Origin: Candidatus Saccharimonadales bacterium
GTDB taxonomy: Bacteria; Patescibacteriota; Saccharimonadia; Saccharimonadales; 2-12-FULL-41-12
Assembly: GCA_036276755.1 (NCBI GenBank)
Contig: DASUOG010000011.1
Location: 3,125 to 67,124, forward strand
Length of the DNA: 64,000 nt
Direction of reading: 5' to 3'
Shown one piece after another: positions 1 through 64,000 of the stretch. How positions within the stretch are numbered: position 1 is the stretch's first letter; the number at the start of each line of letters is the position of its first letter. The notes under the pieces were generated by a model. The model searched no databases, was not told where the DNA came from, and saw only the letters and a list, made by a program, of their open reading frames with translations. The translations under genes and the position numbers were made by a program.

Positions 1-569
1 GTCTGGAACAGGTGGAGTCCAATATAATCAGATGCCCTGATAACATAGCCGCCAACGAAATGATAAAGCTGGTGGAAGAAGTACGGGACAGCGGGGACTC
101 GGTCGGTGGCATAATAGTCGGATTGATAAAAAACTGCCCGGTGGGTTTGGGCGAACCTGTGTTTGACAAATTGAATGCCGATTTAGGCAAAGCCATGCTT
201 AGCATCAACGCGGTAAAAGGTTTCGATATCGGTTCGGGTTTTCGCGGAGCGGATATGCGCGGCAGCGAACATAACGATGAATTCTACAGCGAAAAGGACG
301 GCAGGATCAGGACTAAGACGAACAATGCCGGAGGCACCCTTGGTGGTATATCAAACGGCGAGGATATTTATTTCCGCGTAGCTATAAAGCCGGTTTCTAC
401 CATCAGCAAAAAACAAAATACGCTGGATTTGGACAAGAACGAAGTAGAAGTCGAAGCGACCGGTCGGCACGATCCTTGCGTACTACCCCGGGCCATACCC
501 ATAGTCGACGCTATGAGCGCGCTTACGATTATGGATCATTATCTTCGCAACAAGGCCCAAAACGGCTAA
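1..569 (+). CDS. aroC: chorismate synthase, C-terminal part (5' end outside window)
   Basis: The ORF runs to the window edge. The C-terminal region ...[30 protein letters not shown]... is typical of chorismate synthase. Confidence 0.85.
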
Positions 570-575
570 AAATTA

Positions 576-881
576 TTAACCTTCGCGGCGGACATGGTTA
601 AAGGCACCGCCTTCTATCTTTAATTTCATGAATTTAGGTACCGTATTTGGCTCAATTGGCATGGAACTGCCAATCAGCCTGCTCAACCCTAAAGAACACA
701 GCATCTCAGGATTTGCTTCACGTCGCTCTGCAAAATCAGATTCCGTCTGTAGCTCCGAAGGTGGGCCTTCGCACGTTTTTTCGCAGCTGGGATCTTCTAC
801 GCCAAAATACAATTTAGCGGGGCACAGCTCTGCTTTCTGCTCTCTTCTTCCAAGCCGATTCACTTTTATCTGGCCTTGCAT
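576..881 (-). CDS. hypothetical 101-aa protein, or alternatively a non-coding spacer
   Basis: The ATG directly abuts the fusA stop (TAAATG). The ORF ends in TAATAA 7 nt from the convergent aroC stop, so it fills the gap exactly. It has no recognisable domain, and an opposite-strand ORF is also open here. Confidence 0.35.
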   Translation of the reverse strand: MQGQIKVNRLGRREQKAELCPAKLYFGVEDPSCEKTCEGPPSELQTESDFAERREANPEMLCSLGLSRLIGSSMPIEPNTVPKFMKLKIEGGAFNHVRREG

Positions 882-2969
882 TTATTTTGAAGATTTGGCA
901 ATGATGGCTTCGGCTACGTTTGGCGGTACGTCTGCGTAATGGTCGAGCTCCATGCTTGAGCTGGCTCGGCCCTGGGTCATAGAACGCAGGTTTGTAGTGT
1001 AGCCGAACATTTCGCCTAATGGGACGAAACCGGTGATCTGCTTGATGTTATTGGCCAGATCTTCCATGGATTCGATGCGGCCGCGTTTGGAATTAAGGTC
1101 GCCTATCACATCGCCCATGAATTCTTCCGGCGTTACGACAACTACTTTCATAATCGGTTCGAGAAGTACCGGGTTAGCTTTTTTCACACCGCCTTGGAGG
1201 GCCATGGAACCGGCAATCTTGAAGGCCATCTCAGATGAGTCTACGTCGTGGTAGCTACCGTCGTAAAGCTCGGCCTTGATATCAACTACCGGATAGCCGG
1301 CCAGAACGCCATTGCTCATGGCTTCTTTGATGCCTTCTTCAACAGGCTTGATGTATTCTTGAGGAACTACGCCGCCTTTGATGGAGTTGATGAACTCAAA
1401 ACCTTTGCCGGCCTCGTTCTGGCTTAGGCGTAGCCAGACATCGCCATACTGGCCGCGTCCGCCGGACTGGCGGATGAATTTACCTTGTATCTCCACTGCG
1501 TCTTTGCGTATCGTTTCGCGGTAAGCAACCTGCGGTTCGCCGATGTTGGCTTCGACACTAAATTCACGTTTCATCCTATCCACCAGGATTTCCAGATGCA
1601 GCTCGCCCATGCCGCTGATGATAGTCTGGCCGGTCTCTTCATCAACCTTGATCCGAAAAGTCGGATCTTCTTCAGCAAGTCGCTGCAGAGCCAGGCTCAT
1701 TTTCTCCTGATCGGCCTTGGTCTTGGGCTCGATAGCGATACTTACCGGAGGCTCTGGGAAATTGATGCTTTCTAGGACAATAGGGTTGTTCTGGTCGCAA
1801 AGTGTATTTCCTGTAGTGGTCCCTTTGAGGCCGACTATCGCCGCTATATCTCCGGCGTTTACTTCTTTGACTTCTTCGCGCTTATCCGCCTGCATCCGGA
1901 CGATCCGGCCGACACGTTCCTTATCACCGGTTGAGCTGTTATAAACGTAGCTGCCAGCCACGATCTTGCCGGAGTAAACACGGAAGTAAGCCAGCTTTCC
2001 GACGAAAGGATCGGTCGCGATCTTAAATGCCAGGCCGGCAAAAGGTTCTTTGACATCAGGTTTCCGAAGAACCGTATCGTCGGTTTTAGGATGAGTGCCG
2101 GCAGTGTCTCCGCGGTCAATCGGACTTGGCAGATATTCTGTCGCAATATCCAGAAGTTTTTCAACTATCACTCCACGGCCGTCGCCGCCGCTGACGATAA
2201 AGAACTTGCCGGTCATCATGGCTGTTCTGATAGCGTGCTTGATCTCTTCCTCATTCAGACCTTCCTCGCCGACTTCCAGGTATTTTTCAAGCATTTTCTC
2301 ATCTTCGGCCACGGCATTCTCAATCAGCAGGCTACGGTATTTTTTGGCCTTGTCCAGCATATCGGCTGGAATTTCATCTACGCTTAGTTCCTTGTCGGTA
2401 AATTCCTTGTAGGTATAAGCCTTCATATCTACCAGGTCGACCACACCGTTGACTTTTTGTTCAAAACCTATCGGTAGATGTATCGGAAAGGCTCGTTTGG
2501 AAAGCCGTGCATGAATGGAGTCCAGTGATTTATAAAAATCCCCGCCGGTTTGGTTGATCTTATTGATGAAGCAAATTCTTGGCACATTGTATCCGTCGGC
2601 TTGGCGCCAGACGGTTTCTGATTGAGATTCTACGCCCATCTTGCCGTCAAAGACGGTGATCGCACCGTCAAGCACGCGTAAAGAGCGTTGTACCTCGACC
2701 GTAAAGTCAATATGACCCGGGGTGTCAATAATATTGATCTGATGATCTTTCCAATAACATGTAACAGCGGCGGATACGATAGTAATGCCGCGCTCGCGCT
2801 CCTGGGCCATCCAGTCGGTGGTGGTTTCGCCTTCATGCACCGCACCGATCTTGTGCTTTAATCCGGTCCGGTAAAGAATGCCTTCGGTTGTGGTGGTCTT
2901 GCCCGCGTCAATATGAGCGATGATACCGATGTTCCTGATGTCATTTATTGAATATTTCTTCTCTGCCAT
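882..2969 (-). CDS. fusA: translation elongation factor G
   Basis: 695 aa with GTPase motifs AHIDAGKTT and DTPGHIDF. Full-length EF-G architecture in the str operon position. Confidence 0.97.
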
Positions 2970-2979
2970 GTTTATCCCT

Positions 2980-3273
2980 TTAATTAAACAATAATGCTTC
3001 CTCGGCTACGCAACTGTCGCCTTCGCACTGTTTTGCCAACAGCTGATCATATTGCTCTTTTTTGCGTTTAGGCTCGTCTACGGGCGCACTTCCGATCTCG
3101 GTCATGAAGGGTAAAACCCTTGATGCGAACCTACCGATATTAGCAAGGACGGAACCGTTGGATCTTTCTGCCCGATCTGCAGCCTCCGCCCAATCGCGGC
3201 TGGCTATCAAACATACTCTTCTGGCCTCACACACTCTACCTATTCTTTCGCAAAAAGTAGTGTCACCGGACAT
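2980..3273 (-). CDS. hypothetical 97-aa Cys-containing protein between rpsG and fusA
   Basis: An internal ATG of the 2980..3378 track ORF lies 4 nt after the rpsG stop. The ORF's stop is 10 nt before the fusA ATG, and that spacer contains AAGGGA. The product [21 protein letters not shown]...QCEGDSC... matches no known family. Confidence 0.4.
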
Positions 3274-3277
3274 AGAA

Positions 3278-3757
3278 TTAATACCTTGCAAAGTGGGCAA
3301 AGGCGCGGTTGGCTTCGGCCATCTTGTGCGTGTCTTCTTTTTTCTTAACCGCCGGTCCGGTTTCGTTATAAGCGTCAACCAGCTCTAACGCAATACGATC
3401 TTCCATACTCATACCGGATCTAGCCCGGGCTGCCTCGACGAACCACATGATGGTCAGATGCGTCTGCCGCTGGCCTTTTACTTCGAACGGTATCTGGTAA
3501 TTCGCACCGCCTACGCGTCGTGAACGGGTTTCCAGATGCGGTTTTACGTTAGACATAGCTTTTTCAAAGACATCGAGCGGGTTTTGAACCTTTAGCTTAT
3601 CAGCCGCCTTTTGCATGCCGTGATATACCAAGCGTTCAGCCAGCTGCTTCTTGCCATCTTCCATAACCCGGTTGATAAGCCTCTGGACCATCACGCTGTT
3701 ATACACCCTATCCGGCTGGATTTCTCGGACTAATGATTTGGTCTTATGTCGCGGCAA
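3278..3757 (-). CDS. rpsG: 30S ribosomal protein S7
   Basis: S7 motifs (RRVGGANYQIPFEV, AFAHFARY). The likely start is TTG at 3757, 1 nt after the rpsL stop. The ORF-track GTG at 3817 would overlap rpsL by 59 nt and add a non-conserved 20-aa extension. Confidence 0.93.
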   Translation of the reverse strand: MPRHKTKSLVREIQPDRVYNSVMVQRLINRVMEDGKKQLAERLVYHGMQKAADKLKVQNPLDVFEKAMSNVKPHLETRSRRVGGANYQIPFEVKGQRQTHLTIMWFVEAARARSGMSMEDRIALELVDAYNETGPAVKKKEDTHKMAEANRAFAHFARY

Positions 3758-3758
3758 T

Positions 3759-4172
3759 TTATTTACCTGCTTTCTTGGCGCCGTACTTGCTGCGTCTTTG
3801 CTTGCGGTTTTCGACACCCTGCAAGTCCAGGTTACCGCGAACTACATGATACCGAACGCCGGGAAGGTCCGGAACCCTGCCGCCACGTATCAAAACTACC
3901 GCGTGTTCTTGCAAGTTATGTCCCTCGCCGCCGATATATGCCCATACCTCATGTCCGTTGGTAAGCCGCACACGAGCGACCTTGCGTAAAGCCGAGTTTG
4001 GTTTCTTCGGAGTCTTGGTCGTAACTTTCACGCATACGCCGCGCTTGAACGGTGAAGGTTTTTCATAATGGCGTGTTTTCAGGTTATTGGATACGCGTTG
4101 AAGCGCCGGCGACTTGCTTTTACTCGTCGTCTTGACTCTTGGTTTTCGGACTAATTGATTAATAGTCGGCAA
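3759..4172 (-). CDS. rpsL: 30S ribosomal protein S12
   Basis: [12 protein letters not shown]...[16 protein letters not shown]... is canonical S12. TTG start preceded by AAGGAG. Confidence 0.97.
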
Positions 4173-4231
4173 CTTCTACGGCTCCTTCTTCGACTGTTAT
4201 TACTAAAAATTTCATAGTAATTTTAACACCT

Positions 4232-7200
4232 TTACGCCTCTGGAGCAACTTCAGTCTTAGCCAGCTCCTGGATTTCCGATTCTTCATCCTCCGTATCATC
4301 TACAGCGCCGGTGCCTACTGGAATCCGCCGGCCTAGTATGACGTTTTCCTTCAAACCGAACAGATTATCAACCTTGCCGCTGGTGGCCGCAGCTATCAAT
4401 ACTCTCGTAGTGTCCTGGAACGAGGCGGCTGATAGGAAGGAGTCTGTGCTCAAACTCGCTTTGGTTATGCCAAGCAACAGCTGGTTGAATACGGCAGGCT
4501 TCTTACCCTGCTTGCTCAAAGCTTCGTTAGCTTCTACGACCGACAGCTTGCTGACTATATCACCGGTAACGAATTCACTGTCTCCTGGTTCTTCTATCTG
4601 GACACGGGAGAACATTTGGCGGACTATGATTTCCAGGTGTTTATCGGCAATATTCTGTCCCTGGCTGGCAAAGATCCGTAAAATCTCATTCATAATGTAA
4701 CGCTGAGTCGCTTCGACGCCTTTTAGCCGCATAAGGTCATGCAAATTGATAGAACCGCTGGTTAACCGATCGCCGGCTTCTACCATATCGCCGTCCTTTA
4801 CCAGTAGCTGTTTATAGGTAGGTATCTCGTATTTAACGATACTGTGTCCGGCCGGAGTGATCTTGATATATTTCTTGGTAACGGAAACTTTCCCGGCTAC
4901 GGGAGCTATCAAAGGATCCTCTCCGTCGTCGGATGACGCAACTACGTCGCCGACGGCTACCTCGCTGCCGGCCGCTACTTTGATAGTCCTCTCGCCTACG
5001 GTTAATTTGGCGGTCTGAGCTTTATCATCCGTAACCTGTACTGTGTAATTTTCATCCTCCTCGACTATAGAGACCTTGCCCGGTATTTCCGAAAGGAAGG
5101 CTTTTCCTTTAGGAACCCTGACTTCGAAAAGTTCCTCGACACGAGGCAAACCCTGGGTGATATCATCGGCGGCGGCTACGCCACCGCTGTGGAAGGTACG
5201 AAGTGTCAACTGGGTTCCCGGCTCGCCAATACTCTGGGCAGCTATAACGCCTATCGGATTATCGCTGGTGACCAATTTCCCGGTAGCCGGATCAAGCCCA
5301 TAACTCTTGGGGTTAACCCCGCGTACACCGCTGTAGCTGAGCACGCTCATTATCTTCACGCCGTCCAAACTGCTATCGGCATCTATTTTATCGGCTACTT
5401 CCTTAGTAATCAGCTTGCCCTTATTGATGTAACTACCGATTTTTTCAGCGGTATAGCGGCCGTACAGCCGGGATGCGTAAGAAACGCCAATCTCCTGGGC
5501 ATCCGATCTGTACATGGCGAATCCCGGATCAGCCGCCCCTTCCTCGGTAGTGAATACGTCTTGCGCCACATCTACAAGTCTGCGCGTTAGATAACCGGAA
5601 TCAGCGGTCTTAAGCGCAGTGTCGATAAGTCCTTTTCGCGCGCCGCGCGTCGAGGTGAAATACTCAAGCGGGTCCAAGCCATCACGATAATTGCTCTTGA
5701 CCGGTAACTCCATCGCGCGGCCCGTCGCATCCGACAATATACCGACCGAACCTATGATCTGTTTTACCTGGACTATGGAACCGCGTGCTCCCGATGTTAC
5801 GGCCAGTGACATCGCATTGTCCTCACCGAGGAACTGTTTGGTCAGAGACCGTTGAATCTCCGAATCGGCATCGGTCCAGGTTTCAATAGTCAACCGATAA
5901 CGTTCCTCGTCGGTTATGAAACCTTCATCGTATTGCTCGCTGACCGCTGTTGCTCGTTTTTCAGCTTTATCTAAGGTTTCACTTAGTTTTTCAATGTCGA
6001 CAAAGTCACTCATGCCCATGGAAAGACCGGAACGGGTAGCATATTCAAATCCCAAACTTTTTAAGTCGTCTGCGATTTCGGCGCTGATTGCCTGGCCGTA
6101 TTTCTGGTATATCCGGGCCATCACGGCGGCCAGTTTCTTCTTAGTCATCGCTTCGTCTTGGAACTCAAAATCTTCAGGGAAGATTTCATTGAATAAGAAC
6201 CGGCCGAAGGTACTTTCTCTCTTTTCTCCCCGGAAGTCGATATTTATTCTGTCCTGCAGATCCAGTTTTCCTTGGTCGAAGACCATGGAGGCTTCGGCTA
6301 TATTGAGGTAATGCTTGGTTGATTTTTTGTTACCCGGTTTCTCATATGTCAGATAAAAACATCCGAGTACTATGTCCTGTTCGATATGCAGAATCGGCGA
6401 TCCGTCGGCGGGCTTTAATAAATTCTTATTCGCCGCCATGATATCGCGGGCTTCCTCTTGGGCTTTCTCGCTCAACGGCAGATGAACAGCCATCTGATCG
6501 CCATCGAAGTCAGCGTTGAAGCCCTTACAGACCAGCGGGTGTAGCTGTATAGCCTTGCCCTCGATCAAAGTCGGCTTGAATGCCTGAATACTAAGACGGT
6601 GCAGACTTGGTGCGCGGTTGAGCAGCACATACTTGTCCTTTATGACTTCGTCTAACGCGTCCCAGACCGCGTTTTCGCTCATCTCTATCATTCTGGTTGC
6701 GCTGCGGATATTATGGGCCAGTTCCTTTTGAATAAGCTGGCCGATTACGAAAGGTTTGAACAATTCCAGCGCCATCATCTTCGGTAACCCGCATTGATTC
6801 ATCTTTAGTTCAGGGCCGGAAACAATAACCGAACGGCCTGAATAATCTACCCTTTTACCGAGCAGATTCTGGCGGAAACGACCCTGCTTGCCCTTCAACA
6901 TATCGCTTAAGGACTTAAGTCTGCGTCTTTGGCCGGTTGCCGCGACGGCCCGGCCGCTCCTGGTGCTGCTGTTATCTATCAGGGCGTCGACCGCCTCCTG
7001 AAGCATGCGCTGTTCGTTGCGACGGATAACTTCCGGGGCATTCAAATCAATCAGCTTCTTGAGCCGGTTGTTACGGTTGATAACCCTGCGGTAAAGATCG
7101 TTTAGATCAGAGGTAGCGAACCGGCCGCCGGTAAGCTGAACCATCGGTCGAAGATCCGGCGGAATCACCGGCAGTACGCTCAAGCAGGTGCTGGTCGGCT

Positions 7201-8065
7201 TGATATCGGCCTTATTCATGCTTTCCAGCAATCTAAGACGTTTCATTATCTTCTTTTTACGCTGGCCTTTGGCTTCTTCAGCTTCTACGGTCAGATCCTC
7301 GATAAGCTTTTCAAGGTCGATCTCGCTTAACAATTCCTGAAGTGCGGCTCCGCCCATACCTACGGTGATTAAGTTTTGCAATTCTTCCGGCAGGGCCCGG
7401 TAATCGTTTTCGCTGATCAGGTTGAATTTTTCCAGCCTCAGGATATTGTCCTTGAATTCGTCGAAATTTGTCTGGACTTCTTCAAGCTCCTTAGTCTGTG
7501 CTTCGGCCAGTGCCTTGACATTGGCGTCCTTTTGTTTGGCTTCTTTTTCATAGCGGGCTTTGATAGCCTCCTGGGCTGCGGCCGCCTCGGCTTCTTTATC
7601 GGCCAGTATCTTGTCGCGCTTCTCCTTGTCGACGGATTTGATTATATAGCTGGCAAAGTAAGCAATGCGTTCCAAATTTTTGACGGTCATACCGAGCAAT
7701 AGACCTATGGCGCTCGGCGTACCGCGCAAAAACCAGATGTGAGCCACCGGTGTAGCAAGCTGTATATGGCCCATCCGCTCACGGCGGACTATAGATTTGG
7801 TTACCAATTCGCCGTTCTTGTCCACGGCAGCTTCGCGCGAACGAACGCCTTTATATTTGGCATCGTGCGGGTTTATATCTTTGGCCGGCCCGAAAATCCG
7901 TTCGCAGAAAAGGCCATCGCGCTCCGGTTTTTGAGTTCGATAATTGATAGTTTCCGGCTTGGTTACTTCTCCGTAACTCCAATCCTGAATATCATCGCTG
8001 CTGGCTACAGCTAGGCGGACAGCATCAAAATCGGCAATGTTGGTACCGTTGGCATATCTTCGCAT
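4232..8065 (-). CDS. rpoC: DNA-directed RNA polymerase subunit beta'
   Basis: Catalytic [12 protein letters not shown] motif and full beta' architecture. I placed the start at the ATG at 8065 (or GTG at 8068), just after the rpoB stop. The track start at 8167 overlaps rpoB by about 100 nt and is rejected. Confidence 0.96.
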
Positions 8066-8069
8066 CACT

Positions 8070-11000
8070 TTACGCATCCTCCTTTTCTTCCGTATCATCA
8101 TCGCTCTTGTCGGATACCGCGGTAGTGGCCGGAATATCGTCCTCGAGCTCCATAACCATGTATTCATCTACTGACGCATCCTCGGATACATCTACATTGC
8201 TGGCCCGCGGATCGGGAACATCTACTTCTGACTGGTCTTCGGCTTCATCCTTGATATTTTCTGCCAGGATATCCTCGGCGTCGACTACTTTATCCTTCTC
8301 GATAAGATCGACTTTGAGTCCAAGCCCCTGCAATTCCTTGACTAGGACATTGAAGCTTTCCGGTACTTTCGGACCGACTATATCGGTCTGCTTGATTATC
8401 GATTCATAAGCTTTGCTTCGGCCGTAAACATCATCGGACTTGATAGTCAGCATTTCCTGAAGCGTATTGGCCGCGCCGTAAGCCTCAAGCGCCCACACTT
8501 CCATTTCGCCGAATCTCTGTCCGCCGTTCTGCGCCTTACCGCCGAGAGGCTGCTGGGTAACCATGGTGTAGGGGCCGGTCGAACGGGCATGTATCTTATC
8601 GGTCACCATGTGCGTCAGCTTAAGTATGTACATATTGCCGACCACGCTTTTTTCTTTGAAAACCTCCCCTGTCCGGCCGTCGAACAGCTGTAGTTTACCG
8701 TCTTCGGGCAGTTTAGCTTCTTTGAGGAGTTTCTTTATCTTATCTACCGGCGCGCCGCTAAACGACGGGGTAGCGAACTTAAACCCGAGCATCTCCGCGG
8801 CCATACCCAGATGAGTTTCAAACAGCTGGCCCAAGTTCATGCGTGATGGCACACCCATAGGGTTCAGGATTATGTCCACCGGTACGCCATCTTCGGAAAA
8901 AGGCATGTCTTCAGCCGGAAGAATCCTGGCTATGACGCCCTTGTTACCATGCCGGCCGGCCAGCTTGTCGCCGACCTGGATCTTGCGCATCTGGGCAACG
9001 AAAACCTGTATCTGTTTTATAACGCCTGCCTTGAGTTCATGGCCGTTGTCGCGGGAAAAAACTTTCACGCCGACAACCTTGCCATGCTTGCCGTTGCTCA
9101 TGCGCTGGGATGTATCACGGACTTCTTTAGCTTTCTCGCCGAAGATGGCACGCAGCAATCTTTCCTCGCTGGAAAGTTCCTGCTCACCCTTAGGGGTTAT
9201 CTTGCCCACCAGGATATCTCCCGGATGGACTTCGGCGCCGATTCGTACTATGCCTTCCTCATCAAGATGCCGCAAAGCGTCTTCTGAGACATTCGGTATG
9301 TCGCCGGTAACTATTTCCGGACCGAGTTTGGTTTCACGTACTTCCGTCATGTAGTCGACTATATGAATGCTGGTCAACGAATCGTCTTCGACCAGCCGGC
9401 GTGAGATGACTATCGCATCTTCGAAGTTATAGCCGCCCCATGGCATGAAGGCGACTCGCAGATCGCGACCCAGTGCCAGTTCGCCGTTTTCTATGGACAT
9501 GCCTTCTATCAGAACATCGCCGGCTTTGACTTTCTGGCCGCTGGAGACAACCACCCGTTGGTTTATGCAGGTGCCTTCGTTACTTCGTACAAAGTGAAGC
9601 GGTTTGTAAGTAATCTTTTTCTTCTTTTTATAATTGACGACTATTTCGTCGGCGGATGCCTTGATTACTTCGCCGGGTTCCTCGGCATAAACTACTTGGC
9701 CGCTGTTTTTGGCGACAGCAGACTCCAACCCTGTCCCGATGACGGGAGCTTTAGGTCTGACAAGCGGAACGGCCTGTTTCTGTTGGTTGGAACCAACCAA
9801 GGCACGGTCGACACGGTCCCTTTCAACGAACGGAATCAGCCCGGCTATCGAGCCGATAATCTGATTATTACTGGCATCCATGTGCGTCACATCGTTGGCA
9901 TCGGTCTCACCGACCTGCAGGCGTACTCTCGCAGCAACCCTCTCTTCGGCGAAATAACCGTCTTTGCCTACAGCATTTCCGGCACCGGCGATTACGGTCT
10001 TATCTTCTTCGGCAGCATCGAGATATTCGATTTTATCGGTAACTTTGGCTTTGACAGGCCAAGTTTTTTGGTTTTTAACCGCGGCAAGCTTCTTAGCATC
10101 CGCGGCAGTTATCTTGGAACCGGCCTTTACTATTACTTTGCCCTTTTCATTCTCCAGATTGACTCTGGCTATATGGCCGGCGGCCTCTTTAGCGGTTACG
10201 GCGTTGATGACCTTGCGGTAAGGAGTTTCGATAAAGCCGTATTCATTTATCCGGGCATAATTGGCCAGATTCAAAACCAGACCGATGTTGGCACCTTCCG
10301 GAGTCTCTACGGCGCAAATCCTGCCGTAATGAGTAGAATGCGCGTCGCGCACTTCGAATCCGGCCCGCTCACGTGATAAACCGCCTGGTCCCATTGAGCT
10401 TAAACGGCGTTTATGAGCAAGCTCGCTCACCGGATTTATCTGATCCATGAATTGGCTCAATTGCGAGCTGGCAAAAAATTCCCGTACAGCGGCTACTACC
10501 GGCCGGGCATTTATCAATTGTCCCGGGGTAACCGTTTCGATTTCACTCATGCTCATCCGGTCCTTGGTGTTGCGTTCCATCCGGAGCAAACCGATCCTAA
10601 ATTGTCTCTGCACCAGTTCTCCGACCAGCTTTACCCGGCGGTTAGCCAGACTATCGATGTCATCGGCCGGTTCCTGGGAGTTATTGAGACGGATTATTTC
10701 GCTGATTATAGCGGTCAAATCTTCGCGGCGCATAACCCGGTTTTCTATGGTATTAGGTATATCCAGATCAAGTCGTTTGTTTATCTTGTAGCGGCCGACG
10801 CGGCTGAAGTCGAAACGCTTGAAATTATAAAACATATTCTCAAGTAAGCTGCGTGCATTATCCACGGTGGCCAGATCACCGGGCCGAAGCCGCCTATAGA
10901 CTTCAATCAACGCCTCCGAGGACGTATTCGCAGGGTCCTTATCCAAAGTGTTTTCCAAATAGTTGGTCTCGCCCTGGTCGACGTGCTTGAACGTGTCTTT

Positions 11001-11633
11001 CATTTCGGCTTCGCTCATGCCCAAAGCACGGAGTAAAGTAGTCACAGGAATCTTACGCTTACGATCGATCTTGACGAACAAAGCGCCGTTGGCGGCGGTT
11101 TCGAATTCAAGCCAGGCGCCGCGGCCCGGTATGACTTTCGCGCCGTATACATTTCCGGTACCGGATTGCTCGGCAGTAAAGAAAACACCGGCCGAACGTA
11201 TAAGCTGGCTGACTACGACACGTTCTGCGCCGTTGATTACGAAGGTACCGCGGCTGGTCATCCAAGGGAAATCACCGAGGTAAATCTCATGTTCCTTGAC
11301 CTCACCGGTCACCTTATTACTCAGTACGACCTGGGCTTTTAAGGGTGCTTCGTAACTCACGTTATTCTCCCGGGCTTCATCCTCGGTCATCTTTGGGTCT
11401 TCAAAGTGATATTTTTTAAAACTCAAAGAAAGCTTGGCTCCCGTATAGTCCTCAATCGGGCTTATTTCCGCCAAAAGTTCACCTAAGCCCTCATCGACGA
11501 ACCATTGCCACGAAAGACTCTGGTGATCGACCAGATTGGGAAGATCCACGGACGCGGATGCATCACCCAGGTAAGTACGCTTGCTTTTTACTTGATCGGT
11601 ATTTTTTTTCTTTGCCGTTGCTGCCTTTGCCAT
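8070..11633 (-). CDS. rpoB: DNA-directed RNA polymerase subunit beta
   Basis: 1187 aa with conserved blocks (GDKLAGRHGNKGV, FGEMEVWALEAYGA). It has an acidic C-terminal tail of about 70 aa. Confidence 0.98.
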   Translation of the reverse strand: MAKAATAKKKNTDQVKSKRTYLGDASASVDLPNLVDHQSLSWQWFVDEGLGELLAEISPIEDYTGAKLSLSFKKYHFEDPKMTEDEARENNVSYEAPLKAQVVLSNKVTGEVKEHEIYLGDFPWMTSRGTFVINGAERVVVSQLIRSAGVFFTAEQSGTGNVYGAKVIPGRGAWLEFETAANGALFVKIDRKRKIPVTTLLRALGMSEAEMKDTFKHVDQGETNYLENTLDKDPANTSSEALIEVYRRLRPGDLATVDNARSLLENMFYNFKRFDFSRVGRYKINKRLDLDIPNTIENRVMRREDLTAIISEIIRLNNSQEPADDIDSLANRRVKLVGELVQRQFRIGLLRMERNTKDRMSMSEIETVTPGQLINARPVVAAVREFFASSQLSQFMDQINPVSELAHKRRLSSMGPGGLSRERAGFEVRDAHSTHYGRICAVETPEGANIGLVLNLANYARINEYGFIETPYRKVINAVTAKEAAGHIARVNLENEKGKVIVKAGSKITAADAKKLAAVKNQKTWPVKAKVTDKIEYLDAAEEDKTVIAGAGNAVGKDGYFAEERVAARVRLQVGETDANDVTHMDASNNQIIGSIAGLIPFVERDRVDRALVGSNQQKQAVPLVRPKAPVIGTGLESAVAKNSGQVVYAEEPGEVIKASADEIVVNYKKKKKITYKPLHFVRSNEGTCINQRVVVSSGQKVKAGDVLIEGMSIENGELALGRDLRVAFMPWGGYNFEDAIVISRRLVEDDSLTSIHIVDYMTEVRETKLGPEIVTGDIPNVSEDALRHLDEEGIVRIGAEVHPGDILVGKITPKGEQELSSEERLLRAIFGEKAKEVRDTSQRMSNGKHGKVVGVKVFSRDNGHELKAGVIKQIQVFVAQMRKIQVGDKLAGRHGNKGVIARILPAEDMPFSEDGVPVDIILNPMGVPSRMNLGQLFETHLGMAAEMLGFKFATPSFSGAPVDKIKKLLKEAKLPEDGKLQLFDGRTGEVFKEKSVVGNMYILKLTHMVTDKIHARSTGPYTMVTQQPLGGKAQNGGQRFGEMEVWALEAYGAANTLQEMLTIKSDDVYGRSKAYESIIKQTDIVGPKVPESFNVLVKELQGLGLKVDLIEKDKVVDAEDILAENIKDEAEDQSEVDVPDPRASNVDVSEDASVDEYMVMELEDDIPATTAVSDKSDDDTEEKEDA

Positions 11634-11852
11634 AATGAGGTGTAGTCAACATCTCCTATTAACTTTTATATTGATAAAGTTACACACAAGCGTATGTTAA
11701 GTGATACGCCTGATTTTTTATGCCCGTCAAAAAAACTGGGAATCATTTTGTTGTTTAATCTGTTAGCGCCGAAGATTTCTGCGTACATTGTTGTATTTTT
11801 TGCCTTAGTTTTTGGACAATATAACAATGCCGACCACTACTTCTTAAATACC

Positions 11853-11881
11853 AGTTTAGCGGACGTATTGTTCCGTGTCAA
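11853..11881 (-). promoter_or_regulatory. candidate sigma-70 promoter for rpoBC (TTGACA-N17-TAAACT)
   Basis: Read on the minus strand: TTGACA at 11881..11876 and TAAACT at 11858..11853. This would give an AT-rich 5' UTR of about 215 nt ahead of rpoB. Confidence 0.3.
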
Positions 11882-11892
11882 CTATTTACAGA

Positions 11893-13230
11893 CTAGCAAC
11901 CCGGGTCATTAGCTGCCAAAACCGCTTTGATTTCCCGTCTGCGCAGAAAACTTCTTCTTGGAGTGTGGTTTAAGGCTCTTAGGAGCGCTTGTTCTCTTAT
12001 TTCGCCGGCTACGCGAGAAACCGTATCTCCCGCCGAACCTTGAGCGCTGACTCCTAACTCATGCAGGTCCCGCACCGGCCTGATTACCGATTCCAGAACA
12101 TCATCCGCTCCCGGGCCGAACGATTCACCCGTGATTACCTTCCTTAAGGAGCCCGAATATACCGCTGATATCCTTTCTCTAATACTATCCATGACGGTCT
12201 CGGGTTGATACCCGATTGCGCTTTGCAGAGGGCCAAGGAACGCCAGTGTTTCCTCGGCTGTGGCAAGATTTACATCATCAACACCCCTCCGCGCAAGCAG
12301 ATCGTCCAAGGCATGGGCAAAATCCATATACAATCCGCCTTTTACGGCTGTCGGTAATTCCAAGTTTGAGAGCTCATCGGCGGAGCCAGTCACGCCCAAG
12401 CCCAGCATGCACCTTTTGGCCAGAGCCGCCGTCAAAGAATCTCTCTTTGCTATTTTAGCCGAGAGCGCATCAACAGCTTCGTTGCCGTATGCCACCATCG
12501 TAGGCAGACTTAATGCCCTTACCGTACTATGGTCAGCGAAGGGTCTTTTATCCGCGTTTAAGATATTGCCGACGGTACTTTCAACTTCCTGTGCAGAACC
12601 GGCAAAATGCACCCTATCAAAAGGCAGGTCATGATTGGCGTGCACGGAAGTGTAGGCCATGTCATCGCTGGCCTTCTTGGCAAAAACCTTGACCGAACCG
12701 GCTGTGACGTCATCGAGCGTAAATCCTCTTGCGGAGTGTACTGGTATAGTTAATTCGCGTTTACCCGGTTTGCTTCCCTCTTTTTTGCTAAAATGCGGTG
12801 CATAACTACCTAAAGCACCTCCGGCTTGACCGTAAACTACCCTTGCCAAGCCAAATTTGCTTACCTCATCCGCACTGCTGATGATTATTATCGGCTGAGG
12901 TCCGTCCGCGATCTTATCGACATGTGAAAAATAATCTTTTATTTCATCTGCCGACCTCCCCCTGACTGCCATGATTTCACGCAAGGTTTCCCTATCAAGA
13001 GCATCTTCGCCCGCGGTTTCAACCGCAGAAAGAACAGTGGTACGGACTTGGGCCAGATCCGAAGTTGCCGAGTCGACCGTTGCTTCCGCGTCCGCTAAAA
13101 AACCGGATGCCGCCTGGTAAGACATTTCCGCCTGCTCTTTTACGGTTTCGGCGGCGGTAACTCTTAGTTGCGCCATAGCTAAATCAGTACCAAACCGTTC
13201 GCGCGCCTCACCGGGACCCAGATCCCCCAT
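11893..13230 (-). CDS. hypothetical 445-aa soluble protein (Ala/Asp/Glu-rich, no Walker A, no TM segment)
   Basis: A long ORF with a strong SD (AAGGAG 9-10 nt upstream of the ATG) and a TTGCAA-N17-TATCGT promoter-like sequence. It has no motif I recognise. It lies immediately downstream of clpP. Confidence 0.8.
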   Translation of the reverse strand: MGDLGPGEARERFGTDLAMAQLRVTAAETVKEQAEMSYQAASGFLADAEATVDSATSDLAQVRTTVLSAVETAGEDALDRETLREIMAVRGRSADEIKDYFSHVDKIADGPQPIIIISSADEVSKFGLARVVYGQAGGALGSYAPHFSKKEGSKPGKRELTIPVHSARGFTLDDVTAGSVKVFAKKASDDMAYTSVHANHDLPFDRVHFAGSAQEVESTVGNILNADKRPFADHSTVRALSLPTMVAYGNEAVDALSAKIAKRDSLTAALAKRCMLGLGVTGSADELSNLELPTAVKGGLYMDFAHALDDLLARRGVDDVNLATAEETLAFLGPLQSAIGYQPETVMDSIRERISAVYSGSLRKVITGESFGPGADDVLESVIRPVRDLHELGVSAQGSAGDTVSRVAGEIREQALLRALNHTPRRSFLRRREIKAVLAANDPGC

Positions 13231-13307
13231 TCTTCATCACTCCTTTATTCCTACGGGACGATACCATCAAGAAAGGTTATTTGCAAGCATAGGCTTTTTA
13301 TTGTGTC

Positions 13308-13928
13308 TTATTTATTTTTAGGAGATTTTGTAAGGGTAGTTATGATTTCGTCAACAATACCATAATCTTTGGCTTCTTTAGCAGTCAGCCATTTGTCGCG
13401 CTCCATGTCACCATGGATTTTCTCGACTTTCTGGCCGGTGTTTTGGGCCATGATTTCTTCAAGCAGTTTTTTGACGCGCAAGGCTTCCTTCAGATCGATC
13501 TCCTGGTCGGTCACCTTGCCCCTGGTGCCGCTGGAAGGTTGATGGATCATAACGGTCGCATGCTGCAGCAGCGAACGTTTGCCCCTGGTGCCGCTGCTAA
13601 GCAGGAATGCGGCGGCGCTGGCCTGCACGCCGATACCGACGGTTTGAATATCATTTTTTACATACTGCATGGTATCGTAAATCGCCAACGCATCGTAAAC
13701 ACTACCGCCCGGACTGTTTATATAAAGCTTTATATCCTTGTTCGGGTTCTCGTTAGCCAGGAATAAAAGTTGGGCTACCACCAAGTTTGCGGTATGTTGG
13801 TTGACATCGGTGCCGAGAAAAATAATATTATCACGAAGCAACCGGCTGTAGATGTCATAAGCCCGCTCCATACGGCCCTCGGTTTCTATGACGGTCGGGA
13901 TCAATATCTGGCTTTTTGGTTCATTCAT
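13308..13928 (-). CDS. clpP: ATP-dependent Clp protease proteolytic subunit
   Basis: 206 aa with canonical ClpP blocks ([38 protein letters not shown]). Confidence 0.97.
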
Positions 13929-13948
13929 AGCAATTGATTATAAATTAA

Positions 13949-13975
13949 TTAGCACTCGGAAGTCAAGAGTGCCAA
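13949..13975 (-). promoter_or_regulatory. CIRCE-like inverted repeat (HrcA operator) overlapping the clpP promoter
   Basis: The plus strand reads TTAGCACTC-ggaagtcaa-GAGTGCCAA, against the consensus TTAGCACTC-N9-GAGTGCTAA. The spacer contains the -35 element TTGACT on the minus strand. TATAAT lies at 13942..13937, 8 nt before the clpP ATG. Confidence 0.8.
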
Positions 13976-13997
13976 TAAACCCCGCAAACGGGCCGAT

Positions 13998-14396
13998 TTA
14001 CTTCTGGCTTAACGCGGCCGTAAGCACGTCCTCATCAAAAAAATAACTTTTAATCAAATCTATTTCCTCCAAGGTGCCTCCGTTAGGTCCGCACAGATAA
14101 AGACTTTCTCCGTCTTCTATAGGTAACTCCACTACCACACCCTCGCTCACCACAAAATCACCGGCCGCAGACGGACGGATCAGCTCATTGACCGCAGACC
14201 TATCCAGCTCGCCGGGCGGAATCTCCTCTACGGCGTGGCCGGATAAGATAATGGACTTTGCTTGACCTCCCCGGCCGCTTTCAGCTTCGACCGCCTCAAA
14301 TCTTTTAAATATTCGGCTGGGGCATACGGTAACTGTTTGAAAACCCGACTTGTTTTCGCCTATTTCACCTATTTTCAACATTTTTTTCAAAACCAT
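13998..14396 (-). CDS. hypothetical 132-aa protein between tig and clpP
   Basis: The ORF fills the tig-clpP gap on the same strand. No recognisable domain. Confidence 0.55.
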   Translation of the reverse strand: MVLKKMLKIGEIGENKSGFQTVTVCPSRIFKRFEAVEAESGRGGQAKSIILSGHAVEEIPPGELDRSAVNELIRPSAAGDFVVSEGVVVELPIEDGESLYLCGPNGGTLEEIDLIKSYFFDEDVLTAALSQK

Positions 14397-14437
14397 ACAA
14401 GTATAAGCATGTCGTCATTGAAAGTAAAATGCTTGAG

Positions 14438-15724
14438 CTATTTGCCGGTAGCGTATTCTTCGAGTCTGGCCAGTACCTTATCAGTCAGCATCCTGGAAGC
14501 TACATCTTCCCGGGCTTCCGGTTTATCGAGCTCTGTCTGCATCTGCTGGTCCTTATACTGGCCCTTCAATATCTGCATCCTCACTTCGAGCTCTTCCGGC
14601 GTTACGCTCAGGCCTTCCGCATCGGCGATCTCGGACAAGATTATACTGCCTTTTATCTGCAATTCTGCCTGTGGCCGCAAAACTTCGTTGCGGTACCTTT
14701 CCTCCGTGGTGTTTTCCATCTTCAAGTATTCCTGCAATGTCTGGCCGCGGTAAGCGATATTACGCTTTACGTCTTCCAAATTGTGGCTTATCTGGTGCTC
14801 GATCATCGATTCAGGAATGGCCACCGAACTTTTTTCGGAAATTTTTTCCACCAGTTTGTTGGCATACTCCTTATTCGCTTGGGCCTGCTTCTCGTTTGTA
14901 AGCTGTTTTTTGACATCGGCCTTTAGGTCTTTGAGCGTCTTGAACGGCCCGACCTTCGAGGCGAAATCATCATCAAGCGGCGGTTTAGTTAACCCATGAA
15001 CGTTTTTGATATTCACACTAAAACGGACTTTTTTGCCGGCCAGGGCTTTCACGCTGTAATCCTTTGGAAAAGTAAGGTCAAATGTCTTCTCGTCGCCGGG
15101 TTTCAGACCGACTAGATTATCTTCAAAGCCCGGGATGAACGTGTTGCTGCCGATAGCCAGTGGATAATCTTTGCCTTCGGCGCCGTTTATAGGTGCGCCT
15201 TTTTCGTCAACGCCCCTAAAATCAATCACAACCTCGTCGGATTTTTTTATCGGCCGGCTGACTTCGCTTTTATCGGCCGTGCGCTGCTGCAGGGACTCCA
15301 ACACGTCATTTATATCCTGCGCACTAACTTCCGGGTCAGGTTTTTCAAGCTTGATATTTTTATAATCGGCCAGTTTTGCCTTTCCCACGACATCAGTAGT
15401 TATTTCAAACTCCAGTTGACTGAAAGGAACGAACTTCTTAACGTTGACTTCCGGTTTGCCTACCGGACGGATCTTTTCGCGGGCGGCGGCATGGCTGTAA
15501 AGAGCGGTCATCGCCTCATCCAAAAATTCCCTTTGCAGAACAGTCTGGTCGACATTCTTTTCGACCAGGTTCAACGGCGCTTTACCCGGACGGAAACCGG
15601 CTAACTTTACCTCTTTGCTTAATCTAGTGAGCACCGCCTGCTTGAACGGCGATAATTCATCGACACCGGCGCTTATCGCCAGCTTAACTTTGGTGCTCGA
15701 TATATTAGTAACGCTAACTTGCAT
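14438..15724 (-). CDS. tig: trigger factor
   Basis: 428 aa with the N-terminal ribosome-binding signature GFRPGKAP, a central PPIase region and a C-terminal arm domain. Confidence 0.95.
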   Translation of the reverse strand: MQVSVTNISSTKVKLAISAGVDELSPFKQAVLTRLSKEVKLAGFRPGKAPLNLVEKNVDQTVLQREFLDEAMTALYSHAAAREKIRPVGKPEVNVKKFVPFSQLEFEITTDVVGKAKLADYKNIKLEKPDPEVSAQDINDVLESLQQRTADKSEVSRPIKKSDEVVIDFRGVDEKGAPINGAEGKDYPLAIGSNTFIPGFEDNLVGLKPGDEKTFDLTFPKDYSVKALAGKKVRFSVNIKNVHGLTKPPLDDDFASKVGPFKTLKDLKADVKKQLTNEKQAQANKEYANKLVEKISEKSSVAIPESMIEHQISHNLEDVKRNIAYRGQTLQEYLKMENTTEERYRNEVLRPQAELQIKGSIILSEIADAEGLSVTPEELEVRMQILKGQYKDQQMQTELDKPEAREDVASRMLTDKVLARLEEYATGK

Positions 15725-15799
15725 AGCTGCATAGTCTAACAGATTAGAAGTTTTTTTGCTAATTACAGCTGCGTCCCGTTCACATCATCGCCCGGACCA

Positions 15800-16267
15800 T
15801 CAACTCCGGTAATTTAGAATACCTTGGTTAGTCTCTACTTTGATGCCCTTGATGCCCAGGTTCGCAGCGAATTGCATATCGGTTTCTCGATCGCCGATCA
15901 TTAGCGAGGTCGTTTTGGTTATATCTTTTAAGTGGCTTACCAGGCCGGTTTTCGGCTTGCGGCAAGCACAGCCGTCGTCCGGGCCATGCGGACAGATCAG
16001 GATCTGGTCAAAAAACACTCCTTTATTCTCGAGTCTGCGGGTCAACTCGGATTGGACGGTATTAAAGACATGATGCGGATTTTTCGACGTGCCCAGATGG
16101 TCCTGGTTGGTTACCATCACCAGCTTATAGCCTTCTGCATTTAACTTTTGTAAATATTTGACCATGCCGGGAGCAATACGCAGGCGTTCCACGGAATCGA
16201 CATATAATGTATCCTGCGGTTCAAAGATCAGCGTGCCATCGCGGTCAACAAACGCATATTTGCTCAT
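15800..16267 (-). CDS. HAD-IIIA phosphatase of the HisB-N/GmhB type (probable histidinol-phosphatase)
   Basis: Motifs DRDGT, TNQ and the Zn-loop CPHGPDDGCACRKP. It has a 4-nt ATGA overlap with the hisC stop. The substrate assignment rests on operon context only. Confidence 0.8.
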   Translation of the reverse strand: MSKYAFVDRDGTLIFEPQDTLYVDSVERLRIAPGMVKYLQKLNAEGYKLVMVTNQDHLGTSKNPHHVFNTVQSELTRRLENKGVFFDQILICPHGPDDGCACRKPKTGLVSHLKDITKTTSLMIGDRETDMQFAANLGIKGIKVETNQGILNYRS

Positions 16268-17325
16268 CGTTTCAAATATTCCTCATAAATGTTGATGAAT
16301 TTTTCGACCTGGGCTTTTGATCCTATGCTGACCCTGAACGTATCTTCGATGCCGGCCTGGCTTTGCGGTCGGATCAAAATACCGTTTTGTTCCATGTACG
16401 CGGTTAGTTTTTTTGGATTATCCGGTTTTACCAACATAAAATTGGCTCCGGATTCGTAAAACTCTATCTTATTCTCACGAAGAAAAGCTTCAAGCAAAGG
16501 CTTGGCGACACCCATGACATGCGAAGCGTAAGCACGGACTTCCTCCAGATCGTCCATGGCTGCGATACCGAGATTGTAAGCATACATGCTTACGTCATAA
16601 GGGCTCTTGATAAGCTTTAAAACCTCGGCGACTTTTTTATCGCAAACCGCATAGCCCAACCTGGCGGCGGCTATGCCGAAGGCCTTGCTGAACGTTCTGG
16701 TTACGATGATATTAGGATATTTTTTGATCACATCGACGCAGCTGACGCCGGAAAACTCTCCGTAGGCTTCATCGATCAAAAAAACCGTCTCGTCGTATTT
16801 GCCGGCCCAATCTTCGATCTGCCCTACCGGGACCAGATTGCCTGTCGGATTATTGGGATTACAGATCAAGGCAAGCTTTACTCCGCCGGATAGCTCGGTC
16901 TCGTATTCATCGGCCGGAAAGGCCAGCCTGTCGCCGGAAAAGTTAAGTTCAATCAATTCGGCTTCGGCCAATTGGGCGTATTGGTAAAACATCGTAAACG
17001 TCGGTACGCTTATCAGAACCTTATCCCCCGGATCAACATACCCTTCGAATATGGTCTTTAGGGCAATGTCCGATCCGTTGGTAACAACTACGTTCTCAGG
17101 GCTGACCTTAAGATAGTCCGCTATCTTATTTTCTAAAGTCCCGTCGTACTCCGGATATAACTTCGGCTCGATGTTTTTAAGGTCGGCCATGCCTTGTTTG
17201 ACCTTTAAGCCGGGCGGGATCGTACGCTCGCTGAAGTCCAGATGAATACCCTTGAAGGTCTGCCGGCCGGTCAAAGGCGGTTTGTATTTATTGAGGCTAG
17301 AAACTTTCCTGCTTGGCTTAATCAT
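16264..17325 (-). CDS. hisC: histidinol-phosphate aminotransferase
   Basis: Class II aminotransferase with NPNNPTG and the PLP-lysine context TFSKAFGIAAARLGY. It overlaps both the hisD stop and the phosphatase start. Confidence 0.9.
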   Translation of the reverse strand: MIKPSRKVSSLNKYKPPLTGRQTFKGIHLDFSERTIPPGLKVKQGMADLKNIEPKLYPEYDGTLENKIADYLKVSPENVVVTNGSDIALKTIFEGYVDPGDKVLISVPTFTMFYQYAQLAEAELIELNFSGDRLAFPADEYETELSGGVKLALICNPNNPTGNLVPVGQIEDWAGKYDETVFLIDEAYGEFSGVSCVDVIKKYPNIIVTRTFSKAFGIAAARLGYAVCDKKVAEVLKLIKSPYDVSMYAYNLGIAAMDDLEEVRAYASHVMGVAKPLLEAFLRENKIEFYESGANFMLVKPDNPKKLTAYMEQNGILIRPQSQAGIEDTFRVSIGSKAQVEKFINIYEEYLKR

Positions 17326-18605
17326 AGTCTTATCTCCATTGCCCGCTTATGTCCCTCCAAAGATTCCACCGTCGCCATAGCGGACACAATCGGAGCGATA
17401 TTTGCGGCGCCTGCTTTGGTAAGCTTCTGAAACGTAATACGTTTTTGAAAACTGCTGAGCGAAACCCCGGAATAAGTCCGGGCATAGCCATACGTTGGCA
17501 GGGAGTGATTGGTACCGCTGGCGTAATCGCCGGCAGATTCCGTAGAATACCGGCCTAAGAATACCGAGCCGGCGTTGGCTATTTCATCGACATAGTTTTC
17601 AGCCCCCTTAACGTTTAGGATAAGGTGCTCAGGTGCAAAACGATTGGCAAATTCTATGGCCTGGGAAACGTCTTTCACTATCAGCACGAAACTGTTGTCA
17701 AGTGTCTTCCGGGCTATTTCCTTGCGCGGCAACGAATCCAGCTGAGAAGTAAGCTGCTTTAAAATACTTTCGGCATTTTTTTCACTCGTGCTTACTAAAA
17801 TGACCTGCGAATCGGTTCCATGTTCGGCTTGGCTTAGCAGATCAGCAGCCACAAAATCCGGCCGCGCTTCTTCGTCGGCGACAACCAGAAGTTCCGTAGG
17901 ACCGGCGGGCATATCTATGGCCGCTCCGTCCATATCGGTCGACACGAGCATCTTGGCGGTCGTAACGTATTGGTTCCCCGGACCGAATATCTTATACGTT
18001 TTAGGTACGGTCTTTGTGCCGTAAGCCATGGCCGCGATTGCCTGGGCTCCGCCGGCTTTATAAATCTTATCTACCCCGCAGATATCCGCGGCATACAATA
18101 TGCTGCCTGGAATTTTTCCATCAGTCCCGGGCGGCGTACATATTATTATTTCCTTGCAACCTGCCAACTTGGCAGGGATAGCCAGCATCAACAGGGTCGA
18201 TGGCAAAGCAGCCGTACCGCCGGGCACATACAGACCGACTTTTTCTATGGGTCGCATTTCGGCGAAACAGGTTACTCCCGGCATGGTCTCAACACTCTGC
18301 CGACCAGTCAGTTGAACATCGTGGAACTTCTTTATATTTTCGGCCGCTTTTTTATACGCGTCCTTCAGCTTAACCGGCAAGTTGGCGGTCGCTTCTGCTA
18401 TTTCCTCTTTGCTAACCACCAGTGAATCCAAGTCGGCTTTGTCAAACTTCTTCGCCAGCTTAAATAATGCCGCATCACCTTCATTCCTTACCCGTGAGAT
18501 TATCCCCTCGACGGTCTTTCGCACGCCGGAAGAACCTATCGCTTTTCGTTTATAAAGCGACTCTAAATCATCTTTTTGGAGTCTGGCGATGTAATAAGTT
18601 TTCAT
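17322..18605 (-). CDS. hisD: histidinol dehydrogenase
   Basis: 427 aa with conserved HisD blocks (GPGNQYVTTAK, SQAEHG, APEHL). Confidence 0.95.
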   Translation of the reverse strand: MKTYYIARLQKDDLESLYKRKAIGSSGVRKTVEGIISRVRNEGDAALFKLAKKFDKADLDSLVVSKEEIAEATANLPVKLKDAYKKAAENIKKFHDVQLTGRQSVETMPGVTCFAEMRPIEKVGLYVPGGTAALPSTLLMLAIPAKLAGCKEIIICTPPGTDGKIPGSILYAADICGVDKIYKAGGAQAIAAMAYGTKTVPKTYKIFGPGNQYVTTAKMLVSTDMDGAAIDMPAGPTELLVVADEEARPDFVAADLLSQAEHGTDSQVILVSTSEKNAESILKQLTSQLDSLPRKEIARKTLDNSFVLIVKDVSQAIEFANRFAPEHLILNVKGAENYVDEIANAGSVFLGRYSTESAGDYASGTNHSLPTYGYARTYSGVSLSSFQKRITFQKLTKAGAANIAPIVSAMATVESLEGHKRAMEIRL

Positions 18606-18606
18606 C

Positions 18607-19857
18607 TTAATTCCTGGATAATCTGATAGTCTTTGCGGTGTTTTCGATATTATCTTTGGTTTCTTTGCCCGACTCCAGATCCTTGAGAGTAAAGATACCC
18701 TGGCTTATCTCATCGGGACCGACGAACAAGGCAAAACGGATGTTGTTCTTTACGGCCGATTTTATTTTCTTATCTATCTTCCTGTCTTCGTAATCAATGG
18801 CTACGTTTATTCCGAGCCTGCGCAATTCGTCCGCAAAGGGCTGGGCTTTTTCATTCACCTCGCCGATAAGCAGCATTGCTACGTCAGTAGCCGGGCCGAG
18901 TTTTGGCACAAGATTATTCGAGTTCAAAAAATTTAGGAGCGTCACGTCGCCCATGCCGAACCCGACGGTCGGCACCGGCTCCACGCCAAAGTTACCGACC
19001 AGCCCGTCATAGCGTCCGCCGCCGAACAGACTGCGGTTGTTCTGTGGATTCTTATCAAACACTTCAAAAACGATATCGGTGTAGTAATCAAATCCTCTTG
19101 CCAGCGAATATTTTGATTTGACGGAAATTCCTGATTTTTCACATCTGTTTTTTATCTCTTTTATTTCTTCGGTGTCGCCATCATAAACCAGAAATTCATA
19201 TAAATCTTCCGGTCTTTCGACGGCGTCAGCCAGCTTATTTTTAAATTCAGCCTTGTCGATCTTTTCGAACCCGTCGATGAGTCTCATAACTTGTTTCAAC
19301 TGCATCTTGGGTCCGGACTCTTTGATTCTTTTATCCAGTAGTAGTTTGGAGTTGATTCTTATTTCATACATCTCGGGATTGGCGTCCAATGCCTTCATGA
19401 TTGAATCGGCCAGTTTGATTATCTCAACGTCCGCTTCAATGCCTCCCACGCCGAAAATATCGGCATTCAACTGCCAAAATTCACGCAAGCGGCCCTTCTG
19501 CGGCCGTTCATAGCGGAAAAAGTTAGCGATGTTATATAGCCGGAGCGGATAGCCTAGTTCCTGCCGCCGCGCCGCCACCATCCGGCTGACCGATGGCGTC
19601 ATCTCCGGCCGCATGATCACCTTTCTGTCGCCGCGGTCGGTGAAGCTGTATGACTGTTCGTTTACTATCTCCTCGCTGGTTTTGGACAAATAGAGGTCCA
19701 CCGGCTCTAAAACCGGAGCGTCGTATTCCTCATAGCCATAAGATTCACAGACCCGGCGGATCACCGCGAACATCCAGTTGCGCACGCGCATATCTTCCGG
19801 GTAAAAATCCCTGGTTCCCTTATACGGTTGTGTACTTAACTTCATATTTTCTTCCAT
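18607..19857 (-). CDS. hisS: histidine--tRNA ligase
   Basis: Class II core (KGTRDFYP, FRYERPQKGRLREF, GGGRYDGL) plus a C-terminal HGTP anticodon-binding domain, so this is HisRS rather than HisZ. There is a 1-nt gap to hisD. Confidence 0.93.
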   Translation of the reverse strand: MEENMKLSTQPYKGTRDFYPEDMRVRNWMFAVIRRVCESYGYEEYDAPVLEPVDLYLSKTSEEIVNEQSYSFTDRGDRKVIMRPEMTPSVSRMVAARRQELGYPLRLYNIANFFRYERPQKGRLREFWQLNADIFGVGGIEADVEIIKLADSIMKALDANPEMYEIRINSKLLLDKRIKESGPKMQLKQVMRLIDGFEKIDKAEFKNKLADAVERPEDLYEFLVYDGDTEEIKEIKNRCEKSGISVKSKYSLARGFDYYTDIVFEVFDKNPQNNRSLFGGGRYDGLVGNFGVEPVPTVGFGMGDVTLLNFLNSNNLVPKLGPATDVAMLLIGEVNEKAQPFADELRRLGINVAIDYEDRKIDKKIKSAVKNNIRFALFVGPDEISQGIFTLKDLESGKETKDNIENTAKTIRLSRN

Positions 19858-19876
19858 TATATACTCAAACTTTTCT

Positions 19877-20110
19877 TTACTCTTCAGCGACGACCAATTT
19901 TACCCCCAAATCTTCCAAAAGAGGGTCAATCCAAGATAAGGTTTCGGGAGCTATCGTTAAGATGACCTCTAAATCGTCAGCTTCTCCGCTATTACCGTTC
20001 ATAGCTTGATCTTCCGGCTGTCTTATGTCTGTTACCGGCAGATAGGTGTAGGAAGGCTTTTGCCCTCTTTCAAACCCTGTGGCGCCGTTTATTCTAATGA
20101 CTTTTCTCAT
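19877..20110 (-). CDS. hypothetical 77-aa acidic protein, first ORF of the hisS operon
   Basis: GAAGGA lies 8 nt upstream of the ATG, and the ORF stops 19 nt before hisS. No recognisable domain. Confidence 0.5.
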   Translation of the reverse strand: MRKVIRINGATGFERGQKPSYTYLPVTDIRQPEDQAMNGNSGEADDLEVILTIAPETLSWIDPLLEDLGVKLVVAEE

Positions 20111-20145
20111 AATTTATCCTTCAACTTAAACTTAATAAAATCAAA

Positions 20146-20168
20146 AACGCCGGAGCGAGTCCGGCGTT
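20146..20168 (-). terminator. intrinsic terminator/attenuator hairpin in the hisS-operon leader
   Basis: The minus strand reads AACGCCGGA-CUCGC-UCCGGCGUU followed by UUUGAUUUUAUU. It lies 35 nt upstream of the orf77 ATG. The plus strand also shows a T-run after the stem. Confidence 0.65.
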
Positions 20169-20192
20169 AGAATTTTTTGAGACAATAGTTAA

Positions 20193-20252
20193 CTAACCGA
20201 CACGCTCCGGCAATATATGCAGATGATGCTGGTTAGTCATTTGTCTTAACAT
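20193..20252 (-). CDS. candidate leader peptide MLRQMTNQHHLHILPERVG (19 codons)
   Basis: ATG TTA AGA CAA ATG ACT AAC CAG CAT CAT CTG CAT ATA TTG CCG GAG CGT GTC GGT TAG. Three His codons fall within four positions. The 3' part overlaps the antiterminator segment. The ATG lies 7 nt after a TATAGT box. Confidence 0.45.
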   Translation of the reverse strand: MLRQMTNQHHLHILPERVG

Positions 20253-20259
20253 GCGGAAT

Positions 20260-20288
20260 ACTATAATACTTATTATGCTCAAAGTCAA
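20260..20288 (-). promoter_or_regulatory. candidate sigma-70 promoter TTGACT-N17-TATAGT for the his leader
   Basis: Read on the minus strand: TTGACT at 20288..20283 and TATAGT at 20265..20260. Confidence 0.5.
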
Positions 20289-20344
20289 TTATAGTTCTAT
20301 AAAATATAATGTACTTTTGCGTAAATTTATTATATATTATAAAA

Positions 20345-21037
20345 ATGTCTCAGGTATCTAAAGCAGAGTTGTATACAGCTTCGTTTGAAATAACCGCAAA
20401 ACATGAAGAACACGGCTTTGACCGGCGCCCGGAAGAAGCATTTGACCTGGATAGGGAGCCAGTTATGATTACCGGAGTTTATATGACCGGCGATGCCGAA
20501 GACCCGCCCTTAAACCAAGTCGGGCTGCTGCGCGAAGACTTGGCAAGACCGGGCATACAATCAGCTCTTTTCGTTCATGCAGCTAGCGAACTAGCTCTTA
20601 AGAATCTACCTTTTATTCCTGATCAAGAGATGAAAGGGATATGCAAACAAATAGCAGAAGCCGTAGATGAAATGGAAGAGCCTTCCGAAGGCGGAGGTTT
20701 CGCGATAATAGCTTTATATGCTATCTACAACGTACACAATCATCCAATACCACACACTTTTGTCTCTAGAAAATTCGTAGATGTGTTAAGTAAGAAGACA
20801 GAGTTGCCTACACCTACCGAGGATGAAATGAGGCGACTTTATTCAATCCAAGCCGAGCATAATTCCGATATAGAACCGTTTGAGGAATATGTTGCGGCAA
20901 TAGAAGAAGTGCTCGCCCAAGCCGGTTCTGACGAACAGGCAAACAGGGTCCTTGCTGAGAATTACTTGAATTTCCTTGTGGTGCCGAGAACCGACATGCA
21001 TCCCGTAATAGCCTCTGCACTTTTTAGCGAGAGATAG
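20345..21037 (+). CDS. hypothetical 230-aa acidic protein (orphan plus-strand gene)
   Basis: I placed the start at MSQVSK (ATG 20345) after a very AT-rich upstream region. The track start at 20309 lies inside that AT-rich region. No recognisable domain. Confidence 0.7.
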   Translation: MSQVSKAELYTASFEITAKHEEHGFDRRPEEAFDLDREPVMITGVYMTGDAEDPPLNQVGLLREDLARPGIQSALFVHAASELALKNLPFIPDQEMKGICKQIAEAVDEMEEPSEGGGFAIIALYAIYNVHNHPIPHTFVSRKFVDVLSKKTELPTPTEDEMRRLYSIQAEHNSDIEPFEEYVAAIEEVLAQAGSDEQANRVLAENYLNFLVVPRTDMHPVIASALFSER

Positions 21038-21140
21038 GGCAGCGCTCCGGTTTAGCCGTGTGGCTCTAACCGTTCGGAAGTAAAGGGACCGCGCGCAAAA
21101 TGAGTAATATGTTGTGGGTAGTAGGAAAGGGTCATGCATG

Positions 21141-21170
21141 AAAAAACATCAGAGACAATCTGATGTTTTT
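21141..21170. terminator. bidirectional rho-independent terminator
   Basis: AAAA-AACATCAGA-gacaa-TCTGATGTT-TTT: a perfect 9-bp stem with an A-run on one side and a T-run on the other. It lies between the plus-strand orphan gene and the 3' end of tRNA-Leu. Confidence 0.7.
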
Positions 21171-21172
21171 CA

Positions 21173-21257
21173 TGGTGGGCGAGAAAGGACTTGAACCTTC
21201 ACGCCTTGCGGCACTAGTTCCTAAGACTAGCGTGTCTACCAATTCCACCACTCGCCC
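21173..21257 (-). tRNA. tRNA-Leu, anticodon UAG, class II long variable arm, encoded CCA
   Basis: The reverse complement reads GGGCGAG-TG-GTGGAATTGGTAGACAC-G-CTAGT-CTTAGGA-ACTAG-TGCCGCAAGGCGT-GAAGGTTCAAGTCCTTC-T-CTCGCCC-A-CCA. It has a 7-bp acceptor stem, the GTTCAAGTC T-loop, and the anticodon loop CT-TAG-GA. Confidence 0.93.
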
Positions 21258-21287
21258 ATTTATTAAGTTCCTTCAATATACCATAAA

Positions 21288-22415
21288 TCAAGCTACGAAT
21301 TCGGCCGGGTCTTGAAACACACGGAGCACGGAATTGCCCAAAAAAATGAATTTGCCTTCCGGAATCAATCTTTCGACCAGGCTTTTGGCCCGGTCCATGG
21401 TGCTTTTGTCCATAACTACAGCTACTCCTACGCGTGACACAGGACTATCATCGTCATCTGCCGGTTCATAGCCGGTTGCTCCTAAAAGACGAGCCCTCTG
21501 CTCTTCCGCCTTGTCGGTATAGTGCTTACCCAGCTTGAGAGCTACTACATCCACATCCTCGCCTTTTCGCTGGGCTTCAAACGTGTCAGTACCGATAACT
21601 TGCGCCGCCATCATCCGCGGGAGGGACCACATCGCTTGACCCAGCGGTTTTCTGATTCTATCGAATCTCTGGCTGGTTTCGTCAAGCATATGATTTCCTT
21701 CACCAGCCGTTATGAGCGATGAGCCCGGCCTTTTAACAGGGATTACTCTGTTGCCGAAAGCTCCTTCGAGCACAGAGGCAAAATCGGCCTCTGCAGGCAG
21801 TCCGTAAGGAACCCCTCTTTCAACCATAAAGCCAAGTGGCTCGCTTAAGGCAAGTTCGCCGAGATTTAACGCAAGCGGTCGCCTAAGCGAATTGTTGATA
21901 TTGTTGGCGATATAACGAGCGTAAAGCGGGTCGTCTGTCCGGGCCAGACTGAGATGGGCACCGGAATATTTGTTCTCGTTAGGAATTCCCAAACGGTTTC
22001 TGAGCTTAGATGCTTCCCGCCTGGTAATTTTCTGCCCGGCCGTATCCAAATTAAATCCGATAAAATAATTCGAATCATGCTGTGGGAAAACGTCCGCTTC
22101 GGCCGTACTGCATGCCCGGGATTCAGGAAACTCAAAATGTGCGATAGCTTCGTTAACCAGATCCCTGGTGGCAAGGTAATTTCTGCCAGGTGTATGCATA
22201 GCGTGGGTCAATAAGGTATCAGTCCTGGTCAATACGGTAATGTGAGGTTTGACAACCTTCAAGTTACCGAAGGAATCCAGTACTTCCTGCAAGTAGGCTA
22301 TGTCCGCTTCGGCATTGCTCTCATCAAAGTCGGCAAGTCGTTCAGCAATAAACGGTCCATCATAAAGGGCAAGTTCTTCTTTATACAGACCGGAATCAAT
22401 TTCGCCCACTGGCAT
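21288..22415 (-). CDS. hypothetical 375-aa protein with an N-terminal 2H-phosphoesterase-like domain
   Basis: It carries two H-x-[TS]-x motifs in duplicated context about 95 aa apart (KPHITVLTRTD and GAHLSLARTDD), the hallmark of the LigT/2H superfamily. The C-terminal 170 aa or so are unknown. It has its own TTGATT-N16-TATAAT promoter 9 nt from the ATG. Confidence 0.6.
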   Translation of the reverse strand: MPVGEIDSGLYKEELALYDGPFIAERLADFDESNAEADIAYLQEVLDSFGNLKVVKPHITVLTRTDTLLTHAMHTPGRNYLATRDLVNEAIAHFEFPESRACSTAEADVFPQHDSNYFIGFNLDTAGQKITRREASKLRNRLGIPNENKYSGAHLSLARTDDPLYARYIANNINNSLRRPLALNLGELALSEPLGFMVERGVPYGLPAEADFASVLEGAFGNRVIPVKRPGSSLITAGEGNHMLDETSQRFDRIRKPLGQAMWSLPRMMAAQVIGTDTFEAQRKGEDVDVVALKLGKHYTDKAEEQRARLLGATGYEPADDDDSPVSRVGVAVVMDKSTMDRAKSLVERLIPEGKFIFLGNSVLRVFQDPAEFVA

Positions 22416-22476
22416 AATTATTTTATTATATCATTTTTTTGTAAAAAATCAATCAAGGCAGGTCTCAGTTTTTGCT

Positions 22477-22968
22477 TTATTTCTGCTGTAAAGTTTCGTA
22501 GGTAAGACAGGTTTCTTGTGTACCCAGCATAAGAAAAGCCCGCGTATATGTTACGGCTTCACCTAAGACTCTGATTGTTTCACCTTTTTCAACATCGTCA
22601 AAAGATTGTGGCTCCCCCTCTTGTGAATAGGCTTTGCTTTCTATACTTTTTGATGGCAGGCCGTAGCGCCCATCTGTACATATTTTTATAGTTCCGTCCG
22701 GGTTCCTGGCTATTAAGTCCGATGCCATAAAATCGTCGCTCGGGATTCTTATCCTGTTTGGTATTAAATTAAGAGACCCAGCCTTAGGATCAATCCTTGC
22801 TACCTGGCCTACAATATCAAATTTATCAGGAGTATCAGTTTTAGATGCCAATACAATGCCACCCAGAGCCCCTATTGTTCCTACCAGAGCAAGCAAGGTG
22901 GCTAGAGTAGTAGGCTCCTTCTCTTTTTTATCGTAAAGTTTAAATTTTTCTTTCAGCTTTTCGATCAT
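22477..22968 (-). CDS. hypothetical membrane-anchored 163-aa protein
   Basis: A single N-terminal TM segment (LATLLALVGTIGALGGIVLA) followed by a soluble domain. TATAAT lies 7 nt upstream of the ATG. Confidence 0.75.
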   Translation of the reverse strand: MIEKLKEKFKLYDKKEKEPTTLATLLALVGTIGALGGIVLASKTDTPDKFDIVGQVARIDPKAGSLNLIPNRIRIPSDDFMASDLIARNPDGTIKICTDGRYGLPSKSIESKAYSQEGEPQSFDDVEKGETIRVLGEAVTYTRAFLMLGTQETCLTYETLQQK

Positions 22969-22976
22969 AATATGTA

Positions 22977-23555
22977 TTATAATATATTTTTATAGTTTTG
23001 TCTACTATACGGTTCCCTCGTCTTTGTTAAGGGTTTATAAAAAATTAACATGGAATCACCATAATTCTTCTGCTTGATTATGCTCAGTCCCTTCAGTTCA
23101 AAAGGGTGCAGCCCGCCGGGAATATTGACGACGAATATCCCGGTAGGTGCCAGATGTTTAGCTAATTTTTGGAGCAAGGTTATTTTCAGTTGATCGAACG
23201 GCGGATCACAGAGAATGAGATCGAATTTCTGCTCCGGGTTATTATCGCTCCATCCGCCAGAATTAGCTCTAACGGATTTAATCTTATCGTTAATTTTTAA
23301 TTGTTTAACGTTATCAGTGATAGTTTTAACAGCATTTTTATCAATATCTATGGACGTGGCGTGCTCTGCCCCGCGGCTGACTGCCTCAAAAGATAATGCA
23401 CCGCTGCCGGCAAACGCATCCAGTACGGTCAACCCTTCTATGTCGCCAAGCGCTGAGAAAAGACCGCCGCGGACCTTTTCGCTCATCGGATGCGTCCTGT
23501 GACCTTTCGGCGCGTCAAATCGTCTGCCTCCCAAGCTGCCGGAGATTATCCTCAT
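22977..23555 (-). CDS. rsmD: 16S rRNA (guanine966-N2)-methyltransferase
   Basis: RsmD-type N-terminus (MRIISGSLGGRRF...HPMSEKVRGGLF), SAM motif LDAFAGSGALSFEA, and DPPF. Confidence 0.9.
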   Translation of the reverse strand: MRIISGSLGGRRFDAPKGHRTHPMSEKVRGGLFSALGDIEGLTVLDAFAGSGALSFEAVSRGAEHATSIDIDKNAVKTITDNVKQLKINDKIKSVRANSGGWSDNNPEQKFDLILCDPPFDQLKITLLQKLAKHLAPTGIFVVNIPGGLHPFELKGLSIIKQKNYGDSMLIFYKPLTKTREPYSRQNYKNIL

Positions 23556-23562
23556 ATTTTTA

Positions 23563-24252
23563 CTATACGCTACTTAGCGATAAGCCGAGCGGAGAGTCCG
23601 CCGGAACCGTCAATGTCAGCTCGTCTCGCCGGGCATTGACCTCGTCTTCAACAATTTTAAGCGCGTCCGGGTCACTTGCATAAATAGGGGGTGGTGTGAA
23701 GTCAAGCCATCGTTCAGTACCGTCCACGTCAAATGCAAGCGAATTAGCCAGCACATCCGACGCTACTACTTCACCATCTTCGTTTGGAAAAGCCCTGACC
23801 AAAGCCTTCCTTGCGGATTCACTGGCGGCGGTCTCTTCAATCGGCAATTTGCCGCCATAGGTTGCGTCTTCTGTAATAAGTGCGGCCGGGTTATCGGCAT
23901 CTTCCACAGCCAATAAGATAACAAAGGCGGGCACCTTTTTCCTAAGGGACGGCGCTCTTCTGACGATCTCGTCGATGGCAGGAAGTTCATCGCGCAACTT
24001 CTCCATAGGATCACTTTTATCCCGGGGTATTTTAATCGCCAAGTCCCGGCTTATTGGGAAGCGTATGGTTCCTAATGGAGTCAAGGCTAAGCTCTGGCCC
24101 ATGCCTATCACGCCTGAACCGATGCTTTGTACTCTATAGCTGTCACTGGCTCCAAGACGTTTGCCGGGTTTACGGGAGGCTAGTTCTTGCCAGGAGCGGT
24201 TTAGATAGGCAGCCGCCTCAACGCACTTCTCCAGATATGGATATTCGGCCAT
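23563..24252 (-). CDS. hypothetical 229-aa protein between recG and rsmD
   Basis: I placed the start at MAEYPYLEK (ATG 24252), with TAATAT 7 nt upstream. The track start at 24288 would overlap recG. No recognisable domain. Confidence 0.7.
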   Translation of the reverse strand: MAEYPYLEKCVEAAAYLNRSWQELASRKPGKRLGASDSYRVQSIGSGVIGMGQSLALTPLGTIRFPISRDLAIKIPRDKSDPMEKLRDELPAIDEIVRRAPSLRKKVPAFVILLAVEDADNPAALITEDATYGGKLPIEETAASESARKALVRAFPNEDGEVVASDVLANSLAFDVDGTERWLDFTPPPIYASDPDALKIVEDEVNARRDELTLTVPADSPLGLSLSSV

Positions 24253-24284
24253 TTTATTTATATTACAATATTTTGGTAATAAAA

Positions 24285-26318
24285 TCAATTAAGGATCGTG
24301 ATTAGTCTGTTTTTGCGAACTTCGCGGGCAAGCCAAGGATAATCGGCGAGTTTGTCGCTTCGATCGAGGAATTTCTGGGCAGACGCACGGGCAGAAGCTA
24401 TTAGCTTGGTATCCGTTATATTTGCCAGTCTCAGATCCAATTCGCCATGCTGGGCGACACCGTAAACAGCTCCCGGGCCGCGTAAACGCAAATCCAGCTC
24501 GGCCAGTTCAAAGCCGTCATTTGTCCCTTCCAGCGCGCGGATCCGCTCGCTCGGCGCGCTGCTATCACTCATCAGCAAATAGCAATAGCTCTGGTGTTTA
24601 CCGCGACCGATACGCCCCCTAAGCTGGTGTACTTGAGCCAAGCCGAACCTTTCTACGCCATCGATGAGCATTATCGTCGCGTTCGGCACGTCCACGCCGA
24701 CTTCTATGACGGTAGTCGAGACCAGCACGTTTGTCTTGCCACCTACAAATCTTTGCATGATCCGCTCCTTGTCGTCAGTCTTTAGCCTGCCATGCAGCAG
24801 TTCGACTTTGCGATGCTTGAAAATTTTTGTCGAAAGCTCGCTATAAACTTCTTCGGCGGATAAATAGTGCAGTTTGTCGGATTCGGATATCAAAGGGCAG
24901 ACTACGAACATTTGCCGTCCGGCCGCGAGTTCCTTCTCGATATCAGCATACAGTTTTTGTTTGGAATTAGGAGAAACGATCTTGGTTATCGGCGGCTTTC
25001 TTCCGGGCGGCATCTCATCTATGACCGATATGTCCATCTCGCCGTAAACGGTCAGTGCCAGCGAACGGGGTATCGGCGTAGCAGTCATTGAAATCAGATG
25101 AGGTATATGGCCGGCTTTTTTAAGCAGGTGTTTCCGCTGGTCGACGCCGAACCGGTGTTGTTCATCGATAATAGCCAGTCCCAGGTTATGCATATCTACA
25201 TTTTCGCTGATTAAGGCGTGAGTACCGATGATCAGACCGGCTTTGGCAGATTTTATAGACGTTTGGGCCGTTTTTTTCTGTGCCGGTTTCATGGAGCCCA
25301 GCAAAAGGACCGTCCGATCCGCCATATCAAGCGGTTTTAGCATCTCGTGCAGATTATGGGCATGCTGGCGCGCCAATATTTCCGTCGGTGCCATAAGTGC
25401 CACCTGATACCCTTGCTTGAGCGCCATTAAGGCCGCCATAGCAGCCACGACGGTCTTGCCTGAGCCGACATCACCTTCAACCAGCCGGTTAGCCGGAATT
25501 TCTTTTTGCATGTCCATATAAATCTGCCAAACGACCTTGCGCTGCGCATTGGTCAATTTGTAGGGTAGTTTAGCTACGAACTGTTTTGCCAGCTTTTCAT
25601 CGAACGGTATTTTTATAGCCTTGGCACGAGTGTTTTCCTGCTTGTTAATCAGGGCCGCCAGGACAAGCGTAAATACTTCTTCAAAAGCCAGGCGTTCCTT
25701 AGCCTTGATTATGTCATCCAACGATTTAGGAAAATGGATACCTAGCAAAGCGGCGGCTCTGTCTATGAGCTTATGTTCCTTGATGACAAATTCAGGCAAC
25801 CCTTCCTCGATATCTCTGATATCGTCAATAAGACCGGCCAGTATCTTTCTGATGGCGGCCGACTTCAGTCCCTTTGTTTCCCGATAGATCGGTATAATAC
25901 GCGCGGTGTTGAGCGGAAAGTTCTTTGCCAGCTCCGCCCCCGGATTCATAATCGCGAAACGGCCGCGGCTTAATTCGTAATTACCGGAGATGTAGTATTT
26001 CTGCCCGGTTTTCAAAGCGGCGGGCCGGTACGGCTGGTTGAACCATACCAAACGCACGCTGTCAGTATCATCGCTGGCTACGGCTTCGGTGATGTGCATA
26101 CCGCGGCGGACATAACGGCCTCTTGCCTGTTTGATTTCGGCCTTGATGGTGACATGTCCGGGCTTCAATTTTGCTACCGGAGTTACCGTGGAGTAATCCT
26201 CATACTTGCGCGGGAAGTTCCAAATTAAATCTCTTTTCGTTTTGATCCCCAAGATTCCAAGCCTTGCCGCGACGCTATCGCCCACTCCTTTTATTTCATT
26301 GACCGGGGTCTCGTCCAT
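24285..26318 (-). CDS. recG: ATP-dependent DNA helicase RecG
   Basis: An OB-fold wedge region plus SF2 helicase motifs (GDVGSGKT, IIDEQHRFG, QLRGRIGRG). Confidence 0.96.
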   Translation of the reverse strand: MDETPVNEIKGVGDSVAARLGILGIKTKRDLIWNFPRKYEDYSTVTPVAKLKPGHVTIKAEIKQARGRYVRRGMHITEAVASDDTDSVRLVWFNQPYRPAALKTGQKYYISGNYELSRGRFAIMNPGAELAKNFPLNTARIIPIYRETKGLKSAAIRKILAGLIDDIRDIEEGLPEFVIKEHKLIDRAAALLGIHFPKSLDDIIKAKERLAFEEVFTLVLAALINKQENTRAKAIKIPFDEKLAKQFVAKLPYKLTNAQRKVVWQIYMDMQKEIPANRLVEGDVGSGKTVVAAMAALMALKQGYQVALMAPTEILARQHAHNLHEMLKPLDMADRTVLLLGSMKPAQKKTAQTSIKSAKAGLIIGTHALISENVDMHNLGLAIIDEQHRFGVDQRKHLLKKAGHIPHLISMTATPIPRSLALTVYGEMDISVIDEMPPGRKPPITKIVSPNSKQKLYADIEKELAAGRQMFVVCPLISESDKLHYLSAEEVYSELSTKIFKHRKVELLHGRLKTDDKERIMQRFVGGKTNVLVSTTVIEVGVDVPNATIMLIDGVERFGLAQVHQLRGRIGRGKHQSYCYLLMSDSSAPSERIRALEGTNDGFELAELDLRLRGPGAVYGVAQHGELDLRLANITDTKLIASARASAQKFLDRSDKLADYPWLAREVRKNRLITILN

Positions 26319-26320
26319 GA

Positions 26321-27574
26321 TCAGCCAAGTTCGATTATGGCGTATTTGTTCTTGCCTCTTTTGATAATCGCATGGCCGGCGGCGACTTCATCGGTCTTTT
26401 TAAGAGAGTAGTTTTCATCTATTGTTTTGCCATTGAGTGAAATGGCGCCTTGAGCGAACATCCGTCGGGCCTCGCTATTGGAGGTCACCAAACCCGTGGC
26501 AACCAGAACGGAGATCAAGTTCTCCCCTGTTTTAGTGTTGTATACAGGCAGAAAACCTTTCATGGTTGAGATGTCTTTGGCAGTCAGTCCGCCGTAATCG
26601 GCCGAACCGAACAGGCAAGCGTTAATACGCTCAATGGATTCGGTCTCTTCCTGACCGTGCACAAGCTTAGTAACTTCATGGGCAAGTACCTTTTGGGCTT
26701 GACGGCGGCTTGGATCTTTCTTGAATTCAGTAATTATACTTTCTACTTCATTTCTTGGCAGCAATGTATAAATTTTCAGGTAATCCGCAGCGCTGTCATC
26801 GTCAAGGTTCAGCCAGAACTGATAAAAGTCAAACGGGCCGGTCTTGTTAGCATCGAGCCAGACAGCACCTTCTTCGGTTTTGCCGAATTTTTCGCCGGTC
26901 GATTTGTTGATTACCAGCGGCGCTGACCAAATATGAGCCTCTTTGCCTTCAATACGCCGGATAAGTTCTACGCCGGCGATGCTGTTGCCCCACTGGTCGG
27001 AACCGCAGACCTGGAGCGTAACGCCCTTCTCTTTGAAAAGATGCAGGAAGTCATAGCCCTGGATAAGCGAATAACTGAATTCCGCGTAGCTGATGCCGCT
27101 GCCATCCTCGCCCAGCCGGGACTGTACGAATTCTCGTCCGAGCATCTGGCGCAACGGTACATGCTTGCCGACATCCCTTAGGAAATCTATGTATTTTATA
27201 TTCTTGAACCATTCCTGATTATCTACTATCTCGAACTTTTCGTGAGCAAAAATCGTCTTGTACTGTTTGATTATCGTTTCTTTGTTCTTCTCTATATCCT
27301 CCTTGCTTAGGAGCTGTCTTTCCTTGGTTTTGCCGTCAGGGTCACCTATCACCCCAGTGGCTCCGCCGACCAGCAATACCGCTCTGTGTCCGTGGTCGAT
27401 GAAATGTCGGACCATCATGGCGATAGCCAGATTACCTATGGTCATTGAGTCCGAGCTCGGGTCTACACCCCAGTAAAACGTGAATTTCTTTTTATCGAGT
27501 TCAGACGTGTCTCCAAGCGTAGTTTGGTGCGCAAAACCGCGCCAAATCAATTCTTCGGATAAAGCTGTAGCCAT
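26321..27574 (-). CDS. tyrS: tyrosine--tRNA ligase
   Basis: Class I TyrRS with the KMSKS-type KFGKT motif and a C-terminal S4 domain. I placed the start at MATALSEEL (ATG 27574), with TATACT 6 nt upstream. The track start at 27679 is rejected. Confidence 0.94.
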   Translation of the reverse strand: MATALSEELIWRGFAHQTTLGDTSELDKKKFTFYWGVDPSSDSMTIGNLAIAMMVRHFIDHGHRAVLLVGGATGVIGDPDGKTKERQLLSKEDIEKNKETIIKQYKTIFAHEKFEIVDNQEWFKNIKYIDFLRDVGKHVPLRQMLGREFVQSRLGEDGSGISYAEFSYSLIQGYDFLHLFKEKGVTLQVCGSDQWGNSIAGVELIRRIEGKEAHIWSAPLVINKSTGEKFGKTEEGAVWLDANKTGPFDFYQFWLNLDDDSAADYLKIYTLLPRNEVESIITEFKKDPSRRQAQKVLAHEVTKLVHGQEETESIERINACLFGSADYGGLTAKDISTMKGFLPVYNTKTGENLISVLVATGLVTSNSEARRMFAQGAISLNGKTIDENYSLKKTDEVAAGHAIIKRGKNKYAIIELG

Positions 27575-27681
27575 GACGCTAGTATAGCGAAAACTCATGT
27601 TGCGATGAACTAAAAATGCTATAATAAAGGTCTCAACTGATAATGAATTTACCGTTTTTAAGGAGTTAGTCGTAAACAAGC

Positions 27682-30681
27682 ATGGCAGATCCTAATAAGA
27701 AAATCCGCTTGAGGATAAAGAAACCTTCGGCCAAAACACGCAGTCATTACATCACAAAAAAAGGCAACAGAGTAAAACTCCACAGTAATTTCCAGAGTAG
27801 GTGGCAGGCTAAACGTGATGCCCGAGCCCGCAAACGGGCGGCGTATCTGGCTACCCTACCGAAAAACCGTTTCAAGCGTATCTTATACAGGATGCATCCT
27901 AAGCGGGCGGCTCAGTACTGGTTCAGTCGCGAAGGCGGCATCATGGCCCTTAAGCTGACCGGTGTCGGTATTCTGGCAGTATTTTTGCTTTTGGTCGGCG
28001 TATTCGCTTATTTCAGGAAGGACTTGCCGAATCTGCGTGATATATCCGGTAATAACATTGGCGGATCTATCAGGTATTACGACCGGACCGGCAAAGTCCT
28101 GCTCTGGGAAGATTATGATGCAGTAAAACGCAACCCGGTCCAAGATGACGACATATCGCAAAAGATAAAAGATGCCACTGTAGCCATAGAAGACAAGGAT
28201 TTCTTCAACCATAGCGGTTTTGATGTCAAAGGTATTGTAAGAGCCGGTGTCAACAATTATCTCGGAGACGGCGGCCAGCAAGGTGGTTCCACCATCACCC
28301 AGCAGTTGGTAAAGCTAACACAGAACTGGACCAAGGACCGCACCTACGCCCGGAAGATAAAAGAGTTGATACTGTCCGTCGAGCTGGAGCGTACTTATAG
28401 CAAGCAGGAAATCCTGACGGGTTATCTCAACACCGCTCCATACGGAGATATCCAGTATGGGGTGGAGGCGGCGATGCGCGACTATTTCCAGAAGAATGCC
28501 AAAGACATGACACTGGACGAGGCCGCGTTTTTGGCGGCTATCCCTAAGTCGCCATCCGTATATTCACCCTACGGAGCCAGATTCAATCGTCAGGAGCTGA
28601 TTGGCAGGCAGCATTACATTTTAGATCTGATGCAACAACAAGGCTATATTACGGCGAAGGAGCGCGACAAGTCTAAAAAAGTTAATACCCTGAAAAAAAT
28701 AAAGCCCCGGAAGCCCAAATATTCGAACATCAGAGCGCCATGGTTTGTCCTGACTGCCAAAGAAAGGTTGATCGAGGAACGCGGCGCCGAAACGGTCAAG
28801 CTGGGTGGTTTGAAAGTAACTACCACGCTTGATCTGAACAAACAAAAGGTAGCAGAAAAGGCGATTGCCGACGGCATGTACCGGGTACGTGCCCAGGGCG
28901 GTGATACGGCCGCGTTGGTATCCGAAGACGTAAAAACCGGACAAGTGGTGGCCCTTGTCGGCGGTCCGGACTTTCAAGACCCTGTGTTCGGACAGAATAA
29001 TTACGCTCGCTTGAAACTGCCGCCCGGCTCCAGCTTTAAACCATATGACTATATTTCGCTGATAGAAAATACCGATCAGTTCGGTGCCGGTTCGGTATTA
29101 TATGATGAATACGATTCCCTGCCGGGCTATCCCTGTACGGATAGAAGCCGCGACGGCAACTGTCTGCATAATTATGACTTCCGTACGCCCGGACCGCTGA
29201 CTCTGCGCTATGCATTGGGCGGCTCCCGGAACATCCCGGCAGTAAAAGCTATGCTTATCGCCGGTGTCGATAAAACCATTAAAACGGCGGGCAAACTGGG
29301 GCTGGAAGACACCGGCAACGAAAATATCAAAGGCAGCGGCTACCACTGTTATAGCGACGAGAAACTGACCAAGGAATCCCAATGTTACGCCTCGTCAGCC
29401 ATCGGTGACGGTGCCTACCTGAAGCTTGATGAGCATGTCCATGCCTTTAGCACCATATCGCGAAACGGCCGGCTGATACCGCAGACATACATACTCAAAA
29501 TCGAAGACGCCAGAGGCAAGGTGATCGACGAATGGAAACCGTCGGAAGGCAAACAAGCGGTACGACCGCAATCGGCATACATAGTAGCCGATATCTTAAG
29601 CGATCCCCGGGCAAGTTATATGGCTCGAAAAAGCCATGAATTCAACGGCTGGAAGTTTTCGATGAAGACCGGTACGACGAACGACTCCAAGGACGGCTGG
29701 ATGATGGGATTTTCAACACGCTATTCTACGGGAATCTGGGTCGGTTACCACAACCGGACAGTAGAAATGAGCGGGTTCATGGAAAGCATGACTCAACCTA
29801 TCTGGGTAGATTATATGTACAAAGTCCATGAGAATTTGGAACCTGAAGAAAGAGAAAAGCCCAAAGGTATCCAGGAGCTGCCGGCTTATGTGGTACGTAG
29901 CCATGTAGGTGCCAGCTCGATCGAACCGGGACCGTCGACCGATCTGTTCCCTTCTTGGTATAAGAAAGGCACGCGCAATAAAAACGCCACCATAGACAAG
30001 GTCTCAAACAAATTAGCGACCGATTGTACCCCACCGCTAGCCAGAATTACCGGCTATAACGCACAAGCCAATGAGTTTTCCGGTGACAAATTCCACGGCG
30101 GCGGAGGTGGTTATAGTACCAGCACGAACGAAAAGGATGACATACATAATTGCGAGGATGCCAAACCGATAGTAACTCTAAGCGCCCCGGGCAGTTGTAC
30201 CGATTCTTGTATCTTTACGGCGACTGTCAGGCAAGGCACGCATCCGATATCCAGCGCCGAGTTCCCCGGCACACTGAATTTTTATGTAGATGGTAACCAG
30301 GTCGCTTCCCGCCACATAGGCGCCAGCCCGGATAAGGAATCCTATAAATACAAGGTTGCGGTTTCCGGTAAGAAAACCGTGCGGGCACAGATAATCGACA
30401 GCGTGTTATATGACTCCAGCGATAGCCGGTCCGTGTCCTTCAGCAGTAACAATGAATCCGAAGATTTTGAGATTACCGGAGCATCAGCTGGCGGGGGCGA
30501 TGTCACCGCATCCTGGGATGGTGGCAGCGGAACGGTCAAAGTTTACCGGGAAGACAACGACCACTTAATATGTCAAGCGTCGGCTTCGGCTGGCGTATGT
30601 TCCGGTTCGTGGGGTCCGGGCGGAGAACCGGACGGGATTTATGCCAGAAGTGGCAGCGAAGAAGATGAATATGATTTCTAA
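27682..30681 (+). CDS. class A penicillin-binding protein (transglycosylase/transpeptidase) with a long C-terminal extension
   Basis: N-terminal TM segment. GT51 motifs (EDKDFFNHSGFD, GGSTITQQL). Transpeptidase motifs SSFKP, SRN and KTGTT. An extra C-terminal region of about 250 aa. Confidence 0.93.
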   Translation: MADPNKKIRLRIKKPSAKTRSHYITKKGNRVKLHSNFQSRWQAKRDARARKRAAYLATLPKNRFKRILYRMHPKRAAQYWFSREGGIMALKLTGVGILAVFLLLVGVFAYFRKDLPNLRDISGNNIGGSIRYYDRTGKVLLWEDYDAVKRNPVQDDDISQKIKDATVAIEDKDFFNHSGFDVKGIVRAGVNNYLGDGGQQGGSTITQQLVKLTQNWTKDRTYARKIKELILSVELERTYSKQEILTGYLNTAPYGDIQYGVEAAMRDYFQKNAKDMTLDEAAFLAAIPKSPSVYSPYGARFNRQELIGRQHYILDLMQQQGYITAKERDKSKKVNTLKKIKPRKPKYSNIRAPWFVLTAKERLIEERGAETVKLGGLKVTTTLDLNKQKVAEKAIADGMYRVRAQGGDTAALVSEDVKTGQVVALVGGPDFQDPVFGQNNYARLKLPPGSSFKPYDYISLIENTDQFGAGSVLYDEYDSLPGYPCTDRSRDGNCLHNYDFRTPGPLTLRYALGGSRNIPAVKAMLIAGVDKTIKTAGKLGLEDTGNENIKGSGYHCYSDEKLTKESQCYASSAIGDGAYLKLDEHVHAFSTISRNGRLIPQTYILKIEDARGKVIDEWKPSEGKQAVRPQSAYIVADILSDPRASYMARKSHEFNGWKFSMKTGTTNDSKDGWMMGFSTRYSTGIWVGYHNRTVEMSGFMESMTQPIWVDYMYKVHENLEPEEREKPKGIQELPAYVVRSHVGASSIEPGPSTDLFPSWYKKGTRNKNATIDKVSNKLATDCTPPLARITGYNAQANEFSGDKFHGGGGGYSTSTNEKDDIHNCEDAKPIVTLSAPGSCTDSCIFTATVRQGTHPISSAEFPGTLNFYVDGNQVASRHIGASPDKESYKYKVAVSGKKTVRAQIIDSVLYDSSDSRSVSFSSNNESEDFEITGASAGGGDVTASWDGGSGTVKVYREDNDHLICQASASAGVCSGSWGPGGEPDGIYARSGSEEDEYDF

Positions 30682-30686
30682 CCTTC

Positions 30687-31376
30687 TTAAATAACTTTCG
30701 CGAATATCATCTTACCGGACTCGGTCTGGTGATAACGGCTTATTTCGACATCGACAGTCTTGCCGATCAGCCGGTACGCGTTCTCAACCACGACCATGGT
30801 GCCGTCTTCCAGATAACCCACGCCTTGATTCCTGCCGCTTCCCTTTTGCACTATCTTAACTTTTTTCTTCTCGCCGGGCAGGATAAGCGGCCGCATGGTT
30901 AGCGCCAACTCGTTGATGTTAAGGACTTTGACACCTTCTACCGTAGCTACCTTGTTAAGGTTATAGTCGGTCGTGTAAAGGTCCGCTGACAGTTTCTTAG
31001 CCAGGCGGATAAGTTTGTCATCGGTAGCCTTCTCGTCGGGAAATTCCTGCCGGTCTATAGTAACCGTACAATGTTTATTTTCCTGCAGTCTGTTAGCCAC
31101 ATCCAGCCCGAAGCGGGCCCGTTCGCGTTTTTGCGAATCGCGGCCGTCGGCTAATAGCTGAAGTTCTTTCAGGATGAATTTCGGTATTACCAGCTCGCCA
31201 TGTACGAAACCAGCGTTCACCAGCTCGATTATCCGGCCGTCGATAAGGGCGCAACTATCAAGGATGAGTTTTTTGTTCTTGGCCATGCGTACGGCGCTCC
31301 CGGCCGTCCGTTTGTAGAACAATAAGGCTATGATGCCCAGTAGCAGTAATGTTTGGATTATATCTATTATTTCCAT
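30687..31376 (-). CDS. yacL: PIN and TRAM domain membrane protein (YacL-like)
   Basis: N-terminal TM segment, PIN core (LILDSCALIDGRI, TTDYNLNKVA) and C-terminal TRAM domain (GKTVDVEISRYHQTESGKMIFA). It occupies the conserved position after radA. Confidence 0.85.
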   Translation of the reverse strand: MEIIDIIQTLLLLGIIALLFYKRTAGSAVRMAKNKKLILDSCALIDGRIIELVNAGFVHGELVIPKFILKELQLLADGRDSQKRERARFGLDVANRLQENKHCTVTIDRQEFPDEKATDDKLIRLAKKLSADLYTTDYNLNKVATVEGVKVLNINELALTMRPLILPGEKKKVKIVQKGSGRNQGVGYLEDGTMVVVENAYRLIGKTVDVEISRYHQTESGKMIFAKVI

Positions 31377-31383
31377 GAGTTAC

Positions 31384-32733
31384 CTATTTCTTTAAGTATG
31401 TATTAAGTGCTTCTTTTATGTTTGTAACCGGCTTTAGGATCTTGTCGGCCTTTCCTGTCAGCTTTGGCCCTATCACCGTGTCGAATCCGAGCTTTTTGGC
31501 TTCGGCTATGCGCTTATCGCCAAAGTTAACCCGGCGGACTTCGCCGGAGAGGCCGACTTCGCCGAACACCACCGCATTCCCTTTGAGCTGCAAGCCTTTG
31601 GCGGCCGAACCGATAGCCATGCATATCGCAAGATCCGCCGCCGGTTCGCTGATTCTGATGCCGCCGACGATATTGATGTAGATGTCCTGATCGGCGAGGT
31701 TCAACTTGGTGCGTCTTTCCAGCATGGCTACCAGCAGATTGACGCGGTTAAGGTCTATTCCGCTGGCGGCACGCTTAGGATAACCGTATGACGTTTTGTT
31801 GACCAAGGCCTGGACTTCGACCAATACCGGCCGCATGCCCTCCATGGTCGCCAATACTACCGATCCGTCGCTTTCCTGTCGTTCGGCTAATAAGCTGGCC
31901 GACGGGTTTTCTACTTGAACCAAGCCTTCGTTTTTCATCTCGAATATGCCCGCCTCATTGGTAGAGCCGAAACGGTTTTTGACGCTTCTGAGCAGTTTGA
32001 ATCCGCCGTAGCGGTCACCCTCCAGATTCAGTACTACATCAACCACATGCTCCAGGATTTTCGGTCCGGCTATCGAACCTTCTTTCGTAACATGACCGAC
32101 CAGAACAACCGCCGTATTCGCTCGTTTAGCTGCGTTCATTATCAGATGCGTGCTGTTGGTAATCTGGCTCACACTGCCGGCTGACGATGCCACGGCACCG
32201 ACCGTCATGGTCTGGATAGAATCAACGAACACGACGTCATAATCTTTCGAAGAAATGGTAACCGCGATGTCATCGGCGCTGGTAGATGTAGCCAAAGCCA
32301 GTTTGGAATTATCAACACCCAATCTATTGGCCCGTAAAGCTATCTGGTGCGCCGATTCCTCGCCGCTGACATATAAGACAGAGTTGTTTTTGGCAATGTT
32401 AGCAGCCGCTTGGAGTAACAAGGTGCTTTTACCGATTCCCGGCTGACCGGCGGTTAAGCAGATGCCACCTCGGACAAAGCCGCCGCCCAAGACATTATCG
32501 AAGTCTTTGATCCCGCTGGAAATCCGGCTCGAGGTTTCTTTTGATTTGGCATTTTTGGCTTCAATTGTTTTAAGAACATCCCCGGAACCAGCAGAGCCGC
32601 CGACGCTGACCAGCCCCGGTTCTTCCTGGATGGTGTTCCATTCACCGCACACGCTGCATCTCCCTGCCCATGCCGAATGCTGTGCGCCGCAGTTACTGCA
32701 GACGAACCTGGACGTTTGTTTTTTGGCTGCCAT
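31384..32733 (-). CDS. radA: DNA repair protein RadA/Sms
   Basis: Zn finger (CSNCGAQHSAWAGRCSVCGEW), Walker A (GQPGIGKST), the KNRFG motif and a Lon-like C-terminal domain. Confidence 0.96.
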   Translation of the reverse strand: MAAKKQTSRFVCSNCGAQHSAWAGRCSVCGEWNTIQEEPGLVSVGGSAGSGDVLKTIEAKNAKSKETSSRISSGIKDFDNVLGGGFVRGGICLTAGQPGIGKSTLLLQAAANIAKNNSVLYVSGEESAHQIALRANRLGVDNSKLALATSTSADDIAVTISSKDYDVVFVDSIQTMTVGAVASSAGSVSQITNSTHLIMNAAKRANTAVVLVGHVTKEGSIAGPKILEHVVDVVLNLEGDRYGGFKLLRSVKNRFGSTNEAGIFEMKNEGLVQVENPSASLLAERQESDGSVVLATMEGMRPVLVEVQALVNKTSYGYPKRAASGIDLNRVNLLVAMLERRTKLNLADQDIYINIVGGIRISEPAADLAICMAIGSAAKGLQLKGNAVVFGEVGLSGEVRRVNFGDKRIAEAKKLGFDTVIGPKLTGKADKILKPVTNIKEALNTYLKK

Positions 32734-32759
32734 TACAGTCTAGTGTAACATTGACCGAA

Positions 32760-33227
32760 TTATTCCGACGGGGGATTCTCGGGAGGATTTGTTTCTACTT
32801 CGCTAAGCACCCCCCGTACATAATCCTCGCTTGCCTCGCCTATGCGCGGTATCATACCCAAAGTGCCCTCCCTGACCGCTTTATAAAGGCCATTGTAAGA
32901 CAGGGTAGCGCCATCGATGGCAATATTGTATGGGAACTGCTCAAGGTCATCGGTTGGCTCCCGGAAAGTCCAGGCATTTTTAATCAGAGAATTCCAAGTC
33001 ATGGTAGCCACGCGACTTGACACGTCAGGATTACTTTCTGCATAGCCCTTAAAATAATCTTCATCTATCGGTATATCCGTGTCGTCCTCGGCTTTTACGT
33101 TAATCCCCATCGCCCTCCATATCCTGACCATCCGGTTCAACTGTGATAAACCCGCCTTGGACAAACCCTCACCGGAAAGAATCAGACGCGACGGTACACT
33201 CTCAAATCCATCTTTAAGATTGGCCAT
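32760..33227 (-). CDS. hypothetical 155-aa protein
   Basis: TATAAT lies 9 nt upstream of the ATG. No recognisable domain. Confidence 0.7.
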   Translation of the reverse strand: MANLKDGFESVPSRLILSGEGLSKAGLSQLNRMVRIWRAMGINVKAEDDTDIPIDEDYFKGYAESNPDVSSRVATMTWNSLIKNAWTFREPTDDLEQFPYNIAIDGATLSYNGLYKAVREGTLGMIPRIGEASEDYVRGVLSEVETNPPENPPSE

Positions 33228-33267
33228 AAGGTTACTATTATACTGTTATTTTGACGGATAAGCAATA

Positions 33268-34239
33268 CTATCTGATTGCCTTTTCATTGATACTATTGCT
33301 GTCCATAGCCTGGTAGAGTTCCTGCTGCTGGATGACCAGCTCGTTGCGTTCCTTGATAAGTTCATTGTAACGGTTTATCAGCTGTTTGGTCTCATTGACC
33401 AGAACATTATATTCGTCGATGGCATTGTTATAAGGGGAAACCTGACTGTTATATTCTTCTATCCGATCCTCCGCCAAAAGCCGGTTCAGTTCTTGCTGAC
33501 GCTCATTTATCTCTGTATTTTTAGCATCTAAAACGGCTTCGTTAGAGGTTATAGTCTGTTTTAAATCCGCTAATTGCCGTTCGTAAGCCTTAGCCTTGTT
33601 CCCGATATCGATGAATGTCTGCTCATAGTCTTCGGAGTAATCCACTATCTTGCTACGGTCATTGAAATATTTCTTGTAATGATTTTCAAGTTCAGGGTTC
33701 AGATTACGAACTTCCGTACCGAGAATAGAGTGTAATTCGGTCGGCACTACGCCGGGGTCCATGGCGCGATAGTTCTCAATAGTTTTCTTGATCCGCTCAT
33801 TATCCAGGGTTCTGAAGAAGTCGGCCGTCATCTTATCGACTTCCCGTCTCTCCTTGCTGCCGAGCCGTTCATACATGGCATGAAGGACTTCATGCGCCGC
33901 CGTAACTTCGACGACTCCGCTTAATCTTGGATCAGTTACATCAAGCAGATAGATCCCGTCTCCGTTTATGAAGCACCCGAGTACTATGGTCTGCTCCTGG
34001 GCCTTACAATGAGTATTAAACTCCTGTTTCCCATCAAGCTCCGGGTGATTGACATAAAAGACCCGGCGGGCGGTGTCCTTCATGGTCGTGTCATCGGCAA
34101 GTCCGGCTATGCGCGCACTCGGTTCATAACCCCGCAGATGCAACCAATCATAAATAGCCTGAGCGTTGGTAAAACCAAAGACGGCGACAGCCAGAAGCAA
34201 CACAACTATCAGCCAGCTTATCGTATTTTTTATGCGCAT
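33268..34239 (-). CDS. membrane-anchored HEXXH protein with a C-terminal coiled coil (putative metallopeptidase)
   Basis: N-terminal TM segment (ISWLIVVLLLAVAVFGF), the motif VTAAHEVLHAMYE, and a C-terminal heptad-rich region of about 120 aa. Confidence 0.75.
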   Translation of the reverse strand: MRIKNTISWLIVVLLLAVAVFGFTNAQAIYDWLHLRGYEPSARIAGLADDTTMKDTARRVFYVNHPELDGKQEFNTHCKAQEQTIVLGCFINGDGIYLLDVTDPRLSGVVEVTAAHEVLHAMYERLGSKERREVDKMTADFFRTLDNERIKKTIENYRAMDPGVVPTELHSILGTEVRNLNPELENHYKKYFNDRSKIVDYSEDYEQTFIDIGNKAKAYERQLADLKQTITSNEAVLDAKNTEINERQQELNRLLAEDRIEEYNSQVSPYNNAIDEYNVLVNETKQLINRYNELIKERNELVIQQQELYQAMDSNSINEKAIR

Positions 34240-34273
34240 AAATACAGCACCCAGTATAAAACAGGCGGGGAAG

Positions 34274-36754
34274 TTAGGCTACGGCGGCGGCTTCTTTTTT
34301 GCCGGAGAAGAAAATCTTGCCTTTTTTTACACCGATATTTATGACCGTGCCTTTGCCGTATCTGCCGGACAATAGTCCGTCTGAAATCTCATCTTCCACG
34401 GTATCTTGCAGGAGCCGGCGCATTGGACGCACGCCGTTCTGCGGATCATAACCTTTCTCGACCAGTAGCTTCTTGGCGGACTCACTGAGCCTGACGGCGA
34501 GACCCTGGCGTACCAACCGATCGTTAAGCTCCTTAAGCTGGAGATCCAGTATCCTGGCGACTTCGGGCTTGGTGAGCGCTCTAAAAACGATTGTCTTATC
34601 TATCCTGTTTAGAAGTTCCGGCCGCATGGTTTTTTTCAAACTTTCCATCACGTTTTCCTTGTTCGATTCATGGAGTTCTACGAGATCCTCTATATCTTTT
34701 CTGGATTCTACTCTAAAGCCGAATTGCGATTCCTTCTGCAGCTTTTCGGCGCCTATATTGCTGGTCATTATCACTATGGTGTTCGAAAAATCAATTTCCC
34801 GGCCTTTGCCGTCAGTCAACCGTCCGTCTTCCAATATTTGCAGCATCATATTGAAAACGTCGGGATGAGCCTTCTCAATCTCATCGAACAGTACCAAGCT
34901 GTACGGCTGGCGGCGAATTTTATCAGTCAATTGTCCGCCGTCGTCATATCCTACATAGCCGGCAGGCGCCCCCATCAGGCGGGAAACATTGTGGTGCTCA
35001 CCGAATTCACTCATGTCTATCTTTATCAGAGCGTTTTCACTGCCGAAGAATTCCCGAGCTAAAACTCTAGCGAGTTCAGTCTTACCGACGCCGGTAGGAC
35101 CCAGGAAGATGAACGAGCCGATAGGCCGTTTATCGTCGGTAACTCCGCTTCGGCTGCGGCGTACTGCCGAAGATACCGCTGCAATAGCTTCTTGCTGACC
35201 GATGATGTATTTGCTTAACGTTTTCTCCAGATTCAATAAATAGCGGGCCTCACTCCTGATTACCTTCGACACCGGCACACCGGTAATCCGGGCAACCACC
35301 TCCGCTACATCATCACTGGTAAGTTTGATGATTTTCCCATCATTATATTTGGATTGCAGCTTGATGATTTCTTCGCTCAGCCGGGAAGCCTTGGTCTTCA
35401 GATTGGCCGCGGTCTCATAATCCTCAGCGGTGGCGGCATCTTCTATCCTGACCTGCAATAAGCGAAGTTCCTTTTGGGCCTTGCGTAATTCAGGCGGCGT
35501 CTTGCCTTTGCCGACACGTACATATGCCGAAGCTTCATCTATAAGGTCGATAGCCTTGTCCGGCATGAACCGGTCGTTGATGTATCTTTTGGCAAACCGT
35601 ACCGTGTCTTCGATTACCTCGTCGCTGATTTTTACATTATGAAACGATTCATAATGCTTCCTCAGACCGCGCAATATACCGACGGTCTCGGTGTCGGTAG
35701 CTTCGGGGACTATAACCGGCTGGAAACGCCTTTCTAAAGCCGCGTCTTTTTCTACGTGTCTGGTGTATTCGGCTATGGTGGTAGCGCCGATAAGCTGTAT
35801 CTTGCCTCTGGCCAATGCCGGTTTGAGCATATTGCCGGCATCCATAGCGCCTTCTGCTGCACCGGCGCCGACTATCAGGTGTATCTCGTCGACAAATACG
35901 ATTGTTTTCTTATCCTGTTCCAGCTCGGTCATGACTTTTTTCAGCCTGTCTTCAAATTCACCGCGATACTTGGTACCGGCAATCATGCTGGCCAGGTCAA
36001 GCATTATCAAACGTTTGCCGATGAGGCTGTCCGGGACATCCTCCGCAATGATACGGGCCGCGAGTCCTTCCACTATAGCGGTCTTCCCTACTCCGGGTTC
36101 ACCGATGAGTACGGGATTATTCTTGGTACGCCGGCTTAATATTGTTATGACTCGTGCCAGCTGGGCATCCCGTCCGATTACCGGATCAAGCCCGCCCTGG
36201 CGAGCCTTGGCGGTAAGATCGGTCCCAAAAAAGTCCAGGGCGGTTTTGCGGCCTTTTTTCTGTTTGCGTGCCGCGCTCAGATGGCTGCTGTTACCCTGCT
36301 GACGATTTAGAAACTGTTCCAGTTCGCCGAGCAAAGGCTCTACGGCTACGCCCATGGAACGCAGCATTTCACTGGCACGGGCGTTCTTTTGGCTTAAGAT
36401 GCTAAACAGTATATGTTCGGTACCGCAGTTTTCCTGGTTGTAATCCTGTGCAATCTCATAAGCCATGTTCAACGTGAGTTTTGCAACCTCGCTCAGCCCC
36501 TTGGAAACAACCGATCCGAGGGGTGCCGGATTCACGTTCAGGGCCAGCTTGGCCTTCTGCAAGGTAACGCCGGCATTATCCAGCATCTTCGCACCTATGG
36601 AGGCTTCCTGCGCTAAAACGCCGAGCAATAAGTGCTCGGTACCGACATAAGGACTACCGGTACTTCTGGCAATACCGTCCGCATTACGTAGACTGGCTAA
36701 TGCGTTCTCGGTCAGATGATTCAAAAAATCTTGGAAATCTGCTGATGGAGGCAT
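34274..36754 (-). CDS. clpC: ATP-dependent Clp protease ATP-binding subunit ClpC
   Basis: Clp_N repeats and two AAA+ modules (GEPGVGKT, GPTGVGKT). I placed the start at MPPSADF (ATG 36754), 6 nt after a TATAAT box. The track TTG start at 36781 lies inside the CIRCE element. Confidence 0.95.
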   Translation of the reverse strand: MPPSADFQDFLNHLTENALASLRNADGIARSTGSPYVGTEHLLLGVLAQEASIGAKMLDNAGVTLQKAKLALNVNPAPLGSVVSKGLSEVAKLTLNMAYEIAQDYNQENCGTEHILFSILSQKNARASEMLRSMGVAVEPLLGELEQFLNRQQGNSSHLSAARKQKKGRKTALDFFGTDLTAKARQGGLDPVIGRDAQLARVITILSRRTKNNPVLIGEPGVGKTAIVEGLAARIIAEDVPDSLIGKRLIMLDLASMIAGTKYRGEFEDRLKKVMTELEQDKKTIVFVDEIHLIVGAGAAEGAMDAGNMLKPALARGKIQLIGATTIAEYTRHVEKDAALERRFQPVIVPEATDTETVGILRGLRKHYESFHNVKISDEVIEDTVRFAKRYINDRFMPDKAIDLIDEASAYVRVGKGKTPPELRKAQKELRLLQVRIEDAATAEDYETAANLKTKASRLSEEIIKLQSKYNDGKIIKLTSDDVAEVVARITGVPVSKVIRSEARYLLNLEKTLSKYIIGQQEAIAAVSSAVRRSRSGVTDDKRPIGSFIFLGPTGVGKTELARVLAREFFGSENALIKIDMSEFGEHHNVSRLMGAPAGYVGYDDGGQLTDKIRRQPYSLVLFDEIEKAHPDVFNMMLQILEDGRLTDGKGREIDFSNTIVIMTSNIGAEKLQKESQFGFRVESRKDIEDLVELHESNKENVMESLKKTMRPELLNRIDKTIVFRALTKPEVARILDLQLKELNDRLVRQGLAVRLSESAKKLLVEKGYDPQNGVRPMRRLLQDTVEDEISDGLLSGRYGKGTVINIGVKKGKIFFSGKKEAAAVA

Positions 36755-36770
36755 GCCCCTATTATACCAA

Positions 36771-36797
36771 TTAGCACTCAATATGCAAGAGTGCCAA
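36771..36797 (-). promoter_or_regulatory. CIRCE-like inverted repeat (HrcA operator) overlapping the clpC promoter
   Basis: The plus strand reads TTAGCACTC-aatatgcaa-GAGTGCCAA. The minus-strand spacer contains the -35 element TTGCAT, followed by 16 nt and then TATAAT at 36766..36761. Confidence 0.8.
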
Positions 36798-36838
36798 AAT
36801 TGTACTGTTTATCCCTGTTGACGCTTCGCTCGTGTCTA

Positions 36839-36863
36839 CGAAACAGTCCCCGGGACTGTTTCG
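36839..36863 (-). terminator. perfect 25-nt palindrome downstream of nusA (hairpin without a U-tract)
   Basis: CGAAACAGTCCC-C-GGGACTGTTTCG, 12 nt after the nusA stop. Neither strand has a flanking T-run, so its function as a terminator is uncertain. Confidence 0.45.
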
Positions 36864-36874
36864 GATCAAGAGTG

Positions 36875-38077
36875 CTAATTTGGATTTTTTTCTTGCTTGG
36901 ATTCGGGCTGTTCGTCGCCGTGTTCTTCTATGGCTTCGAGTAGGCTGGATTCCAATTGTTCCTTCTTCTTTAGTTTCTGGCCGCCCTTGGGTTTAGAGGT
37001 AGAAGGCTCGGTCTTCGGCGTTTCCTTTTCGCCGCCTCCGCTCTCGGACACTATGTCAAGCTCATATCCGGTCAGCTTGCTGGCTAGCCGTACATTCTGT
37101 CCATTCTTGCCGATAGCGATACTTAACTGGTCTTCAGGCACCATGATGACAGCTTTTTTCTCCGCTTCATCTATATTTACGTTCGCTACTTTGGTCGGAC
37201 TCAGGGCATTTTCAATAAACTGCTGGGGTGATTCATTCCACACTATAATGTCTATCTTCTCTTGCTCACCTACTTCGCTCATCACAGCGTTTACGCGCGT
37301 ACCGTGACCGCCCACGAAAGTTCCTACCGGATCGACTCCCGGCACCGTGCTGGCGACCGCTATCTTACTGCGCACACCGGCTTCGCGGGCTATAGCCTTT
37401 ATGGATACTGCGCCGCTTTCCATCTCGGGCACTTCCGCGCGGAACAGCCACTCCATGAATTCAGTATTACCGCGGGAGACCACAAGTTGAGGACCGCGAG
37501 ATGTGCGTTCCACATCTTTTAAATAGATCTTCAGGCGCTGTCCGGGATAGTATTTTTCGCCTTGGATCTGCTCGCTAGCCGGCATGATAGCCTGTGTCTT
37601 ACCCAGATCCAAACGTACAATACGACCTTCCACGCGCGAAACTACGCCATTGATCACCGTGCCGATTTTGTCCTGGAACTCATTGATAATGATTTCGCGT
37701 TCTGCTTCGCGTAACCTTTGCAGGATTACCTGCTTAGCAGTCTGGGCAGCTACCCGGCCAAAGGCCTCCGGCTGTTCCTCTATCTCTACTACATCGCCGG
37801 CTTTGGCACCTTTTTTGTATTTCTGTGCATCCGTAACGGTTATTTCGAAATGCTCGTCTTCGATATTTTCGACGACTTCTTTGGAAGTATAAATACTGAT
37901 TGTGCCGGTATTAAGATTTATCTCCGTGCGGATTTCTTGTTCGCGCTCACCGAAATCCTTTCGATAAGCGGCGGCCAAGGCCTGCTCAACCACTTCTTTG
38001 ACCGAATCTTCAGGTAAGCTCTTCTCTTCGGCGATGGATTTGATAACCACTGCCAGCTGCTTAAAATCTAATTCCAT
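36875..38077 (-). CDS. nusA: transcription termination/antitermination factor NusA
   Basis: NusA N-terminal, S1 and two KH domains (IAIGKNGQNVRLASKLTG). It has an acidic/lysine-rich C-terminal tail. Confidence 0.96.
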   Translation of the reverse strand: MELDFKQLAVVIKSIAEEKSLPEDSVKEVVEQALAAAYRKDFGEREQEIRTEINLNTGTISIYTSKEVVENIEDEHFEITVTDAQKYKKGAKAGDVVEIEEQPEAFGRVAAQTAKQVILQRLREAEREIIINEFQDKIGTVINGVVSRVEGRIVRLDLGKTQAIMPASEQIQGEKYYPGQRLKIYLKDVERTSRGPQLVVSRGNTEFMEWLFRAEVPEMESGAVSIKAIAREAGVRSKIAVASTVPGVDPVGTFVGGHGTRVNAVMSEVGEQEKIDIIVWNESPQQFIENALSPTKVANVNIDEAEKKAVIMVPEDQLSIAIGKNGQNVRLASKLTGYELDIVSESGGGEKETPKTEPSTSKPKGGQKLKKKEQLESSLLEAIEEHGDEQPESKQEKNPN

Positions 38078-38201
38078 AGTTGTTTAATCCTTTTTAATTA
38101 ATCTAAATCAAGTCTTTATGCTTGGATTGTGAATGAAAAAAGCCGACCGCTGTGGCCGACCGATATAGTCGATTATACATAAATCCCCGGCAGGCCGCAA
38201 A

Positions 38202-39710
38202 CTATTTTTCGGGTTCGGTTTCGCGTTCGGGATATAATCCGGTTTCCCTGATAGCTTCCGCCCCTTCGTTCAGAGCCTGTTCAAATTGGCTTCTGGCTAA
38301 TTTTAATTCCCCCTCCAATCTTTCGATCCGGTCATACGCCCGGCTAGCTCTGGCGGTAGCGAACCACATATTTTGCCGGGAACGTTCCGCTTCAGTCTGA
38401 GCGCGAAGCTCCGGATCCCTGGCTATCCTTACCGCCTGAAGCGCCCGTCGGAGCGCGGCTCCGCCCCATGCGCCGCCGTATACGTCGTTTTTTAAATACT
38501 CTTCTATTTCCTTAGGCAGACGTTCCAGTAGTAAGCTGCCTCTTACGAAAGCTATCTCGCCGGCTTCCTGCTTGGCTTTTATCTCTTCAAACCACCGGTG
38601 TTGGAGCTTTAGCTGCTCGTCTGTCCATTGCGGAATATCGCCTTTTACTTCTCTATCTGCCTGCTCCGTTCCAGCTTGTGACTCCGCATATACGCTCAAG
38701 TCAAAGGCATATCGTCTTTTCGTAGCGATGTATAATTTGTCAATCGCATAGGTTTCGATCTGACGGATACGTTCCTTTGTCAAACCAAGCCTGTATCCAG
38801 CCTCGTCTAGAGTATGCACGTCGGCGTATCTACGGCCCAGGACATCGAACAGTAACTCGGCGCCGGATCTTTCGCGGCCCGTCGGGGATTTGTCTTCAGC
38901 GAATTCTTCATCAGAGAACTCATCCACAGATGGTGCTTCTTCAGACATTTCTTCTTCTAAAGCTTCCTCTTTGGATAGGCCCAAGCCGGTGCGAAGATTT
39001 AATACTTTGCGTTCCCTATGGGTAAGTCCGGCTTGCTCCAGCCATTGATCCAGCAATAACTTATCAAGTATTTCATCCTCGCTTATTCCGTAACTTTCCG
39101 CCGCCACCAAACGGTTAAGCGTACCTGTCTCGCTCTCCGGATCCTCAACGGGCTCCACTGCTTCTTCTACGGGCGAGAAGTCCCCCGGCGGCAGGCCGTG
39201 TAGCACCTTTTTACTCTTACTGCTCACCGGTGGCAGAAGCTTGGATTCCGTCATCAGGTGATCCATGATTTTTGCGACAGCATTGGCGAATATAGTCACA
39301 GCGTTCTTTTTGGCAGGCTTTTTTACCCTTCTAGCGCCTTCGAGCGTCGCCAGACAACCCATATGCATGACGTCTTCCAGGGTAAGGTCATCTCGTGTGG
39401 CGATTTCATCCCTCTGGGCGTATTTATATATCCATGACAGGCGCGTGGCGATCAAGGCCTCGCTGGCCGTTGGATCGCCAGCTTTGGCACCGGCTATCAT
39501 CTCTTGCATCTCCGCCAGTGGGACACCAGGTCGCGGGCGGAAATGCAAACGTGCATCCGGCATTATGCCGGTAATTGCTTGGATCTGCCGCGCCTGGGCA
39601 TCCAAATCATCTTCAAACTCTACTTGCGGCATCGGCAACTCACGCCGATGAACCATAGGTTCGGCTTCAAATTGCACCTCCGGCGAAGGAATATCGTAAT
39701 AAGTCCCCAT
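38202..39710 (-). CDS. divergent sigma-70-like protein with an acidic insertion and a ~190-aa C-terminal extension
   Basis: Region 4.1/4.2-like segments (LTHRERKVLNLRTGL ... HTLDEAGYRLGLTKERIRQIETYAIDKLY). A degenerate region 2-like segment (ALIATRLSWIYKYAQR...LEDVMHMGCLATLEGARRV...TIFANAVAKIMDHL). I placed the start at MGTYYDIPS (ATG 39710). The track start at 39818 is rejected. Confidence 0.7.
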   Translation of the reverse strand: MGTYYDIPSPEVQFEAEPMVHRRELPMPQVEFEDDLDAQARQIQAITGIMPDARLHFRPRPGVPLAEMQEMIAGAKAGDPTASEALIATRLSWIYKYAQRDEIATRDDLTLEDVMHMGCLATLEGARRVKKPAKKNAVTIFANAVAKIMDHLMTESKLLPPVSSKSKKVLHGLPPGDFSPVEEAVEPVEDPESETGTLNRLVAAESYGISEDEILDKLLLDQWLEQAGLTHRERKVLNLRTGLGLSKEEALEEEMSEEAPSVDEFSDEEFAEDKSPTGRERSGAELLFDVLGRRYADVHTLDEAGYRLGLTKERIRQIETYAIDKLYIATKRRYAFDLSVYAESQAGTEQADREVKGDIPQWTDEQLKLQHRWFEEIKAKQEAGEIAFVRGSLLLERLPKEIEEYLKNDVYGGAWGGAALRRALQAVRIARDPELRAQTEAERSRQNMWFATARASRAYDRIERLEGELKLARSQFEQALNEGAEAIRETGLYPERETEPEK

Positions 39711-39717
39711 GTATATA

Positions 39718-39769
39718 TTATTACAATAATATATCAAGTTTGTCAATATATTCTTCCCTGTTGTACAAT
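39718..39769. promoter_or_regulatory. back-to-back divergent promoters with overlapping -35 boxes
   Basis: Minus strand: TTGACA (39746..39741)-N17-TAATAA (39723..39718), then 7 nt to the ATG at 39710. Plus strand: TTGTCA (39740..39745)-N18-TACAAT (39764..39769), then 6 nt to the ATG at 39776. Confidence 0.5.
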
Positions 39770-39775
39770 GCCAGG

Positions 39776-42325
39776 ATGAGCAAAAAGGTGAAGAGACTTT
39801 ATTCGGATATAAAACCAAACCATTACGACCTGGGGCTGTCTTTGGACATAGATAAACGGCTTTTCTCCGGAACGGTGAAGATCAGGTTTAAAAAGACAGG
39901 CCGGCCTAGCAAACGGATAACATTTCACCAAAAAGACCTTAAGTTCACCGCCACTAAATTGAAAAGCCTTTCTAAAGATAAAGAGATCGTCATCAAGCGT
40001 ATAAATACCCAAAGAAGCCTGGATGAAGTAAGACTGCACAGTGACGAAACACTGTTTCCGGGGGAGTACGAAGCGTATCTGGAATTCGCCGGTCGGATAA
40101 CCGACCCGATGCACGGCCTGTACCCCTGCTATTTCGACCACGAAGGCAAGCAGAAAGTCATGCTGGCTACCCAATTCGAAAGCCATCATACCCGCGAAGT
40201 CTTCCCGTGTATAGACGAGCCGGAAGCCAAAGCAACGTTCCAATTATCGCTGGATGCCCCGGCCGGTTTAACCATCCTTTCCAACACCCCGCCGAAAGAT
40301 CAAGCCAAGTCCGGGCAGCGGCTTATGACCACCTTTGAAAAAACACCGGTTATGAGTTCCTATCTGTTGGCTTTCATCATCGGCGAACTCCACTGCGTAG
40401 AAGCAGAGACGAAGACCGGCATTACCATGCGTACCTGGGCGACGGTTGCCCAGCCCGAAAAATTCCTGGAATACGCGAACAATGAAGCAGTGTCGGCCTT
40501 GGAGTTCTTTAGCGATTATTTCCAAACCCCTTATCCGCTTGTCAAATGCGACCAGGTAGCCCTGCCCGATTTTGAGAGCGGAGCCATGGAAAACTGGGGA
40601 CTTATCACTTACCGGGAGATTGCGCTACTGGCCGATCCGGACAACCGTTCGCTGTCCACCGAACAGTATATTTCGATGGTCATCGCCCACGAGATATCGC
40701 ATCAGTGGTTCGGCAACCTAGTTACCATGAAGTGGTGGGATGACCTCTGGCTGAACGAAAGCTTCGCGAGCCTGATGGAGCATATCGCGTTGGATCATAC
40801 CCACCCAGACTGGCACTGGTGGGAACACTATGTAATATCCGATGTCCTGTCCGCGGCAAACCGGGATATATATAAGGATGTCCAGCCGGTCGGCGTGAAT
40901 GTATCGCATCCGGACGACATACACACGCTATTCGATCCGGCCATCGTCTATGCCAAAGGCGGCCGTTTGCTCAAGATGATGCGCGAGTTCATAGGTGATA
41001 CGGCTTTTAGAAAAGGATTGAAGAATTATTTTACGCAGAATGCTTATAAAAACGCTGAACGAAACGATCTATGGGAAGCATTATCTTCCAGTAGCAATGC
41101 CGCGGTCTCATCTCTTATGACACCTTGGATCGAACAATCTGGCATGCCGGTACTTACGGTAAAAAAAACCGGCAATACCATCAGTTTGAGCCAGGAAAGG
41201 TTTTTGCTCGAGGGAGAAGACAGTGGGGCAATCTGGCCCATCGCTCTGCTTTCGGACAAGCCGCTGGCTGAAAAACTCCTTGTTAAGAAAACGGACGAAT
41301 TAAGCGCGAGCAAACCGGTAATTTTTAATGTATTGGGCAGCGGACATTATTTGGTCAATTATAAAAACAGGGATGAAAAACAGGCCCTGGCCAAGGCTAT
41401 CGCCGATCGATCGATACCTACCGAAGGACGGATTATCCGTCTGAACGATATACTCCTGCTGGCTAGAAGGGGTGACACCTCACTGATTGAAGCTCTGGAC
41501 ATAATCAAGAATTGTCAGAACGAGCCGCGGGAAGCAGTGTGGAATATGATGAGCCGGGTGGTCGGGCTTGTACGTATGCTTACCGAGGGTGACGAAAAAA
41601 CCGAGGCCGGGATCAAGAAATTAAGGGTCAAAATGGCGAACAATCAGTATACAAGACTCGGCTGGGAACAAAAGCCCGGCGAAGATCCGAATGACACTCT
41701 GCTGAGACAAACCGTGATCGGGATAATGCTCGCCGGAGAATACAAAGAGGTTATAGATAAATCTATAGCCATGTACGAGCAGACCAAAGATATAAGCCGT
41801 CTGCCAGCAGAAATCAGAACCGTGATATTAACCGCGGTCGTGAGATTCGGTAAAGCTAAAGAAATAGATAACCTGCTAAAAATATATGAGCAATCCGCCA
41901 ACCCGGACCTCAAACTTGCCATCAGTCTAGCATTATGCGAAACGCGCGATCCGGCAATCGGCCAAAAGATAATCAAACGCACTATCTCAGAAGACGGAAT
42001 CGCCCGTCCACAGGATATCTTCCGGTGGTACGCTTACCTCATGCGTAACCAATATACTCGGCAAACCGCCTGGCAGTGGATGACCATTGATTGGCAAAGA
42101 CTGGAAAAGCTTTTCGGAGGCTCCAAGAGCTTGGATTACCTGCCGGTATATTCAGCCGCGCCTCTGACCACATTCGAGTGGTATGAAAAATACGAGGACT
42201 TTTTCAAGCCGCTGCTCCATAGACGCCAATTGGAACGGAATATCAAAATAGGCTTTTCGGAAATCAAAGCACGCATAGAGTGGCGCAAGCGCGAGGAACC
42301 GAAACTAAAGCGATATTTCGACTAG
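39776..42325 (+). CDS. pepN: aminopeptidase N (M1 family)
   Basis: The GAMENWG exopeptidase motif and HEISHQWFGNLVT-X-WLNESFA zinc site, plus an ERAP1-like C-terminal domain. I placed the start at MSKKVKRLY (39776). Confidence 0.93.
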   Translation: MSKKVKRLYSDIKPNHYDLGLSLDIDKRLFSGTVKIRFKKTGRPSKRITFHQKDLKFTATKLKSLSKDKEIVIKRINTQRSLDEVRLHSDETLFPGEYEAYLEFAGRITDPMHGLYPCYFDHEGKQKVMLATQFESHHTREVFPCIDEPEAKATFQLSLDAPAGLTILSNTPPKDQAKSGQRLMTTFEKTPVMSSYLLAFIIGELHCVEAETKTGITMRTWATVAQPEKFLEYANNEAVSALEFFSDYFQTPYPLVKCDQVALPDFESGAMENWGLITYREIALLADPDNRSLSTEQYISMVIAHEISHQWFGNLVTMKWWDDLWLNESFASLMEHIALDHTHPDWHWWEHYVISDVLSAANRDIYKDVQPVGVNVSHPDDIHTLFDPAIVYAKGGRLLKMMREFIGDTAFRKGLKNYFTQNAYKNAERNDLWEALSSSSNAAVSSLMTPWIEQSGMPVLTVKKTGNTISLSQERFLLEGEDSGAIWPIALLSDKPLAEKLLVKKTDELSASKPVIFNVLGSGHYLVNYKNRDEKQALAKAIADRSIPTEGRIIRLNDILLLARRGDTSLIEALDIIKNCQNEPREAVWNMMSRVVGLVRMLTEGDEKTEAGIKKLRVKMANNQYTRLGWEQKPGEDPNDTLLRQTVIGIMLAGEYKEVIDKSIAMYEQTKDISRLPAEIRTVILTAVVRFGKAKEIDNLLKIYEQSANPDLKLAISLALCETRDPAIGQKIIKRTISEDGIARPQDIFRWYAYLMRNQYTRQTAWQWMTIDWQRLEKLFGGSKSLDYLPVYSAAPLTTFEWYEKYEDFFKPLLHRRQLERNIKIGFSEIKARIEWRKREEPKLKRYFD

Positions 42326-42402
42326 CTTCTTTCAGATATAGTCATCAGGAACGAACCGCAGAATACGATAGAGATGATTGGCGCGTTCGTGCTGGTGACG
42401 GC

Positions 42403-42744
42403 CTAAATCTCATCTATAAATTCAATCTCAAAATTTTCGCCAGAAACTTCGGCGGCGCTTAAGGTATATTCACCTCCCCATTGGTTGATCTCAACCCAAC
42501 TGCGAGCCGCCAGGTTCATCTGTCGCAGTTTTTTGGCGGTTATATAATCAAAGCCGCTGCCCTGGGAGGCCGAGCTGCGATATTTGACCTCCACGAAATA
42601 AATACAATCATCTTTCTTAGCAATGACATCTATTTCGCACCATCTGGTCTTCCAGTTTTGATCGATTACTTTAAAACCACGGTTTTTCAAGTATTCAACC
42701 ACCTCGTCCTCGGCCGCTTTACCGGAGACATTATGTAATGCCAT
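42403..42744 (-). CDS. yraN: YraN family (UPF0102) endonuclease-like protein
   Basis: 113 aa. The segment GKAAEDEVVEYLKNRGFKVIDQNWKTRWCEIDVIAKK...YFVEVKYR is typical of UPF0102. Confidence 0.88.
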   Translation of the reverse strand: MALHNVSGKAAEDEVVEYLKNRGFKVIDQNWKTRWCEIDVIAKKDDCIYFVEVKYRSSASQGSGFDYITAKKLRQMNLAARSWVEINQWGGEYTLSAAEVSGENFEIEFIDEI

Positions 42745-42769
42745 GATAACCGATTATATCATCTGAAAA

Positions 42770-42805
42770 CTAACACTTTTTGTCCGATCGGACACATTTT
42801 GTTAG
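42770..42805. repeat. imperfect 36-nt inverted repeat with a perfect 14-bp palindromic core, TGTCCGATCGGACA
   Basis: CTAACA-ctttt-TGTCCGATCGGACA-catttt-GTTAG, between the rnhB stop and the yraN -10 box (TATAAT at 42758..42753). Confidence 0.5.
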
Positions 42806-42808
42806 TGT

Positions 42809-43369
42809 TTATGCCAGCTTGAGTATTGGTTTGTAGCTTAACCGGTGAAAACCGGTTATACCATGGACTCTGAGGGCATTGATATGTTTTTTCGTACCGT
42901 AGCCGACATGCGTTTCAAAGCCGTACCCGGGATAATCTATGGCAATTTTTCGCATATATTCGTCACGGGCAACCTTCGCTATGATACCGGCCGCGCTTAC
43001 TTCCGGCACGGTCATATCGGCCTTGATAATACACTTGGAATTTTTAAGATGCTTCAAGTAATTTATGTTTCCGTCGATGATTATCTCATTTTCGTCACAG
43101 TTTAATGTGGAAAGGGCGCGGTTAATCCCCAACGATGTTGCTTCCGTTAGGCCCATGGAATCTATTTCTTGCGGGTTGACCCAGCCAAGAGTTACCGAAA
43201 CAGACTCCCGGTAAATGCTTTCGGCAAATTTTTCTCGCATGTGTTTCGGCAAAAGCTTGGAGTCCGTCAAGCCGTCCAGAACAAAATCGCCCATTATGAC
43301 CGCCCCGACCACCAACGGCCCGGCCCATGCACCCCGGCCAGCTTCATCAATACCTAATACGTAGCCCAT
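42809..43369 (-). CDS. rnhB: ribonuclease HII
   Basis: GIDEAGRGAWAGPLVVGAV and DSK motifs. 186 aa. Confidence 0.95.
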   Translation of the reverse strand: MGYVLGIDEAGRGAWAGPLVVGAVIMGDFVLDGLTDSKLLPKHMREKFAESIYRESVSVTLGWVNPQEIDSMGLTEATSLGINRALSTLNCDENEIIIDGNINYLKHLKNSKCIIKADMTVPEVSAAGIIAKVARDEYMRKIAIDYPGYGFETHVGYGTKKHINALRVHGITGFHRLSYKPILKLA

Positions 43370-43465
43370 CTATCGCTTTATTGTAGCAAAGCTCGAAGAC
43401 AATATATTTGCAAATCATCGAACAATGGGAGTATCATCAAAATATTAAAAAGGAGGATAATAACA

Positions 43466-43927
43466 ATGTTAAGTACGCTTGCTCATTCCCTTTATTCGGG
43501 TGACATATACGGACCGGCGGTTTCCGTGAGCTGGCTGGGGATCATCCTGGCGGTAGCGGCCGCAATGGTTATCGGCTCCATATGGTACGGACCGCTTTTT
43601 GGCAAAAGGTGGATGCAACTGGTCAAACTATCCAAAAAGGATGTTGGCAATCCTGTAGGCCCGATGCTGGTCATGGTGGTGCTGGCTTTCGTGCAGGTTT
43701 TGATCCTAGCGCATTTCATTAATTACGTAGGTTACTTCTACCCGGACTACAGCGAACTTGCGACCGGAGTACTGACCGGACTTTGGGCGTTCGTAGGGTT
43801 CGTGGTACCGGTGCTGGTGTCTAACGCCGTGTTTGCCAAAGGCTCCATGGAACTACTCAAAATGAATCTCGGCAACCAGCTGGTTACCTTGCTTGCTATC
43901 GGAGCTATCCTGGGTACGGTCAATTAG
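43466..43927 (+). CDS. DUF1761 family membrane protein
   Basis: Four predicted TM segments and the signature GSIWYGPLFGKRWM. It has a strong SD, AGGAGG, 9 nt upstream of the ATG. Confidence 0.8.
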   Translation: MLSTLAHSLYSGDIYGPAVSVSWLGIILAVAAAMVIGSIWYGPLFGKRWMQLVKLSKKDVGNPVGPMLVMVVLAFVQVLILAHFINYVGYFYPDYSELATGVLTGLWAFVGFVVPVLVSNAVFAKGSMELLKMNLGNQLVTLLAIGAILGTVN

Positions 43928-44489
43928 CTTTCTTGGGTTTTGAAGAGTCGGCTGATTCATCTTCGGCCGGTTTTTCTTGTTGGCCTTCGGGCTTTTTATC
44001 GCCGGCTTTTTGTTCGGGTTCGGTTGATTCTGTCTTTTCGCTCGATAGTTCTTTCGGTTCAGTATCTTCCCTCGTTTCACCGCTAGCTTCCGGTTGTTCT
44101 GGCGGTTTTTCCGGTTCGGGTATTTTGTTCACCGCTTCCTGATCGAAGTCAACGCTTGAAAGACGGGCTGATTTGCCGGTACGCTCGCGCATGTAGCTTA
44201 GGTAATTACGTCGGACCTTGCTGCGTTTGACGACTTGTACTTTGGTTATCGTCGGACTGTGCAAAAGGTAAGTCTTTTCTACGCCCACGCCGCTGGCGAT
44301 CCGTCTCACGGTTATCGATGCCGTCAAGGAATTTTTGCGTGAAGTCCGGATGACCAAACCTTCGAAGACCTGTACCCTCTCTTTGTTGCCTTCGCGCACT
44401 TTTTGATGCACCTTTACAGTATCGCCGCTTCTCACGTCAACGACGTGCGGCTTCATGTATTTTTTCTCGACAGCTTTAATTACCGACAT
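43920..44489 (-). CDS. rplS: 50S ribosomal protein L19 with a ~70-aa acidic/Pro-rich C-terminal extension
   Basis: L19 core (RSGDTVKVHQKVREGNKERVQVFEGLVI...RRIASGVGVEKTYLLHSP) followed by PEPEKPPEQPEASGETREDTEPKE... There is an 8-nt convergent overlap with the DUF1761 gene. Confidence 0.94.
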   Translation of the reverse strand: MSVIKAVEKKYMKPHVVDVRSGDTVKVHQKVREGNKERVQVFEGLVIRTSRKNSLTASITVRRIASGVGVEKTYLLHSPTITKVQVVKRSKVRRNYLSYMRERTGKSARLSSVDFDQEAVNKIPEPEKPPEQPEASGETREDTEPKELSSEKTESTEPEQKAGDKKPEGQQEKPAEDESADSSKPKKAN

Positions 44490-44600
44490 TGCTTCTAAAA
44501 ACCTTGATTTTATTGCTTAGAGGCAAAGTATATCACATCTGTTAATGAAATAAAAGTCTGGTCGCGGAACCGTATAAATATAGCTGGTTCTAATAAGTTT

Positions 44601-46199
44601 TCAACTTACTACCCGATAAACTTCCTCTATGGTCGTCTGGCCATTGATGATCTTGAGTACGCCATCCTGAAGCATGGTCAACATGCCTTCCTCCACCGCC
44701 TTTTTCTCCAGCATCTCAGTCGTGATTTCGTTGGGCGGCAACCTCAGGAGTTTTTGAACTCCCGGCGTCATTAGCAACTGTTCGCGGATTGCTATCTGGC
44801 CTTTGTAGCCGAAGGGGTTTGCCTTGTTCGGTTTGGCTTTATACAAAGTAGCCTTACTTAAATCCGGTTTTTCCACTTTGGGAGGCAAGGTATCTATAAC
44901 TTTTTGCAATTGGCCACGCAGTTCCTTATCCGGCTTGAACGGTTCTTTGGTGTAGTCGTCAAGTCTTCTGACCAGACGTTGGGCCATGATAAGGTGCATA
45001 GCGCTGGAAAAAAGCGGGTTGATCCCTATTGCATCGAGCATGCGGGTCAAAGCCGCTGCCGCTGAGGAAGCATGGAAGGTCGATAACACCAGATGTCCGG
45101 TAAGCGCACCCTGGAGAGCGGTCCTGGCAGTATCCCGATCCCTTATCTCGCCGACCATCACCACATCCGGATCAAGCCTAAGCACTGCCCTAAGATGATT
45201 CGCAAAACCCATCGCGTCCTGGTCACCGGCCACCGGTATCTGCACCACGCCGGGCAGGAAATATTCCACCGGATCTTCGAGAGTGATTATCTTGCGTTCC
45301 GGCGAATTCAATGTGTTGATAAGCGAATATAGCGTTGTGGTCTTGCCTGAACCCGTCGGTCCGACAATCAAGACCAAACCTGTAGGGTGTTTGATCACGT
45401 CGTCGACGGCAGAGCGTTCCTTTTCGCTTAGACCCAGATTATCCAGCTTGAGCAATTCCATCCTCAGATTAAAGATACGCATGACCACGTCCATACCATA
45501 GACTGTCGGCACGGTCTCAACGCGTAAGTTAACGGTGACTTCATCGCCCGTGGCAAGCTTATACTTGTGGTTTATATGGCCGGTCTGTGGGTCCGCGTTG
45601 CCGGTGGATACGTTTGCCGCAATCGCGATCGAAGAGAGCAGTTGATGATATTTTTCATGCGACAGTGAAGCAATCGGGTGAAGCACACCGTCAACCCGGA
45701 TACGCACCCGCACTGCTTCTTTTTGGTTTTCCAGATGTATGTCCGAACCTTTGAGTTGGTAAGTCTGCTTGACCAGATAAGCCAGGATGTCGTCAGCCAA
45801 GACTTTATCCAACGTCTGTGTAACTTCAGTGAATAAGTCGATGTCGGTTTCCTTTGAAAGCTTGACGTCCTGATACTCGATTTTTTTCGGTGGGTCATAA
45901 AGCAGCATATAGTCCTTGAAGCCGGTGTCCGATATGAGCGAAAAGGATACCCTCTGGTCCAAAAATCTGTCCTGTAGGGTCTTCATGGTCTGCTGGGAAG
46001 TAGTATTGGTAACACCGAAATTTATATGATGCGGGTCGGCATATATCGGAATGGCGCGGTATTGGCGAAGCTCGTCCGAAGTGAGTAAATCCTTATAGAG
46101 CGGTTTTTCGCCGATAGAGGTATCGGCATAAGACAAGCCCAGCACCATGGCGCGGCGCTGAGTTGCTCGCTCTTCATTGACACGCGCATCTTGACTCAT
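44601..46199 (-). CDS. pilB: type II secretion/type IV pilus assembly ATPase (GspE/PilB family)
   Basis: T2SSE N-terminal domain, Walker A GPTGSGKTTT, Walker B DPDVVMVGEIRD and a His box (LVLSTFHA). Confidence 0.88.
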   Translation of the reverse strand: MSQDARVNEERATQRRAMVLGLSYADTSIGEKPLYKDLLTSDELRQYRAIPIYADPHHINFGVTNTTSQQTMKTLQDRFLDQRVSFSLISDTGFKDYMLLYDPPKKIEYQDVKLSKETDIDLFTEVTQTLDKVLADDILAYLVKQTYQLKGSDIHLENQKEAVRVRIRVDGVLHPIASLSHEKYHQLLSSIAIAANVSTGNADPQTGHINHKYKLATGDEVTVNLRVETVPTVYGMDVVMRIFNLRMELLKLDNLGLSEKERSAVDDVIKHPTGLVLIVGPTGSGKTTTLYSLINTLNSPERKIITLEDPVEYFLPGVVQIPVAGDQDAMGFANHLRAVLRLDPDVVMVGEIRDRDTARTALQGALTGHLVLSTFHASSAAAALTRMLDAIGINPLFSSAMHLIMAQRLVRRLDDYTKEPFKPDKELRGQLQKVIDTLPPKVEKPDLSKATLYKAKPNKANPFGYKGQIAIREQLLMTPGVQKLLRLPPNEITTEMLEKKAVEEGMLTMLQDGVLKIINGQTTIEEVYRVVS

Positions 46200-46271
46200 C
46201 GGTAGTTATTATACATTGACATAAGCTTTTTAAACTATGAACAAAACATTTTTAGCGCTAAGCTGTATTTT

Positions 46272-46772
46272 ATGCGTATGCGACGGGAAATAATAGTAAT
46301 AGCTCATAATATTCGTAGCGCGCACAACGTCGGTTCGCTTATACGCACCTGCGAAGGAATGGGCGTGGAAAAATTATTTTTGAGCGGTTATACACCTTAT
46401 CCGCCTATTAACGGCGACCAGCGGCTACCGCATATAATAAAAAGATTGCAGAAACAGATCGATAAGACCGCGCTTGGTGCGCAAGATTATTTGTCTTGGC
46501 AGCACGAATCGGATGTCGAGAAAATATTCCGACAGTTGCGAGATCGAGGTTACAGTATCTGCGCCCTGGAACAATCGTCGAAAAGCCGGGATATAAGGAA
46601 GTTCAAGCCTCCGGACAAAATAGCTTTAATAGCAGGTAATGAGCTGAGCGGTTTGGAAGAAGCGATACTGGACGAGGCCGACTGCATCTTGGAGATCCCG
46701 ATGTTTGGTAAAAAAGAATCGTTTAACGTTGTCCAGGCCTGTGCTATGGCACTGTTTAGACTACGGATTTAA
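46272..46772 (+). CDS. SpoU/TrmH family RNA 2'-O-methyltransferase
   Basis: SPOUT blocks (AHNIRSAHNVGSLIRTCEG, LIAGNELSGL, IPMFGKKESFNVVQACAMALF). Confidence 0.85.
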   Translation: MRMRREIIVIAHNIRSAHNVGSLIRTCEGMGVEKLFLSGYTPYPPINGDQRLPHIIKRLQKQIDKTALGAQDYLSWQHESDVEKIFRQLRDRGYSICALEQSSKSRDIRKFKPPDKIALIAGNELSGLEEAILDEADCILEIPMFGKKESFNVVQACAMALFRLRI

Positions 46773-46810
46773 GCGATAAATGTTAACATGTTTATAGATA
46801 AATTCGTACA

Positions 46811-47689
46811 ATGACAAAACCAAAATCCCGAACACCAGGCAAGTACCCGCCCCATAGGCGCACAACATTCAAAAAACATTCGAAGCGTTATTTGAAGGTT
46901 TATACCCCTTATCTGCCAGTGGTCATCGGGCTGCTTATCGGGGTCGGTGTTTTATTTGCCGACAAACTTCATGATTCTAAATCCGTCCTAAGCTATGCTC
47001 CGTCCATATCAAGCAGTTCCCTGCTCGATCAGACCAATCAACGCAGAACCCAGCAAGACATAGGCAAACTGGCGATAAACCAAACCCTTGCCCGCGCCGC
47101 ACAGTCGAAAGCCGAGGACATGGCCGCCCGTAATTATTGGTCTCATCAAACGCCCGACGGCAAACAACCATGGTATTTTGTAAAAAAGGCAGGTTATGAG
47201 TACAGCCGGATAGCCGAAAATCTGGCTTATGGATTCAATTCCAGCAAGGATACCATAAACGGCTGGATGAACAGTAGCGGCCATCGTACGGCAATGTTGG
47301 GTGACGACTTTTCGGATGTAGGGTTCGGCATAGCAAACGTAGCCGATTACCAGGGCAAGGGAGAAGAAACCATAGTCGTAGCTTTTTACGGCAAACCTAG
47401 TACTCTGGCATCAAACAAAGTCGAGGCTGACTTTTCCGACAAAGTGCCGACCACTATCAGCTTTATACAAACCCTGAGCGGTGGAAGCTGGCCGTGGATA
47501 AATTTTCTAAGCGGACTACTTATCGGCGTGATAGCGATGTATCTGATAGCCAAACATTCATTGAAACTGCGCCGGAAAATACGGCACGGTGAAGAATACA
47601 TATTGCGCCACCCTGCACTCGATATGAGTCTGCTGGCCCTGCTGGTACTACTTATATTACTGTCTCAAACAGCCGGTTTCATCCATTAG
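46811..47689 (+). CDS. CAP/SCP (YkwD-like) domain protein with N- and C-terminal TM segments
   Basis: LARAAQSKAEDMAARNYWSHQTPDG...AENLAYGF...GWMNSSGHRTAML is the CAP-domain signature. It has flanking hydrophobic helices. Confidence 0.85.
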   Translation: MTKPKSRTPGKYPPHRRTTFKKHSKRYLKVYTPYLPVVIGLLIGVGVLFADKLHDSKSVLSYAPSISSSSLLDQTNQRRTQQDIGKLAINQTLARAAQSKAEDMAARNYWSHQTPDGKQPWYFVKKAGYEYSRIAENLAYGFNSSKDTINGWMNSSGHRTAMLGDDFSDVGFGIANVADYQGKGEETIVVAFYGKPSTLASNKVEADFSDKVPTTISFIQTLSGGSWPWINFLSGLLIGVIAMYLIAKHSLKLRRKIRHGEEYILRHPALDMSLLALLVLLILLSQTAGFIH

Positions 47690-50600
47690 TTATTGGAGCT
47701 TTATACTTGTTTCGCCAAACAAATTTTTAGCAGTAGCTAAAAATTCCTCGCTGGGATCAACCAGCGTCGGTATTTTAATAACCTGTTTGTCATCATCGGG
47801 TCCTATGACCAGTACTACCGGGACAAGTCCCGGCGTTTTGTCTATAGCTGTTTTCAGACCAGCGAGAGCATGTTGATCGCCCGTACTCGGAACCCTTATG
47901 TAAATCCTGGGTCCGGAATTCTTGGGTAGTTTATCGTCGGTAATATAGCCACCGGATTCTTCCAGCGCTATCTCTTTCGCTGAGTCCACTATAATTTTGG
48001 CTTCCTCAGTGTTTCCCTGCCGGCCTTTTCGCGACACTTTGCCGCTTATCAGCAATACCAGATCGCGTTTCCACAGCTCGGGAGTTTTTTCATGCACGCC
48101 CGGGAAAACGACCAGCTCGATATCACCGCTCATGTCGGCGACACGGATAAAGGCCATCCGTTTGCCATTCTTCGCCGTTATTTCTCTTAGTTCCGTTATC
48201 GAACCGCCTACGGTGAGTCTTTCGCCTTCCTTTTTTTGCGGCACATCGGCTATGGGCACGGCTTCTTTTTTAAGGATATCCTGATATTCCACCAGGGGAT
48301 GGCTTGATAGATAAATGCCGAGCAGTTCTCTTTCCCAGGCAACTTTTTGCCGGGGCGACAACTCGGAGGAGGCGGGTAAAAAGCTGAATTTTACTTTTAG
48401 TTCGGCATCATCGAGCCTGTCTCCGAACAAATCGGTCTGGCCGCTTAAAAGATCCTTCTGCCGCCGGCCGCCAAAAGCCAGCATATTTTCAAGGTTTTCT
48501 ACCAGGATCTGCCGGTCGGCGAAAATATCCAAAGCGCCGGCTTTGACCAGGCTCTCTAAAGCCTTGCGATTAACGGCCTTAGTACTTACATTGGACAAAA
48601 AACTTTCCAAGTCCTTGAACCCGCCAAGCTTTTCGCGGTTGTTTATTATCTCTTCGACCGCTCCCGACCCGACATTTTTGATGGCATGCATGCCGAAGCG
48701 TATTTTTTCGCCAGCTTCATCATGAATGACCGCAAACTCGCCGAATGATTCATTAACGTCGGGTGGCAATACCTCGATGCCCATGGATTTGCACTCGGAT
48801 ATCTCTATAGCCAGACGGTCGGTATCATCATAGTCGCTGGTCATCAGTGCCGCCATGAACGCCGCCGGGTAATTGGCTTTTAGATAAGCCGTCTGGTACG
48901 CTATCATGCCATAACAGGCCGCATGAGCCTTATTGAATGAGTAATCGGCAAAAGGCTGTATCTGCTCCCATATTTTTTCCGCTTCTTTTTCAGACAAGCC
49001 CTGTTTTTTGCAACCTTCTAAGAACCTTGGCTTTTCCGATTGCATGATGTGACGGTTCTTTTTGCCGATAGCCTTTCTTACAAGGTCGGCTTCGCCGGGC
49101 TTATAACCTGCTAAAAGTTGCAGAAGCTCTATTATTTGTTCCTGAAAAACCATTACGCCGTAGGTGTTTTTCAATATCGGCTGCAGAGAAGGATGAGGGT
49201 ACGATATGGTATCGGGATTGTTTTTTCCGGCGATAAAACGAGGAATTTCCGGCATCGGACCCGGCCTGTACAATGCGACCATCGCGATTATATCCTCGAA
49301 TACAGTGGGCTTCAGATCCTTCAGATAGCGCTTCATGCCAGCAGACTCAAGCTGGAAAACACCAGTCGTGTCGCCCTTTTGCAACAGCTCAAACGTCCTT
49401 CCATCATCCAACGGGAGATTATCGATGTCGATATCCTTGTTATAGACCCTGTTGACTATACGGAGTGTATTGTTGATTATCGTCAAGTTTGACAGACCGA
49501 GGAAATCCATTTTTAAAAGCCCGATTTTTTCAATCGGTACCATCGAATACTGGGTGGCTATCACGCCTTTTTGGGCCTTTTCGAGCGGAGTGAATTTTAC
49601 TATATCATCCGGCGCTATGACAACTCCGGCCGCATGTACGCCATGGCTTCTGATAGTGCCTTCCAGGTTCATCGCCAGATCGAATACTTTTTTCGCGTCT
49701 TCATTATTCGCATATTCCTTCTTGAGTTCGGAATTGCTCTTGAGCGACTCGACTAAGGGTATATGCCGGCCCTGCACAGGAGGGGGGATCATCTTAGCCA
49801 GCCTATCGGCTTCGGCATAAGGCACCTGAAGAACACGCGCTACGTCGCGTACGGCGTTTCGCGCAGCCATGGTGCCGAACGTAACAATGTTGGCAACCCG
49901 GTCCTCGCCGTATTTTTCCACACAATATTGGATAACTTCATCGCGGCGGGTATCCTGTATATCGATGTCAAAGTCCGGCATGCTGATCCGATCCGGGTTT
50001 AGAAATCTTTCGAACATGAGATCATACTTAAGCGGATCCAACTCGGTTATCCGAAGGCCGTACGCTACTATGGAACCGGCACCGCTGCCCCGTCCCGGCC
50101 CGAACACTATGCCCTGATCCTTGCCCCAGTTTATGAAGTCGGCGACGATGAGAAAATAACCGTCAAAACCCATCTTTTCTATTACATTCAGCTCATATTC
50201 GGCGCGCTCTACGATGTTTTTCGGCAAGCTCTTTTTGATTTCCGGCAATTTATCTGAAATTTTCGGTTCCTGCAAATACCTGTTAGCAAGGCCTTGGAAA
50301 GTCAATAACTCCAAATAACTCTTCTCTGTTTCGCCTTTAGGTACCGGGAATTTCGGGATCAGATAATTGCCCAGCTCTATCTCAATTTCGCATCTATCGG
50401 CTATGGCTTTACTGTTGGATACGGAGCTAGGATGCTGCTTGCCCCACCGGGCGATTATATCTTTCGGGTCGGTCACATAAAGTTCGAATTCCTTGAGTGT
50501 CATCCGGTCTTCGTCTGACAGAAAAGCACCGGTCTGCACACACAGCAGGATCTCGTGCGCTTCTTGATCGTCCTTTTCCAGATAATGGGCATCGCCGGTG

Positions 50601-51286
50601 ATGACGGTAGGTATATCGAGTTCTTCGGCGATTTTGAAACTTGCGTCCGTAACTTTTATCTGTTCATCCCACGCGCTAGTGTGATGCGGATGTCCATGAT
50701 CCTGAATCTCGATGTAATATCGGTCACCAAAAACTTTTTTGTACCATTTTGCGGTTTCTTTGGCCTGGGCTATTTGGTCCTGACGTATCGCGTCACCGAA
50801 TTCACCGTTGATACATCCGGACAGTACAATGAGCCCTTCGCCGTATTTTTCCAGCAATTCCTTATCAATCCTCGGCTTATAATAAAACCCTTCCAGATTG
50901 GAGATGGTACTTAGGCGCATCAGGTTCTTATAACCTTGGTTATTCATAGCCAGAAGAGTCAGATGAAAATATTGTTTGTCTTTGGCCGGATCCTTATCAG
51001 TATATCGGCGGGGAGCAATGTACGCTTCCAAGCCGATGATCGGATTGATGCCGCTTTTTTTAGCCTGGGTGTAGAATTCTACTGCTCCGGAGAGAGTACC
51101 GTGGTCCGTCATGGCTATAGATTCCATACCCATGGACTTTACCCGGCTGATTAGTGCCGGAATTTTCGTAAGTCCGTCCAGCAAAGAGTACTGCGTATGA
51201 TTATGCAGATGTACAAAGTCCGCAGGCCCGAGCTCGCCGCTTGCCTTGTTTTTGGTTTTTTTGTTTGATCGTGAAGTATCGGACAA
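47690..51286 (-). CDS. dnaE: DNA polymerase III alpha subunit
   Basis: PHP domain (HLHNHTQYSLLDG), polymerase core (PDFDIDI) and an OB fold. Apparent TTG start with GAGG 11 nt upstream. Confidence 0.96.
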   Translation of the reverse strand: MSDTSRSNKKTKNKASGELGPADFVHLHNHTQYSLLDGLTKIPALISRVKSMGMESIAMTDHGTLSGAVEFYTQAKKSGINPIIGLEAYIAPRRYTDKDPAKDKQYFHLTLLAMNNQGYKNLMRLSTISNLEGFYYKPRIDKELLEKYGEGLIVLSGCINGEFGDAIRQDQIAQAKETAKWYKKVFGDRYYIEIQDHGHPHHTSAWDEQIKVTDASFKIAEELDIPTVITGDAHYLEKDDQEAHEILLCVQTGAFLSDEDRMTLKEFELYVTDPKDIIARWGKQHPSSVSNSKAIADRCEIEIELGNYLIPKFPVPKGETEKSYLELLTFQGLANRYLQEPKISDKLPEIKKSLPKNIVERAEYELNVIEKMGFDGYFLIVADFINWGKDQGIVFGPGRGSGAGSIVAYGLRITELDPLKYDLMFERFLNPDRISMPDFDIDIQDTRRDEVIQYCVEKYGEDRVANIVTFGTMAARNAVRDVARVLQVPYAEADRLAKMIPPPVQGRHIPLVESLKSNSELKKEYANNEDAKKVFDLAMNLEGTIRSHGVHAAGVVIAPDDIVKFTPLEKAQKGVIATQYSMVPIEKIGLLKMDFLGLSNLTIINNTLRIVNRVYNKDIDIDNLPLDDGRTFELLQKGDTTGVFQLESAGMKRYLKDLKPTVFEDIIAMVALYRPGPMPEIPRFIAGKNNPDTISYPHPSLQPILKNTYGVMVFQEQIIELLQLLAGYKPGEADLVRKAIGKKNRHIMQSEKPRFLEGCKKQGLSEKEAEKIWEQIQPFADYSFNKAHAACYGMIAYQTAYLKANYPAAFMAALMTSDYDDTDRLAIEISECKSMGIEVLPPDVNESFGEFAVIHDEAGEKIRFGMHAIKNVGSGAVEEIINNREKLGGFKDLESFLSNVSTKAVNRKALESLVKAGALDIFADRQILVENLENMLAFGGRRQKDLLSGQTDLFGDRLDDAELKVKFSFLPASSELSPRQKVAWERELLGIYLSSHPLVEYQDILKKEAVPIADVPQKKEGERLTVGGSITELREITAKNGKRMAFIRVADMSGDIELVVFPGVHEKTPELWKRDLVLLISGKVSRKGRQGNTEEAKIIVDSAKEIALEESGGYITDDKLPKNSGPRIYIRVPSTGDQHALAGLKTAIDKTPGLVPVVLVIGPDDDKQVIKIPTLVDPSEEFLATAKNLFGETSIKLQ

Positions 51287-51365
51287 GACCGTTAACCCTC
51301 GCTTTTTCTATGTTGATTATAAACCAATCCCGGTTCTTTGACTGTTGTTAAAAGTCGCACGAATG

Positions 51366-52085
51366 TCAAACCGATACGCCGAAAAGTTTACCGATGAAAT
51401 AAGTTATGGTCATAGCTAAAGCTCCGCCGGCGACAACCCTCAGGATGGCTTTGCGGGCCTTGGCACCACCGACGCGGGCACTCAGATAGCCTGTTATCGT
51501 CAAAGCAAAGATTACTGATATGAAAGTAGCCCAGATTCTTTCTTGGGGTGGTGGCAGCAGAATTACACTCATCGGAATGGATGCACCGATAACGAACGCC
51601 GCAGCCGAGGCATAGGCCGCATGCCAGGGATTGGTAAGCACATCCGGATTTATACCAAGCTCCGCTTCGACGTGCGCCCTGAAGGGGTCATGTTCTGTCA
51701 GCTCTTTGGCCACCTGTTTCGCTGTCGCATCACTTAAACCTTTTTTCTTGTAGATGCTTTCCAATTCGGAAAGTTCTTCCCTGGGAAAATTTTTAAGTTC
51801 GTATTTTTCTTTTTCCAGCAGCGCCTTTTCGCTATCGCGCTGAGAGCTTACCGATACATACTCACCGGCTGCCATTGACATCGCGCCGGCAAGAATCCCC
51901 GCCAACCCCGCTGCAAGGATTATGCCTTTATTGCTAGTGGCACTCGCTACACCGACTACCAGGCCGGCAATCGATACTATGCCGTCGTTCGCACCCAAAA
52001 CAGCCGCACGCAACCAGTTCAGTTTCGAACTGCTATGATTGCTATGAAATTCCGGATGTTTCTTTTGTTCCGGCATTTCCTTCAA
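51366..52085 (-). CDS. VIT1/CCC1 family iron/manganese transporter
   Basis: NWLRAAVLGANDGIVSIAGLVVGVA plus C-terminal TM helices. Confidence 0.88.
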   Translation of the reverse strand: MKEMPEQKKHPEFHSNHSSSKLNWLRAAVLGANDGIVSIAGLVVGVASATSNKGIILAAGLAGILAGAMSMAAGEYVSVSSQRDSEKALLEKEKYELKNFPREELSELESIYKKKGLSDATAKQVAKELTEHDPFRAHVEAELGINPDVLTNPWHAAYASAAAFVIGASIPMSVILLPPPQERIWATFISVIFALTITGYLSARVGGAKARKAILRVVAGGALAMTITYFIGKLFGVSV

Positions 52086-52484
52086 TTATTTCTTGAGGAA
52101 CTTAGCCAGATCAGCCTTGGCGTTTTTGGCTTCGGCGATCATTTTTTGCAGATCAGGATCATCCGCTTCTCCGCTATGAAGTGCGCTGAGTATAAGCTTG
52201 ACTTTCTCTTTGGTATCTTTTGCCGCAGCGACCCGTTTTTTAAGTTCCGCGGCGGCACCTTTTTTGGCTTTTTTTAGCTTCGCATCGGCATCGGACAATA
52301 AAACGTTCAGTTCGCCATATAATTTTTTAAGCTGTTTCTCACTGTCAATCTTGGCCTGGTTTGCCGATTTTGCCAATTTTTTGCGTGTTCGTTTTCCGCT
52401 ACGCGGAGCGGATAATAATCCGGCTACATAACCGACACCGGCCGCTATAGCCGCACCTATCGCTAGTTTGCCTTCACGTTTCAT
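52086..52484 (-). CDS. YtxH domain protein
   Basis: N-terminal hydrophobic segment with LLSAPRSGKRTRKKL, then a Lys/Ala-rich helical region. Confidence 0.75.
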   Translation of the reverse strand: MKREGKLAIGAAIAAGVGYVAGLLSAPRSGKRTRKKLAKSANQAKIDSEKQLKKLYGELNVLLSDADAKLKKAKKGAAAELKKRVAAAKDTKEKVKLILSALHSGEADDPDLQKMIAEAKNAKADLAKFLKK

Positions 52485-52765
52485 TTCCTACCCTTTTTCT
52501 TCTTGTTTATCTTTTCCGCAGTGCTCGCAACCTTCTCGCTGATGTTAGCGATGATCTTCATCAATGCTACCGGGGTCGCCGTCTTTTCGAAGAACGAAGC
52601 TACTTCTTCTGCCTTATCAACGGCATGCTCGGCGTAATCCGTGATGTGCTTGATCTGGCGGGTTATTTGAATAAATCTGACTAACAGTATGATGGCCAGT
52701 AATAAGAACAAAGCCAACATGACCGAGAGAATAATGACTAACGCTTCAAACCACCTAGAATCCAT
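52481..52765 (-). CDS. DUF948-like small membrane protein
   Basis: 94 aa with a single N-terminal TM segment followed by a helical region. It has a 4-nt overlap with the YtxH gene, a pairing common in Gram-positive genomes. Confidence 0.6.
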   Translation of the reverse strand: MDSRWFEALVIILSVMLALFLLLAIILLVRFIQITRQIKHITDYAEHAVDKAEEVASFFEKTATPVALMKIIANISEKVASTAEKINKKKKGRK

Positions 52766-52788
52766 GTCTTAAATTATAGACTATCTTG

Positions 52789-53682
52789 TCAATTATTCAC
52801 CCTTGTCTTTATATGCGCTAAGACTTCGTCTTTCATGTCCGAACGCTGAAGTGCGAAATCTATGACCGTTTTCATATATTCGAGTTTATTGCCGGTATCA
52901 TAAAACTTACCGCCTTTGACCTTGAGTGCCCATACTTTATGGCCGTCACCGGCCATGCGCTGCAATGCCGGCTGCATAATGAACTCCTGGTCCGGCTTAA
53001 GGTTCTTCATATCTTCTTTAAGGTAGTCGAAGAGATTAGACTCAAACAGATAGCCGCTTACCGATGCGGTCTTTGAACGTACCTTTTCGTAGCTTCCCGG
53101 TTTTTCGAATATTTTATCCACGGCTATGACATTACCGTCGGCCTGTTCTTTACCGACTACGTAAGCGTATTTTTTGTAATCGTCCTTCTGGTCCGCCTCG
53201 ACGCAAGTCAGGATATTTCCGCCATATTTATCGTGCGCTTCTATGAGCTGTCGGAAGCGGCTAGGTTCCGCTACAACAAAATCGTCGGCAAAAGCGAATA
53301 TAAACGGGCCGTCGCCCAGTAGATGTTCGGCATTAAGCAAGGGTGTAGCGTTGCCGTAAGGGCCTTTTTGCCTGATATAAGCGAAGTTAGCTAGGTCTGA
53401 AATTTTCTTGGTGTGCTTTAATAGCTCTTCTTTGTCGCCTTGCAGCAGATTCTCCCGTAAATCTGCACTCATCTGGTCAAAATGATCTTCAATGGAACGT
53501 TTATGATAACCGGTTACGATTACTATGTCCTCTATACCGGCTCCGACAAGTTCTTCGACGATATATTGGATTATCGGCTTATCTACTATCGGCAACATTT
53601 CCTTGGGCATAGCCTTGGTCTGCGGTAAAAAGCGGGTACCGAAACCGGCGGCGGCTATTACTGCTTTGGTGACTTTTGCCAT
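52789..53682 (-). CDS. galU: UTP--glucose-1-phosphate uridylyltransferase
   Basis: KAVIAAAGFGTRFLPQTKAMPKEMLPIVDKPIIQY is the canonical GalU N-terminus. Confidence 0.93.
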   Translation of the reverse strand: MAKVTKAVIAAAGFGTRFLPQTKAMPKEMLPIVDKPIIQYIVEELVGAGIEDIVIVTGYHKRSIEDHFDQMSADLRENLLQGDKEELLKHTKKISDLANFAYIRQKGPYGNATPLLNAEHLLGDGPFIFAFADDFVVAEPSRFRQLIEAHDKYGGNILTCVEADQKDDYKKYAYVVGKEQADGNVIAVDKIFEKPGSYEKVRSKTASVSGYLFESNLFDYLKEDMKNLKPDQEFIMQPALQRMAGDGHKVWALKVKGGKFYDTGNKLEYMKTVIDFALQRSDMKDEVLAHIKTRVNN

Positions 53683-53692
53683 AATTTAACTA

Positions 53693-55129
53693 TTATACCT
53701 TAAGCCGCTTTCTTATTAATTTCTGGGCTAAGGCCGGGTCAGCCTTGCCTTTACTCTCTTTCATCACTTGCCCTACTAAGAAACCTACCGCTTTCATCTC
53801 GCCGCGCCGCACATCTTCAGCCGCTTTCGGATTGTCATTTATGATCTTCGTGACGATTTTTTCGACTACGTCCTCATCACTCAATGTCTGATTATCGCCG
53901 ATGAACTTGTCGGCATCAAAAGTATCGGCTTCAAACAGTTCTTTGACGCCCTCTTTGGCCTTGGTCGAAACAAGCCTGCCTTCATCAAAAGCTTTTGCCA
54001 GCGCTAACAGTCCATCGATTTTGGCCTCGTTTAATCTCGCATAATCATCGATGAAGCTCGGGATGAAATTAATAAGCCAGTCAAACAATTTTGAAATGGA
54101 ACCCGGCGACGCTTCGTCTTTCTCAAGAACGGCGACGGCGAAATCCACTGATTGCGGATTATTGAAAAGCGTGTCCAGATCCGCTGTTGATAAGTGCCCG
54201 GCACTGACCAGTTTATCCCTGATGGTATAGAAGTTCTTTTTGTCAAAATCTTTTTTAACCTTTTCCAGATATTCATCGGATAGGTTCAAGGGCGGGATAT
54301 CAGGATCCGGGAAGTAACGGTAATCGTGTGCTTCTTCTTTGCCGCGTTGGCTCGTTGTCTTTTGCTTGGCATCATCCCAGCCACGGGTTTCCTGGATTAT
54401 GGTCTGTCCTTTTTCGAGCATTTCGGTTTGTCGCTTTATTTCGTATTCAACCGTTTTTTCCACGGCCTTGAAACTGTTAAGATTCTTGGTTTCACTGCGG
54501 GTGCCCAGTTTCTTCGGATCATCGCTCACACTGACGTTCACATCGAACCGCATATTTCCGTGGTAAAGGTCTACGTCGCTGATATCAGCGTATTTCATGA
54601 GCAGATATAGCTTTTGCGCGTAAGCCTTGGCTTCCTTGGCGCTATGAATGTCCGGTTCGGACACGATTTCCAACAGCGGCGTTCCTGCCCGGTTAAGATC
54701 GACTAAACTGTAATCCTTTGCCGCCGGATGAGTGGTCTTGCCGGCGTCTTCTTCCAGATGAGCCCTTACTATGCCGATCTTCTTGGTCTTGCTGTCAACT
54801 TCTATATCAACATGGCCGCCAATGACTATAGGGTCGGAGAACTGACTTATCTGATAACCCTTAGGTAGGTCCGGGTAAAAATAATGTTTACGGTCGAATT
54901 TGGAAAATTTCTGCGGTTTTACACCCAGCGCAAAGCCGGCTTTGCATGAAAGCTCCACCGCCCGAGCATTCAGTGACGGCAGGGCTCCGGGCAGGCCAAG
55001 ACATATATGGCTAATCAAGGTGTTGGGTTCGGCAGCCCTAGCGTCATTGGAGACGGCGGCAAACAGCTTGGTCTTAGTTTTCAGCTGTACATGACATTCT
55101 ATACCGATGGTTGGCACGTAAGCGCTCAC
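53693..55129 (-). CDS. gatB: Asp/Glu-tRNA amidotransferase subunit B
   Basis: 478 aa with the GatB N-terminus (PTIGIECHVQL) and a YqeY-like C-terminal domain. GTG start overlapping the upstream stop by 1 nt. Confidence 0.96.
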   Translation of the reverse strand: MSAYVPTIGIECHVQLKTKTKLFAAVSNDARAAEPNTLISHICLGLPGALPSLNARAVELSCKAGFALGVKPQKFSKFDRKHYFYPDLPKGYQISQFSDPIVIGGHVDIEVDSKTKKIGIVRAHLEEDAGKTTHPAAKDYSLVDLNRAGTPLLEIVSEPDIHSAKEAKAYAQKLYLLMKYADISDVDLYHGNMRFDVNVSVSDDPKKLGTRSETKNLNSFKAVEKTVEYEIKRQTEMLEKGQTIIQETRGWDDAKQKTTSQRGKEEAHDYRYFPDPDIPPLNLSDEYLEKVKKDFDKKNFYTIRDKLVSAGHLSTADLDTLFNNPQSVDFAVAVLEKDEASPGSISKLFDWLINFIPSFIDDYARLNEAKIDGLLALAKAFDEGRLVSTKAKEGVKELFEADTFDADKFIGDNQTLSDEDVVEKIVTKIINDNPKAAEDVRRGEMKAVGFLVGQVMKESKGKADPALAQKLIRKRLKV

Positions 55130-55560
55130 TATATGGCTCCCAAGTCTTTCAGTGCCTGGCGGAGCGCTACAAGCGCCCGCTTGACGTCATCTTTTTTTAG
55201 CTTCAGGTTCGGATTCTCCTGATGTCGTTTGCACAATTTGTGGCCATACCAGACTTCGTCCTTATCTTTAAAGTCCTTTTGGGCGTTTACCAAACGCTCC
55301 CCCATGGTCGCTCCCTTTATATTTTTCTTTTTCATGGCATCATCAAGCAGATTGTCGGCTTCGACCAAGGCCTCCAGCCAACTTTCCCGATTAGGTAGTT
55401 TGCGCTGGAGGTTCCGCCATCGTTCGCGGAATTTTTTAGGCCTCACCCGTTTATGGGATAACCGGTAAAAAATAAAACCGGTTACAACAATAGCCAGTAA
55501 AAGTCCCCCGACCGCAGCTACCAGTGCTTCCGGCGTAACTTCTCTTGATAGTATGGTCAT
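55129..55560 (-). CDS. hypothetical 143-aa single-pass membrane protein embedded in gatCAB
   Basis: N-terminal TM segment (LVAAVGGLLLAIVVTGFIFY) followed by a basic helical domain. ATGA overlap with the gatA stop, and its TAG stop overlaps the gatB GTG. Confidence 0.75.
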   Translation of the reverse strand: MTILSREVTPEALVAAVGGLLLAIVVTGFIFYRLSHKRVRPKKFRERWRNLQRKLPNRESWLEALVEADNLLDDAMKKKNIKGATMGERLVNAQKDFKDKDEVWYGHKLCKRHQENPNLKLKKDDVKRALVALRQALKDLGAI

Positions 55561-56987
55561 CGATTAATCTCCTCAAATCCTTTTGAAATTCCTAGTAATT
55601 CCCGGTCGCGGTGCTGGGGCGCAAGTATCTGTAAGCCCACCGGCAAACCTTCTACCATGCCAGCCGGTACGCTTATGGATGGTATCCCGGCTAAGTTAGC
55701 TCCGGTCATGAAAAGATCGGCCAGATACATTTTGAGTGGATCTTGTGACTTTTCACCAATTCTAAACGGCAGCGTCGGAGAAACCGAACCAATCAGAAAA
55801 TCGTGATCTATAAACGCCTTGTTGAATTCATTTATCGTCTTGGTTCTAACAATCTGCGCCTTCTTATAATAAGCGTCATAATACCCACTGCTCAGCACAT
55901 AAGTACCAATCATTATCCTCCGCTTGGCTTCGGCGCCAAAACCGACATCGCGGCTAAGCGTATAACTTGCGTCCAGATCCTTCGCGTCCTTATAGCTATA
56001 CCCGTAGCGCTGGCCGTCGTAACGGCTTAGGTTGCTGCTGACCTCGGCCGGACAAAGTATATAGTAAACGGCTAACGAAAGTGGCATCGAGGGGATGCTT
56101 ACACTGGAAATTTTCGCGCCGGCTTTTTCCAATTTATTTATGGATTCTTCTATTTTTTTCTTAACTTTAGGATCGGTATTATCGTCCATATATTCTTCAA
56201 GGACGGCTATTTTTTTGCCCTTTATAAGTGTGTCCAGCTTCGTATAGCTTTGTGTGTCCCTGTCTATAGTAGTCATATCCAGAGGGTCTTTACCGGAGAT
56301 TACATCCAGGATCAAAGCGGTGTCATCCACCGTTCCGGCTATCGGGCCTATAACATCCAAGCTTGAACCCATCGCAACTACGCCGCTTCTGCTTACAAGT
56401 CCATAAGTCGGTTTAAGTCCGACCACGCCGCAGAAACTGGCCGGCAAGCGAACCGAACTGCCGGTATCGGTCCCCACTGCAAACGGAGCCATTCCTAAGG
56501 CTACTGAGGCCGTGGAGCCGCCTGAACTGCCACCTGGAACGCGGGTCTTGTCGTAAGGGTTAAGCGTGGTAAAGAAATCACTGTTTTCGGTACTACTGCC
56601 GTGAGCGAATGCGTCGAGGTTGGCTTTGGCGACACAGACAGCCCCCTCGGCTTCGAGCCTGTTTATCGCCGTAGCCTGATACGGCGCTTTAAAACCTCGC
56701 AAAATATTGCTGGCAGCGGTAGTATCAGCCCCGAATACCAAAAAATTATCCTTGGCTATGAAGGGTACTCCGGCCAGACGCCCGGCTTTTCCGCCTTTTT
56801 TGATTGTCGCGTCGATTTGTTTTGCCCGCGTCTTTGCGCTTTTCTCAAGAGTAGTTATTACGGCTTTATATTCTTTATGCTTCTCTATCAGGCCCAGAGA
56901 TTTTTCAACTAAATCCAACGCCCTAACTCGTCCGGCTCGGACGTCTTCTGCAATATCGGCAATAGGTTTCCAGACTTTATCCGACAT
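55557..56987 (-). CDS. gatA: Asp/Glu-tRNA amidotransferase subunit A
   Basis: Amidase signature region (GGSSGGSTASVA, GTDTGSSVRLPASFCG). Confidence 0.96.
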   Translation of the reverse strand: MSDKVWKPIADIAEDVRAGRVRALDLVEKSLGLIEKHKEYKAVITTLEKSAKTRAKQIDATIKKGGKAGRLAGVPFIAKDNFLVFGADTTAASNILRGFKAPYQATAINRLEAEGAVCVAKANLDAFAHGSSTENSDFFTTLNPYDKTRVPGGSSGGSTASVALGMAPFAVGTDTGSSVRLPASFCGVVGLKPTYGLVSRSGVVAMGSSLDVIGPIAGTVDDTALILDVISGKDPLDMTTIDRDTQSYTKLDTLIKGKKIAVLEEYMDDNTDPKVKKKIEESINKLEKAGAKISSVSIPSMPLSLAVYYILCPAEVSSNLSRYDGQRYGYSYKDAKDLDASYTLSRDVGFGAEAKRRIMIGTYVLSSGYYDAYYKKAQIVRTKTINEFNKAFIDHDFLIGSVSPTLPFRIGEKSQDPLKMYLADLFMTGANLAGIPSISVPAGMVEGLPVGLQILAPQHRDRELLGISKGFEEINR

Positions 56988-56990
56988 CAG

Positions 56991-57284
56991 CTAGCTTAGG
57001 ATTCTTTTAACTTTGATCTGGTTCTTTTCCGTAGCCGGAGCATTCTTGAGCAACTCCTTGCTGGACACCCCGTAATCAATAACTTCGTCCGGGCGCATGA
57101 CGTTTTGCAGGCCGGTAACCTGATCGGTCGGCTCAATGCCTGTTATATCGGCTGAATTTATCTGTTCGACGTATTCGACGATTGAATCCAATTCTTTGAC
57201 GAATCGTTCGACTTCTTCGTCGGTAAGTTTTATTTTGGACAAAGAAGCCAACTTCAATACGTCCACGCGGGTTATCTTAGACAT
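56991..57284 (-). CDS. gatC: Asp/Glu-tRNA amidotransferase subunit C
   Basis: 97 aa. Typical GatC (VLKLASLSKIKLTDEE...RPDEV). TATAAT lies 9 nt upstream of the ATG. Confidence 0.92.
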   Translation of the reverse strand: MSKITRVDVLKLASLSKIKLTDEEVERFVKELDSIVEYVEQINSADITGIEPTDQVTGLQNVMRPDEVIDYGVSSKELLKNAPATEKNQIKVKRILS

Positions 57285-57293
57285 TATTTAATA

Positions 57294-57345
57294 ATTATAT
57301 CTTACAGACAAACGCATTGACAAACATCATAAAAAACCCTATGAT
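57294..57345. promoter_or_regulatory. back-to-back divergent promoters with overlapping -35 boxes
   Basis: Minus strand: TTGTCA (57323..57318)-N18-TATAAT (57299..57294) for gatC. Plus strand: TTGACA (57317..57322)-N17-TATGAT (57340..57345), 36 nt upstream of the ATG at 57382. Confidence 0.45.
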
Positions 57346-57381
57346 TCGCTTTGAAGATAGGATACAAAAAGAGCTTGAAAA

Positions 57382-58455
57382 ATGCCGATTACCGTAGCAA
57401 CACAAGCTGGCGGAGTACCTGCCCTACAAGAAGCAGGCTTTGAATTTAGCGGCCAAGGCCCTCGGATTTCCGAGGGTTCTTCAATAGACGGAATTGTTGC
57501 AGTAGAAAGATTATACGAGAATGTGCAATCCGGCCACCATAGGCGACTTGATAGATACATCATGGGTGACGGCAATGTTTATGAAACGGAGCTCACCCGG
57601 GCGGCCGATGAGCGCAGTGATACGGCAATCGCCGACAGTACCCCTTGGATAGTAGGTAGAAAAGGATTCAACGAGAAGGTTAACGGACAATTTAATGAAA
57701 TGGGTTATTCGACAATTTCAGTCAGCCCTGTAGGCAGCGCATTAGGAGCTAGCCTGCGGCATTCCGCACATAATATGAACTCAATCGTTGGCCATGTATT
57801 GCAAAACAGTGATCTGCGCCCGGCGGTGCTGGGTTATGGCTCGTCCCGGGCAGCTGCTATTGCGCTTGGTTTACGCGGCATGGAATATGCGGATGTCATT
57901 GCGCCTTGTTTTCCACGGGCCCCCAGAGCTGAGGAGCTGCTTGGAACTGTTGCCCAGGCCGGCTTTGAAGCGATAGAGCTCGGTAAACATGTGCTGAGGA
58001 TAGGTCCCGGAGGGGTAGCCCGTCAGCGCAAAACATTCAGCACCAGCCCCTCGGATTGGTTGCATTATCTGGAAGTTGTTCCGCATCTTTGGAGCGGAGA
58101 TGCAGGCAGGCTAGCTTGGTCAAACAGACATACGCCCACCCATATAACACTGTTCGATAAAGACGGCTGGTCACAGCCGGACGATTGGAAAGCCATGGCA
58201 GAAGACAGACCGAATACGGCTATTACCATGCTGGAAGGCCGCCATATGCGGATACCTGATCCACGAGTGCTGGCGGGACCTTTCCACAGGTTTGATGTTT
58301 TGGCTGAGATGCGAGGTTACGACGGAAGCTTTGAGAGCGTGGACTTTGACAGTCTAGCTGAAGCCCAACCTCCCGAACCGGATAGAAGATCCGGCCCTTT
58401 AGGCAATATCAGTCTGGGCAATATAATAAAAGCCGGTTTTAGATTTGCTGCTTAA
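57382..58455 (+). CDS. hypothetical 357-aa protein, possibly alpha/beta-hydrolase fold
   Basis: A long ORF with a weak nucleophile-elbow-like GYGSSRAA, followed by later Asp (FDKDGW) and His (EGRHMRI) residues in the Ser-Asp-His order. The function is uncertain. There is a 4-nt convergent overlap with uvrB. Confidence 0.65.
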
Positions 58456-60416
58456 ATTTTAGATTCTATTTCTTTTATCATGTCCCTAAGCTCGGCGGCT
58501 CGTTCGAACTGAAGGTTTGCGGCGGCCAGATCCATCTGCCTGCTTAGGTCACGAACGAGATGTTTGTATTCATCTTTCGGTATCTTCTTAAGGTCCAGTT
58601 TGGGCTTTTCGCTGTCTGGTAGATCAGGACGCAATCCCTTGTCGATATTCTTGGCGATACTCTTCGGTGTGATCCCATGCTTCTTATTGTGTTCCTGCTG
58701 GATTTTACGGCGGCGTTCGGTCTCGTCGATCGCCCGCTTCATGCTCTTTGTGACGTTCTCGGCATACATTATTACCCGTCCATCCTGATGCCGCGCCGCG
58801 CGGCCTATTGTTTGTATCAATGCTTGATCGCTGCGCAAAAAACCTTCCTTATCGGCATCCAAAATCGCGACCAGGGATACTTCCGGCAGATCCAGTCCCT
58901 CTCTTAAGAGGTTTATGCCGACAAGCACGTCGTATACGCCCAACCTTAAATCGCGCAGGATATCACTTCGTTCCAGCGTATCTATTTCACTGTGGAGATA
59001 CGAGACCTTGATATTCAGTTCCTTAAGATATTCGCTAAGGTCCTCGGCCATACGTTTGGTAAGCGTTGTAACAAGTACCCTGTGGTGTTTATCCACCGAG
59101 CTGCGGATCTCGGCTATCAAATCATCGACCTGGTGTTTGACCGGGCGTACTTCGATCACGGGATCAACCAAACCGGTAGGCCGTATGATCTGTTGTACAG
59201 GCTTCGGACTGCGCCTAAGCTCATACTCAGCGGGTGTTGCGCTGACATATACGACGTTATTTATATGCCGTTCAAACTCAGGAAATGTCAGAGGGCGATT
59301 ATCTAGGGCGCTCGGCAGCCGGAATCCATGTTCTACCAGAACTTCCTTGCGTGCCCGATCGCCGTTGTACATCCCCCGGACCTGTGGGATGGTCATGTGG
59401 CTTTCGTCGATGAACATCAGGTAATCGTCGGGAAAATAATCCAGCAAGGTCGCCGGCTGTTCACCGGGCTCCCGATTAGTAAGGTACCGGCTATAATTCT
59501 CGATACCTTTCACGAATCCGGTTTCTTCCAGCATTTCAAGGTCGAATTTGGTGCGCTGGGCCAGCCTTTGCGCTTCTAAAAGCAGGTTGTTTTTTTTGAA
59601 ATATTCCAGACGCCCGTCCAGCTCGTCCCGTATACTGCCGAGGACCATTTTTAATTTTTCATTAGGGGTTACGAAATGACTGCCCGGGTAAATCTTGATT
59701 GCTGTTAAATCGGCTATTATCTCTCCGGTTAACGGATCGATTCTGGTTATTTTCTCTATCTCATCGCCGAAGAACTCAACCCTATAAGCTACTTCCTCGC
59801 CGGCTGGGAAAATATCCACCACGTCCCCTCTGACCCGAAACGTCCCGCGATGGAAATCAATATCATTCCTTTGATATTGGATATCGGTCAAGTGCCGGAG
59901 CAATTTATCGCGTTTTCTAATCTCGCCGGTTTTTATGGTGACGGATAAATCGTTGTAATCTTCGACCGAGCCGATGCCGTAGATACAGCTGACGCTGGCC
60001 ACTATCAGAACGTCGCGGCGGCTAAGCAGCGATGAAGTCGCCGCATGGCGCAGCCGATCTATCTCTTCATTTATTTGGGAATCCTTCTCTATATAAGTAT
60101 CGGACTGGACAATATAAGCTTCCGGTTGATAATAATCGAAATAACTCACGAAATAATGGACAGCATTATCAGGGAAAAAACTTTTGAATTCGCTATAAAG
60201 TTGAGCCGCCAGAGTTTTGTTATGACATAGCACCAAAGTCGGTTTTTGGCAGTTATTGACTATGTTAGCCATGGTAAAAGTTTTGCCTGAGCCGGTTACA
60301 CCCAGCAGAACCTGTTCTTTACGGCCGGCTTGCAAGCCATCGGAAAGCTTGGCTATGGCTTCCGGCTGATCCCCGGTAGGTTTATAGCTGGAGCTGAGTT
60401 TGAATTTCCCGCGCAT
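58452..60416 (-). CDS. uvrB: excinuclease ABC subunit B
   Basis: Walker A GVTGSGKT, the DESH box (IDESHMT), helicase motifs, and a C-terminal UVR domain ([11 protein letters not shown]). Confidence 0.97.
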
Positions 60417-60446
60417 ATAGTCAATTGTATCAACTGTGGGGATTAA

Positions 60447-61010
60447 TCACTCGTAAAGATTTCGATATTTCTTATTGCGTCTATCGAGCAGTTCGGTTAA
60501 GCGGGTTACTAGGTCTTCGGCATCATCGCTAAAGATAGTGTCCTGACTTTCTTCCCTTCCCGCAGCATGCAGTATGTCCATGATTTCGGTGCTGATACCG
60601 CCGGCGCCTTGCAAAAAACCTATCGGCGTACGGGTTTCCAAAGCAACCGCAAATTCATGCAAAGTACCGATACGCCCGCCGATGCTGACGATGCAGTCGC
60701 TGGAGTTTATCAGCAATACATCACGGCCCACGTAGTGCATACCGGTATAAAGAATGGTGTCATACGGTTTGGTCGGCAAGCGATATTTCATGACATGTTC
60801 GACTTTGCTGGTAGCCGGACTTATGCCGACGTTCATGGTTCCGCCGGCTTTTTTATATCCTTCGGCGGCAGAAAGGGCTATACCTACCGTAGCGCCGGTC
60901 AGCAGACTATGACCGGCTCTGGCGATAACTTTGCCGGTTTCATACGCCAGTTCCCTGCCTTCTTCAAGGCTTTTGCCTTTGGCGGCGCCGGATACACATA
61001 TCTGATACAT
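60447..61010 (-). CDS. TIGR00725/LOG-family Rossmann-fold protein
   Basis: LLTGATVGIALSAAEG plus the LOG-like motif IGGRIGTLHEF. 187 aa. Confidence 0.8.
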   Translation of the reverse strand: MYQICVSGAAKGKSLEEGRELAYETGKVIARAGHSLLTGATVGIALSAAEGYKKAGGTMNVGISPATSKVEHVMKYRLPTKPYDTILYTGMHYVGRDVLLINSSDCIVSIGGRIGTLHEFAVALETRTPIGFLQGAGGISTEIMDILHAAGREESQDTIFSDDAEDLVTRLTELLDRRNKKYRNLYE

Positions 61011-61011
61011 C

Positions 61012-62211
61012 TTACGTCTTCCCGCTTTTCGGCGGATCCTTGATATTAATTACGATTTCTCGGACCGGTTCATGATGTAGATACCTCCCGAACAATTCTT
61101 TTTTTAAGTGTTTGCGGCTATTCTCCTTGTATGCTCTTTCCGGTTCGACACCGTTGACCGCGTTGATAATCATGTCGGAAAGATTAAACGGCACGATTAT
61201 ATCCGCTTCTTTATAAGCGCCGAACGGGTGTTTCCAGAAACCGAAGCCCGCCAGCTGCGGCAGGGTGGGCACCAACAAATCTTCACTGCCGATAGACAGT
61301 TCTTCGTCGTCCAACAAACCGGGGATCCTAAGTTCGGTAGCCGCATAAACCATTGCCGGCCAATCAATCGGCATATCGTCAGACCCGACCGAGTTAAAAC
61401 CGCTTCCGCGAATCTTGGCAACTTTGTTGAAAAATCCCGGATTAAGACTTTGTTTTCTGTAATACGCAGAGATTTCGAGCATATTTTTTATCAGCAGCAA
61501 TATGGAATCGACGATAAATAGCACGTCGCCTCTGAATCTTTTATCCGGCAGTGCAACTACGATGCCTGCCGTTTCCTGATGGCTGTAGACTATGTGTCTC
61601 GGACTTATTCCGGCTTTGATCAAGCGTTGCTTGCGATTTTCAGAAAGTATTGAAACCGTAATGTTTTGCTCATCGAAATCACTTAGCGTAAGTTTAGTGG
61701 CCTGGTTGGCATACCTGCTGACCCATGTCGCCGGTTCTACCAGGCTTGCAAAACAATAAAACAACGAAGATTTATCCCGCTTCAGCGCGGAATCAATAGA
61801 CCGGATGCCAAAAATATTCATCAACTTTTTCGGGGGGTTTTCTTTGAGCTGACGGCGGGCGGCGGAGGTTTTCAGTGCCCAGATTTTTTTTACGCCGATC
61901 CTTTTTTCAATGAAACCTATGGACTGCTTAACCATTTTTTCCGGAGAATCATCGGGTTTTATCGCAATCGTTTTAGCAAGTTCATCCGAATGCTTAAAAA
62001 CCAGATGTGCCATAGCGAAATAAAGTTCGCTGGGCGTCGTGTCGTTTTCATCCAATCCTAAATGCCCGGCCTTTTCCTTAAAAAGCAATTTCAGTTCATT
62101 GGCCAGCCGTATATCCAGTCCCGGTTTTCCGGAAATACGTTCTAACTCCTGGATCTGTTTAAACAATAAAGGCTGCGGAATATCCAATATTTCGGATATC
62201 AGTTTTGTCAT
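61012..62211 (-). CDS. hypothetical 399-aa protein
   Basis: A long ORF with a 1-nt gap to the LOG-family gene and a 12-nt gap from the PfkB gene. No recognisable domain. Confidence 0.8.
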   Translation of the reverse strand: MTKLISEILDIPQPLLFKQIQELERISGKPGLDIRLANELKLLFKEKAGHLGLDENDTTPSELYFAMAHLVFKHSDELAKTIAIKPDDSPEKMVKQSIGFIEKRIGVKKIWALKTSAARRQLKENPPKKLMNIFGIRSIDSALKRDKSSLFYCFASLVEPATWVSRYANQATKLTLSDFDEQNITVSILSENRKQRLIKAGISPRHIVYSHQETAGIVVALPDKRFRGDVLFIVDSILLLIKNMLEISAYYRKQSLNPGFFNKVAKIRGSGFNSVGSDDMPIDWPAMVYAATELRIPGLLDDEELSIGSEDLLVPTLPQLAGFGFWKHPFGAYKEADIIVPFNLSDMIINAVNGVEPERAYKENSRKHLKKELFGRYLHHEPVREIVINIKDPPKSGKT

Positions 62212-62223
62212 ATCGTTTCTGCT

Positions 62224-63222
62224 TTAAAGCCGCTCCGGTTTATACGAAGCAGGGGCATGTTTTAAATAAGCCGCCAATTCCTTTTCATCCAGCAGACCGG
62301 CCTGGGCGCCTACATGCTGTACTACATTCATGGAACTGATAGGAGCCCACTGCAAAGCCCCATCCACGGTATTGCCCATGATTATTGCCGCGACAAATGT
62401 CGATGTAAATGCATCGCCGGCACCCGTCCGCTCAAACGGAGGTTTGGGGTCGGGGTAAATGGGCATCTTGAACCTGTTTGTCCCATCACTTGCATAACTG
62501 CCGGCCGGCCCGTCACTTATCACCACGATTTTAGGGCCGAGTTCGTGCAGCCTATCAATCAAATCATTGATATCGTCATGTTTGCCACCGGTAACATAAG
62601 CCGCTTCTTCTCGATTCATGGCGACCACTTCACTGCGTTTGTATACGTGCTTCATTCTTCCGACACCAGCTTCCATTTGAAACGTGCCGGGCTGAAAGGC
62701 GAGCTTGACTTCCGGATGTTTGTCCAGCCATTCGACAAGATCATCATGAAACTCAAGCGCGTTTTTGCTGATCGAGCTGAAGTAGATCCACTTGGGGATT
62801 TCTTTAATCTTGACGTGCGGCCAATGGTATTCGTATTCTTCATGTTTGATAAGTATGGTTCTTTCTTCTTTGTACCAGAGTACATAGTGATAATTGCTTT
62901 TCTTTTTGGTATTAATACGCACGAATCGTGTGTCGACGTCCGCCTTCTCGAGGGTGTGTATTATGTCTCTGCCGGCAGAATCAGCCCCTACGTTGGTTAC
63001 CATTCCGGTTTTAAGACCGAGTTTGGCAAAATTAACCGCGGCATTCGGGGCATTGCCGACGGCATGTACGATCTCAGTGTGATCGAACGGTATCTTGGTA
63101 GCGAAAGGCATAATGAGCAGAGGGCCGTGATCGGTCTCTTGCACCTGAGCCCGTTCATCCAAAAGTTTTATAAAAGCGTCCGTTACGATGTCGCCGACAC
63201 TTAACACATCAAACTGACTCAT
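62224..63222 (-). CDS. PfkB/ribokinase-family carbohydrate or nucleoside kinase
   Basis: N-terminal GDIVTD, the NAPNAA region, and the C-terminal anion-hole motif TGAGDAFTSTF. SD AAAGGTGG lies 6 nt upstream of the ATG. Confidence 0.9.
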   Translation of the reverse strand: MSQFDVLSVGDIVTDAFIKLLDERAQVQETDHGPLLIMPFATKIPFDHTEIVHAVGNAPNAAVNFAKLGLKTGMVTNVGADSAGRDIIHTLEKADVDTRFVRINTKKKSNYHYVLWYKEERTILIKHEEYEYHWPHVKIKEIPKWIYFSSISKNALEFHDDLVEWLDKHPEVKLAFQPGTFQMEAGVGRMKHVYKRSEVVAMNREEAAYVTGGKHDDINDLIDRLHELGPKIVVISDGPAGSYASDGTNRFKMPIYPDPKPPFERTGAGDAFTSTFVAAIIMGNTVDGALQWAPISSMNVVQHVGAQAGLLDEKELAAYLKHAPASYKPERL

Positions 63223-63304
63223 TCATTCCCACCTTTTTGATTACTTATTGATATCATTTTGTCAAACGTAGCTTATCATTGCAATACTACCCCGGGTTTA
63301 TCGG

Positions 63305-64000
63305 TCAACGCATCATCCTATCTGCATGCATCACAATGTTTTTTGCATTCAGACCGTAATGTTCCAGCAACTCCTGGGGTTTACCGGATTGGCCGAACCT
63401 GTCCCTAACGCCGATTCTCTTAAGAAGAGTCGGTGATTCTTCGCTTAAAAGTTCCGCGACGGCGCCGCCAAGACCGCCGTTGATCTGATGCTCCTCTACA
63501 GTGATGACTTTTTTGGTCTTATGCACGCTTTTTAATATGGTCACCGCATCCAGAGGCTTTATGGTAGGTACATGCACCACTTCCGCATCGATTCCCGCAT
63601 CATGTAGTTTTTCGGCCGCGACCAGTGCCTGATAAGTCATCGTACCGGTAGAGATGATGCTCAGGTCTTTGCCTTCGGTAAGTATGTATGCCCGGCCTAT
63701 TTCAAACGGCGTTTTCCCGGTGGTTATTATCGGCGTAGCTTCTCGTGCAAGTCTTATATAATTGGGGCGTTTGTCCGCGGCCATTGCCAAGGTCGCCTTT
63801 TCTGCCTCCAGGCTGTCGCAAGGTGCGATGACAACCATGTTCGGCAATACACGCATCAACGCGATATCTTCCAGCATCTGGTGCGTGGCGCCGTCAGGGC
63901 CTACGCTGACCCCCGCGTGCGAACCGACGATTTTGACCGGACGGTCATTAAGACAGATGGTCGTTCTTATCTGCTCCCAATTGCGGCCCGGGCTGAAAGC
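63305..64000 (-). CDS. transketolase, C-terminal (pyrimidine-binding plus C-terminal domain) subunit; 5' end outside window
   Basis: The frame stays open to the window edge (...EQIRTTICLNDRPVKIVGSHAGVSVGPDGATHQMLEDIALMR...). The C-terminal domain resembles split TktB. Confidence 0.9.
   Translation of the reverse strand, partial: AFSPGRNWEQIRTTICLNDRPVKIVGSHAGVSVGPDGATHQMLEDIALMRVLPNMVVIAPCDSLEAEKATLAMAADKRPNYIRLAREATPIITTGKTPFEIGRAYILTEGKDLSIISTGTMTYQALVAAEKLHDAGIDAEVVHVPTIKPLDAVTILKSVHKTKKVITVEEHQINGGLGGAVAELLSEESPTLLKRIGVRDRFGQSGKPQELLEHYGLNAKNIVMHADRMMR

What the first reader, a model, noticed from the sequence alone, without database searches (positions are those of the whole stretch)
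39711..39775. Pervasive leaderless gene architecture: a -10-like hexamer 6-9 nt upstream of the start codon at about 20 genes
I read the sequence directly upstream of operon-first ATGs and found the same arrangement repeatedly.

**Genes with the hexamer-N6-9-ATG arrangement** (hexamer, then spacing to the ATG):
- clpP: TATAAT, N8
- clpC: TATAAT, N6
- tyrS: TATACT, N6
- pepN: TACAAT, N6
- sigma-like gene: TAATAA, N7
- yraN: TATAAT, N8
- orf155 (33227): TATAAT, N9
- radA: TACACT, N8
- gatC: TATAAT, N9
- pilB: TATAAT, N8
- tig: TAGACT, N8
- 2H-like gene (22415): TATAAT, N9
- orf163 (22968): TATAAT, N7
- rsmD: TATAGT, N6
- orf229 (24252): TAATAT, N7
- uvrB: TACAAT, N7
- DUF948 gene: TATAAT, N7
- galU: TATAAT, N9
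- his leader ORF: TATAGT, N7

Several of these also have a TTGnnn box 16-18 nt upstream. With transcription starting about 7 nt after the -10 box, these mRNAs would begin at or within a few nucleotides of the ATG, with no room for a Shine-Dalgarno site.

**Genes with a clear leader and strong SD:** the DUF1761 gene (AGGAGG), orf445 (AAGGAG), PfkB (AAAGGTGG), rpsL (AAGGAG), nusA and dnaE.

Two initiation modes therefore appear to coexist, and the mode may mark different gene classes or origins.
Basis: seen in the sequence. Interest (0 to 1): 0.6.

Follow-up and report, generated by a model that had tools for sequence, protein, structure and literature searches.

The report
Leaderless genes throughout a Saccharibacteria genome
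In this fragment of a Saccharibacteria (TM7) genome, about four genes in ten have a promoter -10 box only 6-9 bases before the start codon, so their mRNAs should begin at the start codon with no ribosome-binding leader; this design is well known in other bacteria but I found no report of it for this lineage.

Summary

**Enrichment.** Using a naive first-ATG rule, 15 of 50 complete genes have a match of at least 5/6 to TATAAT at spacing N6-9. Shuffled upstream regions give 2.6±1.5, other spacings give 2-5, and an E. coli control gives 0 of 42.

**Promoter signature.**
- Genes with the hexamer almost never have a Shine-Dalgarno (SD) site (5/60 against 67/106, p=1e-12).
- 36% carry the extended -10 TG, against a 6% background.
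- They show a TTG -35 at about 17 nt.
- They use only ATG.
- At clpP and clpC, HrcA CIRCE operators lie on or just upstream of these promoters.

**Conservation.** In 12 related Saccharimonadales loci, orthologues of pepN, tig, clpP, rsmD, pilB and rnhB keep the box at a fixed spacing while the bases between it and the ATG vary. rpoB, rpoC, rpsL, rpsG and nusA stay SD-type.

**The flagged 65 bp** is a minimal divergent pair of such promoters whose -35 boxes overlap.

**Verdict.** These are most likely sigma-70-type promoters that produce leaderless or nearly leaderless mRNAs. This is the known "group C / TA-led" architecture, so it is a new member of a known kind. No transcription start sites have been mapped. 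The suggestion that the two modes mark different gene origins is not supported.

The parts
39711..39775 (.). 65-bp divergent intergenic spacer that holds two back-to-back predicted leaderless promoters, for pepN (+) and the sigma-r4 gene (-)
   Evidence: Sequence read; hexamer coordinates. The two -35 hexamers overlap by 5 bp.
39740..39745 (+). pepN -35 box, TTGTCA (5/6); an 18-nt spacer follows
39764..39769 (+). pepN -10 box, TACAAT; N6 to ATG 39776
   Evidence: All 5 relatives keep TAnnnT at N6-8.
39776..42325 (+). pepN (M1 aminopeptidase, 849 aa), predicted leaderless
   Evidence: An independent gene call gives the same start. Orthologue alignments begin at residues 1-6.
39741..39746 (-). 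-35 box TTGACA (6/6) of the sigma-r4 gene
39717..39723 (-). -10 region of the sigma-r4 gene: AATAAT (N6, TGn upstream, 18-nt spacer) or TAATAA (N7, 17-nt spacer)
38202..39710 (-). Gene with Sigma70 region 4 (502 aa), predicted leaderless
   Evidence: An independent call gives 502 aa.
13937..13966 (-). clpP promoter: TTGACT, 18 nt, TATAAT, N8, ATG 13928
   Evidence: The relatives L007-L011 keep TAAAAT-N7; TTGACG-17 nt upstream of it was read in L008-L011.
13949..13975 (.). CIRCE (HrcA operator) covering the -35 and spacer of the clpP promoter
   Evidence: 1 mismatch to TTAGCACTC-N9-GAGTGCTAA. Two matches in the window against 0.02 expected.
36761..36766 (-). clpC -10 box, TGgTATAAT; N6 to ATG 36754
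36771..36797 (.). CIRCE 4 nt upstream of the clpC -10 box
15733..15738 (-). tig -10 box, TGtTAGACT; N8 to ATG 15724
   Evidence: TGnTAnnnT-N8 is conserved in L007-L012 while the 8 intervening nt vary. 120 homologues are 422-452 aa long (nearly all 424-432) and cover 96-100% of the query.
22425..22430 (-). orf375 -10 box, TATAAT (TGn); N9 to ATG 22415
22976..22981 (-). orf163 -10 box, TATAAT; N7 to ATG 22968. The rsmD stop codon (22977-22979) lies inside it, and the -35 TAGACA (22999-23004) lies inside the rsmD coding sequence.
23562..23567 (-). rsmD -10 box, TATAGT; N6 to ATG 23555. The stop codon of orf229 (23563-23565) lies inside it.
   Evidence: A box is conserved in 6 of 7 relatives.
24260..24265 (-). 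orf229 -10 box, TAATAT N7 (or TGTAAT N9), to ATG 24252
   Evidence: Conserved in L010.
27581..27586 (-). tyrS -10 box, TATACT; N6 to ATG 27574
   Evidence: Relatives start 8 codons after the first ATG, with TATACT at N6 or N10.
32742..32747 (-). radA -10 box, TGtTACACT; N8 to ATG 32733
33237..33242 (-). orf155 -10 box, TATAAT; N9 to ATG 33227
42753..42758 (-). yraN (UPF0102) -10 box, TGaTATAAT; N8 to ATG 42744
43380..43385 (-). rnhB -10 box, TGcTACAAT; N10 to ATG 43369
   Evidence: 4 of 5 relatives have TAnnnT at N6-10.
46208..46213 (-). pilB -10 box, TATAAT; N8 to ATG 46199
   Evidence: 4 of 5 relatives have a box at N7-9.
46259..46264 (+). SpoU methylase -10 box, TAAGCT; N7 to ATG 46272
   Evidence: All 4 relatives in which an ATG could be placed have a TAnnnT box at N6-10: TATACT N7 in two, TACAAT N6 in one, and TATTGT N8 / TATATT N10 in L006.
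46799..46804 (+). CAP-domain gene -10 box, TAAATT; N6 to ATG 46811 (weak)
52773..52778 (-). orf94 -10 box, TATAAT; N7 to ATG 52765
53692..53697 (-). galU -10 box, TATAAT; N9 to ATG 53682. The gatB stop codon (53693-53695) lies inside it.
57294..57323 (-). gatC promoter: TTGTCA, 18 nt, TATAAT, N9, ATG 57284
60424..60429 (-). uvrB -10 box, TGaTACAAT; N7 to ATG 60416
20260..20288 (-). Promoter TTGACT, 17 nt, TATAGT; N7 to ATG 20252 of a 19-codon His-rich leader ORF
20193..20252 (-). Predicted leaderless leader ORF, MLRQMTNQHHLHILPERVG*, upstream of the hisS-hisD-hisC operon

Best explanation
The window comes from a Saccharibacteria (TM7, order Saccharimonadales) genome.

Roughly 40% of its genes, and at least half of those with their own upstream region, are preceded by a sigma-70-type promoter. 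Its -10 box (TAtAaT, often TGn-extended, with a weak TTG -35 about 17 nt upstream) ends 6-9 nt before the ATG. RNA polymerase normally starts about 7 nt after the -10 box. These transcripts should therefore begin at the A of the AUG, or at most 1-3 nt upstream of it.

Such leaderless mRNAs have no Shine-Dalgarno site. In other bacteria they are translated by direct binding of a ribosome carrying initiator tRNA to the 5'-terminal AUG. The remaining genes use ordinary SD-led or coupled initiation; these include operon-internal genes and genes such as rpoB, rpoC, rpsL, rpsG, fusA, nusA and dnaE.

The flagged 65 bp is the most compact form of this design: two divergent leaderless promoters whose -35 hexamers overlap.

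Shown here: the motif, its position, its promoter-type features, its exclusivity with SD sites and its conservation. Inferred: the transcription start position and the mode of translation.
For: Taxon: pepN relatives occur only in Saccharimonadales MAGs, and the identical Tig protein is named Candidatus Saccharimonadales.

Positional enrichment:
- Window: 15/50 against 2.6±1.5.
- Relatives with independent gene calls: 24/116 against 4.7±2.0.
- Five further loci: 19/75 against 3.45±1.8.
- E. coli control: 0/42.

Exclusivity with SD sites: 5/60 hexamer genes have an SD duplex of -5 kcal/mol or stronger, against 67/106 of the rest (Fisher 1e-12).

Promoter-specific features:
- TG at -15/-14 in 36%, against a 6% background (p=3e-11).
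- A -35 match of at least 5/6 at 16-18 nt in 18%, against 1.7% (p=2e-8).
- In a position matrix of 85 sites, A at hexamer position 4 in 79% without being imposed, and TTG at -23 to -21.

CIRCE operators occur only at the clpP and clpC promoters: two matches against 0.02 expected. The clpP copy covers the -35 and spacer; the clpC copy ends 4 nt upstream of the -10 box.

Start codons:
- 40/40 ATG in this class in independent calls, against 65/76 elsewhere (p=0.015).
- 17 of 21 genes have no in-frame upstream start codon at all.
- Independent gene calls and orthologue alignments agree on the N-termini.

A pyrimidine precedes the ATG in 75% against 57%, as expected for a Y-1/R+1 transcription start.

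Conservation at fixed spacing with variable intervening bases: tig in 6 of 7 relatives, pepN 5/5, clpP 5/7, rsmD 6/7.

The same signature defines leaderless genes in GeneMarkS-2 group C genomes (PMC6028130) and the TA-led genes of Zheng et al. 2011 (PMC3160421).
Against: - No transcription start site, N-terminal peptide or ribosome-profiling data exist for this organism, so the 5' ends are predicted.
- Spacings of N8-N10 (about half the cases) fit a 1-3 nt leader as well as a true 5'-AUG.
- The generic two-hexamer promoter scan is not enriched over shuffles across the region (26 against 22.7 and 27 against 26.4). The signal therefore lies in position relative to start codons, not in promoter density.
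- At tight same-strand junctions (gaps of 7-10 nt at orf163, rsmD and galU), the hexamer contains the upstream stop codon (TA-TAA-T, TA-TAG-T). It could partly be a by-product, and these genes may also be read from read-through transcripts.
- Orthologous genes in related loci are not independent, so the pooled p-values are inflated.
- In the window itself, start codons were chosen by a first-ATG rule.
Confidence: 0.8

Rival explanations
1. The hexamers are real promoters, but the mRNAs carry very short leaders (about 1-10 nt). Translation would then depend on an SD-independent mechanism other than 5'-terminal AUG recognition, for example entry through an unstructured A/U-rich region aided by S1.
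For: The spacing distribution peaks at N7-N8 and extends to N9-N10, slightly longer than the canonical N6. The discriminator regions are A/T-rich in many cases.
Against: - With N6-N8, a start about 7 nt after the -10 box falls on or within 1-2 nt of the A of the ATG.
- mRNAs with leaders of up to about 5 nt are normally counted as leaderless (established usage; my own knowledge).
- The Y-1/R+1 bias at the ATG (75% pyrimidine at -1) and exclusive ATG use fit a 5'-terminal AUG.
Confidence: 0.1
2. The TA-rich hexamer is not a promoter. It would be a non-SD ribosome-binding or translation-enhancer motif on leadered or polycistronic mRNAs, as in Bacteroidota (GeneMarkS-2 group B).
For: The hexamer also occurs at four same-strand junctions with gaps of 3-10 nt, which could be operon-internal. 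CPR ribosomes are reduced and bS1 is short (PMC9297842).
Against: - A translation motif would not be accompanied by a TG two bases upstream (36% against 6%), a TTG -35 at 17 nt, or CIRCE operators on or just upstream of the promoter.
- In group B genomes the motif precedes all genes, including internal ones (PMC6028130). Here 4 of 18 tight-junction genes carry the hexamer signature (one of them, gatA, is probably chance), and the rest are SD-type (6) or show neither signal (8).
- Strong GGAGG-type SD sites are in use elsewhere in the window, so the anti-SD is functional.
Confidence: 0.05
3. The pattern is an artefact: chance TANNNT matches in A/T-rich intergenic DNA, or start codons that are wrongly placed.
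For: Intergenic DNA is A/T-rich, and TANNNT occurs at many upstream positions. My first-ATG rule mis-set four starts: tyrS, rpsG, rpoC and dnaE.
Against: - Shuffles of the same upstream sequences, other spacings in the same sequences, and an E. coli control all give far fewer hits.
- The result holds with independently called starts in relatives.
- 17 of 21 genes have no alternative upstream start codon.
- N-termini align with orthologues.
- Correcting the starts adds tyrS to the leaderless class rather than removing any gene.
Confidence: 0.03

Closest known systems
GeneMarkS-2 'group C' bacterial genomes, and the 'TA-led' genes of Zheng et al. 2011 (mainly Actinobacteria and Deinococcus-Thermus)
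   Same: - A Pribnow-like TANNNT box 6-8 nt before the start codon of first genes in operons.
- No SD site at those genes.
- SD sites at internal genes and some first genes.
- Both modes coexist in one genome (PMC6028130, PMC3160421).
   Different: - The lineage is Saccharibacteria (CPR/Patescibacteria). No paper I could search names it as leaderless-rich.
- The box is a full TAtAaT with frequent TGn, as described for medium-GC genomes, rather than the bare TAnnnT of high-GC Actinobacteria.
- The fraction in this window (about 42% of genes, 17 of 32 genes with their own upstream region) is at or above the 25-50% of operons reported for group C.
Experimentally mapped leaderless transcriptomes of Mycobacterium tuberculosis, M. 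smegmatis and Deinococcus deserti
   Same: Large fractions of mRNAs start at the start codon, with a -10 TANNNT box directly upstream and no SD site (PMC3898074, PMC4633059; D. deserti as cited in PMC6028130).
   Different: Those cases rest on dRNA-seq, ribosome profiling and proteomics; this one rests on sequence only. As far as I recall, GTG-initiated leaderless mRNAs are also reported in mycobacteria, whereas this class uses ATG only.
Archaeal leaderless genes (GeneMarkS-2 group D)
   Same: The promoter sits at a fixed distance from the start codon, there is no 5' UTR, and SD sites are kept for internal genes.
   Different: The archaeal promoter is a TATA box about 22-26 nt upstream, recognised by TBP/TFB. 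Here a bacterial sigma-70 -10/-35 pair lies 6-9 nt upstream.
Non-SD initiation in Bacteroidota (GeneMarkS-2 group B)
   Same: Many genes lack an SD site and have an A/T-rich motif close to the start.
   Different: In group B the motif precedes all genes, including operon-internal ones, and cannot be a promoter. Here the motif has promoter features and alternates with canonical GGAGG-type SD sites.

Membership tests
Bacterial leaderless gene architecture (GeneMarkS-2 group C / TA-led genes) | A -10 (Pribnow) TANNNT motif sharply localised about 6-8 nt upstream of start codons | tested here: met
   Spacing histograms peak at N6-9 in the window, in L007-L013 and in L002-L006. Counts are 15/50, 24/116 and 19/75, against 2.6, 4.7 and 3.5 in shuffles.
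Bacterial leaderless gene architecture (GeneMarkS-2 group C / TA-led genes) | Those genes lack an SD site, while other genes in the same genome (operon-internal and some first genes) have one | tested here: met
   SD duplex of -5 kcal/mol or stronger in 5/60 hexamer genes against 67/106 others. In the window: 21 leaderless-type, 14 SD-type, 15 neither; genes with overlapping or 1-nt junctions are SD-type or show neither signal.
Bacterial leaderless gene architecture (GeneMarkS-2 group C / TA-led genes) | The mapped transcription start coincides with the start codon (5' UTR of 0 to about 5 nt) | not testable with these tools
   No start-site or RNA-seq data were available for this organism. The TM7x transcriptome preprint does not discuss start sites or UTRs.
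Bacterial leaderless gene architecture (GeneMarkS-2 group C / TA-led genes) | The start codon is AUG (leaderless initiation depends strongly on a 5'-terminal AUG) | tested here: met
   40/40 ATG in this class in independently called relatives, against 65/76 in the rest (p=0.015). Within the window the first-ATG rule makes this test circular.
Sigma-70-type promoter | A -35 TTGACA-like hexamer 16-18 nt upstream of the -10 box, or a TGn extended -10 | tested here: met
   TGn in 36% against 6%. A -35 match of at least 5/6 in 18% against 1.7%. The position matrix shows TTG at -23 to -21. Individual promoters vary: 7 of 22 in the window have a -35 match of at most 2/6.
Sigma-70-type promoter | More promoter-like sites than chance across the region | tested here: not met
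   The generic two-hexamer scan found 26 against 22.7±5.4 and 27 against 26.4±4.8. Only the top-scoring sites and their position next to start codons are non-random.
CIRCE/HrcA heat-shock operator (seen at the clpP and clpC promoters) | Inverted repeat TTAGCACTC-N9-GAGTGCTAA at the promoter of a chaperone or protease gene | tested here: met
   Two matches with 1 mismatch each, at 13949-13975 and 36771-36797, against 0.02 expected. Whether the genome has an hrcA gene was not tested.
His-operon attenuator (leader peptide plus terminator) | A short leader ORF rich in His codons, followed by an intrinsic terminator, upstream of his genes | tested here: inconclusive
   The 19-codon ORF has only 3 His in 4 codons (HHLH). 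A 9-bp stem with 6 GC pairs plus a T-run lies at 20168-20146, and an SD-led 77-aa ORF and hisS follow. Alternative antiterminator pairing was not analysed, and there is no Rfam hit.

The most novel reading that the evidence does not exclude
Saccharibacteria, and perhaps much of the CPR/Patescibacteria, use leaderless initiation as the main mode for transcription units. Promoters are packed into the last codons of the upstream gene, sometimes with the upstream stop codon inside the -10 box, so that most genes are their own leaderless transcription unit. This would be a genome-compaction strategy, possibly tied to the reduced CPR ribosome (short bS1; missing uL30, bL9 and bL32), and it would add a deep-branching third major leaderless-rich bacterial lineage to the debate on whether leaderless initiation is ancestral.
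Probability: 0.3. Interest if true: 0.6.

Novelty: new member of a known kind. Interest (0 to 1): 0.4.

Why it matters
**Annotation.** Gene callers tuned to SD sites mis-place starts in such genomes. One example seen here: in L007 the clpP start was called at a GTG inside the CIRCE operator. Thousands of Saccharibacteria and CPR MAGs are annotated automatically.

**Genetics.** Saccharibacteria have only recently become transformable. Knowing that many native genes are expressed from a -10 box followed by about 7 nt and then ATG, with no ribosome-binding site, tells people how to build expression cassettes and where promoters lie, including inside upstream coding sequence.

**Evolution and mechanism.** A leaderless-rich, deep-branching lineage with a reduced ribosome is a useful comparison for how SD-independent initiation is maintained. 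Orthologues such as clpP, clpC, tig and rplS switch between the two modes within a single order, which gives natural experiments.

Tried and rejected
- **Generic promoter scan**. The total count is no higher than in shuffles, so it is useless as a density test. Only the top hits coincide with gene starts.
- **Rfam scan of the window**. It found only one tRNA: no T-box, riboswitch or leader family that could explain the upstream regions.
- **Different origins for the two classes.** GC and GC3 do not differ, so I rejected this.
- **Literature**. Searches combining leaderless, Shine-Dalgarno or TATAAT with Saccharibacteria, Patescibacteria, CPR or TM7 found no statement of this feature.
  - The supplements of the GeneMarkS-2 paper and of the NAR 2025 promoter paper are not held, so I could not check whether any TM7 genome was assigned to group C.
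  - For the same reason I could not see what the 188 RNA-seq-inferred TM7x start sites show.
  - The TM7x transcriptome paper (PMID 35975994) is not held, and its preprint says nothing on promoters or UTRs.
- **Contig lookup with the galU protein** found no exact match.
- **First-ATG rule.** It gave wrong starts for tyrS, rpsG, rpoC and dnaE. I corrected them from orthologues and domain content.
- **gatA** (TAAGCT, N5, gap 3). I treat this as a chance hit inside the gatCAB operon.
Full report
**What the window is**

The 64-kb window has 49% GC and is densely packed with genes, most of them on the minus strand. pepN has relatives only in Candidatus Saccharimonadales / Saccharibacteria MAGs. The identical trigger factor is annotated by NCBI as Candidatus Saccharimonadales bacterium. 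The window is therefore a Saccharibacteria (TM7, CPR/Patescibacteria) genome fragment.

**The flagged coordinates**

Positions 39711-39775 are the whole 65-bp spacer between two divergent genes. One is a 502-aa protein with a Sigma70 region 4 domain (ATG 39710, minus strand). The other is the M1 aminopeptidase pepN (ATG 39776, plus strand).

- Plus strand: TTGTCA (39740-39745), 18 nt, TACAAT (39764-39769), 6 nt, ATG.
- Minus strand: TTGACA (39746-39741), 17-18 nt, TAATAA or AATAAT (39723-39717), 7 or 6 nt, ATG.
- The two -35 hexamers overlap by 5 bp, so the spacer is about as short as two back-to-back promoters without leaders can be.

**Checking the observation**

I listed the upstream sequence of every candidate start. 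For tyrS the relevant ATG is 27574, the second ATG of the ORF, and it is where the tyrS orthologues begin. Three further genes show the same arrangement: rnhB, a SpoU methylase and a CAP-domain gene. The leadered examples are also correct.

To avoid choosing starts by the motif, I used a mechanical rule: the first ATG of each codon-scored ORF.

| Test | Observed | Control |
|---|---|---|
| Window, strong hexamer (at least 5/6 of TATAAT, with A2 and T6) at N6-9 | 15 of 50 genes | 2.6±1.5 in 2000 shuffles of the upstream 40 nt (max 9); 2-5 at other spacings |
| All other ATGs in the window, strong hexamer at N5-10 | 2.2% | 32% of gene starts |
| Seven related loci, starts called by the database's own gene caller | 24 of 116 | 4.7±2.0 |
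| Five further loci (my own gene calls) | 19 of 75 | 3.45±1.8 |
| E. coli K-12, 50-kb region, 42 annotated genes | 0 strong hits; 2 weak signatures | |

**Is the hexamer a promoter element?**

Several independent features say it is.

1. *Exclusivity with SD sites.* Only 5 of 60 genes with TANNNT at N5-10 also have a duplex of -5 kcal/mol or stronger with the anti-SD ACCUCCUUU. Among the rest it is 67 of 106 (Fisher 1e-12).
2. *Extended -10.* TG lies at -15/-14 in 36% of these sites, against 6% upstream of all TANNNT in the same sequences (p=3e-11).
3. *-35 box.* A match of at least 5/6 to TTGACA lies 16-18 nt upstream in 18%, against 1.7% (p=2e-8). A position matrix of 85 sites shows TTG exactly at -23 to -21. 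It also shows A at hexamer position 4 in 79%, which my definition did not require.
4. *Operators at the promoters.* The only two CIRCE elements in the window (TTAGCACTC-N9-GAGTGCTAA, 1 mismatch each, 0.02 expected) are at these promoters. One covers the -35 and spacer of the clpP promoter. The other lies 4 nt upstream of the clpC -10 box.
5. *Start context.* The base before the ATG is a pyrimidine in 75% of this class, against 57% of SD genes (p=0.056). This fits the Y-1/R+1 preference of transcription starts.

A translation-enhancer motif would not be expected to show features 2-4.

**Are the start codons right?**

- 17 of the 21 leaderless-type genes in the window have no in-frame start codon of any kind upstream of the ATG. 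Often an in-frame stop lies within 3-24 nt.
- Independent gene calls on Logan contigs of the same organism give the same starts for pepN, the sigma-r4 gene, nusA, yraN, tig, clpP, orf445 and hisC.
- The 120 closest Tig homologues are 422-452 aa long, nearly all 424-432, and cover 96-100% of the 428-aa query.
- Orthologue alignments start at residue 1 for clpP, tig, rsmD, clpC and most pepN and pilB relatives.
- In independently called relatives this class uses ATG 40 times out of 40. GTG and TTG occur 11 times among the 76 other genes (p=0.015).

**Conservation**

- *tig:* the window and six relatives have TGnTAnnnT followed by exactly 8 nt and ATG, and the 8 nt differ in every genome. In L013 the same box lies about 18 nt upstream with AGGA in between, which is a leadered variant.
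- *clpP:* L007-L011 keep TAAAAT-7-ATG. In L008-L011 I read the full TTGACG-17-TAAAAT-7-ATG with the CIRCE half-sites. L012 and L013 have an SD site instead.
- *pepN:* TAnnnT at N6-8 in all five relatives, at 42-65% protein identity.
- *Others:* rsmD keeps the box in 6 of 7, pilB in 4 of 5, rnhB in 4 of 5, and the SpoU methylase in all 4 relatives where an ATG could be placed.
- *SD-type genes:* rpoB, rpoC, rpsL, rpsG and nusA have SD-type upstream regions in every relative that carries them. hisS is SD-type in six of seven.

The mode of initiation is therefore a heritable property of each gene, but it can change. clpC is SD-led in L003, L005 and L006. rplS looks leaderless in three relatives but not in the window.

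**Counts after correcting four starts**

The corrections were tyrS to ATG 27574, rpsG to TTG 3757, rpoC to ATG 8077 and dnaE to TTG 51286.

| Set | Leaderless-type | SD-type | Neither |
|---|---|---|---|
| All 50 complete genes | 21 | 14 | 15 |
| 32 genes with a divergent neighbour or a gap of at least 20 nt | 17 | 8 | 7 |

The 21 do not include the sigma-r4 gene, which has the relaxed hexamer. They do include gatA, which is probably a chance hit. Most of the "neither" group are tightly coupled genes.

Zheng et al. report more than 20-30% of all genes for Actinobacteria and Deinococcus-Thermus (PMC3160421). GeneMarkS-2 reports 25-50% of operons for group C genomes (PMC6028130). This window is at or above those figures, though 64 kb is a small sample.

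**Mechanism**

*Shown:* the motif, its position, its promoter-type features, its exclusivity with SD sites and its conservation.

*Inferred from established knowledge of sigma-70 promoters and leaderless translation:*
- RNA polymerase starts about 7 nt (range 6-10) after the -10 box. The mRNA therefore begins at the A of the AUG for N6-N7, and at the AUG or 1-3 nt upstream for N8-N10.
- Such mRNAs are translated through recognition of the 5'-terminal AUG by a ribosome carrying initiator tRNA, without an SD site.

SD-led initiation is kept for internal operon genes and a set of first genes. GGAGG-type SD sites are present, so the anti-SD is in use.

Three junctions (rsmD, orf163, galU) place the upstream gene's stop codon inside the -10 hexamer (TA-TAG-T, TA-TAA-T), with the -35 inside the upstream coding sequence. 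At these sites the promoter reading is less secure, and read-through transcription with re-initiation is an alternative.

Leaderless-type and SD-type genes do not differ in GC or GC3, and the mode switches between orthologues. Different origins are therefore not supported. A loose link with function exists: transcription and translation machinery genes tend to be SD-led, while proteostasis, repair, tRNA-related and many small unknown genes tend to be leaderless.

**Comparison with what is known**

The signature is exactly the one used to define TA-led genes (PMC3160421) and GeneMarkS-2 group C genomes (PMC6028130). It has been validated experimentally in mycobacteria and Deinococcus (PMC3898074, PMC4633059). 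The kind is therefore known.

What seems new is the lineage. Full-text searches found no paper stating this for Saccharibacteria, TM7, CPR or Patescibacteria. The TM7x transcriptome preprint does not mention promoters or UTRs. A 2025 survey that used 188 RNA-seq-inferred TM7x start sites only notes variable distances between the -10 box and the start site. The relevant supplements are not held, so an unpublished or tabulated group C assignment cannot be excluded.

**Verdict**

It is a new member of a known kind, of moderate interest. Its practical value is for gene-start annotation and for genetic tool design in Saccharibacteria.

Noticed in passing
window 13949-13975 and 36771-36797: The only two CIRCE (HrcA operator) inverted repeats in the window are at the clpP and clpC promoters. 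The clpP copy covers the -35 and spacer; the clpC copy lies 4 nt upstream of the -10 box. This implies HrcA control of the Clp protease genes rather than (or as well as) groESL/dnaK. With no leader, CIRCE could not act at the mRNA level. The element is conserved upstream of clpP in L008-L011.
   Followed up: partly
window 20146-20288 (minus strand): TTGACT-17-TATAGT-N7-ATG drives a 19-codon ORF, MLRQMTNQHHLHILPERVG (20252-20193). A strong terminator hairpin plus T-run follows (20168-20146), then an SD-led 77-aa ORF and hisS-hisD-hisC. This looks like a His attenuator whose leader peptide would itself be translated from a leaderless mRNA. Only 3 His codons are present, and antiterminator pairing was not examined.
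   Followed up: partly
window 39713-39734 (third half-site at 39746-39755): A perfect 10+10 palindrome, ATATATTATT-ac-AATAATATAT, overlaps the -10 box of the sigma-r4 gene and ends 3 nt from its ATG. It occurs once in the window (0.01 expected). A third, 90%-matching half-site lies next to the shared -35 region. It may be an operator for the divergent promoter pair.
   Followed up: partly
window 23562-23567, 22976-22981, 53692-53697: At three tight same-strand junctions, the stop codon of the upstream gene (TAG or TAA) lies inside the -10 hexamer of the next gene (TA-TAG-T, TA-TAA-T). The -35 region lies inside the upstream coding sequence.
   Followed up: partly
window 11634-11660; L007-L013 upstream of rpoB: The GGAG upstream of rpoB lies about 14-21 nt before the ATG in the window and in all relatives. 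This is much further than a normal SD spacing, and an in-frame stop at -15 excludes an earlier start in the window. This conserved long spacing is unexplained.
   Followed up: no
L007 11735; window 27598/27574, 3757, 8077, 51286: Start-codon problems. The database gene caller placed the L007 clpP start at a GTG inside the CIRCE element. In the window, the first-ATG or longest-ORF rules mis-set tyrS, rpsG (TTG), rpoC (ATG 8077, after AAGGAGG) and dnaE (TTG).
   Followed up: yes
L003, L005, L006 (clpC); L012, L013 (clpP); L013 (tig); window 44489 against L003, L004, L006 (rplS): Orthologues switch between leaderless-type and SD-type upstream regions within the order. L003 clpC has both AGGAGG and TATAGT-N6 in front of the same ATG.
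   Followed up: partly
window 13000-32999: Terminator-like hairpins are about twice as frequent as in shuffles (45 against 23.3±5.1). Most lie inside genes. The next 20 kb shows a weaker excess (32 against 23.6±5.2).
   Followed up: no
window 14381-14428 (minus strand): For orf132, located between tig and clpP, TTTACT-17-TATACT ends only 3 nt before ATG 14396. The independent caller starts the gene at ATG 14381 (127 aa). In relatives the orthologue is clearly leaderless-type (L009 TATATT-N9; L010 TTGACA-17-TGTAAT-N7). The start in the window is unresolved.
   Followed up: no
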